This document shows, piece by piece, positions 1 through 48,210 of a DNA stretch of 48,210 nucleotides. Numbering within the stretch: the stretch's first letter is position 1; every line of letters begins with the position of its first letter. This stretch comes from Minisyncoccia bacterium. Its GTDB lineage: Bacteria > Patescibacteriota > Minisyncoccia > Phycocordibacterales > UBA9973. The position numbers and the translations under genes were made by a program. Under the pieces are notes generated by a model that saw only the letters and a program-made list of their open reading frames with translations, did not search any database and was not told where the DNA came from. Where the stretch lies: the NCBI GenBank assembly GCA_049287045.1, contig JBAQFC010000002.1, positions 1 to 48,210 of the forward strand, written 5' to 3'.

Positions 1-358
1 CCATATAATATGCTTTGACCATATACGAATATTGAGTTTGAGTTGTGATTGAATTATCAATGTAGTATGGGCTAGTCAAGCTAGATACTAACGCATCAGT
101 ATCTGCATTTCTGAAAACTTTGTACATAATTGAAGCAGTTATTCCAGAAGGAGGAGGAACTGTTGGCCATGTTATTGTGATGTGTGGTGTTGAAGAAGTA
201 CAGGGTGATGGGGTGACTGTTACATTAGTTGGAGCACTAGGAGGATTGAAGTTTTGTGCAAATATTACTCCTCCAATCAAAGAAAAGACCAATAAAGAAA
301 TAAAGACAAAGAAAATATTTTTACTTTTTAGAAATGAATTAAAATTTATTTTTTTCAT
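1..358 (-). CDS. secreted/anchored FN3-like repeat protein, N-terminal part (gene continues past window start)
   Basis: Absent from the ORF track because it is truncated. ATG at 358-356 on the minus strand gives MKKINFNSFLKSKNIFFVFISLLVFSLIGGVIFAQ (signal/anchor). This is followed by PSAPTNVTVTPSP..ITITWP..YKVFRN..YSYMVKAYY, an FN3-like pattern. The frame stays open to position 1. Confidence 0.6.
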   Translation of the reverse strand, partial: MKKINFNSFLKSKNIFFVFISLLVFSLIGGVIFAQNFNPPSAPTNVTVTPSPCTSSTPHITITWPTVPPPSGITASIMYKVFRNADTDALVSSLTSPYYIDNSITTQTQYSYMVKAYYM

Positions 359-386
359 ATTACCTATAAAACTCTTAATTAATAAA

Positions 387-1772
387 CTAACTAACGATTG
401 GGAAAGAAACGATAAAATGAGAACCGACTCCTTTTATAGATTCCACAGAAATACTTCCACCCATTTCTCTCACTATTTTTTCTGTTATCCAAAGACCCAA
501 ACCTGTCCCTCGTATTTCTTCTGTTTCTTTAGTTCTAATACGATAAAACTTTTCAAACAATCTCGCTCTTTCCTCCTCGGTCATACCCAAACCTGTATCA
601 CTAACTCTTATACATAAACGTCCCTTCTCTTTATATTGTCTGACTACAATTTCACCCTTCATTGTATATTTAACCGAATTACCAACCAAATTAACTAAAA
701 CTTGTTTTAATCTATCTGCATCAATATTTATAAGCTGATCATTTTCTATTTTTGTTTTATCAAAAGAAACACTCAATCCTTTTTCTTTTGCAGTCAAAGA
801 CAAAGACGTAACTACCTTGTCTACTGTTTCAAGTGGATTTATTTTTGCTATTTTAAATGACATTCTTCCTTGTTCAATTCTAGACACATCCAACATATCA
901 GAAATTAATGAATCAAGTTCTTTTGAAGATGTATCAATTTTTGATATGTAATCTTTGGTTTGTGCAGTAAGCTCCGGAGCCGCGCTTGCAAATTCTGCAT
1001 ATCCTCTGATAATAGTCAGAGGTGTTCGGAGTTCATGAGAAGCCATAGAAATGAAATCATCTTTTAATTGATCAACTTCTTTTAGTTTTTTGTAAAGATC
1101 CATGTAATCAATAATTTTTGAATGTCTGAAGAATAAGAATAGAATAAGAATAATAACCGCAAAAAGTAAAATCCTACTATTTGTAATACTGCTTTGGATT
1201 GCAATATCAGCCAAAGACAAAGTCTGGGTTGTTATAACAACCCCAATATTATTACCCGACTTGTCTGTGATGGCTCTAGCTGTTTTAAAAAATCTTTCAC
1301 CATTATCACTAAAGGGCATAGTTAAAGAATTGGCGGGATCACTGGAAGCCAATGTATATAAAAAGGATGCCTGAGTATCTACTTTATTAACTTCATCTAA
1401 ATTATTAGAAGCTACAACTACATATGAGTTTGGGATTGTACCTAAAACAGGATCAACAAATTCTTTTTTAACAATAACTTTGAAACTTTTTATTGTCTCG
1501 TTTGTCTTTATTATATTTTGAATCTTATTATTTAGATATTCAGGATCATCAATCTTGTCTCCTGCAAAAGAAACAAACGCGTCTTGCAAAGATCCTATTC
1601 TTACGTTTATCAGACGTTCTTGGGCATTGTTCGCAATACCTATAAATCTTTCTGCCATAAAAACAAAAGACCCTGTAATAAGTACAGCCACAACAATCGT
1701 ATATATCAACTGAGGGTTATCGGTTATTTTTTTGATCCCCTTCTGTAGGTTTGAGCTGAAAAAACTAAACAT
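387..1772 (-). CDS. sensor histidine kinase (HisKA + HATPase_c)
   Basis: H-box SHELRTPLTIIRGY, N-box NLVGNSVKYT, G-boxes DTGLGM and GTGLGL, two TM segments. The ORF is open to 1892, but that start overlaps the divergent regulator. Internal Met codons at 1793 or 1772 (MFSFFSSNLQKG.. just before TM1) are more plausible starts. Confidence 0.85.
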   Translation of the reverse strand: MFSFFSSNLQKGIKKITDNPQLIYTIVVAVLITGSFVFMAERFIGIANNAQERLINVRIGSLQDAFVSFAGDKIDDPEYLNNKIQNIIKTNETIKSFKVIVKKEFVDPVLGTIPNSYVVVASNNLDEVNKVDTQASFLYTLASSDPANSLTMPFSDNGERFFKTARAITDKSGNNIGVVITTQTLSLADIAIQSSITNSRILLFAVIILILFLFFRHSKIIDYMDLYKKLKEVDQLKDDFISMASHELRTPLTIIRGYAEFASAAPELTAQTKDYISKIDTSSKELDSLISDMLDVSRIEQGRMSFKIAKINPLETVDKVVTSLSLTAKEKGLSVSFDKTKIENDQLINIDADRLKQVLVNLVGNSVKYTMKGEIVVRQYKEKGRLCIRVSDTGLGMTEEERARLFEKFYRIRTKETEEIRGTGLGLWITEKIVREMGGSISVESIKGVGSHFIVSFPIVS

Positions 1773-1877
1773 ATAAAAATAATACCATACCATTAATAAA
1801 TAACTACTAAAAATCTGTGACAAACAAGACAACGAATATTTATTGCCAATAAACTTGGAAGTTGATAAAATGTAAAT

Positions 1878-2321
1878 ATGTCTAACACTCAACCTGAAGA
1901 ATCAAATATAAAAAAAATACATATACTAATGGTAGATGACGACCCTATGTTACGTCGTCTTTTTGGTGGACGATTAGTAGCTCTCGGGTACGATATTATT
2001 TATGCCTCGGATGGTAATGAAGGTAGAGAGACAGCTAGGCGTCTTCAACCAGACTTAGTACTGATGGACCAAAAAATGCCCGTGATGGATGGGTTGGAAG
2101 CGACTTCTAGAATGAAATCTGAAATTGAAACAAAAAATATTCCTATAATACTTTTTACCAATGAAGATTATTCTTTAGAAACTGAAATGATGGCAAAAGA
2201 TCTCGGAGCCGATGCATACGTCCACAAATCTTCTGAATTCAGTGTTTTAGTAGAAACGATAAAAAACCTTTTAGAAAAAGATGGTAAAACCATACCTCTT
2301 CCTGAGGAGATAAAAAATTAA
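1878..2321 (+). CDS. response regulator, receiver domain only (CheY-like)
   Basis: ILMVDDDP..., DLVLMDQKMPVMDG, ILFTNED and a conserved K. No output domain (147 aa). Confidence 0.85.
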   Translation: MSNTQPEESNIKKIHILMVDDDPMLRRLFGGRLVALGYDIIYASDGNEGRETARRLQPDLVLMDQKMPVMDGLEATSRMKSEIETKNIPIILFTNEDYSLETEMMAKDLGADAYVHKSSEFSVLVETIKNLLEKDGKTIPLPEEIKN

Positions 2322-2335
2322 AAAAAACTACACTC

Positions 2336-2731
2336 TTATTCTTCTATTTTTTGTAGATCTGTAATTTCTTTAAGCTTTTCAATTATTGTAGTAGGACTAG
2401 TTTCTGATTTTAAAAAATAAAAAGATGGTTCACTTTCTACGACATCTTTCATGATATTTTCATTTGGATCAATATTGGTCAGCATTATGACCGGAACTTT
2501 TTTACCCCAATCTCCAGAACTGCGTAACTGCTTTAACATACCCATTCCATCAAGTTCTGGCATATTAATATCACTCAAGATAAATTGAGGTTTTTCTTTT
2601 AATGCGCTCTCGAGACCTAAAATACCGTTACTCGCAGTTACTACATCAAACCCTTTCAAGACAAAAGCCTCTTTAAAATAATCTCTTATCTCCTTGTCAT
2701 CGTCCACCACCAATATTTTAGTTTTTTCCAT
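2336..2731 (-). CDS. response regulator, receiver domain only (CheY-like)
   Basis: ILVVDDDKEIRD, FILSDINMPELDG, VIMLTN. 131 aa with no output domain. Confidence 0.85.
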   Translation of the reverse strand: MEKTKILVVDDDKEIRDYFKEAFVLKGFDVVTASNGILGLESALKEKPQFILSDINMPELDGMGMLKQLRSSGDWGKKVPVIMLTNIDPNENIMKDVVESEPSFYFLKSETSPTTIIEKLKEITDLQKIEE

Positions 2732-2789
2732 GATAGATATAATTATAATATCTATTCTACTTTTCTGTTTTATTTATTGTGGATAACTT

Positions 2790-3632
2790 TTAGTTCATGT
2801 AACAAACACTACCACTTATAGTGATTTCACCTGTTACGAGATTTACATTGGCAACTTTTAGTTTATTCACCGAACAATTCGTTTCATTATGAGCAGTAAA
2901 AATAGGAACAGAAACAGTACCTGAGGTCAAAGGACGGCCAGCTATAAATCTTATCTCTGAAAAATCAAACCCCTTGCCCGCTTTTGTGTTTATGGCACCC
3001 AAGGTATCATTCTTCGATTTATAAAAAAGAGAATCAATTGGTTTGAAAATAGTAAATGTTGAATTAAAAGCAAGTTTATCAATAACAACATCAACATTAC
3101 TTTCATCTAAATAAGTATCTTTTGGAAGATTTAAATATTGATAAGTATCTTCGTTGGGACTTAATTTTACAAGGAAACTATCGGCTGTCTTAATCGACGC
3201 CCAATCAATATTGACGTTATAGATAATATAAAAAGATTCACCACTATTCCATTTAAGTATAGTTATTTCTTCAGGAATAATATGTTTATTAAAATATGAT
3301 TCACTATACCCGTTACGAGAAAATTGTTCTTTTTTCCAAATATCAAAATATTTTAAACAAACAGAGTCTCCTTTACACAAAATTTTATAATCTTTTTGTG
3401 CGACAGGAATTGTATCTGGGTTAGTTGTTACAATAGGTGGATTCTGATTCTGGTCAGCTGGTGGATTATTTTCTTTAACACAAAACATACCATTGGGGCC
3501 ACAAGTCCCAGTGTTTTCGTTTTTTGAAATATCTGAATTATTTGTCGAATAATAAACAACACCTCCAACAACTAAAATAATAATAGTTGCTAACAATATG
3601 CCAATCACCATAAAACCCTTATTGTATTTCAT
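2790..3632 (-). CDS. membrane-anchored extracytoplasmic protein, unknown function
   Basis: N-terminal TM (FMVIGILLATIIILVVGGVVYY) followed by a Cys-containing soluble domain. No family recognised. Confidence 0.6.
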   Translation of the reverse strand: MKYNKGFMVIGILLATIIILVVGGVVYYSTNNSDISKNENTGTCGPNGMFCVKENNPPADQNQNPPIVTTNPDTIPVAQKDYKILCKGDSVCLKYFDIWKKEQFSRNGYSESYFNKHIIPEEITILKWNSGESFYIIYNVNIDWASIKTADSFLVKLSPNEDTYQYLNLPKDTYLDESNVDVVIDKLAFNSTFTIFKPIDSLFYKSKNDTLGAINTKAGKGFDFSEIRFIAGRPLTSGTVSVPIFTAHNETNCSVNKLKVANVNLVTGEITISGSVCYMN

Positions 3633-3716
3633 AATTTAATATTAACTCGTTTTGATAAAAATAACTAGAAAAACAAAAAACCCACCGAAGCAGATTTTCT
3701 GCTGGTGGGTTTAAAC

Positions 3717-4367
3717 TTAATTAGCTTTAAAATTTTTGAGAGTTTCGTTAAGGAATTTGTAATTATCCTTCATAAACGGATTTACAAATTCATTTTCGAT
3801 GATCTCTGTTTCATTCCATTTACCTAAGGAGCCTTGTTTCAATGCATAATCAACTTCTCCTTTAGGATTATTTCTACGTGACAAATGTGTTGATACATTT
3901 CTCGTGCTGAACAATTCATCATAAGGAACTTTTAAATTGATATAAACACTCGAAGCTGACGGAGCTTCTCCAATTTTTGTTCTATTCCAACCATAATCAC
4001 TACGGCCGGTATTGTACAAAAATTTTCTGAAGTCCTGGAAGAATTTTTGTTTCTTCTCATCTTTAAAGTGAGGTTCTTCATTTTGATTATTGAGTAGTTG
4101 CAGTAACTCATCCTGGTAAAGAGACGTAGTTTGAAAAAACTCAACGATCTTATCCATACCATTACTTGTTCCTGGAACCCAGATAAGTTTTTGTTGAAGT
4201 TCCTCTGCCATTTTCAAAGCCTTATTGAAGATGACTGTCTTTTTTGAACTGAAAATTGCTATCATTTTTTTTGGGGGGGTTAAATTGTGAATTATTGAGT
4301 TATCTATACATCCATAAAGAAGCAAAGAAAACCCAACAAGTAACAATAAAAAAACCCAAAATATCAA
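3717..4367 (-). CDS. putative lipoprotein, unknown function
   Basis: TTG start. The N-terminus IFWVFLLLLVGFSLLLYGC resembles a lipobox (L-Y-G-C). No family recognised. Confidence 0.5.
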   Translation of the reverse strand: MIFWVFLLLLVGFSLLLYGCIDNSIIHNLTPPKKMIAIFSSKKTVIFNKALKMAEELQQKLIWVPGTSNGMDKIVEFFQTTSLYQDELLQLLNNQNEEPHFKDEKKQKFFQDFRKFLYNTGRSDYGWNRTKIGEAPSASSVYINLKVPYDELFSTRNVSTHLSRRNNPKGEVDYALKQGSLGKWNETEIIENEFVNPFMKDNYKFLNETLKNFKAN

Positions 4368-4472
4368 AGTACCACTGCTCGTAATATGATATCATAGTTT
4401 TACTTAAAAGTCAATAGCATACTCAAAAAGTAAAGTCATCTCACCTTATAGGAACAGGGATACAAACAATCT

Positions 4473-5198
4473 CTACTTCTTTTCAAGAACATATTTCATA
4501 AAACCCTTTCCTCCTTCATAAAATTCAAGACGTGATCCATTCAATTTCATAAATCCACCCCAAGCTTCCAATCTTGAACCAGTAAAAGTTCCATCATTTT
4601 TAGAAGTGAATGGTTCACAAAAAGGTTTTGTGTTCGAAGCATCTGTTGGATCTTTTAGTCTAGAATCACAATAAGAATTTTCTTTAATAGAAAGTTCAAA
4701 ACTTTTATCAGTTGAATTTAAAGTTAATTTGGAAAAAGGACCGGACGAATCCATAGAACTATATTTTTCAACTACATGCCAAGTACCTTGTTTTGAAACT
4801 AGTTTTGAAACAGAAGTATTGGTTGCAGGCACTACTGTTTTTACTGATGCCACAACTTTATTTGCACTAACACTTGAAATAGAATCAATTGGAAGTGATT
4901 TAAGTTTAAGACGAGTTTGAGTATCAAGATTACCAGTCACAGGTAACGCTAATTTTTTTTGTAATTTCTTCACAGCATTTATTGTATTTTTTCCATACTT
5001 ACCATCAGCTTTTCCGGAAAGAAAACTTTTTCCAATTAAAAAAGTTTGAAGTTCTTTCACACTATCCCCTTTAGAACTGGAGCTCAAATTCGAACTAAAA
5101 ACGTGTCCGAAGTTTTCAGCAGCTGAAATTTTTTTATAATTAATACCAAACGAAAATACTAAAATAAAAACAAATAAACTTAATGTATATTTTTTCAT
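4473..5198 (-). CDS. secreted peptidoglycan-binding domain protein
   Basis: Signal peptide, then GDSVKELQTFLIGKSFLSGKADGKYGKNTINAVKKLQKKLALPVTG, which matches the PG_binding_1 pattern. Confidence 0.7.
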   Translation of the reverse strand: MKKYTLSLFVFILVFSFGINYKKISAAENFGHVFSSNLSSSSKGDSVKELQTFLIGKSFLSGKADGKYGKNTINAVKKLQKKLALPVTGNLDTQTRLKLKSLPIDSISSVSANKVVASVKTVVPATNTSVSKLVSKQGTWHVVEKYSSMDSSGPFSKLTLNSTDKSFELSIKENSYCDSRLKDPTDASNTKPFCEPFTSKNDGTFTGSRLEAWGGFMKLNGSRLEFYEGGKGFMKYVLEKK

Positions 5199-5232
5199 GT
5201 TTATATTATACCAATATTTTTAAAAAATTATA

Positions 5233-7515
5233 TTAGCTAAATGCATTTAAAACGTTAGCCAAAAGGTTTTGCATTCCTTGCAAGAAACTACTTGGTGAAG
5301 AAGGCGGAGGTAAATTCTGCTGTTGAGGTGGAAGTTGTGGTTGCATTTGGTTTGGCTGGTTTGGCTGTCCACCTTGATTAAAACCCGGACCATTACCATT
5401 CACACCGGAACCGGGATTAAAACCTTGGCCTTGGTTGGGACCACCAGGACCATTACTTCCATTTTGGGGTTTTATATCATCAGGACCTATACCTAAACAA
5501 GTACCTGGACCTGTGCCACAAGGACCCGCAACACCGCTATCGGTATTTCCTTGTTCTAAATTATTAGGTTGACTAGGTTGCTGTTTAGGTAACATTTGTC
5601 CAGATTGTTTAGAACCATCTTGGTTAAGACCTGGTCCATTACCATTCACACCAGAGCCAGGATTAAAACCTTGGCCTTGGTTAGGACCGCCTTGCTGTTC
5701 TTGTTGCGGTTTAATATTTTTACATTCTTCTTGATTCGATTCGCAATAAGCCTTGCATTCTTCCGGCCCCTTACATCCACCAGGACCCGCCTGCTGTGGC
5801 ATCTGCTGACCGCTCGGATTTTTAGTCCCAGGTCCAGGTTGAAATTTATCTCCTGATTTACCTTGATTATTTTTATTAATCTGCTGATTTGGTTGACCCT
5901 GTTGATTTTGTCCCTGCTGATTCTGTTGGCCTTGTTTACCCTGCTGATTATTCTGCTGATAATTACCACACTTCGCAGTTGAACTTTCAGGGCAAACCGG
6001 TTTTCCGTCTGAACCTACTTTTGCTGATGCTACAAATTTTCCATCCCCGTCAACACAAGCCAACACCGTTGGATTTCCATTCTCGTCAGGTTGGCACATA
6101 TCTGCCCATGGTTGAATTTGCTGATTTGATTGACCTTGATTCATTTGTTGATTTTCTCCAGATTGATCTTGACCATCTTGGTTTTGATCTGGCTTTCTCT
6201 CTTGTATACCAGATTTTTGAAAACACTGATTAATAGAATCACCGTATTTTCTTCCTACCACAGATCCAGTTTTCATTTTTTCAACAACATCAGCACCAAC
6301 GGTAGAAGTTAGACAATCTAAAACTTCAGGTGGTATTGAAGAAAAGGAGTCTTTCATCTTCTGCTGGCCTTCCTGCATTTTTTGTAAATCTTCCTGAGGA
6401 ATCATTCCATTATCTTTAGCAAAATTAAAACAAGCGTCTTGGTTATCGGGATTACTACAAAAAGTATCACAGGCATCTTTACCAATACATCCGCCGGGTC
6501 CCTTGTTACCATTTTTTATAGAATTTTTTCCTTGCTCTTCAGTCATATTTCCAATTGCTACAGAAAATTTAACACATTCTTCAACGTGGCTGGAATCGGC
6601 ACAATACTGGTCACATGACTGCAAGCCCTGTACAGACTGGTCAGATTGTTTTGATTGACTGGATTGTTCGCTAGATTGATCGGGTGGATTAGGTCGGCAA
6701 GATGGAGGTTTAATTCCCTGTTTAAGAACTTTAATAGTTTTTTGTACTTGTTCTTTTTGATCATCCGGTACCATACCAGTCGCTAGAGAAAAAGTCATAC
6801 ATTCTTCTTGATGAGTCCCGCAATATTGATTACACATAGGCAAGCCACTACTAGATTGATTAGTTTGCTCAGATTGCCCAAGCTGATCAGACGGAGGATT
6901 TGGTTGACATGCTGGTGGTTTTACTCCTTGTTTCAAAGCTTCAAGAGTTTTCTGCATCTGTTCTTTCTGGTTATCCGGCACAATTCCTGCTGCTATAGAA
7001 AAAGTCATACATTCTTCCATATGTGATGGATTACTACAATATGCCTTACACTTCGCTCCAGTACAAGCAGGTGGTTTTAAACCACTCTTAATAGCTGTTA
7101 TAACTTTTTTAGAATCTTGCAATTGTTGATCAGACATCATTCCCTTTTTTTCAGCAAAAGCAGTACATTCTTCTAGATGATTTGAATCGCTGCAATATTG
7201 TTCGCACGCATCTTTTCCTTTGCAGCTACCTGGACCAACCATCCCGTTGTCTTTAAACTTTTTAGCATTAGATAATTCTTCAGTACTCATTAATTTACGC
7301 TGTTCAGCAAAACTCAAACAGGCGTCTATATTCTCCGACTTATCACAATAAGCCTTGCATGACGTCTTGTCTGCGCAGTTACCTAGCTCAACAACGGGAA
7401 AAGAAATTCCTGGAACAGCTTGATTATCTGTCTGAGCATGAGCAAAACTAATTATTCCACCAGAAATTAAAATCCCGGAAACTAAAATTAGAAAACTTAA
7501 AATATTTTTTTTCAT
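5233..7515 (-). CDS. secreted Cys-repeat protein with Q/N/G/P-rich low-complexity C-terminal half
   Basis: Signal peptide. About 7 copies of a module C-x2-[YF]-C-x5-8-C-x2-F (for example SCKAYCDKSENIDACLSF, ACEQYCSDSNHLEECTAF, KCKAYCSNPSHMEECMTF). Duplicated GPNQGQGFNPGSGVNGNGPG tracts. Confidence 0.75.
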   Translation of the reverse strand: MKKNILSFLILVSGILISGGIISFAHAQTDNQAVPGISFPVVELGNCADKTSCKAYCDKSENIDACLSFAEQRKLMSTEELSNAKKFKDNGMVGPGSCKGKDACEQYCSDSNHLEECTAFAEKKGMMSDQQLQDSKKVITAIKSGLKPPACTGAKCKAYCSNPSHMEECMTFSIAAGIVPDNQKEQMQKTLEALKQGVKPPACQPNPPSDQLGQSEQTNQSSSGLPMCNQYCGTHQEECMTFSLATGMVPDDQKEQVQKTIKVLKQGIKPPSCRPNPPDQSSEQSSQSKQSDQSVQGLQSCDQYCADSSHVEECVKFSVAIGNMTEEQGKNSIKNGNKGPGGCIGKDACDTFCSNPDNQDACFNFAKDNGMIPQEDLQKMQEGQQKMKDSFSSIPPEVLDCLTSTVGADVVEKMKTGSVVGRKYGDSINQCFQKSGIQERKPDQNQDGQDQSGENQQMNQGQSNQQIQPWADMCQPDENGNPTVLACVDGDGKFVASAKVGSDGKPVCPESSTAKCGNYQQNNQQGKQGQQNQQGQNQQGQPNQQINKNNQGKSGDKFQPGPGTKNPSGQQMPQQAGPGGCKGPEECKAYCESNQEECKNIKPQQEQQGGPNQGQGFNPGSGVNGNGPGLNQDGSKQSGQMLPKQQPSQPNNLEQGNTDSGVAGPCGTGPGTCLGIGPDDIKPQNGSNGPGGPNQGQGFNPGSGVNGNGPGFNQGGQPNQPNQMQPQLPPQQQNLPPPSSPSSFLQGMQNLLANVLNAFS

Positions 7516-7519
7516 ATAT

Positions 7520-7792
7520 TTATTGAAAAGGGTTAGTTTTTAAATTTGAAAATGGATTGGTTTTGTTATAAGGATTAGCATCCGTGTTTGGTAAACTAAC
7601 TGCAGGTATTGCTACATCTGGTGAAACATTATTTCCAACATTAGCTGAGATATCGTCCACTGTTTTTTGAACATCCTCCACTGCCTGTTGCGCAGCTGGT
7701 TTTTGCATTTTTATTTTCCAATAATAATATCCACCTATAATTAATATTAAAACAACAACCACCGAAACAATTATTAATAGTTTTTTATTCAT
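7520..7792 (-). CDS. small single-pass membrane protein
   Basis: N-terminal TM LLIIVSVVVVLILIIGGYYYW. The stop lies 5 nt upstream of the start of the 5233..7515 gene, which suggests an operon. Confidence 0.55.
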   Translation of the reverse strand: MNKKLLIIVSVVVVLILIIGGYYYWKIKMQKPAAQQAVEDVQKTVDDISANVGNNVSPDVAIPAVSLPNTDANPYNKTNPFSNLKTNPFQ

Positions 7793-7875
7793 AAATTAAT
7801 TATATCACCAAAAATAAAGAAAGTGTCCAGAAAGGTGAATAACTAATAATTAATTTTTAAAATTTTGCTCTGTTT

Positions 7876-7904
7876 AATAAAAAAACCTCCTTGTTTAAGG
7901 GAGG
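7876..7904 (-). terminator. rho-independent terminator of the 7916..8254 gene
   Basis: Hairpin CCTCC-loop-GGGAGG (7886-7904), followed on the minus strand by a T-run (plus-strand A-run 7879-7885). Confidence 0.7.
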
Positions 7905-7915
7905 TTTTAAAAATC

Positions 7916-8254
7916 TCAATAGCTTTCCATGATATCTTTTTGGGTAAATTCTCTAGTAGAAGTAAAAGTTTCAGTAACATAAATCTCCGATATAGGAATA
8001 AGTACTGGTAATTTTTCATATTCAAATTCTTTAACCATACTTTTTTCTTTTAAAGTTTTACATGCTTTTACTAATTCTTCAGGATCTATATCCAAAAAAA
8101 ATAAAGGGTAATTTATAAAACTACATTTTAGAAGTATTAGTCTAAATACTTCTTTTGTTACAACCTTACCATGAACCTTTTTTACTTCTTTAATTTTTTT
8201 ATGTAAAGTAGAAAGAACATGATTTTCTACATCTGATAAAATAATTTCTTCCAT
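7916..8254 (-). CDS. hypothetical protein (112 aa)
   Basis: Clean ORF with its own promoter (TTGACA-17-TATTGT around 8375-8403, minus strand), a leader of about 120 nt, and a terminator. No family recognised. Confidence 0.55.
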   Translation of the reverse strand: MEEIILSDVENHVLSTLHKKIKEVKKVHGKVVTKEVFRLILLKCSFINYPLFFLDIDPEELVKACKTLKEKSMVKEFEYEKLPVLIPISEIYVTETFTSTREFTQKDIMESY

Positions 8255-8566
8255 TTGTATTTTGATTTAAGTTGTTTGCGTTATTGCTCTATAAAAACCA
8301 ACAAATGACGTCCAGAGAGCAATATACAAAACAACCAAACATACAAAAGAACTACTATTATATATGCACAATAGCATTATTATATTGAATTGTCAATTTG
8401 ATTACTCCTGAGTTCAATAAGTAAATGCGACACCTTTCGGTGTTTTAATTTTGTGTATCACGAGTTACTAAGTATAATTTTTCGCTATGCTCAAATTCTA
8501 CGTAAGTACTCGCGACCCCAGCTCGTGATTTCATCTGCTGATGAAATATCACTGCGCTTTCCACAA

Positions 8567-8594
8567 ACTAAAAATCTCCCTAAAGGGAGATTTT
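8567..8594 (-). terminator. terminator downstream of tRNA-Ala
   Basis: Minus strand reads AAAATCTCCC-TTTA-GGGAGATTTT followed by TAGTTT. Confidence 0.7.
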
Positions 8595-8605
8595 CTTAAC
8601 GTTTG

Positions 8606-8678
8606 TGGACCCTACAGGACTCGAACCTGCCACCCCCTCATTGCAAATGAGGTGCTCTACCAGATGAGCTAAGGGCCC
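8606..8678 (-). tRNA. tRNA-Ala(UGC)
   Basis: Minus strand: GGGCCCT TA GCTC ATCTGGTA GAGC A CCTCA TTTGCAA TGAGG GGGTG GCAGG TTCGAGT CCTGT AGGGTCC A. G3:U70 identity pair present. No encoded CCA; the trailer starts CA. Confidence 0.95.
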
Positions 8679-8808
8679 AAACTATTTATTTGTAAAAACC
8701 TATAACTTTCTGTGTTGCCTTTACGAGACGCTACAGATGAACTAAAGGCTTAAACTTTGCTAACATGCATATAATATATCATTTAACTAAAAATGCAAAT
8801 CTATTTAC

Positions 8809-8836
8809 TTGTTTTTTGCATGGTTTCTGATAATAT
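8809..8836 (+). promoter_or_regulatory. putative promoter of the intron-containing tRNA-Asn
   Basis: TTGTTT (8809-8814), 16-nt spacer, TAATAT (8831-8836), about 30 nt upstream of tRNA position 1. Confidence 0.4.
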
Positions 8837-8865
8837 ACTTATGTTCTTGTTTTAATTGAATACAT

Positions 8866-9258
8866 TCGGGAGTAGCTCAGCGGTAGAGCGGTCGCCTGTG
8901 GAAATTTCCTCCCTTTGGTATAATATAATTATTATGTCAGATAATAGGAAATATGCTGATAAAGCATCACGCAGCTTTCTATTGAAAAATAGATCGAAAA
9001 TGGGGTGAATTCGGGGAAACCCAAACTTGTAATGAGTGGGTAATCCCGAGCCAAGCTCTGATGAAAATCAGAGAAGGTGTAGAGACTATCTCGCAAGAGA
9101 GTAGTGTTCCAATTATTTTGGAATCCGAAGCGCCTCACTTCTAAGTTTTGCAACATTATTTTTTGTTTGCAAAATATGGAGATGATATAGTCCGTACCAT
9201 TAGTAATAATGGAGAAAACGTAAGCGATTGGTCGTAGGTTCGATCCCTACCTCCCGAG
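8866..9258 (+). tRNA. tRNA-Asn(GUU) interrupted by a group I intron (exons 8866..8899 and 9221..9258)
   Basis: 5' exon: TCGGGAG TA GCTC AGCGGTA GAGC G GTCGC CTGT. 3' exon: TAA GCGAT TGGTC GTAGG TTCGATC CCTAC CTCCCGA G. The joined anticodon loop is CTGTTAA. U1-A72 and G73 as in E. coli tRNA-Asn. Confidence 0.85.
8900..9220 (+). ncRNA. group I intron, subgroup IC3-like, no ORF
   Basis: Core blocks are nearly identical to the Azoarcus tRNA-Ile and Anabaena tRNA-Leu introns as I recall them: GGGGTGAATTCGGGGAAACCCAAAC, AATCCCGAGCCAAGC, GAAGGTGTAGAGACTA, GATATAGTCCG. The 5' exon ends in U and the intron ends in G. A candidate IGS, GCAG, pairs with exon CUGU and gives a U.G wobble at the splice site. 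Confidence 0.85.
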
Positions 9259-9273
9259 CATTTAAAATCTTTA

Positions 9274-9300
9274 GCACCCTTTTGGGTGCTTTTGATTTTT
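9274..9300 (+). terminator. terminator after tRNA-Asn
   Basis: GCACCC-TTTT-GGGTGC followed by TTTTGATTTTT. Confidence 0.75.
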
Positions 9301-9302
9301 AT

Positions 9303-9439
9303 GCTCAGGAGAGAGAGCCAACTGCTTGGCTCTCGGGTAGGGAGCGAAAAGCTTTTCTGTGTTTTTAAAAATCATAGATTTTAAAAAACTAGAAAAGGTA
9401 TACTGCGGCTGTAAGCCGAGATCACCCTACCTCCCGAGC
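9303..9439 (+). repeat. tRNA-3'-end-mirroring structured element, Asn-type, copy 1
   Basis: 5' arm GCTCAGGAG + hairpin (9312-9334) + GGGTAGGGAGCGA is the reverse complement of the tRNA-Asn 3' end (TCGATCCCTAC|CTCCCGAGC). The 3' arm CCCTACCTCCCGAGC (9425-9439) is a direct copy of that 3' end. About 80% identical to 11054..11189, with compensatory changes in hairpins. Confidence 0.8.
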
Positions 9440-9443
9440 CAGC

Positions 9444-9476
9444 AAAAATCACTTTAGAAATAAGGTGATTTTTTGT
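9444..9476 (+). terminator. terminator-like hairpin closing element copy 1
   Basis: AAAAATCAC-loop-GTGATTTTTTG. Confidence 0.55.
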
Positions 9477-9498
9477 TACCTAAGTGGAAGTTCGAACC

Positions 9499-9650
9499 TT
9501 GACGAGTTAACAAATCTTTGGTAAGGTAACGGCAGTAATCAGTTGTTTGAAAATATTGGTTTTAATGTTTATTTAGTGAATTACCTTGGTCTTCTATATG
9601 GAGATTGAAGTAGTTCATTAAATTACTAACAATTTTAAATCATTAAAAAA
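9499..9650 (+). promoter_or_regulatory. promoter plus conserved 5' leader of about 125 nt, module copy 1
   Basis: TTGACG (9499-9504), 17-nt spacer, TAAGGT (9522-9527). About 70% identical over about 150 nt to 12895..13050, including a conserved stem-loop with loop CTTCTATAYGGAGA. Confidence 0.65.
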
Positions 9651-10325
9651 ATGAAAACATTAGAATTTAAAATTCTTTCCGATGAGGTACTCTCGTTTGA
9701 AAATTTCATTGACGTCATGTTAAATCAGGCATCTTTTCCAAATACTCTAGGCGACCTCCACAAATGGATAAAGGGTGAATATTGCAAGAGTGGCAGGCAT
9801 TATCATAATTTTGAGCATATAGGAGATTGTCTTATAAATCTTTCTATGTTTAGAGATTCCGTTGATCATGGAATTTATGGGAATAGCCAAGCTATTTTTA
9901 CTGCTATATATTTCCACGATATTGTTTACTTTCCAGGAAGAAATAATAATGAAGAATTATCTGCTACTGTTGCCGAATCAGCCCTTATATCACTAGGATG
10001 CAAAAAGGATTTTATCGAGCTGGTAAAAAAACTTATTATGGCAACCAAGCATAATCAAGTTTTAGAAACAGACGAGGAAAAACTTATTGCCGACATTGAC
10101 CTTTTAGGATTCGCTCTGCCTTGGGAAAAATATTTGGAGATGACAACAAAAATTTATGAAGAGTTCGGTGCTCTATATACTAAGAGTGAATTTATAAATA
10201 GACGCAAGGGCTTCCTAAGGAAAAACTTCTTTTCGAAAGATAGGATTTACTACACACCTTATTTTTATGAAAACTGCGAAAAATCCGCAAGAGATAATTT
10301 CCAAAGATTTTTAGCTCTGGAATAA
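9651..10325 (+). CDS. HD-superfamily phosphohydrolase-like protein
   Basis: RHYHNFEHIGDCL ... FHDIVYFPG motif pair, typical of the COG4339-type HD family. Confidence 0.65.
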   Translation: MKTLEFKILSDEVLSFENFIDVMLNQASFPNTLGDLHKWIKGEYCKSGRHYHNFEHIGDCLINLSMFRDSVDHGIYGNSQAIFTAIYFHDIVYFPGRNNNEELSATVAESALISLGCKKDFIELVKKLIMATKHNQVLETDEEKLIADIDLLGFALPWEKYLEMTTKIYEEFGALYTKSEFINRRKGFLRKNFFSKDRIYYTPYFYENCEKSARDNFQRFLALE

Positions 10326-10350
10326 TACTGTTTTTGTAATAAAATTATAA

Positions 10351-10384
10351 GGCTGTTCACGTAAGTGTTCAGCCTTTTATTATT
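10351..10384 (+). terminator. terminator of the 9651..10325 gene
   Basis: GGCTGTTCAC-GTAA-GTGTTCAGCC followed by TTTTATTATTT. Confidence 0.7.
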
Positions 10385-10388
10385 TCTA

Positions 10389-10415
10389 TTCGAATGTCAT
10401 CCCAAGTTCGGAGCA
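10389..10415 (+). repeat. hairpin motif copy A (TTCGAATGTCATCCCAAGTTCGGAGCA)
   Basis: Member of a motif with 4 direct copies plus 1 inverted copy. Stem TTCGAA/GTTCGGA around a conserved loop, followed by a terminator-like hairpin ACCAT..ATGGTGTTTTT (10425-10448). Confidence 0.7.
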
Positions 10416-10453
10416 AAATTTATAACCATATTTATCAATGGTGTTTTTGCCTA

Positions 10454-10475
10454 CCAACTTGGGACGTTCGAACTT
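10454..10475 (-). repeat. hairpin motif, inverted copy
   Basis: Minus strand reads AAGTTCGAACGTCCCAAGTTGG. It forms an inverted pair with copy A across about 38 nt. Confidence 0.55.
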
Positions 10476-10502
10476 AGATTATTTTTATGTTATAACTTAT
10501 AC

Positions 10503-10952
10503 ATGGAAGGAATAAACAAAAAGTCAGAACTACACAACTCTCTTCAAAGAAAAGTAGAACTTGCGTCAAAATATAATAAGGGCGACGAGTTACCTGTAGA
10601 TTTTAAAAAAATAGAAGGTGCTGTGGGTATGTTTGATATCTTGTTAGAGGGTGAAAAAGTAGGTACTTTTGAAATAGCAGATACAAATCCTGAGGAAGAA
10701 AACTTGAGCGTAAAAACCAAACAGTTAGGTTTTATCAGGATTGATGATTTGTTTTTAAATAAAGGATTAGGTAAACAATTTTATATCGTTTTAAATAATT
10801 ATTTGAAAAATACAGAAGATTCTGTACTTGAGTCATCAGGAGAACATATTACTCCTCAAGCTAAGCGAGTGTGGGCTTCCTTGCTAAAGGATGGGTTGGT
10901 TTATAAAGAAGGAACTAGATCAAACGGCGAAGATTTTTATAGATTTAAATAA
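10503..10952 (+). CDS. hypothetical protein (149 aa), possibly acetyltransferase-like
   Basis: ATG at 10503 (MEGINKK...). The longer track ORF from 10365 would run through the terminator and repeat motifs. The segment FIRIDDLFLNKGLGKQFY is only weakly GNAT-like. Confidence 0.5.
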   Translation: MEGINKKSELHNSLQRKVELASKYNKGDELPVDFKKIEGAVGMFDILLEGEKVGTFEIADTNPEEENLSVKTKQLGFIRIDDLFLNKGLGKQFYIVLNNYLKNTEDSVLESSGEHITPQAKRVWASLLKDGLVYKEGTRSNGEDFYRFK

Positions 10953-10983
10953 TGTTTAAATCTGCTTTCTATCAATGATGACT

Positions 10984-11011
10984 CTCCGAACATCATCCCA
11001 AGTTCGGAGCA
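10984..11011 (+). repeat. hairpin motif copy B (CTCCGAACATCATCCCAAGTTCGGAGCA)
   Basis: 8-bp stem CTCCGAAC/GTTCGGAG with loop ATCATCCCAA. It occupies the position that the tRNA-Asn 3' end occupies next to copy 1. Confidence 0.7.
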
Positions 11012-11024
11012 TTAAAAAATCTTA

Positions 11025-11050
11025 GCACCCTTTTGGGTGCTTTTGATTTT
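11025..11050 (+). terminator. terminator hairpin identical to the one after tRNA-Asn
   Basis: GCACCC-TTTT-GGGTGC followed by TTTTGATTTTT. Confidence 0.7.
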
Positions 11051-11053
11051 TAT

Positions 11054-11189
11054 GCTCGGGAGACAAAGCAAACTTCTTTGCTTTGGTGTAGGGAGCGAAA
11101 AGCTTTTCTGTGTTTTTGGAAATCTTTGATTTACAAAAACGAGAAAAGGTATACTGTTCCTGTAAGGAAAGATACCCTACCTACCGAGC
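11054..11189 (+). repeat. tRNA-3'-end-mirroring structured element, Asn-type, copy 2 (no adjacent tRNA)
   Basis: GCTCGGGAG + hairpin CAAAGCAAA-CTTC-TTTGCTTTG + GTGTAGGGAGCGA ... GTATACTG TTCCT-GTA-AGGAA ... CCCTACCTACCGAGC (11175-11189). Confidence 0.8.
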
Positions 11190-11425
11190 CAGATGCGTCA
11201 AAATAAAATTTGACTAGTGTATGTACTATGATATGCTATAAGCATCACTATGAAAGAGACCCTTATGCAGATTCGTCTGCATCGGGGGCTTTTTCTTTTT
11301 AGGGCTTACTTGAGAACTTATGATAATGTTCGTTTAAGAAAGTTATTTCTATATTTTTATTTCTTAATAAAATTGAACATTTGTTTTTATCTGGAGCAAT
11401 AATGCAATGAATTGACTTGTTCCCT

Positions 11426-11446
11426 CATTGTCCCAAGTTCGGAGCA
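11426..11446 (+). repeat. hairpin motif copy C (3' half: CATTGTCCCAAGTTCGGAGCA)
   Basis: Shares CCCAAGTTCGGAGCATTA with copy B and TTACAAAGAC with copy D. Followed by hairpin ACATTGA-CAGG-TCAATGT (11455-11472). Confidence 0.55.
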
Positions 11447-11457
11447 TTACAAAGACA

Positions 11458-11486
11458 TTGACAGGTCAATGTATTGTTTGTAGTAT
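11458..11486 (+). promoter_or_regulatory. promoter of the 11533..12108 gene
   Basis: TTGACA (11458-11463), 17-nt spacer, TAGTAT (11481-11486). Confidence 0.55.
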
Positions 11487-11532
11487 GATGGTAAATTAAC
11501 GGAGTCCTTAAACAATACTAAATATAGAAAAA

Positions 11533-12108
11533 ATGAATATTGAAAAAGATATCTCAAATCAACTTAAAGAGAGATCAGATTTATTTTCTGATTTTTTAAA
11601 TTTAAAAGTACTACATATTCCCTCTACCGAAGAACCTCTCTCTTATTATTTTATTTTACTTGGAATTGATTTAAAGGAGAAGCAATCTTTTTTAAAAAAT
11701 ATAAGTTTTATGGAACTTATGAAAGATGTTTTAGATAAGCGTGATAATACTCGTGAAATTGAACTTGAATATCAAGGAACAATAGAGCATCTTGATGATC
11801 ACAAACCATGGTGTTTTCTTGAACAAGTTCTTCTTAATCCATACAAAGAAGATGAAAGCTATGACACAAGGAGCTACTATGCTTATAAGGATTATAAAAA
11901 GAATGTTTTTTATGATTGGTATCATGACGTAGGTTGGAAAGGAAGAACAGATATTGTCCAAGTAAATGACGCATCTTTTACTCCCAAAAAATCTTTGAAA
12001 ACATTTTTGGAAGTTAATGGTTTTTCAAAAGACATAATTCCAAAAGTGCATATTGTAAGATGTGTGCGTCATCCTGTTGGAGAGAAAATATATTATGTTG
12101 GCTCATGA
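11533..12108 (+). CDS. hypothetical protein (191 aa)
   Basis: Clean ORF with promoter and terminator. No family recognised. Confidence 0.55.
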   Translation: MNIEKDISNQLKERSDLFSDFLNLKVLHIPSTEEPLSYYFILLGIDLKEKQSFLKNISFMELMKDVLDKRDNTREIELEYQGTIEHLDDHKPWCFLEQVLLNPYKEDESYDTRSYYAYKDYKKNVFYDWYHDVGWKGRTDIVQVNDASFTPKKSLKTFLEVNGFSKDIIPKVHIVRCVRHPVGEKIYYVGS

Positions 12109-12122
12109 TAGTACACCAATTT

Positions 12123-12150
12123 AATCCCTTGAAATTCAAGGGATTTTTTA
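12123..12150 (+). terminator. terminator of the 11533..12108 gene
   Basis: AATCCCTTG-AAAT-TCAAGGGATT followed by TTTTA. Confidence 0.75.
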
Positions 12151-12154
12151 TTGC

Positions 12155-12193
12155 AATAAAAAACACCACCCGATAAATATATAAAGGGTGGTG
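12155..12193 (-). terminator. terminator of the 12220..12819 gene
   Basis: Minus strand: CACCACCC-loop-GGGTGGTG followed by TTTTTT. Confidence 0.7.
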
Positions 12194-12219
12194 CATGACA
12201 GTTTGTTGTCGTAAGTATG

Positions 12220-12819
12220 CTATTCTTCTTTTGGTTTGAATCCAAGGTCTTTTAAGAGAGGGAATTTTTTTATCATTCTAATAATTTCTATCGCTCTTTT
12301 TGGAAATTTTAAGCTCTTAAGATGTTTTTCTGTACAATTTAAGCAATCCCCGACAGTTTTAAACCCATTTTTCTTTAAAATTTCTACGTAATCTTTAAGA
12401 AACGAGTTAACTTCTATCGGCTCTGTAAGTTCTTTTTGTAATTGTTCCGACTTGAATTTTTTCTCATTAAATTCTATTTCCTTCATTAAATTCTCGATTT
12501 TTTCAACCCCATAGAGTTTCTTAGCATCTTCTATGAGCTTTTGGTATATTTCATTACCAAACTTTCTGCTGAAATATCCGTAGAAAGTTTCCTTATCATA
12601 ATGATGACAATAATCATGAATATGACAAGTATGAGATGACCCAACATAAGCGATACTTCCAACATTTCTTCTTTCCTCAAAGAAAATTGACCCATCCTCA
12701 AGTAGAGAAATCTTTATAGAATCACTACTCATATAGTCGTATCTTGATCCCTTTTTGGAATTTTCTTCCCATGGGACAATGACAGTAGATAAGACACTTA
12801 AAATCTTTTTTGTTTTCAT
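12220..12819 (-). CDS. hypothetical protein with C-terminal helix-hairpin-helix-like segment
   Basis: ATG at 12819 (MKTKKILS...). The C-terminal segment GFKTVGDCLNCTEKHLKSLKFPKRAIEIIRMIKK resembles an RpoA-CTD/HhH fold. His/Cys cluster HTCHIHDYCHHY. Confidence 0.5.
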   Translation of the reverse strand: MKTKKILSVLSTVIVPWEENSKKGSRYDYMSSDSIKISLLEDGSIFFEERRNVGSIAYVGSSHTCHIHDYCHHYDKETFYGYFSRKFGNEIYQKLIEDAKKLYGVEKIENLMKEIEFNEKKFKSEQLQKELTEPIEVNSFLKDYVEILKKNGFKTVGDCLNCTEKHLKSLKFPKRAIEIIRMIKKFPLLKDLGFKPKEE

Positions 12820-12894
12820 GTGTTTTAGTTTTAAATGAACCAAATCGGCTCGGTTAGTATTAGGAATTTCTGATTGAACATTACCACTTAATCA

Positions 12895-13050
12895 TTGACG
12901 AGTCAACAAATCTTTGGTAATGTAGTGGCAAGATTTAGTTATTTGAAATACAGATTTTGTTGTTATTGATTTAGTTGCTTTGAGCTTCTATACGGAGACT
13001 AAAGTGACTAAATCAATAAATTAATTTCACAATTTAAAACCACAACGAAA
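12895..13050 (+). promoter_or_regulatory. promoter plus conserved 5' leader, module copy 2
   Basis: TTGACG (12895-12900), 17-nt spacer, TAATGT (12918-12923). Stem TTGATTTAGT/ACTAAATCAA encloses CTTCTATACGGAGA. Homologous to 9499..9650. Confidence 0.65.
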
Positions 13051-13527
13051 ATGAAAAAATATCATTTCAAACATCACTTCCGTGATGAAGAAACTGCTGG
13101 GGCATTTAGATCTTTTGCAAAGCAGCTCCTAAAAATAAGAAAGCAAATACAACACTATCGAAAGGACAAATTAAAGAGAAAAGAGATCTTTAATTTAGCT
13201 TGCTCTCATAAAGAATTAGGAAATTTATTTGAGAGAAAACTCAACGATGATTCTATAAATATAGCAAAAGAGTTGAGTCCTGTTTTTACATCAGAGTTTA
13301 ATGGTGTAATTGTTAAGGTTGTTAAATCATCAACATTAAAATCGATTGAAAGGCAATACATAAGAATTGTAAACGAAAGAACATTCCTTGATAAGGATAG
13401 TCAGGAACCTACCAAATTTAACAAAAAAGAAAATAACACGAGACCGTTGAAAGACGTATTAATTTTCCCAGTTAGAACTATGGAAGATATTCTTAAAAAG
13501 AAAAAAAGAAGATACCCAAAAAGATAG
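13051..13527 (+). CDS. hypothetical basic protein (158 aa)
   Basis: Clean ORF behind the module-2 leader. Lys/Arg-rich, no family recognised. Confidence 0.55.
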   Translation: MKKYHFKHHFRDEETAGAFRSFAKQLLKIRKQIQHYRKDKLKRKEIFNLACSHKELGNLFERKLNDDSINIAKELSPVFTSEFNGVIVKVVKSSTLKSIERQYIRIVNERTFLDKDSQEPTKFNKKENNTRPLKDVLIFPVRTMEDILKKKKRRYPKR

Positions 13528-13548
13528 AAGTCTTAATTAAAAGTTAAA

Positions 13549-13582
13549 AACCTAATTTACTGAAAAGTGATTAGGTTTTTTT
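13549..13582 (+). terminator. terminator of the 13051..13527 gene
   Basis: AACCTAAT-loop-ATTAGGTT followed by TTTTTTATTT. Confidence 0.7.
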
Positions 13583-13603
13583 ATTTCCCATCCAAAATAC
13601 TCA

Positions 13604-13629
13604 TTCGAACATCATCCCAAGTTCGGAGA
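13604..13629 (+). repeat. hairpin motif copy D (TTCGAACATCATCCCAAGTTCGGAGA)
   Basis: Same stem and loop as copy B. Followed by TTACAAAG and the terminator hairpin at 13643-13666. Confidence 0.7.
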
Positions 13630-13642
13630 AAATTTACAAAGA

Positions 13643-13666
13643 CTCGTACGAAAGTACGGGTTTTTG
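13643..13666 (+). terminator. terminator hairpin after motif D
   Basis: CTCGTAC-GAAA-GTACGGG followed by TTTTTG. Confidence 0.6.
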
Positions 13667-13685
13667 TATTGTCTTTTTGTACAAA

Positions 13686-13712
13686 CAAAAAACACCCCGA
13701 AAGGTGTTTTTT
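13686..13712. terminator. bidirectional terminator hairpin
   Basis: AAAAAACACC-CCGAA-AGGTGTTTTTT. Confidence 0.55.
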
Positions 13713-13800
13713 GCGGCACTTATGTTATTTAACGAATAGTATGAGTTTTACCTCACACCCACACAAACAGTATAGCATACTCCAATAAAAAAAGCAAGCG

Positions 13801-13830
13801 AAAACCCCCGATTTTAATCGGGGGTTTTCT
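13801..13830 (-). terminator. terminator of rnpB
   Basis: GAAAACCCCCGATT-TTAA-TCGGGGGTTTTC, a symmetric hairpin immediately 3' of the RNase P RNA. Confidence 0.7.
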
Positions 13831-13837
13831 TGTGTCT

Positions 13838-14212
13838 AATGTCTTGCATCTGTAAGCCGAATTCTGTATTCCAGCCGAAGCTGAAACGATAGTCATTTGT
13901 CTAGGCCTGACATTACTATCAGGCTCAAGCGATTCTCCCCGACCGAAGCCAGAGCACGATCTTGCATAGAGGTAAGGATTTAGCCGTTTCATATTCTATA
14001 TTACTATAGAACTCATCCTATGATTACTCATAGGATGATCTTTCCCTTTCGAGAAAAATCGTCTCTGTTCGCACCTATATATTGCTATATGCGGGCGTTA
14101 CCCGCTACCATTCCCTTCCCGAAGGATTCGCTATGTTCGGACTTTCCTCCCTTCAGCTTCGCTCAGGGCAAGCCCCTAACAAAACCAAAGAGTAACTACC
14201 CAACGCAGGACA
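13838..14212 (-). ncRNA. rnpB: RNase P RNA, bacterial type A
   Basis: Minus strand contains GGGAGGAAAGTCCGAAC (P4 5' strand), GGTAACGCC, and ACAGAATTCGGCTTAC (P4 3' strand). P1 pairing is GTCCTGCGTTGG with CAGATGCAAGAC. End coordinates are good to within about 5 nt. Confidence 0.9.
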
Positions 14213-14295
14213 AAAACACTATACAATAAAATTGAAAATTGCACAAAAAAATAGGCTTCCAGAAATTATCTGGAAGCCTACACTCTTTAATTATT

Positions 14296-17200
14296 TTATT
14301 CAATAAAAACTTTTTTGGTAAGAATTGAATTCGAAGAAATAATCTTCACAAGATACAAACCTTGTGGCAAATCATTTTTCAAAATCTGAAAACTATTTCC
14401 TTCTTCCTTTATACTGCGAACAATCTGACCCAGATTATTTACAACATTTATTTCATATTTTCCATATGGTAATTCTACATGCAAAACATCCATAAAAGGA
14501 TTGGGAAACAACTTCACATCTTCATCCTTAATAGCCTCATTAACCCCAACGAAAGACTTTTCAAAAAAACATCCATCGGTACTGTACTGGAAATACATAG
14601 CATCCACATCACTTACCTCTACATTGTTAAACACAGCCGAAGTTGTGTTTTGCATTGAAGGAGTATAGACATGAGTCGTAGATCCAGAAGTTTTTAGTTT
14701 AAGACTACTACCAAAAATTCCTTGCACTCCTACTGTTTTTGTCGTTCCGGAACCAGTCACTGTAACGTTGTTTACAACAGGTACAGAGTCTACTCTAACA
14801 GACATTGATGCCGACTTTGGACAGCCATTACCATCAAGATAAGTGTAAGTTAAAGTATTAGTTCCAGCATTTGCGGTTGCCGCATTGAAGTTATTTCCTA
14901 CAAATGAAATTCCATTCGCAGAAAAAGTTCCAGGTGACGGGCTTCCAGTAAAAGTGATCGTATGATTCGTGGCCTCTTTACAAATTTCAACAATACCTAA
15001 ATTTGAAGTAATAGATACGCTCGCATTATTTGTTACTGGTGTAACGGTAACACTTGCAGTATTTATACAACCATTGATATCCGTGCCGGTAACTGTTTCT
15101 GTTAAAGAAGTATTACCAGTCGGAGTTACAACAATCGGAGATCCAGTTTGACCTCCAGTCCATGAATAAGTATTAGCTCCACTTGCAGACAAGGTTGCCG
15201 ATGTACCACTACAAACCGTAGCGTTACCAGACGTAGTAATCACAGGTAAAGGGTTCACCGTTACGATTACACTTGCTGTATCAACACAACCATTAATATC
15301 GGTAGCAGTTACAGTATAAGTTTTTGTAGTTATTGGGTTGGCAATAATGCTTCCCAAAGTAGTACTACTTAAACTTGTTGAGGGAGACCATGTGTAGGAA
15401 GAACCACCTGCACCCGTTAGGGTCGTTGATCCTCCTTTACAAAATGAACTACCTGCTACTGCAGACACTACCGGCAAAGGATTTACTGACAAAATAGTTA
15501 TAACCGTATCTTTACATCCGTTGATATCCGACACTACTGCTGAATAAATTGTAGTGACAGTTGGATTGGCATTTACGCTAAATCCAGTCGCACTACTCAG
15601 GCCAGTAACTGGAAACCAAGAGCATGAAATACCACCGATCGCTGTAAAAGTTTTTGAACCTCCAATACAAACTGAAGAATTCGCTGATACAGTACCTATT
15701 GGTGATGGATGAACAGTTATAACAACAACGTTTGAATTACTTACGCAACCATTAATATCGGTTCCAACCGCGGTATAAGAAATAGTATTGGCTGGATTAA
15801 TATTAATGGGAGATCCGATTTGACCTCCAGTCCAAGAATAAACATTTGCTCCACTTCCAGTTAAAGTAGTTGAAGTTCCAGCACAGATCGTGCCAACACT
15901 TGCAACGGCAGTAACTATCGGCAAAGCATTAACTTTAACTTTTGTAATAGCCGTATCTTTGCACCCATTCGGGTCCGTTAAAACTGCAGAATAAATTGTA
16001 GTAATAATTGGATTAGCATTTACGCTAAACCCAGAAGTACTACTCAAACCCGCAGAAGGATACCAGAAACATGAAGTTCCACCAGAGGCAACTAAACTTT
16101 TTGTTGACCCTATACAAATAGAGTCATTTGGAGTTACTGTTGCAACTGGTAATGGATTTACGGTAATAACAACACTTGCAGTGTTAACACAAGTATTCGC
16201 GTCTGTTCCCGTTACTATATAAGTAGTGGTACTAGGAGGGCTCGTATTGAATGAAGATCCAGTTTGACCTGTACTCCAAGTATACGTACTTGCCCCGCCA
16301 GCAGTTAAGGTAGATGTAGCTCCAGCACATATTGTACTAGGACTTGCAAGTACAGTGACTGAAGGTAGAGGGTTAACAGTAACTAAAATATTATTACCAC
16401 TTACACAGCCATTTATATCAGTTCCAACTACACCATAAGAAGTGGTATTAATAGGAGTTATACTGAATGAAGCTGTTGTCTGACCTCCTCCCCAAGAATA
16501 AGTACTTGCTCCACCAGCAGTTAAAGTAGTTGCAGTACCGTTACAAATTGTATTGGCACTTGCGGTTACAGTAATTAAAGGTGTGGGATTAACCGTAACA
16601 GTAACACTTGCATTATTTGTACAATTATTAGCATTTGTTCCAACCACGCTATAAGTAGTGGTTGTATTTGGAACAACAAAATATGAAAATCCAGTTTGAC
16701 CTGAATTCCATATATACGTACTTGCTCCACCAGCAGTTAAAGTAGTTGAAGTGCCATTACAAACGATAAGAGCACTTGCGGTTACAGTAACTATTGGCAA
16801 CGGATTAACCGTAATCGTAACACTTGCAGTGTTAACACAAGTATTCGCATCTGTTCCCGTTACTATATAAGTAGTGGTACTAGGAGGACTCGTATTGAAT
16901 GAAGATCCAGTTTGACCTGTACTCCAAGTATACGTACTTGCCCCGCCAGCAGTTAAGGTAGATGTAGATCCAGCACAGATTGTGTTCGGACTTGCAACTG
17001 CGGTGACTGAAGGTAGAGGGTTAACGACAATTGTAAAGTTAGTATTCTTTGCACAACCAAAGACGTCTGTTCCTGTTACATTGTAAGCAACAGTACTAAC
17101 CGGAGTTACATTTATTGAAGTTAAGGTTTCACCCCCGCCCCAAAGATAAGTATTTGCTCCAGTGACATTTAAAGTGGTTGTAGCACCAACACAGATTGTA

Positions 17201-18291
17201 TTGGCACTTGCAGTTACAAGAACTGTAGGCACAGGATACACCGCAATATTAATAGTGTTTGTGTCTTTACACCCATTAACATCTGTTGCGATCACAGTAT
17301 AAGTAGAAGCACCACTAATAGGACTTGCAGTTACATTTGATCCTGTCGTACTACTCAAAGTACTACCCGGAGACCATAAATAAGAAGTTCCACCAGTGGC
17401 AATTAAAGGACTTGAACCACCAGCACAAACTAAATTGCTTTGTGTGAGGGTTCCGATTGGTAATGAATTAACGGTTACTGTTGTTATGTTTGTGTCTTTA
17501 CATCCGTTCGCGTCAGTTTCAATCACTGTGTAAGTTGTTGTACTAAGAGGGTTCGCATTTACGCTTGCCAAAGTAGTACTATTCAAACCAGTTGAAGGAG
17601 ACCATGCAAATAAAGTACCACCAGTCGCTGTTAAGCTTTTTAATCCTCCAAAACAAATTGAAGAATTAGCTGTCACAGTTCCAATTGGTAATGCATTTAC
17701 AGTTAAAACGAATGCGGATGCACTTTCAGTACATCCAATAATTGTTACATCAACAGTATAACTTCCGGAAGTATTTGCTACATAAGTCGAAGCGGTTGCC
17801 CCGGCAATGATTACATTATTTCTTTTCCATTGATAAGTAGCTCCTAAAGTAGAAGCAGTCAATGTGTCCAAAATTCCTGCACAAATACTATCATTTGTAG
17901 ATGATGAGATAACGGGAGTAGGAAAACATGATGGAGTTGTAAAAGTTCCCACCGCACTACTTCCAGATGCAGCTCCAGGCAAAACTTTTGCTTTGTAACT
18001 GTAAGTGGTAGAAGGTGTTAATCCTGTCAAAGTAATTGCAATAGTCGTGTCAGCAACGGGATTCATTAAAGTTGCTACTGAACAATTCGAATTGAAATTA
18101 CCTCCTGTACCGTGACAAAACTGACGAAAGCCAACAGCTATTAAAGCATTGTAATGGCACCAGGCTATGGCGCTGGTTGGCGTGACGTTCGTGACTGAAT
18201 CTACTTTTACATAATTCAGATTCACATTTTGGGCATTTACTGCCCCGAAAGCAATAACAATTGCAATCATAATTAGGATGATTTTTTTCAT
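14296..18291 (-). CDS. giant surface adhesin-like protein: about 14 Ig-like Cys-bracketed repeats plus T9SS-type (Por_Secre_tail) C-terminal domain
   Basis: Signal peptide. Repeats follow the pattern C.G....LTA.G...Y.W.......V.P..TT.Y.V.GTD.NGC......V.VNPLP. C-terminus is LFPNPFMDVLHVELPYGKYEINVVNNLGQIVRSIKEEGNSFQILKNDLPQGLYLVKIISSNSILTKKVFIE. Confidence 0.85.
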   Translation of the reverse strand: MKKIILIMIAIVIAFGAVNAQNVNLNYVKVDSVTNVTPTSAIAWCHYNALIAVGFRQFCHGTGGNFNSNCSVATLMNPVADTTIAITLTGLTPSTTYSYKAKVLPGAASGSSAVGTFTTPSCFPTPVISSSTNDSICAGILDTLTASTLGATYQWKRNNVIIAGATASTYVANTSGSYTVDVTIIGCTESASAFVLTVNALPIGTVTANSSICFGGLKSLTATGGTLFAWSPSTGLNSTTLASVNANPLSTTTYTVIETDANGCKDTNITTVTVNSLPIGTLTQSNLVCAGGSSPLIATGGTSYLWSPGSTLSSTTGSNVTASPISGASTYTVIATDVNGCKDTNTINIAVYPVPTVLVTASANTICVGATTTLNVTGANTYLWGGGETLTSINVTPVSTVAYNVTGTDVFGCAKNTNFTIVVNPLPSVTAVASPNTICAGSTSTLTAGGASTYTWSTGQTGSSFNTSPPSTTTYIVTGTDANTCVNTASVTITVNPLPIVTVTASALIVCNGTSTTLTAGGASTYIWNSGQTGFSYFVVPNTTTTYSVVGTNANNCTNNASVTVTVNPTPLITVTASANTICNGTATTLTAGGASTYSWGGGQTTASFSITPINTTSYGVVGTDINGCVSGNNILVTVNPLPSVTVLASPSTICAGATSTLTAGGASTYTWSTGQTGSSFNTSPPSTTTYIVTGTDANTCVNTASVVITVNPLPVATVTPNDSICIGSTKSLVASGGTSCFWYPSAGLSSTSGFSVNANPIITTIYSAVLTDPNGCKDTAITKVKVNALPIVTAVASVGTICAGTSTTLTGSGANVYSWTGGQIGSPININPANTISYTAVGTDINGCVSNSNVVVITVHPSPIGTVSANSSVCIGGSKTFTAIGGISCSWFPVTGLSSATGFSVNANPTVTTIYSAVVSDINGCKDTVITILSVNPLPVVSAVAGSSFCKGGSTTLTGAGGSSYTWSPSTSLSSTTLGSIIANPITTKTYTVTATDINGCVDTASVIVTVNPLPVITTSGNATVCSGTSATLSASGANTYSWTGGQTGSPIVVTPTGNTSLTETVTGTDINGCINTASVTVTPVTNNASVSITSNLGIVEICKEATNHTITFTGSPSPGTFSANGISFVGNNFNAATANAGTNTLTYTYLDGNGCPKSASMSVRVDSVPVVNNVTVTGSGTTKTVGVQGIFGSSLKLKTSGSTTHVYTPSMQNTTSAVFNNVEVSDVDAMYFQYSTDGCFFEKSFVGVNEAIKDEDVKLFPNPFMDVLHVELPYGKYEINVVNNLGQIVRSIKEEGNSFQILKNDLPQGLYLVKIISSNSILTKKVFIE

Positions 18292-18527
18292 GGTTTGGGT
18301 TTTTTTAAAAAAGTTAAATTATTTATTTATTTATTTATTTTTTTATTAAACTAGTTCAACTGAACCAGTTACTGTGCCCTAAACATGAAATAATCAAGTA
18401 TCGGAAACAGCGTTTCAAACGCCTATACTAAAAAAGGTGTCCAAAATGCTGTTTCCGACTGAAGATATGAAGATTTTTCAAAGACCAAATACAGGGATAT
18501 ATTACACTAATGTACCCTATTTGTCAA
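18292..18527 (-). promoter_or_regulatory. promoter plus conserved structured 5' leader of about 200 nt, adhesin leader copy 1
   Basis: Minus strand: TTGACA (18527-18522), 17-nt spacer, TAATAT (18504-18499). Long hairpin TCGGAAACAGC...GCTGTTTCCGA (18401-18458). Inverted repeat GTTCA-AC-TGAAC (18354-18365). (AAAT)n tract next to the start codon. Homologous to 21900..22137. Confidence 0.7.
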
Positions 18528-18579
18528 GTTACTACTTCATTTAAAAAATATCCGTGTTGTTGTTTTATTACCCATAAAT

Positions 18580-18608
18580 TTGACTTATAAAATATAATAT
18601 GCTAGAAT
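18580..18608 (+). promoter_or_regulatory. promoter of the 18666..20396 gene
   Basis: TTGACT (18580-18585), 17-nt spacer, TAGAAT (18603-18608). Confidence 0.6.
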
Positions 18609-18665
18609 CACGAGTGTTAAAAGAAAATAAAAACCAAATTAAGTCAACCAAATTTTATTATTAAA

Positions 18666-20396
18666 ATGAAAAATTATATGAAAAATATCATAAAAAAAAT
18701 AGCATTCGTTTTTGTCCTTGTCGGAATTTTTAGCACTGGAGCAAGTGTCTCTTTTGCCTCTTCTGCCCCGACTATTACTTCTGGAACAGCCACAAATATT
18801 ACAACAACTTCAGCTGACCTAAATGGTTTAGTAAACCCAAACGGAGATAATACTACGGCATGGTTTGAAACTCCTTCAGATGGACCTTTTCAAAGTCAAA
18901 ATCTAGGAAGTGGAAGTTCTGATGTATCAATGCTTGCGTATAATTTAACAGGACTAACACCTGGCACACTTTATACTTTCAAAATTGTAGCTGGTAATTC
19001 TAACGGCCCTACTGACAGTGGTTTTATTTTCTCATTTACGACAGCTGTGGCCCCTGCCCCAACTATCGTCTCAGCAACAACTACAAATATTACAACAACT
19101 TCTGCCGACTTGAATGGTTCTATCAATCCAAACGGAGATAATACTACAGCATGGTTTGAAACTCCTTCTGATGGACCTTTTCAAAGTCAAAATCTAGGAA
19201 GTGGAAGTTCTGATGTATCAATGCTTGCATATTCCCTAACAGGACTAACTCCAAGTACAACTTACACTTTTAGAATTATTGCTGGTAATACAAACGGTGG
19301 CCCGGTAACAGGAGGATGGGTTTCATTTACGACAGCAACACCTCCTATTCTACCTTCTCCTACTCTTGTTTCAACAACAACCACAAACATAACAACCACC
19401 TCAGTAGACCTAAACGGAGTTGTTAACCCGAACGGGTATGCTACAACTGCTTGGTTTGAAACTCCTTCAGGTGGACCTTTTCAAAACCAAAATCTTGGTA
19501 ACGGAAGTTCTGATGTTACATTGCTTCCCTATTCCCTAACAGGACTAACTCCAAGCACAACTTACACTTTTAGAATTATCACAGGAAATACCAATGGCTC
19601 AATAACCGGTGGTTGGATTTCATTTACAACTGCAGCAATTCCAAATGGTGGTGGAGGTGGCGGTGGAGGTGGTGGCGGCGGTGGAGGTGGAGGAGGTGGA
19701 GGTGGCGGTGGAGCGACAATGACCCCTTCAGTTATTACTCAAAATGCATCAACTACTACAAGCAACTCAACAAAACTTAATGGTTCAATCAATCCAAATG
19801 GATACACTACAACTGCTTGGTTTGAATATGGAACTTCAAGTACCTTAGCAACTTCAACTGAAACGACTCACACTCCTCAAGGAGCAGCGAATGCAGCTTC
19901 AGCTTTGACACAAAATATTACTGGTCTTACTCCAAACACGATTTATTATTACCGTGTCGTTGCCAATAATTCCAACGGTACTGTTAAAGGAAATATTGTC
20001 TCTCTTCAAACAACACCAACTATTCCTGTCGTAGTTGTTCCTGTTTCAATAACAAATACTTCAGACCCTTTAAAAGAGACAATTACTACTGTAAAAACAA
20101 AAGTTGTTGCTAAAACAACAAAGACAAACGGTCAGGATGGAAAAGTTAAAATTATAGACGAAGGTATATCAATTGTAAGTGGAGCAAGTCCTTCACCAAA
20201 AACTTCTGTTACTACAGATCCAAACTTACAGAAAACAGATATTTCAAACCCTGCAGAGAAAGACACAGGATTGGAAGCTAACTCAATCTTTAGTATAAGA
20301 TCACTACCTCGCTTGATAGGCTGGATTGCATTAATACTTGCCATCTTCGGTCTAATTATTGTCGGCAGAAGAAAATACAAAAACTCACAACAGTAA
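18666..20396 (+). CDS. surface protein with four FN3-like repeats, a 23-residue poly-Gly linker and a C-terminal TM anchor
   Basis: Signal peptide. Repeats read NITTTSADLNG.(V/I)NPNG..TTAWFE...LTGLTP.T.YTF(K/R)I. G23 tract. C-terminal LIGWIALILAIFGLIIVGRRKYK. Confidence 0.85.
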   Translation: MKNYMKNIIKKIAFVFVLVGIFSTGASVSFASSAPTITSGTATNITTTSADLNGLVNPNGDNTTAWFETPSDGPFQSQNLGSGSSDVSMLAYNLTGLTPGTLYTFKIVAGNSNGPTDSGFIFSFTTAVAPAPTIVSATTTNITTTSADLNGSINPNGDNTTAWFETPSDGPFQSQNLGSGSSDVSMLAYSLTGLTPSTTYTFRIIAGNTNGGPVTGGWVSFTTATPPILPSPTLVSTTTTNITTTSVDLNGVVNPNGYATTAWFETPSGGPFQNQNLGNGSSDVTLLPYSLTGLTPSTTYTFRIITGNTNGSITGGWISFTTAAIPNGGGGGGGGGGGGGGGGGGGGGGATMTPSVITQNASTTTSNSTKLNGSINPNGYTTTAWFEYGTSSTLATSTETTHTPQGAANAASALTQNITGLTPNTIYYYRVVANNSNGTVKGNIVSLQTTPTIPVVVVPVSITNTSDPLKETITTVKTKVVAKTTKTNGQDGKVKIIDEGISIVSGASPSPKTSVTTDPNLQKTDISNPAEKDTGLEANSIFSIRSLPRLIGWIALILAIFGLIIVGRRKYKNSQQ

Positions 20397-20411
20397 AATT
20401 GTACAAACAAT

Positions 20412-20446
20412 AAAAACCCCGGCAGAAATGTCGGGGTTTTTATTTT
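20412..20446 (+). terminator. terminator of the 18666..20396 gene
   Basis: AAAAACCCCGGCAGAAATGTCGGGG followed by TTTTTATTTT. Confidence 0.8.
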
Positions 20447-20470
20447 GTATGTTTAATATAAAAATTATGC

Positions 20471-20500
20471 AAAAAAATAACCCCGAAATGTTTCGGGGTT
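20471..20500 (-). terminator. terminator of the 20523..21899 gene
   Basis: Minus strand: AACCCCGAAACATTTCGGGGTT followed by ATTTTTTT. Confidence 0.75.
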
Positions 20501-20522
20501 ATGGGTTAAGATTTTTTTTGCA

Positions 20523-21899
20523 CTATTGCATTACTAATTTCTTTGTTATAGAAGAATTTGTTTTTTCAGAAGATATTTTTGCAAAATATACTCCTGAAGG
20601 TAAACCATCTCTTTCTATTTTAAAGTTATTTCCTTCTTCAGTTGTGATACTGCGAACTGTTTGTCCTAAACAATTTACAATGTCAATTTGATATTTTCCA
20701 TTTGGAGTTTCCAAATTTAACATATCCACAACAGGATTAGGGAACATCCTTATATCTCCATCCTTTACAACTTCACCAACACCTACAAAACTCTGTTCAA
20801 TAAAACATTCTGAGTTGTATTTTAAGTACATAACCTCAGTGCCGTTATACGATACATTGTTGAATATCGCCAATGAAGAGTTTTGCATCGAAGCAACATA
20901 TGTATGGGTTGTTGACCCTACAATCTCCATTTGCAATGGACCAACAAGTGGACCATAAACTTTTACTGTTTTTGTCGCTCCAGAGCCGGTAACTATTACA
21001 CTGTTTACTTCTGGTAATGAGTCAACTTGGATATTAACCATTGTTGAATCTTTGCAACCAAAATTGTCAGTACATGTATAGGTTACGACACTCGTCCCAG
21101 CATTTAAAGTAGACACGTTTACGGAATTACCAATAAAGATTATTCCGTTGCATGAAAGTACTCCGCCAGATGGAACCAAAGTGAAAGCTATTGTTGGAGT
21201 CATAGACACCTTACAAGCTTCAGCAGTACCAGACGTTGGTACAGCAGATACTGGTGTAGTGTTTGTTTTCACAGTAATAGCAACAGTTGTTGTCGTTGTG
21301 CAAGTTCCACTCACAGTTACAGTATAAGTTGTTGAAACAGTAGGACTTGCAACAGGATTCCCGATATTTGGATTACTTAATCCAGTTGTCGGCAACCAAG
21401 CATATGAAGTTCCACCAGTAGCACTCAACGTTGTTGAGCTTCCAAAACAAATTGTAGCTGAAGCATTTGAAACAGCAGCACCACAAGTAGTAAATACTAA
21501 GGGTGAACCATCTTTAAACCAAACAGGACTTCCGCCCTGATAAAGAATAATGTGTGGTACCACTTTGTAGATATGACCTGCAGTTAACCCAGTTAATAAA
21601 TAGGCAACGCCTAAATTAACGGAGTCTCCAGCAACCCCGGTATAGTTCACATATTGGCTTCCCAATATGATATTACCGTTTGTTGAATCAATTTTTTCAA
21701 AAAATAATTCAACATGGTTGTTTGTATTCCAAAGGGTTATTCCACCCACTGATTGGATAGTCCAACCAAAAGAAATACTGGCTTGCGTCTGTGTCACACT
21801 AACAAATGAAGACGAAACGTTTCCACTGAAAGTACTTGCGAAAATTGAGCTCAATCCAATTACATTGGAGAGCAACAAAATTAGGAATGATTTTTTCAT
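20523..21899 (-). CDS. surface adhesin-like protein with T9SS-type C-terminal domain; paralog of the C-terminal about 250 aa of 14296..18291
   Basis: Signal peptide, one Cys-bracketed Ig-like repeat. C-terminus is MFPNPVVDMLNLETPNGKYQIDIVNCLGQTVRSITTEEGNNFKIERDGLPSGVYFAKISSEKTNSSITKKLVMQ. Confidence 0.85.
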   Translation of the reverse strand: MKKSFLILLLSNVIGLSSIFASTFSGNVSSSFVSVTQTQASISFGWTIQSVGGITLWNTNNHVELFFEKIDSTNGNIILGSQYVNYTGVAGDSVNLGVAYLLTGLTAGHIYKVVPHIILYQGGSPVWFKDGSPLVFTTCGAAVSNASATICFGSSTTLSATGGTSYAWLPTTGLSNPNIGNPVASPTVSTTYTVTVSGTCTTTTTVAITVKTNTTPVSAVPTSGTAEACKVSMTPTIAFTLVPSGGVLSCNGIIFIGNSVNVSTLNAGTSVVTYTCTDNFGCKDSTMVNIQVDSLPEVNSVIVTGSGATKTVKVYGPLVGPLQMEIVGSTTHTYVASMQNSSLAIFNNVSYNGTEVMYLKYNSECFIEQSFVGVGEVVKDGDIRMFPNPVVDMLNLETPNGKYQIDIVNCLGQTVRSITTEEGNNFKIERDGLPSGVYFAKISSEKTNSSITKKLVMQ

Positions 21900-22137
21900 A
21901 GCTTTGATTTGGTTTTTTAAAAAGTTAAATTATTTTTTTTATTAATTTATTTTTTTATTGAACTAGTCCAACTGAACCAGTACTGAATCAAAACATGAAT
22001 AATCATGTGTCGGAAACAGTGTTTTAAACTTCTCTGCAAGAGAGACGTCCAAAATACTGTTCCCGACTGAAGATATAAAGATTTTTCAAGGTACTATTAC
22101 TGTACAAAGTATAGCACAATCAACCCATACTTGTCAA
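21900..22137 (-). promoter_or_regulatory. promoter plus conserved structured 5' leader, adhesin leader copy 2
   Basis: Minus strand: TTGACA (22137-22132), 18-nt spacer, TATACT (22113-22108). Hairpin TCGGGAACAGT...ACTGTTTCCGA (22010-22067) carries a compensatory C-G to U-A change relative to copy 1. Confidence 0.7.
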
Positions 22138-22213
22138 GTAGCGAGACTTTTATTTCCACCCTTTGATAATAGGACTATTTGCATTTCAACCCCTAATATG
22201 TAATAATATCCCC

Positions 22214-22459
22214 ATGCATTTAGTAGCCCAAATACTGCCTTACGCGCAGGTTTCCCTTTCAATAGTATTAATACTAGCTATTTTATTTCAGCAATCCAGC
22301 GCAGGTGTGGGTGGCGCTTTAGGTGGTGGTGATGGTGGATCTTTTCATCATACTCGCAGAGGATTTGAAAAATTTCTTTTTATTCTAGCAATAGTTTCTG
22401 GAATATTGTTTGCTTTGTCTGCGTTCCTAGCTATAATAATAAAAGCTAACAACTACTAA
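22214..22459 (+). CDS. secG: preprotein translocase subunit SecG
   Basis: 81 aa from the ATG at 22214. Two TM segments separated by a Gly-rich loop (QQSSAGVGGALGGGDGGSFHHTRRG). Size and layout are typical of SecG. Confidence 0.65.
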   Translation: MHLVAQILPYAQVSLSIVLILAILFQQSSAGVGGALGGGDGGSFHHTRRGFEKFLFILAIVSGILFALSAFLAIIIKANNY

Positions 22460-22496
22460 ATCTGATAACGGTTTTTGTTTTTCATTCATAATACAT

Positions 22497-24260
22497 ATGG
22501 AAAATTTCTATAGTCGCATACGCAATTTAAAATTGCCTAAAAAGCACGATATAAAGTCGGCCCTTTCCTACTTTTCAAAAAAAGAGTGGCTTATTTTTAC
22601 TGGTCTCACAATAGTTCTATTTGTTAGTACAATTGCAATACTAGAAAATATCAACAAATCTTTTATGGTTAATGTTCCGATGCAAGGAGGATATATTTCC
22701 GAAGGAATCATCGGTGCTCCACGTTTCGTAAACCCGGTACTAGCACTATCTGATGCTGACCGTGATTTGGTTTCTCTTATTTACTCTGGTCTTATGAGAA
22801 AAAGTCCTGACGGCACTCTAGTACCAGACTTGGCAGAAAAATATGAAGTTTCCAAAGATGGACTAGTTTACACTTTTACTTTAAAAGATAAGATATATTT
22901 CCATGATGGAAAGCCAGTCACTACTGCTGATATATTTTTTACTATCAGTGAAGCTAAAGACCCTGTTATCAAAAGTCCAATAAAAGGCAATTGGGATGGT
23001 GTAAGTGCTGAGATAATAGATGCGAAAACAATAACATTTACCTTAAAAAGACAATACGCATCATTCTTGGAAAATACGACTGTTGGTATTATGCCTGAAC
23101 ATTTATGGAAGAACTCCCCTATTGAACTTAATGAAGTAAATACGAACCCAATCGGTTCAGGACCTTACCAGGTTTCTAAAGTCAGTAAACAATCATCAGG
23201 AATTATAGATTATTACGATCTTTCACTTTTCAAAAATTTCGCACTTGGTAAACCATATATAAAAAACATAACATTAAGATTTTATCCAAACGAAAATGAT
23301 CTTGTTTCCGCATTACAAAATGGAAAAGTAAATCAAATAAGTTCTATCACTCCAGAAAATGCTGAAATGTTAAAAGAAAAAGGTTTTCGAGTAGAATCAA
23401 GTGTTTTACCTCGTGTCTTTGGTTTATTTTTTAATCAAAATCAAGCTCAAATATTTACTGACAAACACGTCGTTGAAGCTATCGACCAAGCAATAGACAA
23501 AGACCGAATAGTTACACAAGTTTTACAAGGTTATGGAGTAGTTATTAATGACCCTATTCCACCAAATATGATCGCGTATCAAAAGTTGAGTGGAGAGGAC
23601 AAAACATCACACGAAGAAAGACTGCAAAAAGCACAAAATATTTTAACAAAAGATGGTTGGGTTAAAGGTACAGATGGATTTTTGGAAAAGACCATTGTCA
23701 CTAAAGTTAAAGGAAAAACAACAAAAACAAAAACGATTTTAGAATTTTCAATTTCTACAGGAAACGCACCTGAACTTTCCCAGACCGCTGAACTTATTAA
23801 GGAAGACTTACAAAATATAGGTATAAAAGTCGATGTAAAAACCTTTGAAGTAGGAAACCTAAACCAATCAGTCATACGTCCACGTAAATATGACGCACTT
23901 CTTTTTGGTCAGATAATAAACCACGAATCAGATCTTTTTGCTTTTTGGCATTCATCTCAAAGAAATGATCCTGGTTTAAATATCGCAATGTACACCAACA
24001 CCAAAGTAGATAAATTATTGGAAGATGCATTAATAACATTAGACGAAAAAAATCGCGTTAAAAAATATGCAGCCTTTGAAGATGAGATAAAAAAAGATTT
24101 GCCAGCTGTCTTTGTCTATAGTCCAGATTTCATATACGTTGTGTCCAATAATTTAGAAAATATTTCAATTGATCACATTGTATCCCCTTCGGATCGTTTC
24201 CTTAATTCATATTTATGGTACACCGAAAAAGACAACGTCTGGAAAATATTTTCTAAATAA
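22497..24260 (+). CDS. ABC transporter substrate-binding protein, family 5 (OppA/DppA-like), TM-anchored
   Basis: N-terminal TM. DGTLVPDLAEKYEVSKDGLVYTFTLKDKIYFHDGKPVT and the overall length are typical of SBP_bac_5. Confidence 0.8.
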   Translation: MENFYSRIRNLKLPKKHDIKSALSYFSKKEWLIFTGLTIVLFVSTIAILENINKSFMVNVPMQGGYISEGIIGAPRFVNPVLALSDADRDLVSLIYSGLMRKSPDGTLVPDLAEKYEVSKDGLVYTFTLKDKIYFHDGKPVTTADIFFTISEAKDPVIKSPIKGNWDGVSAEIIDAKTITFTLKRQYASFLENTTVGIMPEHLWKNSPIELNEVNTNPIGSGPYQVSKVSKQSSGIIDYYDLSLFKNFALGKPYIKNITLRFYPNENDLVSALQNGKVNQISSITPENAEMLKEKGFRVESSVLPRVFGLFFNQNQAQIFTDKHVVEAIDQAIDKDRIVTQVLQGYGVVINDPIPPNMIAYQKLSGEDKTSHEERLQKAQNILTKDGWVKGTDGFLEKTIVTKVKGKTTKTKTILEFSISTGNAPELSQTAELIKEDLQNIGIKVDVKTFEVGNLNQSVIRPRKYDALLFGQIINHESDLFAFWHSSQRNDPGLNIAMYTNTKVDKLLEDALITLDEKNRVKKYAAFEDEIKKDLPAVFVYSPDFIYVVSNNLENISIDHIVSPSDRFLNSYLWYTEKDNVWKIFSK

Positions 24261-24309
24261 AATATAAAAAAATTATAAACTAATTAAATTAAAAGTAACA
24301 AAAACAAAA

Positions 24310-26274
24310 ATGATAAGAAAAAAAACAACATCGTCTTTCAGCTCAGTGAGCATTGAAGACAAAAAACAAGAACACACTAATGTCGAACAAAAAATAATAA
24401 ATCCTGTGGCTTCTAGAATAGAACACAAGACCGAGCGCCCACCAATGCATGGTGCTCCAAACAAAAAATTTCAGCCTAAAAATTCAACTTTCCAATTTTC
24501 AAAATTTGGCAAGAAAAGACCAGCTAGACAATCCCCACCCCCAGGTGGAAGATTGCCGACAAAAAGAAATTTGGGTGAAAAAGTTTCACCAATGGCGACC
24601 GGCAATATCCGAATCGTTCCTCTAGGAGGAGTAGAGGAAATAGGAAGAAATATGACTGCAATCGAAGTCGGTAACGATATTATTATTATCGACGCTGGTT
24701 TACAAATGAAAACAGCCGATACTCCAGGTATCGATTATATTATTCCAAACACAAATTATCTTGAAGAGAGAAAAGACAGAATCCGTGGAGTAATCATTAC
24801 TCACGGACACTTGGACCACACAGGAGGAATCCCTTACGTTATGGAACGTATCGGTAATCCACCAATTTATTCTCGCTATTTGACGACTATCATGGTCCAA
24901 AAGCGCCAAGAAGAATTTCCACAAGCACCAAAATTAAAAATAGAAGTAATCGAAAAAGAAAATAGAATCAAACTTGGTGATACTTATATCAGGTTTTTCG
25001 GAGTGACACATACTATTCCAGATTCAATGGGTGTTATTATTGAAACCCCTTACGGTGTTATCGTAAACCCAGGAGACTTCAAACTGGAACACACTGACAT
25101 GATACCGTCTGAGAAAGAGAAAAGTGAGTATGGAATATTCGCAAAAGAAAATGTCCTACTTCTAATGGCTGATTCTACCAACGTAGAGAACCCAGGTTTT
25201 TCTACCCCAGAACATTTAGCCCAAAAAGGTCTTGAAGAAATAATAAAAAGATCAACAGGACGACTCTTTATCGGTACATTTGCTTCACAAATGGAACGAA
25301 TGATGAAGATAATCGAAATTGCTGAAGGCCTTGGCAAGAAAGTTGTCATTGAAGGACGAAGTATGAAAAATAACATTGAAATACTAAAAATAGTAAATCT
25401 GTTAAAAGCAAAAAAAGAAACCTTCATAACACTAGAAGAAATGGTAAATTATCCAGATAGTAAAATCGTCGCACTCTTAACAGGAGCACAAGGAGATGAA
25501 TTCGGTGCATTGATGCGTATTTCAAATCAAAGTCACCGACAATTAAAATTACATAAAGGAGACACAATAGTCTTGTCTTCATCTATCATTCCTGGTAACG
25601 AAAAAGCAGTTGAAAAATTAAAGGATAACCTAGCAAGACAAGGTGCAAAAATAATCACCTACCGTACTTCTGATGTTTATGTTCACTCAACCGGACACGG
25701 AAATGAAGGAGAACTAAGATGGATGCACCAACAAGTAAAACCTAAATTTTTTATGCCAATTCACGGTAATCATTACCGCCTGCAACTTCACAAAGACCTT
25801 GCAATGTCTCTAGGCATGAGTGATGAAAATATTATTGTACCTGATAATGGATCAATCATTGAAATACAAGATGGAGGAAAGAAAATAGTAATGCTAAAAG
25901 AAAAAGCTCCTTCATCCCCTATGATGGTGGATGGTTTCGCAGTCGGTGATGTGCAAGATGTCGTCATTCGAGACAGAGTTATGCTCGCTCAAGATGGTAT
26001 GTTTGTTATCATTGCACTAGTAGATCAAAATACTGGTAAATTAAAAAAGTCCCCTGATCTAATCTCAAGAGGATTCGTTTATTTGAAAGAAAACCAAGAA
26101 CTTTTACGACAAGTAAGAATAATTATTAAAAAAACAGTAGAAGATGCAACAGTCAATATGAAACCAGTTGATTTCGACTTTATCAAAAACAGTGTCGGTG
26201 AAACTGTTTCAAAATTCCTTTACCAAAAGACAGCCAAGCGTCCTCTTGTTATTCCAGTAGTTCTAAGCGTATAA
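24310..26274 (+). CDS. rnj: ribonuclease J with a basic N-terminal extension
   Basis: Metallo-beta-lactamase motif ITHGHLDHTGG, beta-CASP region, HSTGHG, and the RNase J C-terminal domain. About 95 aa of Lys/Pro-rich leader. Confidence 0.85.
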   Translation: MIRKKTTSSFSSVSIEDKKQEHTNVEQKIINPVASRIEHKTERPPMHGAPNKKFQPKNSTFQFSKFGKKRPARQSPPPGGRLPTKRNLGEKVSPMATGNIRIVPLGGVEEIGRNMTAIEVGNDIIIIDAGLQMKTADTPGIDYIIPNTNYLEERKDRIRGVIITHGHLDHTGGIPYVMERIGNPPIYSRYLTTIMVQKRQEEFPQAPKLKIEVIEKENRIKLGDTYIRFFGVTHTIPDSMGVIIETPYGVIVNPGDFKLEHTDMIPSEKEKSEYGIFAKENVLLLMADSTNVENPGFSTPEHLAQKGLEEIIKRSTGRLFIGTFASQMERMMKIIEIAEGLGKKVVIEGRSMKNNIEILKIVNLLKAKKETFITLEEMVNYPDSKIVALLTGAQGDEFGALMRISNQSHRQLKLHKGDTIVLSSSIIPGNEKAVEKLKDNLARQGAKIITYRTSDVYVHSTGHGNEGELRWMHQQVKPKFFMPIHGNHYRLQLHKDLAMSLGMSDENIIVPDNGSIIEIQDGGKKIVMLKEKAPSSPMMVDGFAVGDVQDVVIRDRVMLAQDGMFVIIALVDQNTGKLKKSPDLISRGFVYLKENQELLRQVRIIIKKTVEDATVNMKPVDFDFIKNSVGETVSKFLYQKTAKRPLVIPVVLSV

Positions 26275-26288
26275 ATACGCAAAATAAA

Positions 26289-27437
26289 ATGAATATAAAT
26301 AGAAAAATAGTATATTTAGCTGGGTTTTTATTTTCTATTCATTTGGCGTTAACTTCATACATTAACTCAAGTTTTCTACAATCTTTTATTAAAGAAAATT
26401 ATATTGGGTTGGTTTATGTAGCGGCTTCTGTTATCACAATTCTGGGCCTCTTGATGATGCCAAGACTTCTTCGACGCGTCGGGAATAGAAGAGCGACCCT
26501 GATTTTTGGTTTAGTCTGTTTGGCCTCACTCCTAGGACTTTCCTTCTTCAAACAAAGTTCTTTAGTAATTTTTTCATTTATTGCATATTTTGCTGCAGGA
26601 AACTTTATTATCGCTAGCCTAGATATTTTCATAGAGGAATTTTCTAAATCAAAAAACATCGGTAGACTTCGTGGCCTCTTCTTGGTTATTACAAACTCAG
26701 CATGGGTTGTAGCTCAAGCAGTTTCTGGTTCTATTATAGCCAAGAGCTCCTATCAAGGTATTTATCTATTTTCAGCTATATTTATGGCGTTAGTAGTAGG
26801 AGTGGTCATTATGTTTCTAAAAGATTTTAAAGATCCTTTATACAAAAAAGTTTCATTTTTAAAAACATTCAAATTTTTCCAGCAGGATAAAAATATTTCA
26901 AAAATATACTTTATAAATTTTATATTGAAATTTTTTTTCGCCTGGATGGTAATCTATACCCCTATCTTCTTGCATGAATATATAGGTTTCGGTTGGGATA
27001 AAATAGGTATTATTTTTATGATAATGCTTTTACCTTTTATTCTTTTGGAATTTTCTCTTGGTAAACTTTCTGATAAGACTGGAGAGAAAAAAATGTTACT
27101 TTGTGGTTTTTTAATAGCTGCATTTTTTACTTTTATAATTCCTTTCATTGGAAAACCAAACTTAATACTCTGGGCAATCGTTCTTTTTGGTACTCGTGTT
27201 GGAGCTGCAATAATAGAGGTTATGTCTGAGAGTTATTTCTTTAAGGTTGTAGAAGCTGAGAGAGCAGATGTTATTGGATTCTTTAGAAATACTTATCCGC
27301 TCTCATATATTGTGGCACCTCTCCTGGCTGTACCAATTCTTTTTCTAGTTCCCTCTTTTGATTATCTTTTCTTTATTCTTGGAGCTGTAATGCTTTATGG
27401 ATTTTTTATTACTCTTCGATTAAAAGACGTAAGATAA
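26289..27437 (+). CDS. MFS-type transporter
   Basis: About 12 predicted TM helices. RRVGNRR-type loop between TM2 and TM3. Confidence 0.65.
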   Translation: MNINRKIVYLAGFLFSIHLALTSYINSSFLQSFIKENYIGLVYVAASVITILGLLMMPRLLRRVGNRRATLIFGLVCLASLLGLSFFKQSSLVIFSFIAYFAAGNFIIASLDIFIEEFSKSKNIGRLRGLFLVITNSAWVVAQAVSGSIIAKSSYQGIYLFSAIFMALVVGVVIMFLKDFKDPLYKKVSFLKTFKFFQQDKNISKIYFINFILKFFFAWMVIYTPIFLHEYIGFGWDKIGIIFMIMLLPFILLEFSLGKLSDKTGEKKMLLCGFLIAAFFTFIIPFIGKPNLILWAIVLFGTRVGAAIIEVMSESYFFKVVEAERADVIGFFRNTYPLSYIVAPLLAVPILFLVPSFDYLFFILGAVMLYGFFITLRLKDVR

Positions 27438-27442
27438 ACTAT

Positions 27443-27481
27443 AAATACACAGATAACGCCTTAGGAGCTATCTGTGTATTT
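27443..27481. terminator. bidirectional terminator between convergent genes
   Basis: AAATACACAGATA-loop-TATCTGTGTATTT. Confidence 0.65.
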
Positions 27482-28097
27482 ATTTAGCTATATAAAAAAA
27501 GCCAAGTAAAACCGCAGTGATATTTAATACTATGTGTGACAGAGAAACAAGTAATAGATTGGGATACTTGATATATAACCAAGTAAAAAAAATACCGGAC
27601 ACAAAAGCTATAGGTAGTCCTATCCCAATGTTTGGGTAAATTATATGAATAAGGGTAAACAAAAGTGCATTTACAATAATTACGGTATAATCATTACTAA
27701 AAATTTCTTTTAATCTTGGTACAAGGAAAGACCGGAAAGCAAATTCTTGAAAAAAAGAAATTGGTATAAAGAAAGCGAAAGTTTTAATATAGAATGCTCT
27801 TGTATCTATGTCTGGTAGATTCACGTTGTGTTCAATAATAAAAAGAAAAATAACACCTAGAAAGGTAAAGAATGCATAAGCTGGTAATGCTTGTTTGAAA
27901 TTATGATGTTCTAAACCCATATCCTCATGGGTCCAATTTTCATGTCTTATTATTCCGTAGATAATAAGAGAATCAATCAATAATAAAAGCATCCTCAAAG
28001 AGGACGGAACAATCTTGAAATAAAGTAATGCCACAGGCAAAACAAAAATTAAAAAAGTTTGTAGGATTATTAGTCTTTTAGATGGTATATTGTTCAT
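27480..28097 (-). CDS. CPBP-family (CAAX-type) intramembrane protease
   Basis: Motifs QEFAFRSF (EExxxR-like), FTLIHI (FxxxH), and HIVLN. Confidence 0.75.
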   Translation of the reverse strand: MNNIPSKRLIILQTFLIFVLPVALLYFKIVPSSLRMLLLLIDSLIIYGIIRHENWTHEDMGLEHHNFKQALPAYAFFTFLGVIFLFIIEHNVNLPDIDTRAFYIKTFAFFIPISFFQEFAFRSFLVPRLKEIFSNDYTVIIVNALLFTLIHIIYPNIGIGLPIAFVSGIFFTWLYIKYPNLLLVSLSHIVLNITAVLLGFFYIAK

Positions 28098-28230
28098 TTA
28101 CAATACTATTTTAACACAAATATGTTATTTTTGATTCAAAAAAAATATCAAGGACTACCCTCCATATTTTGTTGAATATTTATGGTTTAGAGTATACGGA
28201 GGCAACGCCTCCGTATCCTCCGTATTTTGT

Positions 28231-28845
28231 TTATTTTTTATATTCTGAAATCTTTCCTGCTTCCCTTTCTATTTCATCTGCTTTGCGTAATTTTTTAAAA
28301 ACATTTTTTGGCGCAATATCATAATGTTTTATATTGTCTAGTTCTTCATCAATTCCCCAAAGGTCACCGTCCTCTAGGACCCAATCATTTTCAAAAATAT
28401 TTAAATTAAGAGGTGTAGAATATCTGCGTAAAGTTTTCACACCATTATCTAAAAAATATTCATGAAAATATGACATGACGAGTTCACGGATATTTTTATA
28501 GACCGGTTCGCGATAACGCAATACAGCATGGTTGGTTTTTGACAATGCCCCCCAAAGACCATCCTGCTGGAAAGGCACAACGACATGGTCAAAATCCTTC
28601 TTTTGTACGGCTTCCAGGTGCATTATAAGAGGTTTATATCCATGCAACGATAAAATATACGCTCCTAAAATAGCACCCTCCATACAATGCGCATTCCCTG
28701 CTCGCATTGTCATAATGGGTGATTTTAAAGTTTGTTTGCCGTCTGTTTCAAAATTAAAATTTAAAACATTCAAAAAATCCTGCACCTTTGAGGGTGTGTT
28801 TAATTTCCTGAATAAAGCTTCTTCTTTTTTAGTAAAAAAATACAA
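28231..28845 (-). CDS. hypothetical protein, possible transglutaminase/cysteine-peptidase fold
   Basis: Candidate Cys (AHCMEGAILGAY), His and Asp (DFDHVVV) residues in the expected order. The family assignment is tentative. Confidence 0.45.
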   Translation of the reverse strand: MYFFTKKEEALFRKLNTPSKVQDFLNVLNFNFETDGKQTLKSPIMTMRAGNAHCMEGAILGAYILSLHGYKPLIMHLEAVQKKDFDHVVVPFQQDGLWGALSKTNHAVLRYREPVYKNIRELVMSYFHEYFLDNGVKTLRRYSTPLNLNIFENDWVLEDGDLWGIDEELDNIKHYDIAPKNVFKKLRKADEIEREAGKISEYKK

Positions 28846-28847
28846 GT

Positions 28848-29372
28848 TTATTTAATAAAACTTATTTCAACATGACTCACTGCTTGAGGTTCACCGGTAA
28901 AAGAAATTTTTGAATCAGTTTTTTTGAAAGTTTCATGAATTTTCTTGCCTAGTTTTGCAGCAAGCTGGTCGTTGTTTGTAGTTACTGTAAAATTACCTCC
29001 TTGAGTTTTGACATCCATAATTCTATCTTGTGGATTTCTATCCAAAGCACGTCTTCCGAAACCAGCAATAAGGTTAAAAAGTTCTTCACGAGTTTCAGCT
29101 GGAACATTTTTGATACTGATTTTTCCACCAAACAAATTTCCTTTTTGCATCTTACAAGCAGGACACAAATTGAAATGTACTCCAGTGCCGGAAAGCTTGG
29201 TATCTGTTATTGGTGCACTGCCTGGCTTATGCCATCCCTTCTTGAAATAAACATCATGACAAACTTCGCAGACGATAACACCCTTTTCTGCTTTGCCGTA
29301 TTCATTACCTCTCAATTCTGTTTTACTTTTAATATTTCCAGAACCACCAGCTGCGCTAAAATTCTTTGCCAT
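28848..29372 (-). CDS. zinc-ribbon protein, NMD3-like (BCAM0308-type)
   Basis: CEVCHD...CPACK four-Cys ribbon followed by an alpha/beta domain. The stop lies 3 nt upstream of the start of the 28231..28845 gene. Confidence 0.55.
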   Translation of the reverse strand: MAKNFSAAGGSGNIKSKTELRGNEYGKAEKGVIVCEVCHDVYFKKGWHKPGSAPITDTKLSGTGVHFNLCPACKMQKGNLFGGKISIKNVPAETREELFNLIAGFGRRALDRNPQDRIMDVKTQGGNFTVTTNNDQLAAKLGKKIHETFKKTDSKISFTGEPQAVSHVEISFIK

Positions 29373-29422
29373 ATGATTTAAATTTTATTATTTTTAATAC
29401 TTAAATTATAACAAAAATGACT

Positions 29423-29460
29423 CACAAAAACAAAAGCCCCCGACCTACTGGTCGGGGGCT
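29423..29460 (-). terminator. strong terminator after the small basic ORF
   Basis: Minus strand: AGCCCCCGACC-AGTA-GGTCGGGGGCT followed by TTTGTTTTTG. Confidence 0.8.
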
Positions 29461-29468
29461 TTTAAAAA

Positions 29469-29534
29469 CTATTTCTTTTTTTCTTTCTTTGGTTTCTTTG
29501 TTTCTTTTTTATGAGCATTATTTCCTTTTGCCAT
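29469..29534 (-). CDS. candidate 21-aa lysine-rich small protein (MAKGNNAHKKETKKPKKEKKK)
   Basis: ATG-to-TAG ORF ending 8 nt before a strong terminator. Below the ORF-track length cutoff. Confidence 0.35.
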   Translation of the reverse strand: MAKGNNAHKKETKKPKKEKKK

Positions 29535-29662
29535 TTATTTTAGAGAATCACACTGAACAGTGTCGAAAGAAAGTTCAATATAATCTTCAAATTAAATTAA
29601 TAATTTTGACCTAGTACTATTTTAACATAAAACTAATATTAAAATAAACTTAAACTCCTAAA

Positions 29663-30118
29663 TTATTGAAAAGTAATATCAAAAGGATACATGCCCATAC
29701 CGCAAGTACCTTGTAAAACAGAAACTTTTTGTATGCCTAAGTCTATGTCAGTATTTCCAGAAATAGGTAAATTCTGACTTATGTCCAGGCTAGGAATCCT
29801 AAGGACAGAAGTGCAATCAAAAGTTCCGTTCGTATTCATACGAATAATAGTTGGAATTCCTGCTTTAGCAATACTATGTACTGGACGATATCCACCCTTG
29901 GCTTTTATCTCAATAATCTGTTTGCCACCTACAACGGTTACATTGTTAATATTTTCAACAATTTTCTCTTCTACTTCCCCACTTGTTTTAGGTGATGAAT
30001 TAGTAAAATAAATGGCACCAGCAATAACAAAACCGGCAACTAAAATAGAAATCATGACCGACATATTTGCTTTAGTTTCCGGTGTCAAAAAAGATTTTGT
30101 TTTTATTTTTGTTTTCAT
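29663..30118 (-). CDS. membrane-anchored cupredoxin-like domain protein
   Basis: N-terminal TM. C-terminal GTCGMGMYPFDITF resembles the Cupredoxin_1 pattern. Last gene of the cop operon. Confidence 0.6.
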   Translation of the reverse strand: MKTKIKTKSFLTPETKANMSVMISILVAGFVIAGAIYFTNSSPKTSGEVEEKIVENINNVTVVGGKQIIEIKAKGGYRPVHSIAKAGIPTIIRMNTNGTFDCTSVLRIPSLDISQNLPISGNTDIDLGIQKVSVLQGTCGMGMYPFDITFQ

Positions 30119-30135
30119 ATTTTTATTCTAACATA

Positions 30136-31155
30136 TTAGAAATTAAAAACTGGAGGCAGTATACCAACTACAACCAGAGCATTAATAAGATTAAAAATAG
30201 CAAAAAGAATAACTATTAGACCTGCTGTCTTAAAGAATATTCCAGATTTAGAACTTTTTTGAATTGAGAAAGAACTAAAAGACAACAAACCCAGGACTGG
30301 GAGAGTACCAAGAGCGAACGCAAGCATTGTAAATGCTCCTTGAGTAAAACTTCCAGTTGAAAGTGAGTATATCTGCATTGATTGGGTAAAACCACATGGC
30401 AAGAAAAAGGTGGCAATACCAACCAAAAGAGGAGTTAGACTGTGACTTAATTTTGAGACACCCAAAGCATGCTTAGAAAGAAACTTCGGCATACCGGGTT
30501 GTAGTTTCTTGGCCCAAGGAAAAACATCAAGTAGGTTGATACCTAGGATCAACATTACTAAACCAATAATCAAACCGAGGACAAAAGTCCCGAAAGTTCC
30601 TAATTGAAAAGATGCACCAAGCATACCAATCACTCCACCTAAAACGAAAAAGGAAATAATTCTCCCCACATGAAACATTATTTGAGGACGAACCTTATCA
30701 CCTTCTTTAGCAAAAGAAGCAGACATTGAAAGAACCAATCCTCCAACTACTGCCATGCAGGTAGAAAGTGAAGCAATAACCCCAACAACAAAAGATGTAC
30801 CATAAGTTACCTTGTTTGTATTAATCAAATTCACCAATCCAACCTTCTGCAAGAAAATATAAAGAGCAATAAACGCAAATGTGACCGGGATAGCAATTTT
30901 AAACTCACTCCAGTTTATTTTCTTTTCTTCTTTTTCCACTGATACTCGATAACCATGTTTATTTAAAACATCATTGAATTCTTTTACAATTTCTTCGACA
31001 CTTTTCTCGCCAAAATCCCCTTCTACTTCCATCGTGTGATTGGCTAGATTTGTTTTAACTTTTTTAACATGCACCAAGTCTGCAATCTCACTTTCTGTCA
31101 TCATCACACAAGCTTTGCAATGCATACCGTGTACATGAAATTTATATTTTTTCAT
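30136..31155 (-). CDS. HMA-domain fusion to a DsbD_2-type polytopic membrane protein
   Basis: N-terminal GMHCKACV heavy-metal-associated motif. TM region with LSTCMAVVGG and FFLPCGFTQ Cys motifs. Confidence 0.7.
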   Translation of the reverse strand: MKKYKFHVHGMHCKACVMMTESEIADLVHVKKVKTNLANHTMEVEGDFGEKSVEEIVKEFNDVLNKHGYRVSVEKEEKKINWSEFKIAIPVTFAFIALYIFLQKVGLVNLINTNKVTYGTSFVVGVIASLSTCMAVVGGLVLSMSASFAKEGDKVRPQIMFHVGRIISFFVLGGVIGMLGASFQLGTFGTFVLGLIIGLVMLILGINLLDVFPWAKKLQPGMPKFLSKHALGVSKLSHSLTPLLVGIATFFLPCGFTQSMQIYSLSTGSFTQGAFTMLAFALGTLPVLGLLSFSSFSIQKSSKSGIFFKTAGLIVILFAIFNLINALVVVGILPPVFNF

Positions 31156-31157
31156 AA

Positions 31158-33458
31158 TTATATTTTCTTCGCCTTAATTCGTAATGAGTTTGATACGACC
31201 GACACACTCGACATTGCCATGGCAAAACCAGCAAACACCGGACTTAAAAGCCAACCAAAAAATGGAAAGAATAATCCAGCTGCAAGTGGAATACCGATAA
31301 TATTGTAGAAGAATGCCCAAAAAAGATTTTGTTTTATCCCTCTCATAGTAATCTTTGATAATCTAATTGCTTTTACTAGTTTAGAAATATCACCACCCAA
31401 AAGTGTAATTCCGGCTGATTCTATTGCAACATCTGTTCCTGTTGCCATTGCAATACCAACATCAGCTTGAGCAAGAGCTGGTGCATCATTAACTCCATCC
31501 CCTGCCATCGCCACAATTAAGCCTTTTGCTTGTAGTTCTTTAATCTTTGATAATTTATCTTCTGGCATTACTTCTGCAACAATTTCATCTATTCCTGACT
31601 CAACAGTAAGACCAATAAGTTTTCCTATATAGTTTGCTGTGTTTTTATTATCACCAGTCAACATAACTACTTTGACTCCAAGTTTGTGAAGTTCTGTAAT
31701 AGCCTGTTTTGATTCTTCTTTTATTGAATCAGCAACTGTCACAAAACCGAGAACTTTTTCTTTTGTCATTAAAACAACTGGAGTTTTTCCCTCCAATGTA
31801 AATTGGTCTAATTGTTTTGTATCAAAAGATAATTTTGAATCTTTTATAAGCCCAATACTACCAACAAAATATTCGACATTATCGATAGTTCCTTTTAGTC
31901 CACGTCCTTTAATACTTTCAAAACTAGAAAAGTTTTTTAACTGTATATTCTTTTCTTTTACATAATTTAATATTGCATGAGCAATCGGATGTTCTGATTT
32001 ATTTTCTAGTGTCGCGATGATTGAAATTTGATCTACATCTAAATTTGAAACATCGACAAGTTCTGGTTTTCCATAAGTAAGTGTTCCTGTTTTATCAACC
32101 ACCACCACGTTTACTTTATGAAGTTTTTCTAATGTCGCCGCATCTTTAATAAGAATTCCTTCTCTCGCACCTTTACCAACACCGACAATAATTGCTGTAG
32201 GTGTCGCAAGTCCTAAAGCACAAGGACAAGCAATCACTAGTACTGCAACAAACGACATTAATCCGTAAGAAAGAGCTTGAGAAAAACCAAGTGGCCCTGA
32301 TCCTATCAAAAGCCATAATGCTAATGTTACAAAAGAAATAACTAGAACAACCGGAACGAATATCGATGAAATTTTATCAGCCAAAGCCTGTATAGGTGCC
32401 TTTGACCCTTGTGCTTCTTCAACCATTTTTATTATATGAGCAAGCATTGTTTCGGAACCAACTTTAGTAGCTTTAAATGTAAAAGATCCAGTGGTATTTA
32501 TAGTTCCTGCAGAAACTGTTTCATTTAATTCTTTATGGATCGGCATCGGTTCACCCGTAATCATAGATTCATCGACATATGAATCACCTTCAGTAAGAAC
32601 CCCATCGACAGGGATTTTTGTCCCTGGTTTTACTATAACTAAATCACCATGAACAACTTCGTTAATAGATATTTCCACCTCTTTACCATCACGAACAACT
32701 AAAGCAGTTTTAGCTTGAAGACCTAAAAGTTTTTCAATTGCGTCACCAGTTTTTAATTTTGACTTGGTTTCTAAATATTTTCCAAGAGTTATAAAAGTAA
32801 TAACAATAATCGTAACATCAAAATAAGTTACTCCAATATTAGAAAATGATTTCAGTAATGTCTCCTCAAAAGCACTAACAATAAAACTATAGATAAAAGC
32901 GACGGACGTGCCGATACCTATCAGAGTGTCCATATTGGCCCTCCCATAACGCAAAAAACGATACACTCCTAAAAGATATGGCTTACCAACAACAAAAAGA
33001 GTATAAGCAGCCATAATAGGTAAAAGATGATGGAAAAACTCTCCCCATACTAAAGGCATTTCGGAAACAACTTTTAATTGTGCAAATATATCCCAGCCCA
33101 TTACAAAAACACTAATAATAGCCAACGGGATTGCTGTCACAACCTTACTTTTCATGTCAGAAATCTCGGCGAGTTTTTCTTTTTTTGATTGTCCAATACC
33201 AGTATGAGCCGCATGTTCATCTGCACTCATACCCATACTTTCAGCAGTTTCAGTTATTAAAGAATACCCTAACGGTTCGATTTTTTTTGAAAGTCCTTCA
33301 GGGTTTATTTTTGTTTCATCAAAAGAAACTTTCACAGACTCATTACCATAATTTGCTTCAGCTGAAATAACCCCTTCAGTTTTTTTAAAAGTCTTTTCAA
33401 TAATTCCTGCACAACTTGCACAATGCATTCCTTTTATTTTATATGTATCTTTTTTCAT
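31158..33458 (-). CDS. copA: copper-translocating P1B-type ATPase
   Basis: GMHCASC HMA domain, TGEP, CPC (ACPCALGLATP), DKTGTLT, GDGVNDAP. ATG at 33458; the track ORF starts 18 nt upstream at a TTG. Confidence 0.95.
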   Translation of the reverse strand: MKKDTYKIKGMHCASCAGIIEKTFKKTEGVISAEANYGNESVKVSFDETKINPEGLSKKIEPLGYSLITETAESMGMSADEHAAHTGIGQSKKEKLAEISDMKSKVVTAIPLAIISVFVMGWDIFAQLKVVSEMPLVWGEFFHHLLPIMAAYTLFVVGKPYLLGVYRFLRYGRANMDTLIGIGTSVAFIYSFIVSAFEETLLKSFSNIGVTYFDVTIIVITFITLGKYLETKSKLKTGDAIEKLLGLQAKTALVVRDGKEVEISINEVVHGDLVIVKPGTKIPVDGVLTEGDSYVDESMITGEPMPIHKELNETVSAGTINTTGSFTFKATKVGSETMLAHIIKMVEEAQGSKAPIQALADKISSIFVPVVLVISFVTLALWLLIGSGPLGFSQALSYGLMSFVAVLVIACPCALGLATPTAIIVGVGKGAREGILIKDAATLEKLHKVNVVVVDKTGTLTYGKPELVDVSNLDVDQISIIATLENKSEHPIAHAILNYVKEKNIQLKNFSSFESIKGRGLKGTIDNVEYFVGSIGLIKDSKLSFDTKQLDQFTLEGKTPVVLMTKEKVLGFVTVADSIKEESKQAITELHKLGVKVVMLTGDNKNTANYIGKLIGLTVESGIDEIVAEVMPEDKLSKIKELQAKGLIVAMAGDGVNDAPALAQADVGIAMATGTDVAIESAGITLLGGDISKLVKAIRLSKITMRGIKQNLFWAFFYNIIGIPLAAGLFFPFFGWLLSPVFAGFAMAMSSVSVVSNSLRIKAKKI

Positions 33459-33604
33459 ATTATTTATATACACCAAACGTAACGTAACGTAATAAATAAT
33501 ATTTTAATATGTTTTTTGGGGGTTTCGAGGCTGTCGAGCTGAGAACTTCAGGATTTTTTAAGCTTCAAAAAATCTGTACCCAAAAAATATATAAAATATT
33601 ATGA

Positions 33605-33868
33605 TTACTTTCTCTTTAATTGATAAACTTTTAATAATTCTTTTGTTGCTTTTTCTGTCTGTCCTTTTTTAATTTGATTTACCAAACAACAACCAATGTG
33701 ACTTTCTAAAAGAGAATCCTCTACTCCTGAAAGACCTTGTTTGATAGCAGAAGTCTGAGTAATAACATCAATACAATATTTATCTTCCTCGATCATATTT
33801 ACAAGACCTCTCACCTGCCCTTCAATAATCTTTAACCTCCGCACAAGTTTTTGCTTATTATTTTGCAT
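33605..33868 (-). CDS. csoR: CsoR-family metal-sensing repressor
   Basis: 87 aa. RLKIIEGQVRGL plus the C..H...C pattern (YCIDV...ESHIGCC). Confidence 0.85.
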   Translation of the reverse strand: MQNNKQKLVRRLKIIEGQVRGLVNMIEEDKYCIDVITQTSAIKQGLSGVEDSLLESHIGCCLVNQIKKGQTEKATKELLKVYQLKRK

Positions 33869-33879
33869 ACGAAAAGTAT

Positions 33880-33896
33880 ATACCCCTAGGGGGTAT
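33880..33896. promoter_or_regulatory. CsoR operator (ATACCCC-TAG-GGGGTAT) inside the csoR promoter
   Basis: GC-rich palindrome of the type bound by CsoR proteins. It lies between TTGACT (-35) and TATATA/ATATAC (-10) on the minus strand. The -10 is only about 10 nt from the ATG, so the leader is very short. Confidence 0.75.
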
Positions 33897-33960
33897 CAAG
33901 TCAAGTAACTATTTATTTCTACATTAACAAGTTACCTAATACACTCTACAAGGTAAATAT

Positions 33961-34434
33961 TTAGTTCTTTTTACTCAAAATACAAAAGATTATACCAGTC
34001 CAAATTGAAATAAGACCGAAGAGTAATACGATACCAGAAAACGCATAAGTGATAATTCCTAGATTCAAAGCTGTCATAAGAGTTGTTGCTGTAACCCACA
34101 TATTACGAGCATCGTTCGGTACCGTAACTGCCTTTCCATCTTTATCAAGAACAGGATTACCACTTTCATCAAGTTTAGGAATCTGTCCTGGCATTTCTGC
34201 ATATGTTTTACCACCTGTTGCTTTAAGAGTATGAACTCTAATAATATCAGCTTGTGCCTTGAGTGTGAACGGACCACGCACTGCAACACCCGGAATAGAG
34301 GCTTCTTTTGAAGTAGTTATATTTTCTCGTGCGACATTGTTGTATGTAAAGACTATTCCCCATATACCACCGGCAACCATTACTACCCCTGCGAGTATTG
34401 CTAATACTGACGAAACCTTAAGTAATTTTTTCAT
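33961..34434 (-). CDS. two-TM membrane protein with an extracytoplasmic loop, unknown function
   Basis: TM segments at both ends. No family recognised. Confidence 0.55.
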   Translation of the reverse strand: MKKLLKVSSVLAILAGVVMVAGGIWGIVFTYNNVARENITTSKEASIPGVAVRGPFTLKAQADIIRVHTLKATGGKTYAEMPGQIPKLDESGNPVLDKDGKAVTVPNDARNMWVTATTLMTALNLGIITYAFSGIVLLFGLISIWTGIIFCILSKKN

Positions 34435-34483
34435 AAAATATAATTCTTTTTTAATTTTCTAATAATTAACCATTAATAATAAT

Positions 34484-35035
34484 TTAAATTTTTTCTCTTC
34501 CGTAAAAATGAGCAACTAGAACAACAGTAATTATACTAAAGAAACTAGAAAGAGCGAGCATCGGCATAGAGATATATCCACCAAACTCAGAAATTAACTG
34601 TTTATAACAAGAAACACCCGAAGCATCACAAGGTGATGATGCACTGACATTGCCGAAATAATATATAAGATTTTGATATACAGAGACTACAAAACCAATA
34701 GAAAGAAGGGGTAGCACGTATTTAACTATTGTATGATCTTTGTACCAAGAAGCTATTCCAAAAATAAAAACTAATGGAAACATAAATATTCTTTGGTACC
34801 AACAAAGAAAACAAGGAAGGAACCCGACAATCTCTGAATAAACTAGAACAAAAAGTGATGACAAAAGAGAAACAATAAAACCAATAGATAAAAAATGTTT
34901 TTTAATAAAATCTAAATAAATATTTTTCTTTGGACCAAGAAATAAAACAAATAACGCTGCTAAGGAAAAAATCTGCAGCATTATTGCACCGGCTCCTAAA
35001 AACATATTTAAATAATGAACATTTTCAAGATTCAT
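34484..35035 (-). CDS. disulfide bond formation protein, DsbB/BdbC type
   Basis: CFLCWYQRIFMFPL motif in TM2 and a second Cys pair (SPCDASGVSC) in the outer loop. Confidence 0.8.
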   Translation of the reverse strand: MNLENVHYLNMFLGAGAIMLQIFSLAALFVLFLGPKKNIYLDFIKKHFLSIGFIVSLLSSLFVLVYSEIVGFLPCFLCWYQRIFMFPLVFIFGIASWYKDHTIVKYVLPLLSIGFVVSVYQNLIYYFGNVSASSPCDASGVSCYKQLISEFGGYISMPMLALSSFFSIITVVLVAHFYGREKI

Positions 35036-35039
35036 ATTT

Positions 35040-35435
35040 TTATTCTGGCAATACGCAACTAGTTTTTTCTGATAATGTCTTTAATGAAACACCTGCTCCA
35101 TTTTCCACAGGAAGACGAGTTCCATCTGCAAGTTCCCATGTTGGATAACCTTCGATTTTTTTGTCTTTACATTGCTGTGTCTGACCTGAAGCGTCAGGAG
35201 TAGAACATTCAACATAAGACAAAAACTTTACCGAAGAACCAAAAAGAGCTTTTTGTTCTTTACAATGTGGACACCAAAAAGCACCATAAAAAGTAGCACC
35301 CTTATCTTTTAGACATTGAGCAAAAGTATCATATTTACCGGGAGCATTTCCCTTTCCGCTCTGCAAAACAACAGTAAAAATTCCACCCAAAACCAAAACG
35401 ATAACTAGTACAAAAAAGATTGTTGATTGTTTCAT
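35040..35435 (-). CDS. membrane-anchored thioredoxin-like oxidoreductase
   Basis: FYGAFWCPHCKEQK (CxxC) thioredoxin-fold motif. Translationally adjacent to the dsbB-like gene. Confidence 0.75.
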   Translation of the reverse strand: MKQSTIFFVLVIVLVLGGIFTVVLQSGKGNAPGKYDTFAQCLKDKGATFYGAFWCPHCKEQKALFGSSVKFLSYVECSTPDASGQTQQCKDKKIEGYPTWELADGTRLPVENGAGVSLKTLSEKTSCVLPE

Positions 35436-35451
35436 ATATGTTTATTATACA

Positions 35452-35832
35452 CTAAAAAAACTTGGGGATAAAAATTATTAATCCAATAACAACCGCAGTA
35501 ACAGCAGAGATCAAAACTGCCCCAGCCGCAACATCTTTAGTGTCACGAGCATAAGGATGATATTCTGGTGAGGTTAAATCTATATCTATTTCAATTGCAG
35601 TATTAAAAGACTCCGCCATAATAACCAGCCCGATCGCGAAGACTAATGCAATCCACTCCATTTCAGAAATACAAAAATAAAAACCTAAAACAATAGAAAG
35701 TGCAGCAAAAAATAAATGGACCATAAAGTGTCTGGTTGTAGCTATTACAATCTGAACACCCCTAAAAGCGTTTAAAAACCTTTTACCTTTCATAACTGTT
35801 GCCCAAGCTTTTTTTTCTTTAGTAGATTCCAT
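35452..35832 (-). CDS. dgkA: diacylglycerol/undecaprenol kinase
   Basis: 126 aa, three TM segments, AESFNTAIE motif. Confidence 0.8.
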   Translation of the reverse strand: MESTKEKKAWATVMKGKRFLNAFRGVQIVIATTRHFMVHLFFAALSIVLGFYFCISEMEWIALVFAIGLVIMAESFNTAIEIDIDLTSPEYHPYARDTKDVAAGAVLISAVTAVVIGLIIFIPKFF

Positions 35833-35899
35833 ATATCAATTTATTATTTACTAATAAGACCGGTCTATTGTAACAGTTTTTGTGTTCAAAACAAAGAAA

Positions 35900-36082
35900 T
35901 TACTTGAACTGTTTAACAATAAAATCAAACGGTAAACTTATTACATATAATAAAAATCCAACAACTTTTCCAAAAAGTCCCATTTTTTGGAAATATTCAG
36001 AAATACGTTTAATTCCCACCAAAATCATCATATTTGGTAAAAATATTGTTACGTATAAAATTGACTGTAAAAAATGTATCAT
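35900..36082 (-). CDS. small hydrophobic membrane protein (60 aa)
   Basis: Two predicted TM segments. ATG lies 9 nt downstream of the stop of 36091..36735 on the same strand. Confidence 0.4.
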   Translation of the reverse strand: MIHFLQSILYVTIFLPNMMILVGIKRISEYFQKMGLFGKVVGFLLYVISLPFDFIVKQFK

Positions 36083-36090
36083 ATTTATCT

Positions 36091-36735
36091 TTATACCTGA
36101 GCTTGTAAGGTGACGTCGTAATCCTTTTTAAAGATTGTTTTTGAAATATGAAAAATAGTAAATGTAATAAAAAATGCAGAAAGGACATCGATTGAATAAT
36201 GTAGATGACCTAGTAGTACTATCATCCCAAAAAATAAAGACAAGCCAATAAAGAAATAACGAGCAATCTTGTTATCCCAATAAATAAGTGACATTAAAAA
36301 TGGCAAACCGGTATGACCCGAGAAAAATAAATCACCAGTGAAGCTAACATAGCTTATAATATTTTCCAGAGGAACAAGGGCTTGTGTTGGGAATGGACCA
36401 AGATGAGTAAGAGAAACAAAAATTGAACGAACTACAACAAATAGACTGATTGATTTAATAGTAAAAGGAATTTTTTTAGGATTGGTAACACAAAAAAGGC
36501 CAATAACAATAAACAAAGAAAAACCTCCGTAAACAAATAAACCATCAACATCAAAAGTTCTAATATTGCTTAAGAAAATATCAGTAACGAAATTACTTGC
36601 TTGATTGGTCGCATACATACCAGCATAAAAATTTACAAATAAACTAACTGTAAGCATAACCATCGACAAAATTATAGAGAAAATAAATTCCCGTCTCTTG
36701 AAATGAGTCTTGTAATCATTGATTATTTTTTCCAT
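36091..36735 (-). CDS. PAP2-superfamily membrane protein (PAP2_C / sphingomyelin-synthase-like)
   Basis: FSGHTGLPFL and HYSIDV motifs in a protein with 5-6 TM segments. Confidence 0.65.
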   Translation of the reverse strand: MEKIINDYKTHFKRREFIFSIILSMVMLTVSLFVNFYAGMYATNQASNFVTDIFLSNIRTFDVDGLFVYGGFSLFIVIGLFCVTNPKKIPFTIKSISLFVVVRSIFVSLTHLGPFPTQALVPLENIISYVSFTGDLFFSGHTGLPFLMSLIYWDNKIARYFFIGLSLFFGMIVLLGHLHYSIDVLSAFFITFTIFHISKTIFKKDYDVTLQAQV

Positions 36736-36750
36736 AAATTTATGTAAGTA

Positions 36751-37329
36751 TTATACCATAGTTTTCTTCTTTCCTCTATAATAGACAAAAATACCTATAA
36801 GTAAAATAAAAAATAATACTAAGGCTATCTTGCTGATATATGAATCGATACTTTTATATGCATACCCAAGATAATATCCGATTAACAAAAAAACAAGAGA
36901 TTTTGGTAATGTACCAAGAAGATTAAACCAAAGAAATCTACCTATCGGCATTTTAACCATTCCTGCAGCAGAAAGAACTGCCCAACCCATCGAATGGGTC
37001 AACTTGCCCCAGAAAATTGTCTTACCGCTATGAACATCAAAATGATCTGATATCCTTTTTATTCGTGAATCTGTCAAACCAAAAAAGCGACCTAAAAAAG
37101 TATTTGAAAGCCTTTTACCAAAAAACCCAACGGAATAAAATAAAAGATCCCCTATTAAATCACCCAAGACCACTATAAAATACACAATGACAATATTGAA
37201 ATATCCTTGATGAGCCAAAAAAGCAGCAATCACTGTAATAATTGGACCTTCTATTATGGAAATTGGAAGGATGAATAAATACCCGTAACTGATAATCCAT
37301 AATGATATTGTTGCTAAGCTAAATGACAT
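36751..37329 (-). CDS. DedA-family membrane protein
   Basis: VLGDLIGDLLFYSVGFFG signature. About 190 aa, polytopic. Confidence 0.75.
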   Translation of the reverse strand: MSFSLATISLWIISYGYLFILPISIIEGPIITVIAAFLAHQGYFNIVIVYFIVVLGDLIGDLLFYSVGFFGKRLSNTFLGRFFGLTDSRIKRISDHFDVHSGKTIFWGKLTHSMGWAVLSAAGMVKMPIGRFLWFNLLGTLPKSLVFLLIGYYLGYAYKSIDSYISKIALVLFFILLIGIFVYYRGKKKTMV

Positions 37330-37362
37330 AGGTTTTTATTTTTTTTATAGTAAAATAATAAG

Positions 37363-38055
37363 ATGCATAAAGTTTCGTGCCTGATTCCAGCATATAATGA
37401 AGGTACTAGAATCGCAAGCATTCTTTCTGTTGTTTGTAACCACCCCTTAATTAATGAAGTCATTGTAATAAATGATTGCTCAACTGATAATACTTCAAAA
37501 GTAGTCATGGAGTATAAAAATATCCACCTAATAAATAATAAAGAGAATAAAGGAAAAAGTGCTACAATTGTCGCAGGGATAAAAGAAGCTACCGGAGATA
37601 TTCTTTGTCTTATTGATGCTGATCTAATTGGTCTGACAACAGAGAATATTACCAACCTTATAGAACCTGTAATTTCAGACAAAACAGACGTATCTATTAG
37701 CGTCAGAAGAATTAGCCCTATTATGGATAAAATTTACCAAATTATTGGTATGGATTTTATTTCAGGAGAAAGAGTATTTAAAAAAAGTCTTATTCAAAAC
37801 CATTTAGAAGAAATAGCTTGCCTACCCCGTTTTAGTCTTGAAACATTTTTGAACAAAATTTTTATAAAAAATAAAACACGAATAAAAATAGTTTTCTGGG
37901 ACAATGTTCGTAGCCCTTTAAAGTCAAAAAAATTTGGATTTATAGAAGGAACTAAACGTGAAATTTCAATGTTTTCGAATATTTTAAAAACAGCATCTAT
38001 ATTCGAAATATTAAATCAATTAAAAAATATGCGTAGATTAATAATAAGACAATGA
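37363..38055 (+). CDS. glycosyltransferase family 2
   Basis: CLIPAYNEG, INDCSTDNT, DADL motifs. Confidence 0.8.
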   Translation: MHKVSCLIPAYNEGTRIASILSVVCNHPLINEVIVINDCSTDNTSKVVMEYKNIHLINNKENKGKSATIVAGIKEATGDILCLIDADLIGLTTENITNLIEPVISDKTDVSISVRRISPIMDKIYQIIGMDFISGERVFKKSLIQNHLEEIACLPRFSLETFLNKIFIKNKTRIKIVFWDNVRSPLKSKKFGFIEGTKREISMFSNILKTASIFEILNQLKNMRRLIIRQ

Positions 38056-38076
38056 AAATATCACACTTCAACTAAT

Positions 38077-38784
38077 ATGACCGAACCTAAAGTTAGTATT
38101 GTTATTCCAGCTTATAACGAAGAAAAATATCTGGCAGATACACTGAAAGCTGTATGTGCATTAGATTATAAAAATTTTGAAGTTATTGTCGTAAACAATG
38201 CTAGTACTGATAACACAGAAAAGATAGCAAGAACATTTCCGGTTGTAGTATTAAATGAGAACAAGAAAGGTATTCTATTCGCGCGCGAGTGTGGACGAAA
38301 AAATGCTACAGGAGAAATTATTGCCAATATTGATTCGGATTGTCAACCAGACAAGGACTGGCTTAAAAAAGGTGTGGAGTTTTTTAAAGACCCAAAAGTT
38401 GTGGCTCTTGGTGGTCCTTATTATTATTTTGATGGCTCCCCTTTCTTTCAAAAATACTCTTCTTTTATTCAGAAATATTTTTATTATGGTATGAATAAAA
38501 TATTAAATAACTTAAAACGTGGAGGAGTTTTAATCGGAGGAAATAATATGATCAGGGCCAGTGTATTAAATGAAATAGGAGGTTATGATACAAACTATCT
38601 TTTTTACGGTGAAGATACAGACACAGCAAAAAGAGTAGCACAAAAAGGTAAAGTTGTTTTTGATAAAAATTTTATGATAAAAACTTCTGCCCGAAGGTTT
38701 AAGGCCGAAGGTACAATCCGTATTAGCATACTTTATTTATTCCATTTTTTGAAAGTGGCTTTTTTTTCAAGAATGAGAAATTAA
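38077..38784 (+). CDS. glycosyltransferase family 2
   Basis: VSIVIPAYNEE, VVNNASTDNT, NIDSDC, GEDTD motifs. Confidence 0.8.
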   Translation: MTEPKVSIVIPAYNEEKYLADTLKAVCALDYKNFEVIVVNNASTDNTEKIARTFPVVVLNENKKGILFARECGRKNATGEIIANIDSDCQPDKDWLKKGVEFFKDPKVVALGGPYYYFDGSPFFQKYSSFIQKYFYYGMNKILNNLKRGGVLIGGNNMIRASVLNEIGGYDTNYLFYGEDTDTAKRVAQKGKVVFDKNFMIKTSARRFKAEGTIRISILYLFHFLKVAFFSRMRN

Positions 38785-38842
38785 ACCAATCTAATCTTAG
38801 TGTTAACATTGTTTAATAAACAATGTATAATCGAAATTACTT

Positions 38843-39253
38843 ATGATGAAAAAAGATAAATATAAATTGAATGGTTGTAAAGTTAAAGCAAAACGCTCAA
38901 GTGCAGGCTTGGGTCTTTTTGCAATGGAACCAATACCTAAAGGTACTTGTATTATAGAATACATAGGCAGAGTCATATCTAAAGAAGAAGAATATAAAAG
39001 TAAAAGTCTATATCTCTTTGAATTAAATTCAAGAAAGACGATTGATGGAAGAGATCGATCAAATACCGCTCGTTATGTGAATCATTCTTGCAAGCCAAAT
39101 GCTGAAGCAGAAATATGGAAAAACCAAATATTTTTTCTAGCTCGTAAAAACATCAAAGAAGGTGAAGAAATAACTTTCGACTATGGAAAAGAATACATAG
39201 ATGAACATATAAAACCCAAAGGTTGTCGTTGTGGTAAATGTTCAACTAAATAA
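38843..39253 (+). CDS. SET-domain protein-lysine methyltransferase
   Basis: NHSCKPN, GEEITFDYG, and a post-SET CRCGKC. Confidence 0.8.
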   Translation: MMKKDKYKLNGCKVKAKRSSAGLGLFAMEPIPKGTCIIEYIGRVISKEEEYKSKSLYLFELNSRKTIDGRDRSNTARYVNHSCKPNAEAEIWKNQIFFLARKNIKEGEEITFDYGKEYIDEHIKPKGCRCGKCSTK

Positions 39254-39264
39254 ATTAAAAATAA

Positions 39265-39520
39265 TTGATGGGGCTTTCCTTACAGGAACAGTATACAATC
39301 GTGCGGCTGATGGGCTTGGTCACAAATATTTCCTCGCCGTCGCTCAGAAATTTCGCGACCCCATAAAAATAAAACTGCTTTGATTTTTATCTGATACGAA
39401 GTAATTGTCTGTATTTTGCTTGCAAAATAGACAATAGGGGCGAACTTGTCTACTGACAAAACATCGTTCCGTCCGTCAGCACCCAACGAAATGTCTCACA
39501 GACATTTCTTCAACCGCGCA
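39265..39520 (-). repeat. tRNA-3'-end-mirroring structured element, Asp-type
   Basis: Minus strand: GCGCGGTTG + hairpin (AAGAAATGTCT-GTG-AGACATTTCGTT) + GGGTGCTGAC. This is the reverse complement of the tRNA-Asp 3' end GTCAGCACCCAT|CAGCCGCGC. A direct copy GCCCATCAGCCGCAC lies at 39315-39301. GTATACTG TTCCT-GTA-AGGAA (39298-39276) is identical to Asn-type copy 2. Confidence 0.75.
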
Positions 39521-39554
39521 AAGAAAAAACGCCCTATTAGGCGTTTTTTCTTTT
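39521..39554 (-). terminator. terminator after the tRNA cluster
   Basis: Minus strand: AAAGAAAAAACGCC-TAATAG-GGCGTTTTTTCTTT. Confidence 0.8.
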
Positions 39555-39558
39555 GATG

Positions 39559-39630
39559 CGCGGCTGATGGGTGCTGACCCCACGGCCTCCCACGTGACAG
39601 GCGGGTGCTCTACCGTTGAGCTACAGCCGC
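39559..39630 (-). tRNA. tRNA-Asp(GUC) with a non-canonical T-loop
   Basis: GCGGCTG TA GCTC AACGGTA GAGC A CCCGC CTGTCAC GTGGG AGGCC GTGGG GTCAGCA CCCAT CAGCCGC G. The T-loop is GTCAGCA where TTCRANN is expected. No encoded CCA. Confidence 0.8.
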
Positions 39631-39676
39631 ATCCCCTATAATCTACCACAAATGGAAAAATCTTCCAATCTGCTTG

Positions 39677-39750
39677 TGTCGGTGGCAGGACTTGCACCTG
39701 CGACCTTGGCTTTATGAGTGCCATGCTCTAACTACCTGAGCTACACCGAC
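39677..39750 (-). tRNA. elongator tRNA with CAU anticodon (Met, or Ile2 if lysidine-modified)
   Basis: GTCGGTG TA GCTC AGGTAGTTA GAGC A TGGCA CTCATAA AGCCA AGGTC GCAGG TGCAAGT CCTGC CACCGAC A. G1-C72 is paired, so this is not an initiator. The T-loop has G at position 55. Confidence 0.8.
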
Positions 39751-39844
39751 ATGTGTGTATTTTTTTAAAAAACAAGTACAAACTAACCTTCGACCTGTTT
39801 TAATCGACAATATAGACATAAAAGGCATGTCACTTGCCGAATTG

Positions 39845-39915
39845 TTGCGGGAGGCCGAATCGAACGGCCGTCTCAAGGTTATGAGCCTTGCGAGATGCCT
39901 CTTCTCTATCCCGCT
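39845..39915 (-). tRNA. initiator-type tRNA-fMet(CAU)
   Basis: AGCGGGA TA GAGA AGAGGCA TCTC G CAAGG CTCATAA CCTTG AGAC GGCCG TTCGATT CGGCC TCCCGCA A. Positions 1 and 72 are mismatched, and the 3' end CCCGCAAC matches E. coli tRNA-fMet. Confidence 0.8.
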
Positions 39916-39967
39916 ATGAATAGCTTAAAGCACTAAAATAGTATACCTGAAATTTTGAAAAAGTAAA

Positions 39968-40615
39968 CTAAATATAGCCAAACTCTCGAAATACGTTTTC
40001 GTAAAGGACTATTACTCTATTTGCCTCATGTTGAGAAAGATCAAATTTTGACCCTTCATGAGCTATTTTATTTCGGACAATATGAGCGACCCAGGCATCG
40101 TCTAATGATTTAAATTTTTCTCTGTCTGCCGCTTTTAAGCGTTCACCCAGATTCATTCCATTGAGTTCCAATTGATCAGTAAGATTTTCCAGCATTGCGT
40201 CTGCTTCCATGACAGCCAGTTTCCAATCACTTGGGTTCATTGAGGAAAGATAATTTAAAACATTTATCCAGCGTTCGTTTCTGGGTCTGCCATCTTCTCT
40301 CACTCCCGATGTTTCATTATTTTTTGCATGTTTGTGAGCATACTCTTCTAACTCATGTTCTAAGTGTTCTTCTTCTTTCTTTTTTATTTCAAAAATTCTG
40401 GAAATAGCATAACCGATAATAACTACGAAATAAACAACAAAAAGTCCAGCAAGAACTTTCAAAAAAATAACAAAAGTCTCAGAAATAAAACCTCCAAAAA
40501 ATCTGTGAAGAAAATTCAAAATCTGATTGAATAAATATTCAAGGTTAAGGAAAGTCGGATTAAAAATAGGATGTTCAGCAGTAGAATTTATATTTAAAGA
40601 TTTTACTATATCCAT
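39968..40615 (-). CDS. membrane-anchored hypothetical protein
   Basis: One TM (FVIFLKVLAGLFVVYFVVIIGYAI) followed by a helical soluble domain. No family assigned with confidence. Confidence 0.55.
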   Translation of the reverse strand: MDIVKSLNINSTAEHPIFNPTFLNLEYLFNQILNFLHRFFGGFISETFVIFLKVLAGLFVVYFVVIIGYAISRIFEIKKKEEEHLEHELEEYAHKHAKNNETSGVREDGRPRNERWINVLNYLSSMNPSDWKLAVMEADAMLENLTDQLELNGMNLGERLKAADREKFKSLDDAWVAHIVRNKIAHEGSKFDLSQHEANRVIVLYENVFREFGYI

Positions 40616-40625
40616 AATATTTATT

Positions 40626-42035
40626 TTATTCTAAATCTTTTCCAATATTGAATAATGATTCATCAGCAGACCAAGGTGACATAAATTGAATACCTAGAGG
40701 TAAACCCTCTTTAGAAAATCCACTGGGTATAGATATTCCAGGGACTCCAGCAATGTTTGCTGGTACAGTAAAAATATCTGACAGATACATCTGTAAAGGA
40801 TCTTTCTTTTCTCCAAATTTAAAAGCAGGAGTCGGTGTCGTTGGGGTCGCAATAAAATCAACCTTCTTGAAAATATCTTCAAACTCTTTTTCGATTGCGT
40901 GACGTACCTTCCATGCTTTGTTGTAATAAGCATCATAATATCCATGAGAAAGCACATAAGTGCCTAAAATTATTCTTCTACGAGTCTCAATGCCGAAACC
41001 AGCTGAGCGACTTTTTTTGTATGTGTCAGAAACATTTTCTCCTTCTATTCTCGTTCCATAACGTACACCATCAAGACGTGAAAGATTTGTAGAAACCTCA
41101 GCCGGCATCAGAATATAATAAACAGCCAAAGAATATTTTGAATAAGGCAAATCTATGTCTACTATTTCATATCCTTTATTTTTTAATTTCAAAAGTGATT
41201 CTTCAAAATTTTTAATAATTTCTTCATCCACTCCTTCTTTGAGCCAATCTCTTGGTACACCAATAACCTTGCCACTCTTAGTTTCCCCTATCCCGGGGAT
41301 AGGGGAAACTTTTAGATCAATAGAAGTACTATCCATTTTATCCTTCCCTACTATCGCATCAAAGATTATTTGAACATCTTCTGAGGTCTTAGCTATCGGT
41401 CCTATTTGATCCAAACTAGAAGACATTGCAATAAGCCCAGAACGTGAAACTGCACCATAAGTCGGCTTCATACCTACAAGTCCACAAAAGCTCGCTGGTT
41501 GGCGAATAGAGCCTCCTGTGTCACTTCCCAAGGCTGCTAAACAGAACCCAGCCGCGACTGCCGCAGCTGAACCACCAGAAGATCCTCCTGGAACTCTGGA
41601 TGTATCAATAGGGTTTCGAACCACTCCATAAGCTGAATTCTCAGTCGAAGAGCCCATCGCAAATTCATCCATATTTACTCGTCCAACAAAAACAGCTCCC
41701 TCTTCTTTTAATTTTTTAATTACAAAAGCATCATAACTCGCAGTATAATTCTGAAGCATTTTTGAGCCGGCACTCACTTTCTTGCCAGTGATTAAAATAT
41801 TATCTTTGATAGCTAAAGGTATACCTGTCAATTTTCCTCCCTTTCCATTTTTTATCATCTCATCCGCAATTTTTGCTTGCGCGAGTGCATCATCAAAAAT
41901 TTCTAGAAAAGCATTTATTTCCGTATTTTTTTCTGTGATATTTTGAAGACATGCAGAGACTAAATCAACTGAAGTTAATTCTCTGTTTTTCATCATCTCC
42001 CCTGCTTTTACGATTGTTAAATTTTTTATATCCAT
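40626..42035 (-). CDS. gatA: Glu/Asp-tRNA(Gln/Asn) amidotransferase subunit A
   Basis: Amidase signature GGSSGGSAAAVAAG...GSDTGGSIRQPASFCG. 469 aa, immediately downstream of gatC. Confidence 0.95.
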   Translation of the reverse strand: MDIKNLTIVKAGEMMKNRELTSVDLVSACLQNITEKNTEINAFLEIFDDALAQAKIADEMIKNGKGGKLTGIPLAIKDNILITGKKVSAGSKMLQNYTASYDAFVIKKLKEEGAVFVGRVNMDEFAMGSSTENSAYGVVRNPIDTSRVPGGSSGGSAAAVAAGFCLAALGSDTGGSIRQPASFCGLVGMKPTYGAVSRSGLIAMSSSLDQIGPIAKTSEDVQIIFDAIVGKDKMDSTSIDLKVSPIPGIGETKSGKVIGVPRDWLKEGVDEEIIKNFEESLLKLKNKGYEIVDIDLPYSKYSLAVYYILMPAEVSTNLSRLDGVRYGTRIEGENVSDTYKKSRSAGFGIETRRRIILGTYVLSHGYYDAYYNKAWKVRHAIEKEFEDIFKKVDFIATPTTPTPAFKFGEKKDPLQMYLSDIFTVPANIAGVPGISIPSGFSKEGLPLGIQFMSPWSADESLFNIGKDLE

Positions 42036-42060
42036 AAATTATTTATAGTGAGCTTTCGAA

Positions 42061-42333
42061 CTACAAAATCTTTTTAACTTTTACAAAACCATCCTGACTA
42101 TCTGGGAACTGCGAAATAATTTCTTCTCGAGAAAATTCTCGAGGTTCCAATACATCTTCACGCCAAATATTTCGATTTTCATATTCTGGTTTTATATCAC
42201 CCACTTCCACAGACTCAATCTGCTTCACATAACCCAAAACACCGTCTAGATCTTTCAAGACAGTTTCTTTTTCTGCATCTGTAAGCTCAATTTTCGCCAA
42301 TTCGGCTAGATTTTCTATGTCCTTAATTTCCAT
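42061..42333 (-). CDS. gatC: Glu/Asp-tRNA amidotransferase subunit C
   Basis: MEIKDIENLAELAKIELTDAEKE... About 90 aa from the ATG at 42333. The track ORF adds 9 upstream codons. Confidence 0.85.
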   Translation of the reverse strand: MEIKDIENLAELAKIELTDAEKETVLKDLDGVLGYVKQIESVEVGDIKPEYENRNIWREDVLEPREFSREEIISQFPDSQDGFVKVKKIL

Positions 42334-42370
42334 GCTAAAAGTATAGCAAAATAAAGACAAAATGGAAATT

Positions 42371-43258
42371 CTACTTTACGAGAAGAGCTTTTACTCTTGC
42401 TTCCATCGGAGGGTGTGTTGCAAAAAGATTAGAAACTTTTTTTCTTGCTCCACCGAAAGGATTCGCAATAAAAAGATGTGCCGTCGCTGGGTTGGCATAT
42501 TTCATCGGTTGGGAAAATTTATCAATTTTTATTAGTGCATTGGCTAAACCTTCTGGATAACGAGTCATCAGAGCACCAGAAGCATCTGCTAAGAATTCTC
42601 TCTTGCGAGAAATTGCAAGTTGAATTAATGTCGCGAAAATTGGTGCCAAAATAGATAATACAATTCCAAGAATCATAAATAATGTATTGTTGTTATTATC
42701 ATCCCGGTCACGCCCTCCACCAAACATCATTGAACGCAAAAACATGTTGGCAATAAGAGAAATGAAACCAACCAAAACGACAACCACGGTCGAAAGCAAA
42801 ATATCTCGATTGCCGATGTGCGAAAGTTCATGGGCAATAACTCCCTCAAGTTCAGATCTATCTAGAAGTTGTATCAAACCAGAAGTAACACAAATTACTG
42901 CATGGTCTTTATCTCTACCTGTCGCAAAAGCATTCGGAGATGGGTCTTCAATAATATAAAGTTTCGGCATTGGTAGACCTGCGGTAATAGAAAGATTCTC
43001 CAATATATTCCAAAGCTCTCGGTCTTCTTCTCTCTTCACCGGACGAGCACGACTGACAGCTAAAGTAATCTTGTCTGAATACCAATAACTCGCGATGTTC
43101 ATCCCAATACTAAAGATAATAAAAAAATAAAGAATATTTGAATTTCTGTAATATTGAGCAAAGACGAAACCAATAGCAATAACAATAACAAAAAACATAC
43201 TCATCAAGAGCCAAGTTTTACTTACATTTTTCGATTGCTCGGTATAAAGCGTGGCCAT
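42371..43258 (-). CDS. htpX: zinc metalloprotease HtpX (peptidase M48)
   Basis: HELSHIGNRD zinc motif, four TM segments, downstream glutamate (EFLAD). Confidence 0.9.
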   Translation of the reverse strand: MATLYTEQSKNVSKTWLLMSMFFVIVIAIGFVFAQYYRNSNILYFFIIFSIGMNIASYWYSDKITLAVSRARPVKREEDRELWNILENLSITAGLPMPKLYIIEDPSPNAFATGRDKDHAVICVTSGLIQLLDRSELEGVIAHELSHIGNRDILLSTVVVVLVGFISLIANMFLRSMMFGGGRDRDDNNNNTLFMILGIVLSILAPIFATLIQLAISRKREFLADASGALMTRYPEGLANALIKIDKFSQPMKYANPATAHLFIANPFGGARKKVSNLFATHPPMEARVKALLVK

Positions 43259-43807
43259 TTAGAATTTAACTTCCACAGGATTCTGAGCAGCATCGTTGTC
43301 ACCTAGATCAAAGAAATCCATTTTAGAAAAATTAAATAATCCAGCAATGATATTTGATGGAAAAACTTGAGTTTTTGTATTTAAGTCACGAACGTTTGCA
43401 TTGTAAAATCGGCGTGAAGCTTGGATTTTATTTTCTGTGTCAGAAAGTTCTCCTTGTAAAGCCATAAAGTTCTGGTTTGCTTTCAATTCTGGATACGCCT
43501 CAGCAATACCAAAAAGTCCGGTAATTGCTTGACCAAGTACTGCTTCTGTTTTTCCATGTTCTCCAGCAGTTTTCGCACCCATTGCAGCAGCACGAGCTTG
43601 AGTAACTTTTTCAAAAGCTGTTGATTCATGTGTCGCGTAACCCTTTACAGTATTAACCAAGTTTGGAATCAAATCATAACGACGCTTTAACTGAACATCA
43701 ATATCAGACCATGCCTCATGAGCACGATTACGCAAAGAAACCAATCCATTAAAAGAAACTATTGCAAACAAAACTAAAAGTCCTAAACCTATCCAAATGT
43801 ACATCAT
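43259..43807 (-). CDS. lemA: LemA-family protein
   Basis: N-terminal TM. RRYDLIPNLV and ENKIQASRRFYN signatures. The stop abuts the htpX start. Confidence 0.85.
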   Translation of the reverse strand: MMYIWIGLGLLVLFAIVSFNGLVSLRNRAHEAWSDIDVQLKRRYDLIPNLVNTVKGYATHESTAFEKVTQARAAAMGAKTAGEHGKTEAVLGQAITGLFGIAEAYPELKANQNFMALQGELSDTENKIQASRRFYNANVRDLNTKTQVFPSNIIAGLFNFSKMDFFDLGDNDAAQNPVEVKF

Positions 43808-43861
43808 AGTATTAATTTAAATTATTTATAATCAAGTAAATTATATCACAAAAATGACAAT

Positions 43862-45094
43862 TTATCCTGCACGCATTGAATCAAAAGCTTTTGACAAAAG
43901 CCTCATCATTTCATCTTCGTCCACATTTTTGCGTCCCTTTACATAGAAATACAAGAAACTCCCAACAATTTCAATGTTTAATTCAAAAGGTAGATTATAT
44001 ACTTCTTCCATAAAATCTGGAGCCAATAAGACAAAGGAATTGATCTGATCATTTTTGTGCGCATAAAGACAGAACTTTTTATTAAAGTCATTACTCTCTG
44101 TTTCAATACGTCTTAAGCCACCAGGCGCAAAATTCCAAAACCATCTTTTGCGACGAACCAATATATCATTGTAGTTCACCGGTAATACGGTCTGAGCGAC
44201 TAGATAATTTGAACTATATTTACCACCCGGGATAAAAGTATAAAACTCTACAATCTTACCTTTCAAGTAACCAATCACATGATTATTGATATCGGATGTT
44301 TTAAAATTATTTTGTCGAAAAACAACTCCTTTATTTGGCATCATAAGCCAGCCAAAATCAGGATCAAAATAAAAATTATTTCTTCGAGCAAATTCAACAA
44401 TTTTACTTTCTGTATTCAACACATCTTCTGTCGCCTGTTTTATTAAATTAAGTTTCCAATCAGTACCTTCACGTACAAAACTCCAATATTCCGTAAAACT
44501 ATTAATATCTGAATACAATGTTTGCCCCGAGTCTGTATCAATCAGACTATCATTTGCCCAAGCTTGCACTTCCATTGTAAAGCTATCCCCTTCACCTCCA
44601 ATTTTGTCTTCAATACCCCAAACACTCAAATTATTAATTTTGAAATCTTTCATCAAATTCTGTCTGTGTTCATTTTTTAAAACATTCAGTTCCAAGACCA
44701 TTCTTTTGTAGTAGTCTTCAGTCAAATAACTTTTCATTCTATCTATATTAAATTCACTCCAATCTTTTTGAAAACTATAAAATACTTCTGACACTCTCTT
44801 TTTTAGAATGTCTTCATCCCAACTCGAATCCTGTGATTCTGCTTTAGTGATCAATTGTTGTGCTAATTTTATTTTTTGATTTCTTTTGTACCACGCATAA
44901 ACAAGTGAAACAATTAAAAAACCTAATATGAAAATAAAGTTAATCCAGGAAATACCACCAGATGAACTATCATTACTACTGCCACTACTAAATCCACCTC
45001 CCCCTCCTCCAGAACCTCCTCCACCACCACGAGCAAAAACCTCATTCGTAAAAGAAAATAATAAAATTAAATATGAAAATATTATAAATATCAT
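43862..45094 (-). CDS. membrane protein with Gly-rich segment, Tim44-like domain and DUF3137-like C-terminal domain
   Basis: GGGGGSGGGGGG tract, TM, then SWDEDILKKRVSEVFYSFQKDWSEFNIDRMKSYLTEDYYKRM... (Tim44-like). This gene type is a common neighbour of lemA. Confidence 0.65.
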   Translation of the reverse strand: MIFIIFSYLILLFSFTNEVFARGGGGGSGGGGGGFSSGSSNDSSSGGISWINFIFILGFLIVSLVYAWYKRNQKIKLAQQLITKAESQDSSWDEDILKKRVSEVFYSFQKDWSEFNIDRMKSYLTEDYYKRMVLELNVLKNEHRQNLMKDFKINNLSVWGIEDKIGGEGDSFTMEVQAWANDSLIDTDSGQTLYSDINSFTEYWSFVREGTDWKLNLIKQATEDVLNTESKIVEFARRNNFYFDPDFGWLMMPNKGVVFRQNNFKTSDINNHVIGYLKGKIVEFYTFIPGGKYSSNYLVAQTVLPVNYNDILVRRKRWFWNFAPGGLRRIETESNDFNKKFCLYAHKNDQINSFVLLAPDFMEEVYNLPFELNIEIVGSFLYFYVKGRKNVDEDEMMRLLSKAFDSMRAG

Positions 45095-45134
45095 AGGTCT
45101 ATTGTACTCTTATTTATTATTTTCTAGAAGTCTA

Positions 45135-45250
45135 AAAAAATTAAGTAAAGTAGCTTTTAAAAAGCATTGCACAGGCCGACGGGCCGAGCATAGCAAATTT
45201 TCAGCAGAAAATTATGTGCGGTTTTTAAAAGCTACTTTACTTAATTTTTT
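45135..45250. repeat. perfect 29-bp inverted repeats flanking a 58-bp GC-richer core (MITE-like or rod-shaped RNA)
   Basis: AAAAAATTAAGTAAAGTAGCTTTTAAAAA (45135-45163) is the exact reverse complement of 45222-45250. The core contains GGCC-GACG-GGCC and AATTTTC-AGCA-GAAAATT hairpins. Confidence 0.7.
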
Positions 45251-45263
45251 ATCAAAGAGAAAC

Positions 45264-45296
45264 AAAAAAACCGGCCATAATGGCCGGCTCTTTTTT
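45264..45296 (-). terminator. terminator of secF
   Basis: Minus strand: AAAAAAGAGCCGGCCATTATGGCCGG followed by TTTTTTT. Confidence 0.8.
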
Positions 45297-45299
45297 ATT

Positions 45300-46205
45300 T
45301 TATTTCTTAGTTTTTTTTCTATCTTGCATTTCCTGAACCCAAACAAGCAAAGGAGATGCGAGGAAAATCGAGGAGTATGTTCCAAAGAACATTCCAGCGG
45401 TCATCATTAATGCGAAGTATTTTGTAGAAACTGGACCGAAGAAGAATAAAGAAAGAAGCACTAAAATGACAGTCAAAGAAGTGTTGATGGAACGGCGGTA
45501 AGATTGCTCAAGAGAGCGTCCGACAAGTTCACCAAAATTTACATCAGCTTTATTTTTTATATTTTCTCGAATACGGTCAAAGATAACAATCGTATCAGAA
45601 ACGGAAAGACCTAAGACGGTCAATACTGCCACCACAAACAAAGTATCAACCTCTGCTCCTTTGAAATGACTAAGCAGAGAGAAAAGACCGATTGGAATAA
45701 TGACATCATGCAAAAGAGAAACAATTGCAATAATACCAAATCTCCAAGAAGAAACAGGTTTTGAAACTTTTCGAAAAGCGTAAGCAATAAAAAGAATAAT
45801 TGCCAATGAAACTAAAATAATAGCTACAATCGCTTTTTTAGTAAGTTCCTGCCCAACAGAGGGGCCAATAGAATTAAAGCTCTTTTCTTCTAGTGGGAAT
45901 TTACCATTTTCGGAAAGAGAATTTAAAAGTGAAACATGTTCAGCTTCACTCAAATCACGAGACTTTATTAAATAACCCAAATCACCTGCTGGCTGAATAA
46001 GAACAGAGCCTAAATTAAGAGCTTCAAGAGAAGAATTTAAATCCGCTTGAGCTGGACGAGCATCCTTATAAGCAACTTCAACTAAAGCACCTCCTCTAAA
46101 ATCAATACCAACTTTCAATCCGAAAGTTAAAAAAGATACAATAGAAAGAAGAACTAAAGCTATTGAGATACTAATAAATATTTTTTTGTATTTTATGATA
46201 AACAT
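45300..46205 (-). CDS. secF: protein translocase subunit SecF
   Basis: GIDFRGG motif, six TM segments, 301 aa, downstream of secD. Confidence 0.9.
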   Translation of the reverse strand: MFIIKYKKIFISISIALVLLSIVSFLTFGLKVGIDFRGGALVEVAYKDARPAQADLNSSLEALNLGSVLIQPAGDLGYLIKSRDLSEAEHVSLLNSLSENGKFPLEEKSFNSIGPSVGQELTKKAIVAIILVSLAIILFIAYAFRKVSKPVSSWRFGIIAIVSLLHDVIIPIGLFSLLSHFKGAEVDTLFVVAVLTVLGLSVSDTIVIFDRIRENIKNKADVNFGELVGRSLEQSYRRSINTSLTVILVLLSLFFFGPVSTKYFALMMTAGMFFGTYSSIFLASPLLVWVQEMQDRKKTKK

Positions 46206-46251
46206 TGATTTTGCAAATCACGTCGCGTAAGTCCTTTCGGCGCGACGCTTA

Positions 46252-47613
46252 TTATTTTGATAATCCCGAATTAAATAAAAATCTAGCAAATTTACTTTCT
46301 CCTACGAAAGAAATCGCAGAAAGGAAAATTCTAGTAACAGTAATAGCTGAGAACATTGATATCAAAACTCCCATTCCAAGTGTCAAAGCAAATCCTTTAA
46401 TAAGAGAAGTACCGAACCAGAAAAGAATAACAGCGGTTATAAAACTAGAAGTGTTTGAATCACGAATAGAAAACCAAGCACGAGAGAAACCAGCAGAGAC
46501 AGAATCAGCGATTGTTCTACCAGAGCGAAGTTCTTCTTTTACACGTTCAAAAATAAGAACGTTGGCATCCACGGCTATACCCAGCGAGATAATGAATCCA
46601 GCGATACCAGCAGCAGTCAAAGTAACTGGTAAAAGTTTAAACAAAGCCAGTATTATAACAGTATAAATAGATAGTGAAAGCACAGCTATTAGACCAGGTA
46701 ATCTGTACCAAAGGATAAGGAACAAAGCGATAATTAAGAAACCAAAGATTGCAGCCTTAACTCCTGCATTTATTGCACTAGTACCAAGAGTACCACCGAT
46801 AGCTTGTCTTGAAAGTAAAGTTATTGGAACAGGAAGAGCACCGGAATTTAATCTTCCAACAAGTTGTTTTGCTTCGGTTGGAGTAAAGTTACCAGAAATT
46901 ACAGCCTGGCCATTTGGGATTTCTTCTCGAACAACAGGAGTTGATATTGGTGCACCATCTAAATAAATAGCAACCATCTTTCCAGTATTTTCTTTAGTAA
47001 TTTGCGCAAAAAGCTCTGTTCCCTTTTCATCAAATTGTAAACTAACTTTTGGTTCTCTAGTATTCTGATCAAACTCTAAAGTAGCTTGTTTTAAATATCT
47101 TCCTGAAAGTTCAGTTGCAACAAATTGAGGTGATAAATCAATACTTGCCTTTCCATCTTTGTCTACTGTTACTTTTTGTGGAGCGTCTTTAGGTGCTTCG
47201 GTTTTAAATTCCAAAAGTGGAGTCTGTCCGATCATTTCTTTTGCTTTTTCAACGTCAGTCACTCCAGGAAGATCAACAATCAACTTTTCTTCTCCTCCAG
47301 AAACAAAACCCCCTTCTTGTACTTGTACTACAGGCTCAGATACTCCAAACAGGTTCACACGGCGTTCAATAACATCACGTAGAGCGTTCATTGAATCACT
47401 TACTTGTCCAGGCTTGATTCCAGAGATATCTGCCTTATAAACCAAGTGTGTTCCACCAGAAAGGTCTAAACCAAGGCGAAACTGGTGTTTTTGAAAAAAG
47501 GAAGATTCTTGACCGAAATTTTTGTTTATTTTAAACTCAGATTTGTAAACGAAAAGAGCCACCCCAAGGCCTAAAATAAGTATTATTAAAGCTAAAACTC
47601 TTTTCTTCCACAT
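46252..47613 (-). CDS. secD: protein translocase subunit SecD
   Basis: LGLDLSGGTHLVY motif, periplasmic P1 domain, C-terminal TM bundle. Confidence 0.9.
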   Translation of the reverse strand: MWKKRVLALIILILGLGVALFVYKSEFKINKNFGQESSFFQKHQFRLGLDLSGGTHLVYKADISGIKPGQVSDSMNALRDVIERRVNLFGVSEPVVQVQEGGFVSGGEEKLIVDLPGVTDVEKAKEMIGQTPLLEFKTEAPKDAPQKVTVDKDGKASIDLSPQFVATELSGRYLKQATLEFDQNTREPKVSLQFDEKGTELFAQITKENTGKMVAIYLDGAPISTPVVREEIPNGQAVISGNFTPTEAKQLVGRLNSGALPVPITLLSRQAIGGTLGTSAINAGVKAAIFGFLIIALFLILWYRLPGLIAVLSLSIYTVIILALFKLLPVTLTAAGIAGFIISLGIAVDANVLIFERVKEELRSGRTIADSVSAGFSRAWFSIRDSNTSSFITAVILFWFGTSLIKGFALTLGMGVLISMFSAITVTRIFLSAISFVGESKFARFLFNSGLSK

Positions 47614-47628
47614 AAATATAGAGTCATT

Positions 47629-48177
47629 CTATACATTTTTTAAAAAATATGCAAATATATATTTTACCAAATAAGCTACTCCCCCTCCTAAAATAAATCC
47701 ACCTAAAATATCTACTGGAAAATGTACTCCAGCAATAATACGTGCAAGACCTATCAGTAGTGCAAAAAACATAAAAAAGTAACCAACTTTTTTATTTAAA
47801 AAGAAAATTGAAAATGCTAATGCAGAAAAAATAGTCGCATGGCCTGAAGGAAATGCAAAACCTGTTTCAATAAAAAGAGAGTGAACTTTTGGTAAAGATA
47901 AAAATGGTCGTGGTGTGTGAATTAAAACTTTTAATATTTGATCTGCAATTAAAGATAAAAACACAGAGAAAAATACTAGACCAAATATTTTCCATTTATT
48001 TATAAATTCTTTGAACGGATTTTTAGAAGGTAAAATTTTATAATTAATAACTAAAAATAATCCAGTCAACATTATAACAATATATGGAAAAACATCAGCA
48101 AAAAAAACAACTAACCAATCAAAATTTGGTGACTTATGTGCTAGATTAAAAAAAAATGAAAAGATTTGATTGTTCAT
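47629..48177 (-). CDS. PAP2-family phosphatase (undecaprenyl-diphosphatase/PgpB-like)
   Basis: KVLIHTPRPF, PSGHA, and ARIIAGVHFPVDILGG acid-phosphatase motifs. Confidence 0.8.
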   Translation of the reverse strand: MNNQIFSFFFNLAHKSPNFDWLVVFFADVFPYIVIMLTGLFLVINYKILPSKNPFKEFINKWKIFGLVFFSVFLSLIADQILKVLIHTPRPFLSLPKVHSLFIETGFAFPSGHATIFSALAFSIFFLNKKVGYFFMFFALLIGLARIIAGVHFPVDILGGFILGGGVAYLVKYIFAYFLKNV

Positions 48178-48210
48178 AATTATTTTTCTCCCCGACCCCG
48201 GGGATAGGGG

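Follow-up and report, generated by a model that had tools for sequence, protein, structure and literature searches.

The window, i.e. the whole stretch of 48,210 nucleotides analysed here, comprises positions 1 to 48,210 of contig JBAQFC010000002.1 from a Minisyncoccia bacterium (Patescibacteriota; GCA_049287045.1). Within it, the interval 8255-13720 lies between tRNA-Ala and tRNA-Asn on one side and the gene for RNase P RNA on the other, flanks that had been named in an earlier reading made from the letters alone (the sequence-only reading) and that were confirmed by ARAGORN, Rfam and reading of the exons. tRNA-Ala(UGC) occupies 8605-8678 on the minus strand (ARAGORN and Rfam) and is trailed on the same strand by a conserved element (8450..8604) whose start is reverse-complementary to the tRNA-Ala 3' end. 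This element contains a GAAAAATTATACT block and resembles the family of tRNA-mirroring elements discussed below, but the model of that family (R1) gives no match to it; it recurs in G063, G021 and G052 at 86-93 % identity, and a partial copy lies at C10:40862-40922. tRNA-Asn(GUU) (8866-9258, plus strand) consists of two exons, 8866-8899 and 9221-9258, separated by a group I intron (8900-9220; Rfam RF00028, 68.6 bits against a cut-off of 50) that is devoid of an ORF here. As expected of a group I intron, it interrupts the anticodon loop, and its removal restores an ordinary tRNA; in intron-less relatives, such as G096, the exons are uninterrupted. The array described below is anchored on the 3'-terminal sequence of tRNA-Asn, CCCTACCTCCCGAGC (9245-9259). 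The distal flank of the array (13630..13836, plus strand) carries terminator-like hairpins at 13635-13668 and at about 13690-13710, as well as the rnpB terminator (13800-13829), and is followed by RNase P RNA of bacterial type A (13837-14204, minus strand; Rfam 102.9 bits against a cut-off of 100), which is conserved in the genus.

The interval 8255-13720 had been described as nearly half non-coding, and 49 % of it is indeed without protein-coding sequence; 40 % is still non-genic once tRNA-Ala and tRNA-Asn with its intron are counted. Six orphan genes had been listed, each with its own promoter and terminator. Five ORFs of at least 149 aa lie within the interval, the sixth (7916-8254) falls outside it, and the ORF at 9651-10325 is no orphan, matching an HD-family phosphohydrolase (PHROG, E 2e-28). 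Terminator-like hairpins are enriched (14 against 4.2 +/- 1.9 expected), which bears out that part of the description, whereas promoter-like sites show no enrichment (22 against 26.5 +/- 5 expected). Both promoter+leader modules exist as described, at 9499-9650 and 12895-13050; they share 73 % identity, and the long hairpin of each is more stable than those of shuffled sequences (z -3.8 and -4.9, respectively). The third, more distant copy that had been placed upstream of 7916-8254 shows no convincing similarity and belongs to a different duplicated leader, which has a paralogue at C9:29631-29780.

Behind tRNA-Asn, the plus strand reads as an array with three coding cassettes, a further cassette in decay and two mirror units that encode no protein. 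Unit 0 (9260..9439) is non-coding, being composed of a terminator (9273-9290) and mirroring element A1 (9301-9440), and its last bases (9425-9439) repeat the tRNA-Asn 3' end exactly. G078 represents the empty site for this unit, since its tRNA end is fused directly to a homologue of 9425-9480. Cassette 1 (9440..10414) begins with a start hairpin (9446-9478) and GTTCGAACC, continues with the promoter+leader 9499-9650 and the phosphohydrolase ORF, and ends in a motif at 10388-10414. Cassette 2 (10415..11010) has a Y1-type start, consisting of the hairpin, TACC and GTTCGAAC, followed by an ORF of 149 aa (10503-10952) that could be assigned to no family and by the end motif 10984-11010. Unit 3 (11011..11189), again non-coding, has the same terminator as unit 0 (11024-11041) and mirroring element A2 (11052-11190; 121.5 bits), ends in CCCTACCTACCGAGC (11175-11189) and is 86 % identical to unit 0; its junction, in which the motif passes into terminator and mirror, is also found in G130, G096, G192 and G159.

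Cassette 4 (11190..11445) comprises a promoter and a bidirectional terminator at about 11210-11300, the last 39 codons of a minus-strand gene with an NYN domain (11305-11421), and the right half of a motif (11431-11445). It is 80-86 % identical to sequence in at least 12 genomes of the genus with an intact NYN gene of 160 aa, and in G096 this gene forms a complete cassette bounded by motifs. A tblastn search with the NYN protein recovered aa 121-159 alone at this locus. Judged by these alignments, cassette 4 is evidently a truncated form of the NYN cassette that is intact in G096. Cassette 5 (11446..13629) is composite, with three ORFs in two orientations. Its left part holds a promoter (11458-11486), an ORF of 191 aa (11533-12108) and a terminator (12123-12145), its right part an ORF of 207 aa on the minus strand (12220-12843), the promoter+leader 12895-13050 and an ORF of 158 aa (13051-13527), and it closes with the motif 13603-13629. 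With three genes in two orientations, it is less tidy than the arrays of relatives.

The junction rule can be read directly from the array: every unit ends in a site reading (G/C)GAGC, which is either the tRNA-Asn end, its copy in a mirroring element (9425-9439 and 11175-11189, exact or nearly so) or a conserved motif of about 38 nt, ATTCGAACATCNTCCCAAGTTCGGAGC. The look-alike motif AtTAtanttATTCGAACATCnTCCCAAGTTCGGAGC is identical to the tRNA-Asn 3' end at 13 of 18 positions. Five copies of the motif had been counted earlier; four were found, all on the plus strand (10388-10414, 10984-11010, 11431-11445, 13603-13629), the third retaining the right half alone, and the claim of a terminator-like hairpin after each copy holds for every one of them. 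Genome-wide, no copy lies outside the locus, and the reversed control gave none. Across the genus, 40 of 212 genomes carry the motif; in each, the copies cluster on one contig and share a strand, and again the reversed control found nothing. When 40 junctions from 10 genomes were aligned, about 38 nt on the left proved to be conserved, while the right side switches sharply after GGAGC between several classes, namely the Y1 hairpin with GTTCGAACC, terminator plus mirror, Y3 and the Y4 promoter. Most of the observed left and right types combine with one another, including the tRNA joined to a large serine recombinase (LSR) gene, Y1, a mirror or Y3, the motif joined to an LSR gene or to Y1-Y4, and the mimic joined to Y1; the Y1-class start hairpin directly follows motifs in approximately 18 genomes of the genus. 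These junctions suggest that a crossover would fall at or within a few bases of GAGC.

Several observations concern the site itself. Its conservation is limited to the left half, which is unusual for a dimer site of a serine recombinase. The half motif 11431-11445 suggests that the crossover is shifted from the GAGC boundary towards the middle of the motif, as does a clear hybrid in G121; a hybrid-type hit in G017, with one mismatch, is no better than the reversed control.

The motif had initially been described as a 26-nt hairpin. It is better read as a conserved DNA site of about 38 nt than as a hairpin of RNA because G083 keeps the sequence while its hairpin arms are not complementary. The same observation bears on the wider proposal that motif and hairpins are expression signals (terminator, processing, stability or REP-like) and that the variability of the locus stems from ordinary recombination in a hot region. 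A terminator-like hairpin behind every motif copy, the enrichment of terminator-like sites and the possibility of a hairpin in some motif copies would fit such a role. However, the motif is restricted to the tRNA-Asn array despite hundreds of other gene ends, it resembles the tRNA-Asn 3' end, and it stands in for that end to the left of LSR genes and mirror elements, which, together with G083, renders a purely expressional function improbable.

Both Asn-type mirroring elements claimed in the sequence-only reading (9301-9440 and 11052-11190) were recovered, being 86 % identical and scoring 124 and 121 bits with the family model. Such elements immediately follow the 3' end of a tRNA or tmRNA gene, or of a substitute such as the motif that precedes A2; their 5' arm is complementary to the 3' end of that gene, their 3' arm copies it, and a conserved four-helix core lies between the arms, features that both copies display. 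They are not peculiar to the islet but constitute a genome-wide family behind many tRNA genes: the genome holds at least 13 copies, behind Asn, Arg, Trp, Tyr, Ser (two), Pro, His, Val, Asp and tmRNA. Compensatory changes were observed in 15 of 29 pairs, and within the order the model has matches in 13 of 17 genera and, counting G000, in 27 of 41 genomes. To our knowledge, this family has not been described.

Comparison with related genomes shows that the locus is neither syntenic nor invariant and that its repeats occur in other genomes, the clear opposite of what would speak against serial site-specific insertion at a tRNA gene by a recombinase that is now missing. That proposal is supported, as relatives hold other genes between the same motifs. 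The distance from tRNA-Ala to rnpB is below 0.8 kb in G063 and G101, while other genes with the same separating motif are located behind tRNA-Asn in G078, G063, G130, G096, G083, G136, G121, G192 and G159. The arrays begin at the tRNA-Asn 3' end in G078, G063, G130, G096 and G159 and are unrelated in gene content, that of G078 encoding GATase, Ham1, NUDIX, peptidase S51, ASCH and GNAT proteins. In L113, the closest relative (metagenomic), the 191-aa gene is kept at 90.5 % identity with the same end motif and differing neighbours, and the 3' arm of the mirror is truncated; this locus shares the junction frame and carries different genes. The five islet ORFs have no DNA match among the 150 matches listed, from 100 genomes of the genus. 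The islet cargo genes are absent from every other array fetched, and their few homologues lie in ordinary contexts devoid of the motif, so that these particular genes are no more than candidates for cassette-wise movement.

As noted earlier for integrases and transposases, the window contains no recombinase. The whole genome (97.5 % complete) encodes two Xer-sized tyrosine recombinases of about 300 aa, single-copy and both on other contigs, and no resolvase, LSR, reverse transcriptase, rve or IS110 domain; six-frame searches of the genome revealed no LSR pseudogene fragment. LSRs (Resolvase, Recombinase and Zn-ribbon domains) are present in 137 of 212 genomes of the genus and are associated with both tRNA-Asn and the motif. 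Among the 30 best homologues of one LSR, 17 have genes that share exactly 12 nt with the 3' end of tRNA-Asn, and two abut a motif. In G083, G136, G121 and G192, an LSR element of 8-14 kb lies between tRNA-Asn and the first motif, after which follows the sequence class found behind tRNA-Asn in unoccupied genomes. A candidate for the missing enzyme is thus identifiable in relatives, namely the LSR abutting tRNA-Asn.

The two tyrosine enzymes of the genome, and the location of LSR genes on other contigs in many motif-bearing genomes, could instead suggest a true integron analogue that is active here, its sites being worked by a tyrosine recombinase (the Xer-sized pair or an unrecognised enzyme). 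This appears highly improbable: each of the five genomes tested, with or without arrays, encodes tyrosine recombinases, as single-copy genes for about 300 aa on other contigs, which fits chromosome dimer resolution, and no array examined has one as a neighbour, while the genes of LSRs extend into the site itself.

On the basis of these observations, the islet is best explained, with a probability of roughly 0.6, as a tandem array of small mobile-type units on the tRNA-Asn 3' end that was handled by tRNA-Asn-targeting LSRs. Each unit starts right behind one (G/C)GAGC site and closes with another, and units would have been inserted, shuffled and deleted by site-specific recombination at sites with this ending. 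The presumed catalysts are the tRNA-Asn-targeting LSRs borne by the 8-14 kb elements at the same place in relatives; they would also act on the small cassettes, which, having no recombinase of their own, may be mobilised in trans, or else in cis through accretion. The present genome may have lost the LSR or never had it, in which case the array would be a fixed, partly decaying record of past captures. It would now be immobile, and since the genome is devoid of any serine recombinase, it is probably frozen or reliant on a recombinase supplied in trans.

Alternatively, the cassettes may never have moved singly, but may be what internal deletions spared of full-size LSR elements that integrated one after another, much as tycheposons or tRNA islands decay, with the motif (the right end) and a small piece of cargo remaining from each integration. 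Full-size LSR elements do close with the same motif, decay is seen both here (NYN remnant, half motif) and in L113 (truncated 3' arm of the mirror), and cassette 5 is composite. On the other hand, no LSR fragment was detected in the six-frame searches or among ORFs of at least 90-120 aa in the arrays inspected. Moreover, the units of relatives are compact (0.5-2 kb), in ORF maps mostly co-oriented with the tRNA, and at several junctions provided with their own start module, in which a -10-like box directly precedes the ATG; random deletion would not yield such units, and this origin is therefore considered rather unlikely.

The closest known systems to the array proposed here are the ssrA islands of Dehalococcoides and SCC-type accretion. 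The Dehalococcoides islands are arranged in tandem downstream of a tRNA-like gene and bounded by direct repeats that copy its 3' terminus, with an additional conserved motif just upstream of the repeat and a CcrB-type LSR of about 540 aa encoded on the reverse strand right at attL; units without an integration module have been interpreted as cis-mobilizable and moved by accretion (McMurdie et al. 2011, PMC3146451). The likeness extends to tandem units behind a tRNA-like gene, repeats of the target end, an LSR at the target and recombinase-less units. The islet itself has the anchor at a tRNA 3' end, target-like direct repeats and variable content with shared flanks and sites; an LSR beside attL is found in relatives but not, even as a fragment, in the islet genome. 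The target is tRNA-Asn rather than tmRNA, the units measure 0.25-2.2 kb, often with one gene under its own promoter, in contrast to islands of 10-30 kb, and the repeat is a diverged look-alike (13/18) instead of an exact 20-bp copy. Unlike in Dehalococcoides, no second small recombinase or integration module is seen, and the genome holds no serine recombinase.

SCC elements show one-sided site conservation, tandem accretion and recombinase-less pseudo-elements with the same bounding repeats. Their serine recombinases, CcrAB/C, target the 3' end of a single essential gene, rlmH (summarised also in PMC3146451). The islet resembles them in its one-sided site, presumed tandem accretion and recombinase-less units, but SCC elements are large, belong to Firmicutes, use a protein-coding target and have neither tRNA mimicry nor mirror elements. 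In the streamlined genomes of Prochlorococcus, repeated integration of tycheposons at the same tRNA shifts older elements outward and leaves scattered partial tRNAs and degenerate remnants, and a minority of tycheposons use LSRs (Hackl et al., bioRxiv 10.1101/2020.12.28.424599). However, tycheposons mostly rely on tyrosine recombinases, span multiple kb with replication modules and leave repeats that are genuine tRNA fragments, where the islet has a dedicated site of 38 nt.

Little is understood of how the ultra-small Patescibacteria, with their tiny genomes, exchange genes. If the proposed mechanism is correct, tRNA-anchored cassettes recurring at several tRNAs would provide a simple, general route of accessory-gene turnover in this group, and the LSRs could be of interest as new tRNA-directed integrases. 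Short sites with sharp boundaries, and the fact that relatives encode recognisable matching recombinases, make the idea directly testable in E. coli.

With integron arrays (IntI, attI, attC), the islet shares rows of mostly co-oriented, unrelated small genes, each closed by a conserved site, content that is hypervariable among close relatives, and a presumed growth from one anchor. It differs in that no IntI-type tyrosine recombinase is adjacent, the 38-nt site lacks the attC architecture (imperfect inverted repeats R''-L''/L'-R' that fold as bottom-strand hairpins) and the junction sites are matched by no Rfam family that passes its curated cut-off, the cassettes have their own promoters and do not depend on Pc, and the anchor is a tRNA gene. 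A tentative, rather doubtful extension of our reading is that the genus runs an LSR-based, integron-like capture system with mini-cassettes, mirror landing pads and a junction-reporting LSR tail. In such a system, promoter-bearing mini-cassettes of 0.3-2 kb would each bring a site of about 38 nt imitating the tRNA-Asn 3' end, and the mirrors would be 180-bp non-coding cassettes planting exact copies of that end as landing pads, so that arrays could grow with the essential tRNA untouched. The recombinase gene spans the junction, and its C-terminal tail would therefore report the tRNA-integrated, motif-integrated or circular state. If true, the array would constitute a second, independently evolved counterpart of the integron, with a serine in place of a tyrosine recombinase.

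The islet lies in a genome of 855 kb, a typical size for Patescibacteria (19 contigs, 34 % G+C, 97.5 % complete), of which the window is contig C2, and is flanked by the genes for tRNA-Ala (8605-8678, minus strand) and RNase P RNA (13837-14204, minus strand). Its proximal boundary is tRNA-Asn on the plus strand, whose exons (8866-8899 and 9221-9258) were read from the sequence, as the gene escapes ARAGORN owing to the interruption of its anticodon loop by a group I intron of 321 nt (Rfam 68.6 bits); the exons are uninterrupted in relatives without the intron. The intron is polymorphic across the genus. It is lacking in the relative G096 (locus L052, reverse strand, 6426-6501), and an uninterrupted tRNA-Asn is called by ARAGORN in nine loci flanking large serine recombinases (LSRs), including those of G215, G019, G121 and G192. 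In the window (8866-9258) the intron has no ORF; in G078 (L042 665-1285), G089 and G001 it contains an ORF of ~85-115 aa, of HNH endonuclease type as judged by eye from its Cys/His motifs. The islet neighbours are a 760-aa secreted, Q/N-rich Cys-repeat protein on the left (5233-7515), a homologue of which adjoins the distal end of the G096 tRNA-Asn array, and, on the right (14296-18291), a repeat protein of 1331 aa whose C-terminal tail is T9SS-like.

The impression of the sequence-only reading that nearly half of the islet is non-coding is borne out, since 51 % of 8255-13720 is protein-coding, and the recurring parts it described are real. A 172-nt unit carrying a tRNA-mirroring element occurs twice with 86 % identity (9271-9442 and 11022-11192), a promoter-leader module occurs twice with 73 % identity, its long hairpins folding significantly better than shuffled sequences, and a short motif is repeated in four copies, all on the plus strand and none elsewhere in the genome. 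Terminator-like hairpins are enriched as claimed (14 versus 4.2 ± 1.9 expected); promoter-like sites are not enriched in the islet. The repeats had, however, been overcounted: the fifth motif copy was not recovered, the islet holds five ORFs rather than six genes, and the supposed third leader is not a homologous copy but belongs to another duplicated pair, its paralogue being on contig C9. This leader, composed of a promoter and a hairpin, belongs to a 112-aa ORF (7916-8254) and lies at 8255-8400 on the minus strand, while its 82 %-identical copy (C9:29631-29780) stands upstream of an unrelated gene, which makes this a second family in which promoter-leader modules are shared. The window indeed encodes no recombinase or transposase, and likewise no reverse transcriptase. 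Searches of the whole genome found no reverse transcriptase, rve, IS110 or LSR 'Recombinase' domain and no serine recombinase; its only two tyrosine recombinases are Xer-sized and lie outside the window.

With at most one mismatch, the motif was found in 40 of 212 genomes of the genus, as same-strand clusters on one contig, and the reversed control gave none. The alignment of 40 junctions from 10 genomes reveals a sharp rule. On the left, ~38 nt are conserved (AtTAtanttATTCGAACATCnTCCCAAGTTCGGAGC), whereas to the right of the terminal GGAGC only a few unrelated sequence classes follow, so that the conservation of the site is one-sided and confined to its left half. These classes are a hairpin followed by TACC...GTTCGAACC, in several cases with a -10-like box shortly before the ATG (Y1), a terminator with an Asn-type mirroring element (Y2), a GTGAA-rich block (Y3) and a TTGACT promoter (Y4). 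The position of the motif may alternatively be filled by the 3' end of tRNA-Asn or the 3' arm of a mirroring element, and most combinations of left and right types were observed; the junction between motif and terminator-mirror unit (11010/11011 here) is also present in G130, G096, G192 and G159. The motif is identical to the tRNA-Asn 3' end at 13 of 18 positions. Derivation of the motif from a collapsed tRNA of another lineage, with the acceptor TCCGAAC/GTTCGGA, was considered and rejected, as GGTTCRANTCCCAAGTTCGGAG (up to two mismatches) is absent from 401 genomes of the order; no tRNA of the genome under study carries this acceptor. The sequence-only reading described the motif as a 26-nt hairpin. 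In G083 the arms are no longer complementary although the sequence is still conserved, and the motif is therefore read as a DNA site.

Delimited by the (G/C)GAGC ends of these sites, the islet resolves into an ordered array. Unit 0 (9260-9439) consists of a terminator and mirror A1, and is followed by cassette 1 (9440-10414), encoding an HD phosphohydrolase (PHROG E 2e-28), and cassette 2 (10415-11010), encoding a 149-aa ORF. Unit 3 (11011-11189) repeats the terminator of unit 0 together with mirror A2, and precedes cassette 4 (11190-11445), a decayed NYN cassette, and cassette 5 (11446-13629), with three ORFs. The arrangement of A1 directly behind the tRNA and A2 directly behind the motif is what would be expected if a circle with a motif|terminator-mirror joint had entered a tRNA|terminator-mirror site. 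At 86 % identity, the two units speak against a recent local duplication. Of an NYN-domain gene, cassette 4 retains the terminator and the 39 codons at the 3' end (11305-11421, minus strand), joined to a right half-motif. The 160-aa gene is intact in at least 12 genomes of the genus and forms a complete motif-bounded cassette in G096; the sole NYN-like sequence elsewhere in the genome under study is a 31 %-identical paralogue on C11. The block at 11237-11402 was considered as a new small RNA gene, a candidate that was discarded since it corresponds to the 3' end of the NYN-domain gene and its terminator. The closest metagenomic relative of cassette 5, locus L113, shares 90.5 % identity over the 191-aa gene and the same frame as the window (mirror end, genes, motif, Y1 gene, motif, terminator and mirror), with different partner genes, Fic among them.

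Comparison with related genomes, the check proposed by the sequence-only reading, found the locus to be variable in content, not syntenic or invariant. In 100 genomes of the genus, the DNA matches listed comprised tRNA-Ala with its trailing element, tRNA-Asn with its intron, RNase P RNA, the mirror unit, a 90-aa ORF left of the islet (7520-7792) and the block 11237-11402; none of the five islet ORFs was represented among the 150 matches listed (of 150 + 256). The distance from tRNA-Ala to the RNase P RNA gene falls below 0.8 kb in G063 and G101. In G078 a homologue of 9425-9480 follows immediately on the tRNA-Asn 3' end, and this genome therefore represents an empty site for mirror unit 0. Behind its tRNA-Asn stand co-directional genes for GATase, Ham1, NUDIX, peptidase S51, ASCH and GNAT proteins, separated by the same motif and start hairpins as in the window, and a tblastn search with the islet ORFs against all fetched arrays found no shared cargo gene. 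The locus is thus hypervariable. The islet ORFs are real but rare: among 5.8 billion proteins, two homologues were found for the HD protein, one for the 207-aa protein and six for the 191-aa protein, while no more than three weak relatives of the 158-aa protein turned up in 1.84 billion representatives. For one cargo protein, a homologue with 56 % identity is labelled Candidatus Nomurabacteria. The homologues reside in ordinary gene contexts in which the motif is absent. Searches against Pfam, PADLOC and PDB sequences gave no match, and the PHROG hit of the HD protein is the sole annotation.

The mirroring elements are members of a genome-wide family. Parts of the 172-nt unit match other contigs, in every case directly behind a tRNA or tmRNA gene, and the 5' arm is the reverse complement of the 3' acceptor strand of that preceding gene. 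After the arm come a conserved hairpin (GCCAACTGCTTGGC) and a duplicate of the T-stem 5' strand including TTCGAAA, then a long hairpin, variable and closed by CTTTTC/GAAAAG, then GGTATACTG, a small GTAA hairpin and, finally, copies of the T-stem and acceptor 3' strands. Single-sequence folds share a four-helix shape, and compensatory changes affect 15 of 29 consensus pairs across six aligned copies. A covariance model (R1) detects at least 13 copies in the genome under study and matches 27 of 41 genomes, this one included, and, within the order, 13 of 17 genera. When 8250-13850 was scanned against Rfam by E-value, only the intron and tRNA-Ala exceeded curated cut-offs, and no family did so for mirrors, leaders or motif. 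Formally, a mirroring element amounts to a non-coding cassette of 180 bp that provides one more exact tRNA end. An element of this type lies behind the tmRNA gene (C11:2075-2229, minus strand), its 5' arm TGGTGGAGATG being exactly complementary to the tmRNA 3' end CATCTCCACCA. The 150 nt behind tRNA-Ala (8450-8604, minus strand), conserved at 86-93 % in several genomes of the genus, open with a sequence complementary to the 3' end of tRNA-Ala, and a 62-nt block within them recurs at 93.5 % identity close to tRNA-Glu (C10:40862-40922); this element is probably a divergent branch of the family that escapes model R1.

At least one LSR with Resolvase, Recombinase and Zn-ribbon domains is encoded in 137 of 212 genomes of the genus. 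The gene overlaps the site itself: of the 30 best homologues of the G136 enzyme, 17 are encoded on the strand opposite to tRNA-Asn and end exactly 12 nt inside its 3' end (L064-L088; for example G136:C8:78408-79961), with the CTA of the T-stem serving as stop codon (gene end ...CTC GGG AGG TAG). Among the same 30, one lies 675 bp from tRNA-Asn, two abut the motif and read 39-51 nt through it, and others abut tRNA-Ser, tRNA-His or tRNA-Gln. Since the gene ends in tRNA-Asn or reads 39-51 nt further at the motif, the C-terminal tail of the enzyme should depend on the integration state. In G083, G136, G121 and G192, an LSR element of 8-14 kb separates tRNA-Asn from the first motif, with cargo that appears defence-like by eye only (AbiE-like, restriction-modification-like and OLD-like ATPase). 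The first motif of such occupied genomes is followed by the class that follows tRNA-Asn in unoccupied ones (Y1 or terminator and mirror). Most simply, the motif can be read as the counterpart of the tRNA end on the side of the element. Cassettes that lack a recombinase bear this site too, and we infer that these small cassettes are moved by LSRs. Two co-oriented LSR genes ~8 kb apart stand behind tRNA-Asn in G215 (L111, G215:C1, 2010-3569 and 10608-12272), with 87 and 51 % identity to the G136 enzyme, an arrangement suggestive of two full elements accreted directly in tandem.

The crossover would presumably occur at or adjoining GAGC. The half-motif at 11431-11445 counts against this position, and G121 provides a clear hybrid of a left motif half with a true tRNA end; a hybrid candidate in G017, with one mismatch, is no better than the reversed control, which also gave one hit. 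Together, the half-motif and these hybrids are hints of a crossover within the shared core ATCCC, in the middle of the 26-nt dyad. On the other hand, a whole motif is present at the end of all four LSR elements examined.

The nearest known system is that of the Dehalococcoides ssrA islands. Their CcrB-type LSR is encoded at attL on the reverse strand, the islands lie in tandem with copies of the 3' end of ssrA and an adjacent conserved motif as boundaries, and units lacking a recombinase are interpreted as cis-mobilizable elements (PMC3146451). The logic of the tRNA-Asn array is also common to SCC accretion and tycheposons, whereas integrons look alike but none of their defining parts is present here. 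Searches of the literature turned up no comparable system in Patescibacteria. New features of the array are the host phylum, the miniature format of the promoter-bearing cassettes, a dedicated site that resembles the tRNA end, and its interplay with the tRNA-mirroring elements.

Follow-up and report, generated by a model that had tools for sequence, protein, structure and literature searches.

A small structured insert carrying inverted and direct copies of a tRNA 3' end beside tRNA genes of Paceibacteria

In the attP(+) site of phage CTXphi, in integron attC sites and at the ends of IS200/IS605 and REP elements, a folded hairpin displays the site that an enzyme acting in trans recombines or cleaves. 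In CTXphi, as in other elements that exploit Xer, the attachment site is folded single-stranded DNA: two inverted copies of the chromosomal target, lying a short distance apart in attP(+), fold into a replica of the duplex target, and after integration an intact inverted copy adjoins one hybrid junction. The window analysed here, a stretch of 48,210 nt from a Minisyncoccia bacterium, contains beside a tRNA-Asn gene a non-coding element with that topology: the end of the tRNA gene (copy A), a terminator (T1) and an inverted copy of the tRNA end (arm B) are followed further on by a direct copy (arm C), and the inverted target copies fold together. The element differs from CTXphi in having the 3' end of a tRNA as its target instead of dif, with no Xer-type site and no phage genes, in measuring ~180 nt as a whole, in the hairpin (hp1) that branches from its stem, and in the conserved structure of its core.

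The tRNA-Asn(GUU) gene was located by reading the sequence at 8866-9259 of the plus strand, with exon 1 at 8866-8899, exon 2 at 9221-9258 and the discriminator G at 9258. A group I intron occupies 8900-9220 (Rfam RF00028, 68.6 bits at 8910-9213), and the gene is missed by ARAGORN because of this interruption. The tRNA terminus, ...TCGATCCCTACCTCCCGAG(C), falls at 9258/9259, and the last ~21 nt, about 9239-9259, constitute copy A, the target reproduced by the arms of the element. This tRNA shares an identical 3' half with 120 other tRNA-Asn genes of Paceibacteria. Upstream, within the transcribed leader of tRNA-Asn, sits a related element, U; the motif of GGUAUAC plus GUA-hairpin is found in it too, oriented alike, but the sequence reproduced by its arms is the 5' end of the tRNA.

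Copy 1 of the element is a non-coding insert of ~180 bases at 9260-9439, directly 3' of tRNA-Asn, with its parts arranged on the plus strand in the order T1, B, hp1, B', P4, P5 and C. The left part (9260-9302) comprises a spacer and the intrinsic terminator T1, for which the terminator scan gave a stem-loop at 9273-9290 and a T-run reaching to about 9300; the stem of T1 covaries between loci. Arm B, GCTCAGGAG (9303-9311, from sequence reading and folding), is the reverse complement, with 1 mismatch, of the acceptor 3' strand, the discriminator and one further base, and in most copies its reverse complement shows at most 1 mismatch to the 8-mer of the local tRNA. It is followed by hp1, GAGAGCCAA-CTGC-TTGGCTCTC (9313-9334), a 9-bp stem with a CUGC loop inserted exactly opposite the T-stem/acceptor junction, and by arm B', GGGTAGGGAGCGA (9335-9347), the reverse complement of the T-stem 3' strand and T-loop, which in other copies reads GTAGGGATCGAA, the exact complement. 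Taken together, B and B' match TCGATCCCTAC|CTCCCGAGC in reverse complement, except for 2 mismatches and 1-2 additional G at the junction. P4 (9352-9397) is a long AU-rich hairpin, here in the 'short' interior variant, with conserved junction sequences, GAGCGAAAAG and GGTATACTG, on either side. At 9398-9424 come the motif GTATACTG, the hairpin P5 (CGGCT-GUA-AGCCG) and AGATCA, the motif and the GUA triloop of P5 being invariant in the alignments.

Arm C, CCCTACCTCCCGAGC (9425-9439), marks the right boundary of the indel and pairs with B and B' to form helices P1 and P3. It is an exact 15-nt direct repeat of 9245-9259, and when up to 3 mismatches are allowed the window contains this 15-mer three times, where 0.18 occurrences are expected: exactly at 9245 and at 9425, and with 1 mismatch at 11175. 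Both the split inverted copy of the tRNA-Asn 3' end around a hairpin and the direct repeat of that end, which had been noticed in the preliminary description of this DNA, are present as described. Moreover, the tRNA end, T1 and arm B make up a single long imperfect palindrome centred at the T1 loop, which in locus L039 is a perfect 26 bp.

The preliminary description also had the element ending in a terminator of its own. This part has to be corrected, since relatives lacking the element identify 9446-9476 as the native terminator of tRNA-Asn. This terminator, T2, with its flank (9440-9480, plus strand), lies outside the element, and its sequence is found directly 3' of the tRNA in the element-free loci L091, L021, L012 and L128. 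In L091, which has the same acceptor sequence, the tRNA ends in ..GAGC and continues into the T2 that follows arm C in the window, with 93% identity over 9425-9481; in the other three, tRNA likewise leads to T2 with nothing between. Since these relatives read tRNA and then native terminator, what lies between the two in the window is an indel with direct repeats at its ends. It forms a discrete unit of ~180 bp, which some related genomes have and others lack at precisely the same position. The boundary always lies 3' of ...GAGC, or of ...CCAC in the Ala type described below, and some copies terminate in ...GAGCCA. Among the 120 Paceibacteria MAG loci scanned, about 105 of them with enough downstream sequence, the element is found 3' of ~15% of tRNA-Asn genes, irrespective of whether the intron is present, and the closest relatives by intron similarity, L074 (93%) and L113 (85%), are without it.

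With tRNA-associated islands and CIMEs the element shares its location at the 3' end of a tRNA, the direct repeat of that end at its boundaries, tandem accretion with other units, and a tRNA that stays intact and terminated. It could be argued that the locus is debris of integrase traffic at a tRNA hot spot, the direct repeat being attL/attR of a CIME-like remnant without integrase, the inverted copy the remnant of an inverted partial tRNA copy, and the hairpins either terminators or quasi-palindromes kept perfect by template-switch mutation, not by function. The repeated tRNA 3' end is indeed the classical att signature, and heterogeneous accessory genes and arrays of SR-delimited small ORFs (SR being a short repeat described below) lie downstream of the element, 3' of tRNA-Asn. 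The core also resembles pieces of tRNA-Asn, with GGTATACTG similar to the D-loop GGTAGAGCG and a CUGUAAG loop similar to the anticodon loop CUGUUAA; T1 is similar to native tRNA-Asn terminators, and single mismatches have drifted in the arms without correction. However, no integrase was detected in any of about 20 loci, the unit has 180 bp where islands have kilobases, and it contains an internal inverted target copy and covarying hairpins. Debris would also have to account for a five-helix architecture that survives near-total sequence replacement, for hp1 and P5, 99% paired with all pairs covarying across clades, for conserved junction sequences and for a single core combined with arms for at least three tRNAs. 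This explanation is considered improbable.

Two further copies of the element lie within the window. Copy 2 (11011-11189, plus strand) has arms matching tRNA-Asn, with T1 at 11024-11041, B, GCTCGGGAG, at 11054-11062, hp1 at ~11064-11085, B' at ~11086-11098 and C, CCCTACCTACCGAGC, at 11175-11189. Compared over 11007-11192, it shares 84% identity with copy 1 and shows compensatory changes in hp1, P4 and P5, in agreement with the earlier remark that the hairpins are kept despite sequence turnover. Copy 2 lies directly 3' of the short repeat SR, CTCCGAAC-ATCATCCCAA-GTTCGGAGC (10975-11011, plus strand, nhmmer), whose end ...GTTCGGAGC holds, for copy 2, the position that the tRNA 3' end holds for copy 1. 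SR is a widespread, non-coding, REP-like intergenic repeat in these genomes (49 nhmmer matches), with further copies in the window at 10379-10415, 11410-11446 (partial) and 13594-13630. The third copy of the element, on the minus strand at about 39262-39520, was recognised from a 22.8-bit covariance model match, sequence reading and folding, and is of Asp type. It lies after tRNA-Asp (39558-39630, minus strand) and the tRNA-Asp terminator, and consists of B, CGCGGTTGA, hp1, GAAATGTCTGTGAGACATTTC, B', GTTGGGTGCTGAC, the reverse complement of the T-loop and T-stem of tRNA-Asp, a long interior, and C, CCCATCAGCCGC, followed by GTATACTG and TTCCTGTAAGGAA.

The search for homologs suggested in the preliminary description yielded about 25 copies from about 20 other genomes, and the sites they occupy are of 4 kinds. 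Besides tRNA-Asn, the tRNAs accompanied by the element include tRNA-Ala, the tRNA-Asp of the window and one more tRNA-like gene; in L075 and L116 it occurs in tandem, and there are also copies at secondary sites. An exact-pattern scan for the conserved core gave two true matches and one chance match in metagenomes, no match in GTDB genomes, and in IMG/VR either nothing or chance matches confined to coding DNA. When the sequence downstream of ~100 tRNAs was shuffled, no split inverted copy of a tRNA end appeared. A one-off local duplication and inversion, or chance similarity, would be the parsimonious account of a single locus, and has nothing else in its favour; the number of homologous copies, genomes and kinds of site, and the shuffled controls without matches, already refute it, leaving it next to no probability.

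It had been asked whether the arms always track the adjacent tRNA. They do so across seven tRNA-Asn acceptor variants, Ala, Asp and the tRNA-like gene, so that arms match the local tRNA in at least three tRNA types. They do not in the secondary-site copies (copy 2 of the window, L001 and L039b), which begin at the same ...GAGC| boundary after SR and whose arms fit the genomic tRNA-Asn, not the sequence alongside. The same core is found with Asn, Ala or Asp arms, and each of the two interior variants is combined with Asn arms in some copies and with Ala arms in others. By strict Watson-Crick pairing the inverted arm complements the 3' strand of the gene together with 2-9 nt of flank, and it does not reproduce the 5' strand of the tRNA; opposite U70 the Ala type carries A, where the tRNA has G3. 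In L075 and L002, arm B is one base off both the tRNA and C, as expected if the element carries B.

The element folds better than shuffled sequences (z = -5.7 for copy 1 and -4.4 for copy 2). In the DNA fold including the tRNA end, the tRNA end, T1 and B/B' form one long hairpin of -55.6 kcal/mol (z = -10.7), and in the RNA fold the pairings A:B and B:C are nearly isoenergetic. P1 (B:C) and P3 (B':C) share the continuous strand CCCTACCTCCCGAGC, with hp1 at their junction, in a stack like that of acceptor on T-stem. Throughout the alignment, 91.3% of helix cells pair, compared with 68.6% after shuffling, and 0 of 500 shuffles did as well. Double changes occur in 36 of 43 pairs, and controls with slid alignment gave 40-54%. 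RNAalifold, applied to an alignment not fitted to the structure, found compensatory changes in 20 of 28. The best preserved helices are hp1 (98.9% of cells paired, 9/9 pairs covarying, 183 of 185 cells Watson-Crick and no G.U) and P5 (98.8%, 5/5), followed by P4 (90%, 13/14, with a G.U conserved at one position), P3 (85.5%) and P1 (84.6%). Overall, G.U and A.C stand at 37:10, and of 20 copies 16 fold more stably as plus strand than as minus strand. The helices are maintained by compensatory change, and in hp1 and P5 the covariation noted between the two Asn-type copies of the window extends across clades.

Taking into account this structure, the main rival to a mobile origin is a structured RNA that mimics, and is able to sequester, a tRNA end, a possibility regarded as real though rather doubtful. 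In a read-through transcript, B and B' would pair with C in a coaxial stack like that of acceptor and T-stem, with the 3' strand continuous and the 5' strand broken exactly where that of a tRNA is. RNase P, RNase Z or the CCA-adding enzyme might treat such an RNA like a tRNA, with the RNA acting as substrate or as decoy. Alternatively, it might work as a riboswitch-like P1 switch, set by the conserved core, in which the antisense arm either remains on the decoy C or itself invades the 3' end of the neighbouring tRNA. The multi-stem junction, the invariant unpaired nucleotides (GAGCGAAAAG, GGUAUACUG and the GUA triloop) and the heavily covarying stems argue for RNA, as do the bias towards the sense strand, the conserved G.U of P4, the position of hp1 at the equivalent of the tRNA 7/49 junction in all arm types, and the near equality of the A:B and B:C pairings. 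The occurrence of U, with its shared motif and orientation, in a transcribed leader points in the same direction. So does a degenerate copy, L107, which lies in a tRNA-tRNA spacer with no terminator and is therefore transcribed, and so does the divergence of the element, which between the window and L034/L014 (71-77%) is similar to that of RNase P RNA (74-77%), compatible with old vertical inheritance and loss.

Nevertheless, nearly all copies have a canonical terminator upstream; no promoter is evident, and the element is enclosed by T1 and, downstream, by the bidirectional T2. About 85% of related genomes lack the element, and its behaviour is that of a precise indel and of a duplicating unit; hp1 has zero G.U in 185 cells, and Rfam gives no match down to E = 10. 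The Ala-type arm, without G3.U70, and arm B, which mirrors flank bases other than CCA, indicate that the element does not copy the mature tRNA. The likeness to tRNA-like structures (viral TLS, mascRNA and the YrlA module) and to RNase P external guide sequences lies in the stacked acceptor/T-stem-like helices, the continuous 3' strand and the 5' strand broken at the equivalent junction. The element differs from them in that it has no T-loop, D arm or anticodon arm, tRNA models give no match, and its helix complements the gene 3' strand and flank instead of copying the tRNA.

The explanation preferred here, although held tentatively, is that of a small non-coding, non-autonomous, site-specific insertion element for tRNA 3' boundaries, whose folded single strand would rebuild the target duplex. 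In this insertion element, T1 would be a replacement terminator, B-hp1-B' the inverted target copy and C the direct one, with the hairpin core between. It is proposed that T1 keeps the tRNA properly terminated, and that insertion is therefore harmless. The active form would be a folded single strand of tRNA sense, most simply DNA but possibly RNA, as the preliminary description also allowed. The inverted arm would pair with C, or with the tRNA end across T1, rebuilding a duplex replica of the insertion site from which hp1 branches at the T-stem/acceptor junction, and the folded hairpin would show this site to an enzyme supplied in trans, for which a RAYT-like Y1 (HUH) transposase or a tyrosine recombinase are candidates. 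Cuts after ...GAGC at both copies, followed by rejoining, would give precise excision, leaving the tRNA-T2 'empty site' that is observed in relatives. The excised empty-site junction would read ...GGTTCGATCCCTACCTCCCGAGCCAGCAAAAATCAC..., i.e. GGTTCGATCCCTACCTCCCGAGC|CAGCAAAAATCAC, and a circle or tandem junction ...AAGCCGAGATCACCCTACCTCCCGAGCATTTAAAATC..., i.e. AAGCCGAGATCACCCTACCTCCCGAGC|ATTTAAAATCTTTAGC. Re-insertion would be steered by the pairing of arm B with the tRNA end.

Several observations favour this insertion element: the precise ends of the indel, the patchy distribution, the secondary-site and tandem copies, the single core with different arms, the strict complementarity of B and its apparently element-borne nature, the lack of a promoter, hp1 without G.U, the long DNA hairpin with z = -10.7, the accessory-gene context and the strand bias (G.U:A.C 37:10, plus strand steadier in 16/20). 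In addition, RAYT-like Y1 genes (Y1_Tnp / REP_Tyr_transpos-like) occur in L001, L039 and L067, that of L001 lying 150 nt from SR and the element, with the limit that the association comprises 3 loci and that all three proteins score under the NCBIfam cut-off. Against it stand the RNase P RNA-like divergence, the transcribed L107 copy, the conserved unpaired junction nucleotides and the G.U of P4, these last two being more RNA-like. Pfam searches of 29 ORFs of the window found no recombinase or transposase, nor did any turn up in 20 proteins encoded downstream of other copies, and in the small ORFs between copies Pfam found no domains. No circular or excised form was seen, exact-protein look-ups giving short Logan contigs from one sample; the L009 contig was considered as a circle and rejected, as it breaks at the repeated T1 and is an assembly artefact. 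This explanation would also have to account for how both arms come to be rewritten to a new tRNA.

Among hairpin-based systems, IS200/IS605, PATE and REP/BIME/REPIN resemble the element in being non-coding hairpins inserted immediately 3' of a specific sequence. As in the IS608 guide, arm B, 5' of the foot of hp1, is complementary to the region of the cleavage site; as in BIMEs, direct and inverted target copies alternate with conserved motifs between them; and RAYT-like genes and the REP-like SR occur in these genomes. The differences are the complementary segment of ~21 nt, compared with 4 nt in IS608, the flanking direct repeat of 15-19 nt, the very low copy number, the lack of a Y1 gene in the window, and the dissimilarity of left and right hairpins, T1, hp1 and P5 being unlike each other. 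With attC the element shares conservation of structure over sequence, strand-specific imperfect palindromes at cassette boundaries, and a uniform orientation in a small-ORF array beside a fixed primary site. In contrast to attC, its arms are GCTCAGGAG...CTCCCGAGC and copy a tRNA end, R/L boxes (RYYYAAC...GTTRRRY) are absent from the boundaries, there is no intI/attI in the window, and the neighbouring ORFs have their own promoters.

A nucleic-acid-guided insertion system is also conceivable but unlikely. In such a system, the antisense and sense arms of ~21 nt, split by a hairpin, would specify the target by base pairing, on the one hand to tRNA-gene DNA in single-stranded form and on the other to the end of the element itself, and a trans-acting HUH/Y1 or other recombinase would cut after the paired segment. 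Exchangeable arms on a constant core would explain how one scaffold comes to carry Asn, Ala, Asp and other types.

The element matches no known RNA or mobile-element family, in line with the preliminary description, which could not place it. Searches of Rfam 15, with its riboswitches, ribozymes, sRNAs, T-box and, if curated, omega/bridge-type RNAs, at gathering and E <= 10 thresholds found no family for either the element or U, the best matches of the element being at chance level (13-21 bits, where cut-offs are 36-115). Neither ARAGORN nor Rfam, even at E <= 10, detects a tRNA at 9260-9445 or 11011-11192, RF00028 matches only the true intron at 8910-9213 and not the element at E <= 10, searches for phage and plasmid similarity gave nothing, and nothing comparable was found in the literature.

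Other candidates were considered and rejected. A primer-binding site for mature tRNA does not fit an arm B that mirrors non-CCA flank bases, and the A opposite U70 in the Ala type speaks against both an aminoacylatable mimic and an arm copied from the 5' strand of the tRNA. A miniature group I intron or trans-splicing repair ribozyme would need a larger core, and no model matches. A decoy of the anticodon loop, of the TGT or colicin-E5 type, was discarded since the bases flanking GUA covary as pairs, making it a triloop, and an outward promoter (TATACT) because there is no conserved -35 and the start would land inside the covarying P5. A telomere-resolution palindrome is at odds with the non-palindromic centre, and an IS110 bridge RNA with arms that are fully complementary to each other and with the lack of a DEDD transposase.

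If mobile, the element would be among the smallest site-specific elements known and a new case in which a folded single strand replaces a duplex recombination site, and the variation of target-matching arms on a constant scaffold would point to programmable targeting. Were the guided system true, nature would provide a retargetable mobile element, programmed by its own guide and much smaller than those known so far. As an RNA, the element would represent a new class that mimics the end of the neighbouring tRNA and is able to pair with it, and possibly a new layer of tRNA control or processing in candidate-phyla bacteria, whose RNA biology is, to our knowledge, poorly known. The covariance model and the about 25 sequences make the question directly testable. 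Either way, the tRNA-Asn locus of Paceibacteria emerges as a structured hot spot, where the element is found together with a group I intron, a tRNA-like element in the upstream leader, a REP-like repeat and small accessory genes in arrays.

The tRNA-Asn(GUU) gene is split within its anticodon loop by a group I intron of about 321 nt (Rfam RF00028, 68.6 bits), with exon 1 at 8866-8899, the intron at 8900-9220 and exon 2 at 9221-9258, on the plus strand. Because the intron interrupts the gene, ARAGORN overlooks it, as it does the intron-bearing tRNA-Asn genes of the related set. The structured element reported in the preliminary description, with arms reproducing the tRNA 3' end, is present directly downstream. 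It comprises a spacer and T1, a canonical intrinsic terminator found by the terminator scan (stem-loop 9273-9290, T-run to about 9300), arm B (9303-9311, GCTCAGGAG), hairpin hp1 (9313-9334, 9-bp stem, CUGC loop), arm B' (9335-9347, GGGTAGGGAGCGA), the long, AU-rich hairpin P4 (9352-9397), a motif beginning at 9398 (GTATACTG), hairpin P5 with a GUA triloop inside 9398-9424, the linker AGATCA ending at 9424, and arm C (9425-9439, CCCTACCTCCCGAGC). The preliminary description is borne out: read as a reverse complement, B plus B' reproduces the T-loop, the 3' strands of the T-stem and acceptor, and the discriminator, with two mismatches; hp1 splits this inverted copy exactly opposite the T-stem/acceptor junction, and C repeats the tRNA end exactly over 15 nt. 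This 15-mer has three window occurrences (up to three mismatches) versus 0.18 expected, and the element is more stable than its shuffles (z = -5.7; -4.4 for copy 2, at 11011-11189); chance similarity fits poorly and is most improbable.

The element represents a family. Scanning metagenomes for an exact pattern yielded two true homologs, L001 and L002, and the tRNA-Asn 3' half, used as a query against GTDB genomes, retrieved 120 loci, every one in a MAG of Paceibacteria, Nomurabacteria, Zambryskibacteria or related Patescibacteria; the intron is apparently present at the same position in about 40% of these genes. Searches with an nhmmer profile and a covariance model (R1), built in this analysis, revealed copies in other genomes, located directly 3' of tRNA-Asn in 17 loci (about 15% of the loci whose downstream sequence is long enough), independently of the intron. 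Copies are in tandem in L075, and at secondary sites 1-2 kb downstream in L001, L039b, L110 and L085, as well as in copy 2 of the window. Others follow tRNA-Ala (L025, L051, L107, L081, L035), and a third window copy follows tRNA-Asp (about 39262-39520, minus strand), its arms mirroring the 3' end of that tRNA, with a much longer interior and an additional motif and P5 hairpin 3' of the direct repeat. In L116 (7400-7700), an unusual tRNA-like gene (...GGTTCGAATCCTCTCGTTGGCAC), in which no D arm is clearly recognisable, is followed by a tandem variant (at 7536) that has neither T1 nor the portion of arm B corresponding to the acceptor.

The arms track the adjacent tRNA. For tRNA-Asn, with its seven acceptor variants (TCCCGAGC, CCCGGAGC, CTCGGAGC, CACGGAGC, GCCGGAGC, TCCGGAGC and CGCGGAGC), most copies have an rc(B) and a C that differ from the local tRNA at no more than one position, and the arms of Ala-type and Asp-type copies mirror their own tRNAs, T-loops included. 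B also mirrors 2-9 nt of the 3' flank (e.g., GAGCAT, GAGCTC, GAGCCAA), and therefore reflects the gene and not the CCA-tailed mature tRNA. In Ala-type copies, B places an A across from U70, the position at which G3 stands in the tRNA 5' strand; thus, B complements the 3' strand by Watson-Crick pairing and is not copied from the 5' strand.

Copy 2 (11007-11192) is 84% identical to copy 1 and carries compensatory changes, as had been noticed, and covariation extends to the family: applied to 13 copies aligned with MAFFT, RNAalifold recovers hp1, P3 (B':C), P4 and P5, and 20 of the 28 pairs show compensatory changes. In 21 model-aligned copies, paired cells reach 91.3% versus 68.6% when shuffled (0 of 500 shuffles as good), double changes affect 36 of 43 pairs, slid-partner controls pair at 40-54%, and pairing per helix is 98.9% in hp1, 98.8% in P5, 90% in P4, 85% in P1 (B:C) and 86% in P3, figures that lean towards structure because the alignment was fitted to the model. 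Almost all hp1 cells (183/185) are Watson-Crick. The tRNA-sense strand is favoured (G.U:A.C = 37:10; plus strand the more stable in 16/20 copies). The interior is short or long, each variant occurring with Asn and with Ala arms. Judging from these comparisons, the structure of the element is under constraint.

It has been considered, as the main rival and a possible though rather doubtful one, that this constraint acts on a structured RNA mimicking the tRNA end and able to pair with it. In its favour are the near-invariant unpaired junctions (GAGCGAAAAG, GGTATACTG and the GUA triloop), a conserved G.U pair, the topology resembling that of a tRNA, and a related, structured element (U) of about 150 nt, without an Rfam match, in the transcribed leader upstream of tRNA-Asn (L045 ~6430-6590(-), L097 5508-5662(+), L079 ~6010-6160(-), L021, L103 and L116 1245-1395(+)). 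The first part of U copies tRNA-Asn nt 1-22, and in some cases its end is the complement of the tRNA 5' end; it carries two CUGUAAG hairpins together with the motif GGTATACAG, which also occurs in the downstream element. In RNA folds, pairing of the tRNA end with B competes with B':C. No promoter for the element is evident in the window sequence, and the terminator scan places it between two terminators.

The second of these, T2 (9446-9476), had been taken as the element's own, an attribution that did not hold. In L091, with the same acceptor sequence, T2 lies directly 3' of the tRNA (93% match over window 9425-9481), as in L021, L012 and L128; therefore, the indel runs from T1 through C (9260-9439), and T2 is the native tRNA-Asn terminator. 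This indel is bounded by the direct repeat, and the relatives whose introns are most similar lack the element. A single long palindrome is made up of the tRNA end, T1 and B/B' (26 bp perfect in L039; DNA fold z = -10.7). A Logan contig equal to window 9277-11037 (L009, SRR28062869) was rejected as a circle, its ends lying inside two T1 copies, an assembly break at a repeat.

Downstream of the tRNA, small ORFs without Pfam domains are spaced by a REP-like repeat, SR (CTCCGAAC-ATCATCCCAA-GTTCGGAGC; 10379-10415, 10975-11011, 11410-11446 and 13594-13630, all plus), reading ..TTCGAAC-ATCATCCCAA-GTTCGGAGC in window copies; an inverted partial SR (about 10445-10473) forms a REPIN-like doublet. SR is widespread (49 nhmmer hits across related loci) and non-coding; it mostly points the same way as tRNA-Asn, and often a TATAAT-like box lies ahead of it and a terminator behind. 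It occupies the tRNA-end position, upstream of the same kind of terminator, and SR-adjacent element copies retain tRNA-Asn arms. The interval from copy 2 to the following SR contains about 165 nt (11227-11403) that are 79-86% conserved in L012, L020, L045 and L048, and could be a 50-aa ORF (11250-11402) or an RNA. The promoter and 5' regions of ORFs 9651-10325 and 13051-13527 (9499-9671 versus 12895-13071) are 72-83% similar and their products look unrelated, which suggests a putative common regulatory or cassette-head module. A class A RNase P RNA (13837-14204, minus; 102.9 bits, just above cut-off), 4.4 kb downstream of tRNA-Asn, bounds the variable region. Large repetitive surface proteins (14296-18291 and 20523-21899, both minus) have 216-nt tandem coding repeats, Ig-like domains and Por_Secre_tail (T9SS-type C-terminal sorting), unexpected in a Patescibacteria-like genome. 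At many element-free loci (L042, L087, L107), a conserved gene of about 570 aa on the opposite strand converges on tRNA-Asn about 90 nt downstream; near its C-terminus (...AKQKNPKFEP...), the coding DNA TCCCAAGTTCGAACC resembles SR.

No recombinase was found in the 48-kb window, nor among 20 proteins downstream of the element at other loci, which have mixed accessory functions; integrase debris, as another origin of these structures, fits poorly and is improbable. RAYT-like Y1 genes, all below the NCBIfam cut-off, are present in L001 (150 nt from SR and the element), L039 and L067. Their own hairpins flank those of L039 (1900-2660; CTCCGCTAGGAC-TGTC-CTAGCGGAG on both sides) and L067 (4050-4830; inverted pair TTGCGTTAGGTC/GACCTAACGCAA, with an SR-like sequence about 30 nt upstream of the gene).

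In agreement with the preliminary description, the element belongs to no known family in Rfam, lacks phage or plasmid similarity, and nothing comparable was found in the literature. The indel, repeats, tandem and secondary copies, modular arms and covariation are directly observed. The reading tentatively favoured, with a share of the probability left to mechanisms not yet thought of, is that of a non-autonomous, site-specific insertion element whose folded single strand would recreate its target in duplex form, a likeness with CTXphi attP, integron attC and IS200/REP elements. Its excision and insertion at ...GAGC| would proceed through a single-stranded DNA form and presumably require an acting enzyme. 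As an insertion of this kind, the element would come with a terminator of its own and so keep the tRNA functional.

Follow-up and report, generated by a model that had tools for sequence, protein, structure and literature searches.

Few mobile elements can be recognised in the tiny genomes of Patescibacteria, and the way in which they gain and shuffle genes is poorly understood. The locus studied here, in a Minisyncoccia bacterium, carries two copies of a short non-coding unit whose arms mirror the end of tRNA-Asn. One copy lies directly behind the tRNA gene, whereas the other has no tRNA beside it. How did this second copy come to stand apart from the gene that it mirrors? The window, i.e. 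the whole stretch of DNA that was analysed (48,210 nucleotides), is contig C2 of a source genome of 854 kb, with 34% GC and 97.5% completeness. We conclude that a genuine orphan occupies 11012-11192, and that it belongs to a family of small insertion units with specificity for tRNA 3' ends. It lacks an adjoining tRNA because it is located inside a row of gene cassettes behind tRNA-Asn.

Two copies of one unit behind tRNA-Asn

The tRNA gene and the copy adjacent to it are the following:

8866..9258, + strand: tRNA-Asn(GUU), with exon 1 at 8866-8899, intron at 8900-9220 and exon 2 at 9221-9258.
9260..9442, + strand: copy 1, made of the terminator palindrome P0 (9260-9302), the folded element (9303-9439) and CAG; 144.2 bits with covariance model R1.

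A group I intron of 321 nt (8900-9220) is present in the anticodon loop of tRNA-Asn (Rfam RF00028 at 8910-9213, 68.6 bits). ARAGORN misses the gene because this intron splits it. Intron-less relatives align exactly from 9221 onward. The last ~18 nt of the tRNA and C9259 are the sequence mirrored by both copies of the element. About a dozen genomes of the same genus also have a group I intron in tRNA-Asn, and the gene is without intron in G024, G063 and G048.

The original prediction described a second Asn-type element, preceded by a hairpin motif instead of a tRNA. This second copy is real: BLAST of 9256-9445 against the whole genome identified 11007-11192 as a repeat of 9256-9442 (85% identity, 187 nt, E 3.9e-55), at a spacing of 1751 nt from copy 1 to copy 2. 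A repeat search paired 9256-9422 with 11007-11173 (84% identity) and, as family D8, the 3' arms 9424-9442 and 11174-11192 (95% identity). The terminator of copy 2 is indeed the one found after tRNA-Asn, as the two copies have in common an unbroken run of 34 nt, AGCACCCTTTTGGGTGCTTTTGATTTTTATGCTC, which takes in the terminator stem-loop, the T-run and the start of the 5' arm. Terminator-like sites were called at 9273-9290 for copy 1 and at 11024-11041 for copy 2, in the latter case on the minus strand too. The architectures also agree, both copies sharing the same multi-branch fold (z -4.5 to -5.3) with compensatory changes in each hairpin. Neither ARAGORN nor Rfam detected a tRNA to the left of copy 2, as had been claimed. 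Copy 2 is 1754 nt downstream of the nearest tRNA-Asn end, and on its left it adjoins a boundary motif at 10975-11011. It departs in this from the position typical of its family, directly 3' of the mirrored tRNA gene.

Anatomy of the unit

The unit comprises the terminator palindrome P0, which is optional in the family, and a folded core of ~137 nt. Its parts are arranged in the order P0, acceptor part of the 5' arm, P2, T part of the 5' arm, P4, GGTATACTG, P5 and 3' arm. In copy 2 they are located as follows:

11012..11053, + strand: P0, made of an A-rich trailer, the stem-loop GCACCC-TTTT-GGGTGC (11025-11040) and a T-rich inverted trailer.
11054..11062, + strand: acceptor part of the 5' arm, GCTCGGGAG, a perfect complement of the acceptor 3' strand of tRNA-Asn.
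11064..11085, + strand: hairpin P2, CAAAGCAAA-CTTC-TTTGCTTTG, from the fold; 6/6 modelled pairs covary.
11086..11099, + strand: T part of the 5' arm, GTGTAGGGAGCGAA, reverse complement of the T-loop and T-stem 3' strand TTCGATCCCTAC at 11/12 bases.
11103..11148, + strand: hairpin P4, with a conserved CUUUUC/GAAAAG base and a variable tip.
11157..11169, + strand: hairpin P5, TTCCT-GTA-AGGAA, with a conserved GTA loop and the conserved GTATACTG before it.
11174..11192, + strand: 3' arm, ACCCTACCTaCCGAGC and CAG, a direct copy of tRNA-Asn ~57-74 with one mismatch; end of the repeat.

P0 of copy 2 reads as a putative bidirectional terminator, being terminator-like on both strands. The trailer of P0 and its inverted partner covary between loci. 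The statement that the arms of copy 2 still match tRNA-Asn holds for each of their segments, with 9/9 bases in the acceptor part, 11/12 in the T part and 15/16 in the 3' arm. Together with the preceding AT, the acceptor part GCTCGGGAG is the reverse complement of the tRNA-Asn 3' end CTCCCGAGCAT (11/11 with the flank), and its counterpart in copy 1, GCTCAGGAG, has one mismatch to tRNA-Asn. Hairpin P2 divides the 5' arm exactly between its T-stem and acceptor parts, and the arm segment GTAGGGAGCGA is found at 11088-11098. Within the 3' arm, CCCTACCTACCGAGC (11175-11189) is one base off tRNA-Asn. The 5' arm copies the 3' strand of the tRNA in inverse form, as is seen in the tmRNA unit, where A faces U70 and TGGT faces the encoded ACCA. 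It extends into the complement of the gene trailer in the Asn, Trp and Arg units.

Two other origins of the arms were considered and rejected. A degenerate tRNA gene, with the 5' arm as a copy of the tRNA 5' acceptor strand, disagrees with the A opposite U70 and the ACCA complement of the tmRNA unit, and with the T-loop and trailer complements. A retro-copy of mature tRNA would concern Asn 3' arms, which end in GCCA, but not the other copies, and no reverse transcriptase was found in the genome.

Two further observations concern the core. In copy 2, TTGATT and TATACT, separated by an 18-nt spacer (11126-11155), form a weak outward-facing promoter-like site that does not exceed chance. TATACT falls in the conserved GGTATACTG junction of the family, and cores of the ACCTG type do not have the site. 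Some units contain an extra block of ~13 nt, (A)TGTGTACTCACGG, between P5 and the 3' arm (L099 5030-5166, L091 6559-6693, L116 1-127, L033 and L047), and this block partly repeats the GGTGTACTG junction.

A family of units at tRNA 3' ends

Covariance model R1, built from five copies, detects 13 units in the genome. With the exception of copy 2 and of a unit truncated by a contig end, each of them directly follows a tRNA or tmRNA gene, at its 3' side and in the same orientation. Copy 2 reaches 140 bits with the model (E 5e-32), where the weakest accepted members have 25-50 bits. Units are present in 22/40 relatives across the order, with 1 to 11 per genome, and their distribution is patchy within the genus (12/24 genomes). 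The conserved core of ~120 nt recurs at about 15 different tRNAs across the order. Contigs with the same element are assigned to Candidatus Nomurabacteria, Paceibacteria and Patescibacteria. In an alignment of 44 distinct sequences, 94.9% of the cells are paired and double changes occur in 23/24 pairs. The score for covariation, 0.616, compares with 0.17 in shuffled controls and about 0.1 in slid ones.

Rfam 15 gave no match at gathering score, and for 9200-11480 only chance-level hits (E 0.8-5). A known ribozyme or RNA family was rejected as an identity for the unit given this result and the junction strands of 9, 8 and 6 nt, which by eye misfit a hammerhead core. We found no published description of the element in the literature, and the unit is apparently a small insertion element that has not been described so far.

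A second core type (…CGGAAC…, CAGGG…CCTGAC, 160-220 nt) has the same arm design. It was seen in the Asp unit of the window (39259-39520), in the tmRNA unit (C11:2090-2227) and in the Trp unit of G066 (L133). The family thus has at least two core subfamilies.

Could the unit be a structured RNA gene rather than mobile DNA? Such a gene would be transcribed from the tRNA strand and would mimic the acceptor/T-arm, as a decoy or as a processing/termination module, with copy 2 as a second expressed gene. Strong covariation and the conservation of the GTA loop, GGTATACTG and CGAAAAG fit this idea. The 3' arm is continuous, like the acceptor/T stack of a tRNA, and on the + strand there is a slight excess of G-T over A-C among isolated mismatches (25:12 and 6:3 in two counts; a third count of 28:2 is biased by a search pattern that fixes one arm). 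However, wobble pairs are very scarce, with 19 one-sided cells versus 258 two-sided changes, and Rfam holds no match. The units are patchy even within the genus and their insertions are clean-edged. They immediately follow a terminator and are not separated from it by any promoter-like site; shuffled sequence yields promoter-like hits at least as often as the region does. Moreover, the 5' arm pairs through discriminator, CCA and trailer, which would be needless for a tRNA mimic. We therefore consider an RNA gene unlikely. These data favour a DNA-level element with a folding single strand, while the slight + strand bias leaves an RNA role open.

Units are insertions that carry their terminator

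Comparison of empty and occupied sites shows that units have been inserted, that a direct repeat of tRNA ~57-74 flanks them and that P0 comes along with them. In G018 the site is empty, with tRNA-Pro, 27 nt and tRNA-Gly; in G013 a unit occupies the same gap and is flanked by an 18-bp direct repeat, GACTCCCAGCAGCCCGAC. Similarly, tRNA-Trp is followed by AGTTGACAAAAT in the empty site of G043, and an insert of 184 nt including P0 precedes the same flank in G066. The proposal that element and terminator move as one unit is supported, because P0 is found inside the clean insert of G066.

A decaying unit may be seen in L045 (G021), where tRNA-Pro and tRNA-Gly are separated by a 26-nt spacer, AGGGATGAATAAGGTTGGGGAGGAAA. 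With a 5' arm and the start of a core, this spacer resembles what a deletion would leave of a Pro-type unit, and suggests that units may decay in place.

In both empty/occupied pairs a displaced 3' tRNA fragment marks the end of the insert and the tRNA gene is regenerated, as in genomic islands that integrate at tRNA genes. One could thus suppose that copy 2 is the scar of a classical island of this kind, an attR tRNA fragment with leftover attP from which the integrase element has been deleted. A displaced 3' tRNA fragment at the island end is a hallmark of tDNA islands (PMC4383910), and the start of the repeat in the T-loop corresponds to a known integrase sublocation. Random deletions, however, would not leave the same ~120-nt core at about 15 tRNAs, and there is no integrase nearby. 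This explanation is very improbable.

The two copies are probably not a fresh duplication

The simplest origin of the pair would be a plain local duplication: the 187-nt unit would have been copied once by slippage or unequal homologous recombination, the ORFs would be separate arrivals, and the copies would have drifted later. The identical terminator block of 34 nt agrees with it, all the more since G024, of the same genus, has a different, compensated terminator stem. Against it, the cores of the two copies share just 82.5% identity, and for each of them a closer relative exists in another population. For the core of copy 2, identity reaches 89.7% with a tRNA-adjacent unit of the foreign contig L113 and 89.0% with L174, and the core of copy 1 finds its best match in L115 (86.9%). 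By these comparisons, each copy is closer to a unit elsewhere than to the other. The differences between the two copies are moreover whole-hairpin swaps. P5 differs at 8/13 bases; that of copy 1 belongs to a block of 29 nt identical to the Tyr unit and to the unit of G076, whereas that of copy 2 is identical to P5 of the Trp and Asp units. Finally, the left edge of the repeat is exactly on the GAGCA of the motif, and the layout recurs in many unrelated contigs. A plain local duplication is accordingly quite unlikely.

The pair is better read as a mosaic, since the terminator block is identical though the cores are only 82.5% alike: it would not be a fresh local duplication, yet some exchange would have occurred between the copies. 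The shared 29-nt P5 block suggests that cores may move between tRNAs within the genome.

A cassette array anchored at tRNA-Asn

Two ORFs separate the copies, as stated in the original prediction, and they belong to an array that continues beyond copy 2. Its features are:

9651..10325, + strand: ORF1, 224 aa, HD-type phosphohydrolase (phrog_19425, E 2.4e-28), with no Pfam or NCBIfam match.
10379..10415, + strand: boundary motif m1 (…TTCGAATGTCATCCCAAGTTCGGAGCA), from repeat families D2 and I16 and a genome-wide pattern scan; its inverted partner is at 10446-10464.
10503..10952, + strand: ORF2, 149 aa, an orphan from the ORF list with no family match.
10975..11011, + strand: boundary motif m2, 37 nt, with a hairpin CTCCGAAC/GTTCGGAG at 10984-11009.
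11410..11446, + strand: boundary motif m3, from repeat families and the pattern scan.
13593..13630, + strand: boundary motif m4, the last of the array, just ahead of the RNase P RNA gene.

Over 9443-13630, units made of a promoter and an orphan ORF each end in a motif of ~35 nt, …TTCGAACATCCTCCCAAGTTCGGAGCA, and the ORFs of the array are mostly orphans. The sequence TCCCAAGTTCGGAGCA occurs 4 times in the genome, always on the + strand, and nowhere but in the island bounded by tRNA-Asn and RNase P RNA. It is present in 16/60 genomes of the same genus, usually near tRNA-Asn. G048 has three motif copies, and G063 has 11 behind tRNA-Asn (L083, G063:C24:11000-19500), each after 1-2 ORFs on the same strand. 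From this recurrent placement, the hairpin motif is the boundary signal of a cassette array anchored at tRNA-Asn. Motif m2 ends in GAGCA, like tRNA-Asn, and it is within this GAGCA that the repeat of copy 2 starts; overall, the likeness between the boundary motif and the tRNA-Asn end is loose (10/16 bases). No recombinase was found in 8255-13720 or in the array of G063, and no ORF of the island has a Pfam match.

Two neighbouring features deserve mention. The 165 nt at 11237-11402, with a promoter-like site, a strong hairpin and a T-run, are 80-86% identical in at least six genomes of the same genus (G053, G049, G071, G057, G020 and G058) and include what appears to be the 3' end of a minus-strand gene, cut off here by motif m3. 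The RNase P RNA (13837-14204, minus strand) reaches only 102.9 bits, with the gathering score at 100, and seems to be a divergent class A RNA that contains large insertions.

Orphan units and accretion

Asn-type units were collected from metagenome and genome contigs with a 20-nt pattern. About 33 are adjacent to a tRNA and about 24 of roughly 57 are orphans; of the orphans, 7 come after the motif, 9 after a second motif ending in GGAGC and about 8 after other DNA ending in GAGC. The succession of motif, P0 and Asn-type element seen at copy 2 is found in G076, and at least 19 other contigs have this layout of motif, terminator and element. Several contigs contain two Asn-type units, 0.65-2.4 kb apart (two-copy contigs include L128, L099, L116 and L086), and the intervening DNA is unrelated to ORF1 or ORF2. 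Unrelated content between the copies, with no sign of boundaries, would have spoken against accretion; this is not what is observed, because the content between the copies in L128, L099 and L116 ends in a boundary motif.

The original prediction explained copy 2 by tandem accretion at one attachment site. The first half of this proposal stands, tandem or nearby copies of the same type and orphan copies being common, but the attachment point is the junction between GAGC and A and not the arms. Accretion at a shared attachment point is supported by the motif as array boundary, the GAGCA junction, the recurring layout and the distinct lineages of the copies.

Alternatively, copy 2 may have been inserted directly beside the motif, whose end (…TTCGGAGCAT) resembles that of tRNA-Asn, as an off-target event without any displacement by cassettes. 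The motif and tRNA-Asn have GAGCAT in common, the 5' arm with its flank offers the complementary ATGCTC, and orphans always have GAGC at their left. Arms copied from the target should nevertheless match the motif, but they match tRNA-Asn. Otherwise, off-target insertion and displacement predict identical layouts. We regard direct insertion as rather unlikely.

A possible mechanism

We favour, as on balance probable, the explanation that copy 2 is a displaced Asn-type unit in a cassette array joined at GAGC. ORF cassettes and Asn-type units would be joined at junctions directly after GAGC by site-specific recombination. Because units and cassettes would both join there, an Asn-type unit could sit anywhere in the array. 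The Asn-type unit now known as copy 2 would once have been at tRNA-Asn and would now be two cassettes away from it (ORF1 and ORF2, 9443-11011), while another Asn-type unit, copy 1, would have come to occupy the tRNA-Asn end. More tentatively, the active form might be a folded single DNA strand, in which the paired arms rebuild a duplex copy of the end of the tRNA gene. A host tyrosine recombinase could then join this folded duplex to the real tRNA end, as with CTXphi attP or integron attC. Loss of both units would leave a joint of tRNA…GAGC with CAGATGCG. Neither an excision product nor an empty Asn site or a strain-level indel came to light. Metagenome contigs scanned for the exact junctions gave no match, and no strain-level relative was found, the nearest contigs being only 80-90% identical.

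Displacement alone does not explain every feature. An identical block of 34 nt next to cores with 82.5% identity requires either gene conversion or a requirement for identity in P0. Conservative site-specific recombination fails to account for arms that match about 15 different tRNAs. A more speculative idea, to which we give little credence at present, is that the unit carries its own address: its internal antisense copy of a tRNA end would pair with target DNA and steer insertion without a dedicated protein. A swap of arms would then retarget the ~90-nt core to any tRNA or tmRNA gene, and the array would reflect an integron-like capture by housekeeping recombinases.

As to candidate enzymes, the genome encodes two tyrosine recombinases of Xer size, PF00589 being found only on C11 (63258-63770 region) and C9 (1951-2472 region). 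No serine recombinase (PF00239) was found in the genome.

Relation to known mobile elements

In integrative mobile elements exploiting Xer recombination (IMEX) of the CTXphi type, a folded single-stranded attP is used by the host XerC/XerD, and the integrated layout consists of a target-like site, cargo, an inverted site, ~90 nt and a direct site (PMC3442271, PMC4246890). The parts of our unit follow the same order and, in silico, its arms can fold into a target duplex. Two inverted sites are likewise present: the arms are 75-95 nt apart and both strands are predicted to fold with them paired (z about -4.5 to -5.4). The unit has no recombinase of its own in a host with two Xer-sized ones, and tandem accretion at a regenerated site is typical of both. 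However, all mapped targets of the units are tRNA or tmRNA 3' ends instead of the dif site of XerC/XerD. Unlike those of CTXphi, the arms vary from copy to copy, matching each local tRNA. The unit is also only 120-190 nt long, without replication genes.

Genomic islands at tRNA and tmRNA genes, as defined by Islander, are those of tyrosine integrases (PMC4383910). Our unit resembles them in leaving the tRNA intact, with the displaced 3' part, from T-loop to end, at the far edge, and arrays accumulate at one tRNA in both cases. It differs in that neither the unit nor the island has an integrase, in that the unit also contains the tRNA end as an inverted copy along with a folded, conserved core, and in being 100 to 1000 times smaller.

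Integrons carry gene cassettes with attC sites (PMC4792948). The array resembles them in that units of a promoter and an ORF, in a single orientation, end in a conserved, partly palindromic site, and in that the sites vary in sequence but keep their structure. The putative joining of a folded single strand to a double-stranded primary site would be a further likeness. In contrast with integrons, neither an IntI gene nor attI adjoins the array, and its anchor is the end of the tRNA-Asn gene. Neither the boundary motif nor the element has the R/L box pattern of attC, and the cassettes have their own promoters.

What is new here is the array context, the common GAGC junction, the empty-site comparisons and the recurring orphans. 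The locus joins, through GAGC, a miniature unit that rebuilds a tRNA end and a tRNA-anchored array of single-gene cassettes without integrase. If host recombinases acting on folded DNA drive both, this would be a gene-capture system distinct from integrons, and also a natural case of target recognition by copied sequence. At a practical level, orphan copies resemble tRNA gene fragments and can thus mislead the annotation of tRNAs and genomic islands.

Palindromic repeats of small genomes include REP/RAYT systems, Rickettsia palindromic elements and MITEs. Our units share with them a short, multi-copy, non-coding and hairpin-rich nature, with near-perfect Watson-Crick stems and a patchy occurrence among relatives, and Y1 (IS200-like) transposase genes are present in the genome. 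Unlike these repeats, the units are strictly specific for tRNA 3' ends and their arms are copied from the neighbouring gene. The co-occurrence with Y1 (HUH) genes that marks REP/RAYT or IS200/IS605 systems is not seen for them. A Y1/HUH transposase was therefore rejected as their mobiliser: G029, G035 and G025 have 10, 5 and 2 units, respectively, without Y1, and G003 has 11 Y1 genes and no unit. The source genome has four Y1 genes (PF01797; C11:10152-10469, C1:89939-90160, C10:58124-58351 and C1:131324-131569) and relatives have up to 11. Y1 may serve the other hairpin repeat families of the genome.

Follow-up and report, generated by a model that had tools for sequence, protein, structure and literature searches.

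The closest described counterparts of the sequences considered here are the integrative elements that target tRNA genes, which insert between direct copies of a segment running from the T-loop to past the 3' end, leave the tRNA intact, and see their older copies shifted downstream by later insertions. Williams reportedly defined, in 2002, a T-loop sublocation class of tRNA-gene integration, in which attL and attR duplicate the tRNA 3' segment. REP/BIME sequences and REPINs, mobilised by RAYTs (Y1 transposases of the IS200/IS605 type), are short, multi-copy, non-coding hairpins that lie in 3' intergenic regions in mosaic or tandem arrangement, have no transposase in cis, and keep their structure whilst the stem sequence varies. 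Integron attC sites and the attP(+) of CTX phage combine imperfect inverted repeats with a structured spacer and an extrahelical stem feature, conserve structure over sequence, and occur in arrays of units split by repeated sites; the guides of IS200/IS605, the IS110 bridge RNA and H/ACA RNAs set a target-complementary segment beside or around a hairpin; and bidirectional intrinsic terminators stand behind tRNA operons. The sequences described here share each of these traits, with a scaffold of ~170 nt and, in the first ~30 nt after most tRNAs, just such a terminator, whose A/T runs belong to the larger palindrome of the element, and form what is apparently an undescribed family of small hairpin-rich elements of the CPR. 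The literature, literal motifs included, yielded nothing relevant to the element family; the Rfam 15 models that exceed their gathering thresholds in the window (the whole 48-kb stretch of DNA that was analysed) are those of tRNA, RNase P and a group I intron and no others, and a search of the element regions at E <= 10 gave noise only, far under gathering scores.

An earlier note on this DNA had described an element downstream of a Met-Met-Asp tRNA cluster that mirrors tRNA-Asp. This element is real, and every part described was located in the sequence. It runs from a terminator through an inverted tRNA-Asp 3' end with a hairpin, a direct copy and a 23-nt module to a partial second copy, all on the minus strand and facing a convergent gene:

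39844-39915, minus strand: tRNA-Met(CAT), called by ARAGORN and Rfam
39676-39750, minus strand: tRNA-Met(CAT), called by ARAGORN and Rfam
39558-39630, minus strand: tRNA-Asp(GTC), last of the Met-Met-Asp cluster (ARAGORN; Rfam tRNA model, 57.7 bits)
39524-39549, minus strand: bidirectional intrinsic-terminator-like hairpin AAAAAACGCC-TAATA-GGGCGTTTTTT, with A-run, GC-hairpin and T-run, read in the sequence
39511-39519, minus strand: 5' arm GCGCGGTTG, reverse complement of tRNA CAGCCGCGC with 1 mismatch (8/9)
39488-39508, minus strand: hairpin hpA, GAAATGTCT-GTG-AGACATTTC, 9 bp with loop GTG in the context CUGUGAG (sequence and fold)
39475-39486, minus strand: T arm TTGGGTGCTGAC, reverse complement of GTCAGCACCCAT with 1 mismatch (11/12)
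39363-39474, minus strand: region of three filler hairpins (~39445-39461, 39405-39434 and 39363-39390; fold z = -3.46)
39318-39362, minus strand: D2 module GGGGTCGCGAAATTTCTGAGCGACGGCGAGGAAATATTTGTGACC, a long hairpin with a GTGACC end, from comparison with locus L008
39301-39315, minus strand: direct copy 1 of the tRNA-Asp 3' end, GCCCATCAGCCGCAC, by sequence match
39274-39296, minus strand: module C, GTATACTGTTCCTGTAAGGAAAG, made up of GTATACTG, a 4-bp stem TTCC/GGAA with loop TGTAA, and AG
39266-39273, minus strand: direct copy 2, truncated, CCCCATCA, read in the sequence
38843-39253, plus strand: convergent SET-domain gene, whose stop codon is reached just after direct copy 2

The sequence that is mirrored is the final ~21 nt of tRNA-Asp, a tRNA with an unusual T-loop, GTCAGCA. 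Inverted, the 5' arm corresponds to the acceptor 3' strand, the discriminator and 1 nt more, and the T arm to the T-loop and the 3' strand of the T-stem; the whole GTCAGCA loop is included, so that the complement spans the aberrant T-loop just as the earlier note had it. The inverted copy is interrupted by hpA at the T-stem/acceptor boundary (positions 65/66). Could all of this be long terminator palindromes and a chance 23-nt match, and so nothing special? The first part is indeed a genuine terminator, not called by a simple scanner and plain when the sequence is read, and its A/T runs lengthen the palindrome. However, the palindrome reaches ~24 nt into the tRNA and is followed by modules that no terminator needs, and the 23-mer and both arms stand far above chance: the T arm is matched twice in the window against 0.08 expected, a stretch of direct copy 1 (CCCATCAGCCGCAC, 39301-39314) is identical to tRNA-Asp at 13/14 positions where 0.04 such matches are expected, and the 23-mer of module C at 39274-39296 is identical to 11149-11171 (0 expected) and exact in ~40 other loci. 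With at least 143 homologous elements elsewhere, and modules and arms conserved downstream of the terminator across them, an intrinsic terminator only was rejected; permutation tests and covariation (below) rule out the chance account, whose probability is close to nil.

Three further elements lie in the same window, which thus holds one for each of its three tRNA transcription units and one displaced copy:

~8430-8604, minus strand, boundaries approximate: element behind tRNA-Ala(TGC) (8605-8678, minus strand), compared by eye
9259-9442, plus strand: Asn1, a canonical member directly after tRNA-Asn exon 2 (9221-9258), with terminator (9273-9290), 5' arm (9302-9311), hpA, T arm, core and direct copy (9425-9442, with CCA)
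11002-11192, plus strand: Asn2, a canonical member whose arms are of the Asn type, lying 1.7 kb beyond tRNA-Asn

Because it is interrupted by a group I intron, the tRNA-Asn(GTT) escaped ARAGORN. The core of Asn1 reads CGAAAAGC-hpB-GGTATACTG-hpC; Asn2 is marked by the repeat D10 (84% identity) and ends in a direct copy at 11175-11192, and two ORFs lie between Asn1 and Asn2. Both of these copies, announced in the earlier note, are borne out by a family profile trained without the window, which matches them with nhmmer at 9296-9438 (E = 2.8e-27) and 11047-11191 (E = 7.9e-32). In the Ala element, a terminator is followed by the tRNA end in inverted form (GTTTGTGGA), a hairpin with loop CAGCAG, and a D2-like module, GGGGTCGCGAG...CTCGTGATAC. 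Fold z-scores of the Asp and Asn elements range from -3.5 to -4.2.

How far do the Asp and Asn copies share an architecture, as had been claimed? The 23-nt module is common to them, whereas the order differs, with the direct copy ahead of module C at the Asp locus, and the Asp copy has no CGAAAAGC-hpB core. The family profile matches the Asp copy in the 23-nt module only (E = 9e-6, nhmmer), and sequence homology with the Asn copies is confined there. The earlier note had reckoned that its case would fall if the similarity were limited to the GTATACTG block and the remainder were ordinary long terminator palindromes: the first half is what we found, and the second fails because the remainder is built from other, recurrent conserved module types, seen again at loci L008, L147, L097 and L113 and in the flank of the window's tRNA-Ala. 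D2 is ~85% identical to the L008 module CGAAAATTCCGTAGCGACGTCGAGAAATTATTTGTAACC, with related modules at the other four places, hpA differs from that of L008 by two compensatory pair changes, and L008 has a longer CCCCATCAGCC at the position equivalent to the truncated direct copy 2. The three filler hairpins between the arms and D2 are lineage-specific and not conserved with L008. The Asp copy is a mosaic variant, partly decayed.

Beyond the window, two scans of public data gave at least 146 matches with a complementary hpC stem, and at least 143 were retained as family members; the first scan used a 15-base pattern and returned mostly chance matches, from which the complementary-stem filter then separated the family. 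All identifiable sources are Patescibacteria. The elements are non-coding, 150-300 bp in size with a core of ~95 nt, and always lie on the strand of their tRNA. Their canonical order is tRNA, usually a terminator, the inverted end of the tRNA gene, core, and that tRNA segment once more in direct orientation, and terminators equivalent to that at 39524-39549 separate the tRNA from the inverted arm in most members. The inverted copy covers the last ~20-25 nt of the tRNA gene (T-loop through discriminator) together with a few bases of the trailer, and is usually split by hpA at the T-stem/acceptor boundary. The conserved core is CGAAAAGC-hpB-GUAUACUG-hpC(UGUAA)-AGA, in which hpB varies highly in length, and CGAAAAGCTTTT is at least 90% conserved though absent from the search pattern. 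Across CPR phyla, no fewer than 22 different tRNAs have this core in their 3' flank; some elements stand in tandem or mosaic arrays, as in REP/BIME-type multi-copy extragenic hairpins, and the order of modules is permuted.

Occurrence is patchy: for one tRNA type, the element is present in some genomes and absent in others. The orthologous gatCA-216aa-Met-Met-Asp locus L243, whose ~60% protein identity to the window locus is too low for insertion junctions to be placed, has a plain terminator without the element, and short contigs with the flanking SET gene stop at the element. CPR/Patescibacteria genomes are small (~1 Mb) and highly streamlined; that they retain several ~170-nt non-coding copies, with a core nearly invariant across phylum-level lineages, gives some weight to an element that is abundant, easily modelled, and missing from Rfam and from annotation pipelines.

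The earlier note had held that the modules are conserved whilst the arms match whichever tRNA is adjacent, and had proposed scanning the flanks of tRNAs in related genomes for such arms. This holds in 60 loci with 22 anticodons: the mean longest exact matches between arms and tRNA are 5.25, 6.97 and 12.2 nt, against 0.68, 1.30 and 1.39 nt when permuted. In a genome with two copies, the cores are close to identical (0.95-0.97) and the arms only 0.6-0.7 identical, the between-locus background having a median of 0.72. The inverted arm and the direct copy, mutually inverted, bracket the core, which invites comparison with MITEs, yet the arms reproduce the end of the adjacent tRNA and change from copy to copy, unlike the family-specific TIRs of MITEs.

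What is copied is the gene. The inverted arm matches the tRNA gene and its trailer and not CCA, and follows T-loop positions 58-60 in reverse complement, at the aberrant Asp T-loop too; direct copies are 12-25 nt long in 37/60 loci and often extend 3-8 nt beyond the tRNA end into the trailer, several of those 12-25-nt copies among them. In these matches, the arms act as copies made from the DNA of the tRNA gene. An origin of the inverted arm from mature tRNA or cDNA, as in a retroviral primer-binding site, was rejected, the arm matching trailer bases instead of CCA. Some direct copies have CCA where the current tRNA gene has none, a CCA that is ambiguous because some tRNA-Asn genes encode it. 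Changes fell in the inverted arm only 54 times, in the direct only 30 times, and were compensatory once: the two arms decay independently, without selection on arm-arm pairing. A second tRNA gene carrying an insertion in its T-loop was set aside, since the element has that loop as its reverse complement; so were tRNA-like RNAs (tmRNA, YrlA, viral TLS), as the T-loop is reverse-complemented (TGCTGAC for Asp) and the pairing runs past the discriminator, and the Rfam tmRNA and YrlA models have no match in the window or element regions.

The hairpins, on the other hand, are held together by covariation, and the junction motifs between them are near-invariant. The stem of hpA has at least 6 bp in 92/101 cases, with 72 distinct stem sequences and all 9 pairs covarying; that of hpC, in module C, covaries across 27 variants; hpB covaries likewise. 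Paired cells make up 90.9% against 75.3% in shuffles and 40-56% in slid controls, and double-sided changes number 303 against 112, a value reached in 0/500 shuffles. The hairpins are under selection.

We give a probability of a little under one half (~0.45) to the reading that these are non-autonomous hairpin-module repeats, specific to tRNA 3' flanks, which are installed or refreshed by DNA-level copying of their target. They would be repeats in the sense of REP/BIME, MITEs or attC, and the option of an att-carrying mini-element, raised in the earlier note, comes near to this. Selection would maintain the hairpins and junction motifs, most simply as the marks by which a structure-specific recombinase or transposase, supplied in trans and working on folded single strands, would know its sites; the arms would have been copied from the DNA of the target tRNA gene, at installation or in a later refreshing by conversion, and would not form a co-evolving guide helix. 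The family, its anatomy, the match of arms to tRNA, copying at the level of the gene, the covariation of the hairpins, the closeness of cores in one genome, the patchy distribution and the later displacement by islands are shown by the data, whereas it is inferred that the elements move, that a single-stranded intermediate exists and that an enzyme acts on it; against mobility, no filled/empty allele pair has been caught between close strains, and recent spread could be mimicked by gene conversion among cores. We know of no transposition chemistry that yields both a direct and an inverted copy of a ~20 bp target. If the element is mobile, this pairing of copies would be a mode of target matching undescribed for REP, MITE or att-type elements, and tRNA 3' flanks would be hot spots which influence how CPR genomes are rearranged and at which assemblies break.

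Each described class departs from the family in some respect. Unlike REP/BIME sequences and REPINs, the elements have arms copied from the adjacent tRNA, no GTAG-type head, long near-invariant unpaired junction motifs and a distribution confined to the CPR, and no RAYT was identified. Unlike attC and attP(+), they have no R''/R' core consensus and no adjacent IntI or Xer-dif context, and their stem is the end of a tRNA gene; where integron attC R''/R' sites (RYYYAAC...GTTRRRY) were looked for, the arms proved to be tRNA ends, with no integrase nearby.

Or could the elements act as RNA? A functional RNA would also be compatible with the near-invariant single-stranded motifs of 8-13 nt across very deep CPR lineages and with the strictly shared orientation of element and tRNA, and a cis-encoded, structured, guide-type RNA, one guide per tRNA, is possible though somewhat unlikely. 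Its core, a three-way junction of P1, hpB and hpC, would recruit a shared factor, the bipartite antisense arms around hpA would pair with the 3' half of the tRNA, pre-tRNA or gene, and the downstream direct copy would be an internal decoy. Beside the three covarying hairpins and the fold z-scores (-3.5 to -4.2), 24 nt of antisense complementarity follow each tRNA; hpB bears, read by eye, a tandem-GA motif (UGA-stem-GAA) of a kind bound by proteins; hpA, by reasoning, takes the position of the departing D and anticodon arms in the sense orientation only; and the sense strand folds better, with more G.U pairs (mean fold energy -40.5 against -36.2 kcal/mol for antisense), a leaning of the whole-element folds that is partly due to composition. 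In hpC, however, an unbiased count of 5 G.U against 8 A.C pairs favours neither strand. A terminator usually stands between tRNA and element, and there is no consistent promoter; the arms are complementary to gene and trailer and not to the mature CCA end, their mismatches are without wobble bias (13 sense-compatible, 8 antisense-compatible, 17 other) and without compensation between arms, and acceptor-side pairing is lost in about half of the copies; no Rfam family matches, and multi-copy, patchy, tandem and mosaic occurrence also speaks against the RNA. If it were one nonetheless, a family of tRNA-specific guides would exist in bacteria.

A programmable guide, as the earlier note had imagined, thus gains no direct support: gene and trailer are copied, the arms diverge uncompensated, and no nuclease or recombinase lies in cis. 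Unlike the guides of IS200/IS605, IS110 and H/ACA, the arms (9 + 12 nt) are contiguous on the target, both complementary to the same strand and without sign of guide selection, and no transposase is adjacent. The H/ACA pocket (two unpaired target nt) and the ACA box are absent, the arms abutting or overlapping by 1-2 nt at 65/66, and the setting of an IS110 bridge RNA, omega-RNA or PATE is missing in that no DEDD or TnpA/TnpB gene is adjacent. Hammerhead core, group II domain V, Xer dif and the H/ACA pocket gave no fit by eye. A programmable recombination site or guide that mirrors the tRNA is, in our judgement, an unlikely reading; here a structure-specific enzyme acting in trans would recognise the core of the folded element and either recombine this mimic with the tRNA gene or bring a factor to the tRNA. 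In such a folded single strand, DNA or RNA, the inverted arm and direct copy would rebuild the acceptor/T-arm helix, hpA would emerge at the site of the D and anticodon arms, and a new tRNA target would need only the re-copying of ~20 nt. If true, this would be a new, sequence-programmable choice of target by a protein-less element, in the most reduced of bacterial genomes.

Should we instead see in these elements the scars of ordinary integrase islands, with the direct copies as displaced tRNA 3' ends (attR) and the rest as island remnants? A direct repeat from T-loop to past the 3' end, found at 37/60 loci and in the window at 39301-39315, 9425-9442 and 11175-11192, is the classical signature of tRNA integration; large-serine-recombinase islands do sit at these tRNA 3' ends (L227 at tRNA-His, L245 at the orthologous tRNA-Asp); at L175, L156 and the window's Asn1/Asn2 pair, the element is separated from the tRNA by cargo ORFs; and the CCA of some direct copies would find a source. 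However, unlike tRNA-targeted integrative elements, these have a size of 150-300 bp, no integrase or recombinase inside or beside them, and one ~95-nt core for at least 22 tRNAs across CPR phyla, on which independent scars would not converge. The extra inverted target copy, split by a conserved hairpin, is left unexplained, and the L245 island lacks the modules and repeats the tRNA end in neither orientation, for which reason serine-recombinase attP was also rejected as the source of the mirror. We consider island scars quite improbable. What the islands have done is displace elements at a later time: an argument that solo copies prove transposition was dropped, later insertions having pushed these copies away from their tRNA. 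A phage origin was dropped because viral contigs gave no match.

The non-autonomous repeat reading would call for an enzyme. The earlier note had proposed a search for a recombinase or nuclease gene family that co-occurs with the element, and none is linked in cis: recombinases and transposases are not enriched within 3.5 kb (the commonest neighbour family is seen at 10 of ~140 loci), a Pfam search of the genes next to the window's elements gave no integrase or recombinase, clustering of neighbouring proteins gave no partner gene, and no Y1 transposase was noticed among the neighbouring ORF clusters. Neither neighbouring ORFs nor window Pfam placed a DEDD transposase or TnpA/TnpB family next to elements, and no autonomous transposon sharing the element ends was seen in 240 loci and the window.

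Finally, the element could be a cassette of promoter and 5' leader riding on tRNA terminators, with GGTATACT as -10 box and hpC as a 5' stabiliser hairpin, which we hold to be very improbable. TATACT agrees with TATAAT at 5/6 positions, one promoter-like match (11126-11155) uses this -10 candidate, and the gene downstream of the element is co-oriented in 67/88 loci at a median gap of 116 nt. However, promoter-like matches are at chance level, no -35 box can lie at a fixed distance because hpB varies widely in length, the arms that match the tRNA are left unexplained, and 24% of elements face a convergent gene, the Asp copy among them. Among the genes around the elements, small GIY-YIG-like ORFs occur in 7 loci and HNH-like ones in 4 loci, as seen from sequence motif alone.

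Behind the Met-Met-Asp tRNA cluster, on the minus strand, lies a hairpin-rich stretch, here the Asp element, whose parts are listed in transcriptional order.

The Met-Met-Asp tRNA cluster and the Asp element
39844-39915, minus: tRNA-Met(CAT)
39676-39750, minus: a second tRNA-Met(CAT)
39558-39630, minus: tRNA-Asp(GTC)
39524-39549, minus: terminator 3' of tRNA-Asp (A-run, GC hairpin, T-run)
39511-39519, minus: first short block, GCGCGGTTG
39488-39508, minus: 9-bp hairpin
39475-39486, minus: second short block, TTGGGTGCTGAC
about 110 nt between TTGGGTGCTGAC and D2, minus: more hairpins
39318-39362, minus: D2, a 45-nt long-hairpin module
39301-39315, minus: GCCCATCAGCCGCAC, direct copy of the tRNA end; GATT comes next
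39274-39296, minus: 23-nt module, GTATACTG-TTCC-TGTAA-GGAA-AG
39266-39273, minus: last block, CCCCATCA

Together, GCGCGGTTG and TTGGGTGCTGAC are the reverse complement of the tRNA-Asp 3' end, with one mismatch per block; this inverted copy spans the T-loop GTCAGCA, the T-stem 3' strand, the acceptor 3' strand, the discriminator and one further base, and is interrupted exactly at the T-stem/acceptor boundary. The features described in the earlier note are thus present at these coordinates, and every one tested is well above chance in the window: a 12-mer of the T arm has 2 matches against 0.08 expected, while the chance expectation is 0.04 for the direct copy and 0 for the 23-mer. Folding of the region against shuffled sequence gave z = -3.5. 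A convergent SET-domain gene ends at 39253. The T-loop of this tRNA-Asp is itself aberrant, GGGG-TCAGCA-CCC replacing GG-TTCRANN-CC both in the window (39567-39578) and in another locus, L245 (3195-3206), and the same loop is implied for the Nomurabacteria locus L008 by its inverted arm (~240-255); a relative, L243, has a normal TTCAATT T-loop in tRNA-Asp. The aberrant loop is therefore a real lineage-specific feature and not an error.

The canonical members in the window, Asn1 and Asn2, are associated with a tRNA-Asn(GTT) that ARAGORN did not call there. At 8866-9258 (plus), this gene is split within the anticodon loop, between CTGT and TAA, by a group I intron of ~320 nt (Rfam match 8910-9213, 68.6 bits), with exons placed by reading the sequence at 8866-8899 and 9221-9258; an intron-split tRNA-Asn followed by an element also occurs in L010 (Saccharibacteria) and L162. 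Directly 3' of the tRNA, Asn1 runs from a terminator through TGCTCAGGAG, the reverse complement of CTCCCGAGCA, to a hairpin, GGGTAGGGAGCGAAAAGC, a long AU hairpin, GGTATACTG-CGGC-TGTAA-GCCG-AGA and finally CACCCTACCTCCCGAGCCAG. Asn2 (11007-11192) is 84% identical, with two ORFs in between. Both fold much better than shuffled sequence (z = -4.2 and -4.0), and both are found by a profile HMM trained without the window (E = 3e-27 for Asn1, 8e-32 for Asn2). The same HMM matches the Asp element only in its 23-nt module (E = 9e-6), and blastn concurs. The observation of the earlier note holds, and its interpretation stands in part. Its view that the Asp copy has the architecture of the Asn copies, with arms retargeted to tRNA-Asp, does not fit: the two kinds are related, but the Asp copy is a mosaic.

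Another small hairpin repeat, CTCCGAAC-ATCATCCCAA-GTTCGGAG(CA), has four plus-strand copies (10379-10415, 10975-11011, 11426-11453 and 13594-13630), one adjoining the left end of Asn2 and one having an inverted partner at ~10445-10475. This may be a repeat family of its own or a tRNA-3'-end-like sequence that has decayed.

Across the family, the consensus begins with the tRNA, usually a bidirectional terminator, the 5' (acceptor) arm, a first hairpin (hpA, with loops mostly AACUGCUU or CUGGGAG), GUG, the T arm and (A/U)NCGAAAAGC, continues with a second hairpin (hpB, CUUUUS ... UGA-stem-GAA ... SAAAAG) and GUAUACUG, and ends with a third (hpC, a 4-bp stem with loop UGUAA), AGA(U/A)(U/A) and the direct copy, which comprises the T-stem and acceptor 3' strands of the tRNA. 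The motif CGAAAAGCUUUU is at least 90% conserved though absent from the search pattern. A first scan of GTDB genomes with a loose pattern gave mostly chance hits, from which 26 with a complementary stem and extended similarity were kept; all of those with a named source are Patescibacteria (Paceibacterota, Nomurabacteria, Saccharibacteria). A tighter 20-base pattern gave at least 120 matches in metagenome contigs. Modules with a complementary hpC stem number at least 146, or at least 143 once three chance hits are dropped, and at least 111 of these family members are unique canonical elements. No matching family was found in Rfam 15, nothing relevant in the literature searched, including by literal motifs, and no match in a viral collection.

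The key claim, that the arms match the adjacent tRNA, is confirmed across loci. A same-strand ARAGORN tRNA precedes 66 of the 120 modules whose upstream sequence is long enough; these tRNAs end 83-360 nt before the module (median 127) and cover 22 anticodons. Among the 60 canonical elements that have a called tRNA, the longest exact match to the element's own tRNA averaged 5.25 nt for the inverted acceptor arm, 6.97 nt for the inverted T arm and 12.2 nt for the direct copy, against 0.68, 1.30 and 1.39 nt when tRNAs were permuted between loci; the highest single-permutation means (1.45, 2.25 and 2.24 nt) lie far below. The acceptor arm matches at 7/9 positions or better in 43 of the 60, and perfectly in 22.

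Such arms could belong to a functional cis-encoded RNA addressing its neighbouring tRNA by bipartite antisense pairing, and the invariant junctions, the strict co-orientation with the tRNA and the tRNA-like position of hpA all speak for this main rival, to which we give appreciable but clearly minority weight, considering that terminators intervene between tRNA and element. Moreover, copying is at the level of the gene and not of the CCA: the direct repeat often runs 3-8 nt past the tRNA into the trailer, and the inverted arm complements gene and trailer (e.g. ATGCTC for gene GAGCAT), leaving CCA unmatched. The segment adjoining the T arm tracks T-loop positions 58-60 in reverse complement (AAU, AUU, ACU or GAU before CGAA), and in the Asp element covers the full aberrant T-loop; the inverted arm is therefore a true inversion and does not derive from a degenerate tRNA whose 5' strands are in sense orientation. 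Arm decay, moreover, is uncompensated: over 387 positions aligned with the tRNA, 54 differences are confined to the inverted arm and 30 to the direct copy, with one mutually compensating change. Inverted-arm mismatches have no bias towards wobble pairs (13 sense-compatible, 8 antisense-compatible, 17 other). Acceptor-side pairing is lost in about half of the copies, and a short T-stem-like helix of at least 5 bp is kept in 83 of 101. Given the trailer copying, the lack of wobble bias and the one-sided changes, the arms look like DNA copies of the tRNA gene, later decaying or now and then refreshed, and not like an evolving helix.

It is the hairpins that selection maintains. In a 90-sequence alignment, 90.9% of cells are paired in the structure of hpA, hpB base and hpC, against 75.3% in 500 shuffles and 40-56% in slid controls, and 303 cells are changed on both sides against 112 in shuffles, no shuffle reaching either value; hpC had been partly pre-selected by the complementary-stem filter, hpA and hpB had not. 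All 9 hpA pairs covary, with 72 distinct stems among 92 elements. An unfiltered count of hpC pairs (467 Watson-Crick, 5 G.U, 8 A.C) favours neither strand; whole-element folds lean towards the sense strand (-40.5 vs -36.2 kcal/mol antisense; G.U pairs 274 vs 101), partly because that strand has a G excess. Single-strand folding is selected; the folded molecule may be RNA or ssDNA, of one strand or the other. Ordinary palindromes explain less and are scarcely credible.

The genomics are repeat-like, which also weighs against the RNA reading. Where two copies on one contig follow different tRNAs, their cores are 0.97 (L206) and 0.95 (L234) identical and their arm regions 0.60-0.70, while for the background between loci the median is 0.72 and the 95th percentile 0.85. 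Tandem duplicates occur in L221, and mosaic arrays, in which modules C (the 23-nt hairpin module with an hpC-type stem), C', D1 and D2 each precede another direct copy, in L002, L084, L072, L130, L147, L008 and the Asp element of the window; the last two share the arm, D2 and an hpA that differs by two compensatory changes, in permuted module order. For one tRNA type, some genomes carry the element and others a plain terminator. All three tRNA transcription units of the window (Ala, Asn, Met-Met-Asp) have an element behind them, in addition to the displaced Asn2. The one behind tRNA-Ala(TGC), at about 8430-8604 (minus) and absent from the earlier note, consists of a terminator, the inverted copy GTTTGTGGA, a hairpin with loop CAGCAG and a D2-like module, GGGGTCGCGAG...CTCGTGATAC. 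Short public contigs with an identical SET-domain protein (L241, L242) terminate at the element or within it, their ends lying ~46 and 138 nt beyond the SET gene. This is what a repeat should show, and it suggests that repetition of the sequence makes assemblies break there.

'Solo' copies do not represent transpositions, since a decayed tRNA 3' remnant still flanks them on the left, and what parts them from the live tRNA is later insertion (an ORF in L175, 3 kb in L156, a 9.5-kb recombinase island in L227); the Asn1-cargo-Asn2 arrangement of the window is of the same displaced kind. Core modules also lie away from tRNA ends (L084 3160-3365, L072 7440-7630, L130 1330-1520), so the family is not strictly dependent on tRNA 3' ends. 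In L084, the modules come after a gene for a protein and are flanked by three copies of a 27-28-nt hairpin-plus-GCAAGACC repeat; in L072, a C' module is followed by a copy of the variable-loop/T-arm 5' part of the tRNA-Glu located downstream.

We consider that a non-autonomous repeat element built of hairpin modules, specific to tRNA 3' flanks and presumably mobile, fits best, with a probability of roughly 0.45. A putative trans-acting, structure-specific enzyme would recognise the element by its conserved hairpins and junction motifs; the arms are copies of the target tRNA gene end, and the element might move via a single-stranded intermediate. No protein family is enriched beside the elements: the commonest occurs in 10 of ~140 loci, and no recombinase is among them. 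Classical island scars explain less and are very unlikely, and a promoter cassette, which also explains less, is less probable again. At the orthologous gatC-gatA-216aa-Met-Met-Asp locus, L243 has a terminator only, then tRNA-Cys, and L245 has a ~4-kb island (3146-7300) integrated at the 3' end of tRNA-Asp, with a large serine recombinase and no mirrored sequence. That recombinase has Resolvase, Recombinase and Zn_ribbon_recom domains on record, and a DUF3800 protein accompanies it. Judged from sequence, L227 (2858-12430) holds an island with a large serine recombinase at a tRNA-His 3' end, apparently carrying a DNA methyltransferase and an ATPase; in both islands, the 3' ends of the recombinase gene and of the tRNA overlap, the two lying on opposite strands.

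In its way of working, the element comes closest to a REP/BIME element or an attC-type folded site that also carries tRNA-integration direct repeats. However, it has the direct-repeat signature of tRNA-targeted integration without an integrase, and lacks the attC consensus of integrons, the RAYT and REP head of REP/BIMEs, an adjacent IS110 or IS200 gene, the pocket or box of H/ACA guide RNAs, and the sense T-loop or free CCA end of tRNA-like RNAs; it is a member of none of these systems. As far as we could find, no described element joins one invariant core to both an inverted and a direct copy of the adjacent tRNA end. A 'programmable guide' is a rather unlikely possibility, not a result.

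Elsewhere in the window, an RNase P RNA (bacterial class A; 13837-14204, minus) scores 102.9 bits against an Rfam gathering threshold of 100, which fits a divergent CPR RNase P. Large ORFs of tandem 216-nt and ~295-nt repeat domains lie at 14296-18291 (minus), 18666-20396 (plus) and 20523-21899 (minus), with a GGTGG-rich run at 19635-19717 within this stretch and a 69-nt AT-rich repeat upstream of two of them (18301-18369, 21913-21981). A perfect 29-nt AT-rich inverted repeat occupies 45135-45163 and 45222-45250, with 58 nt between its arms.
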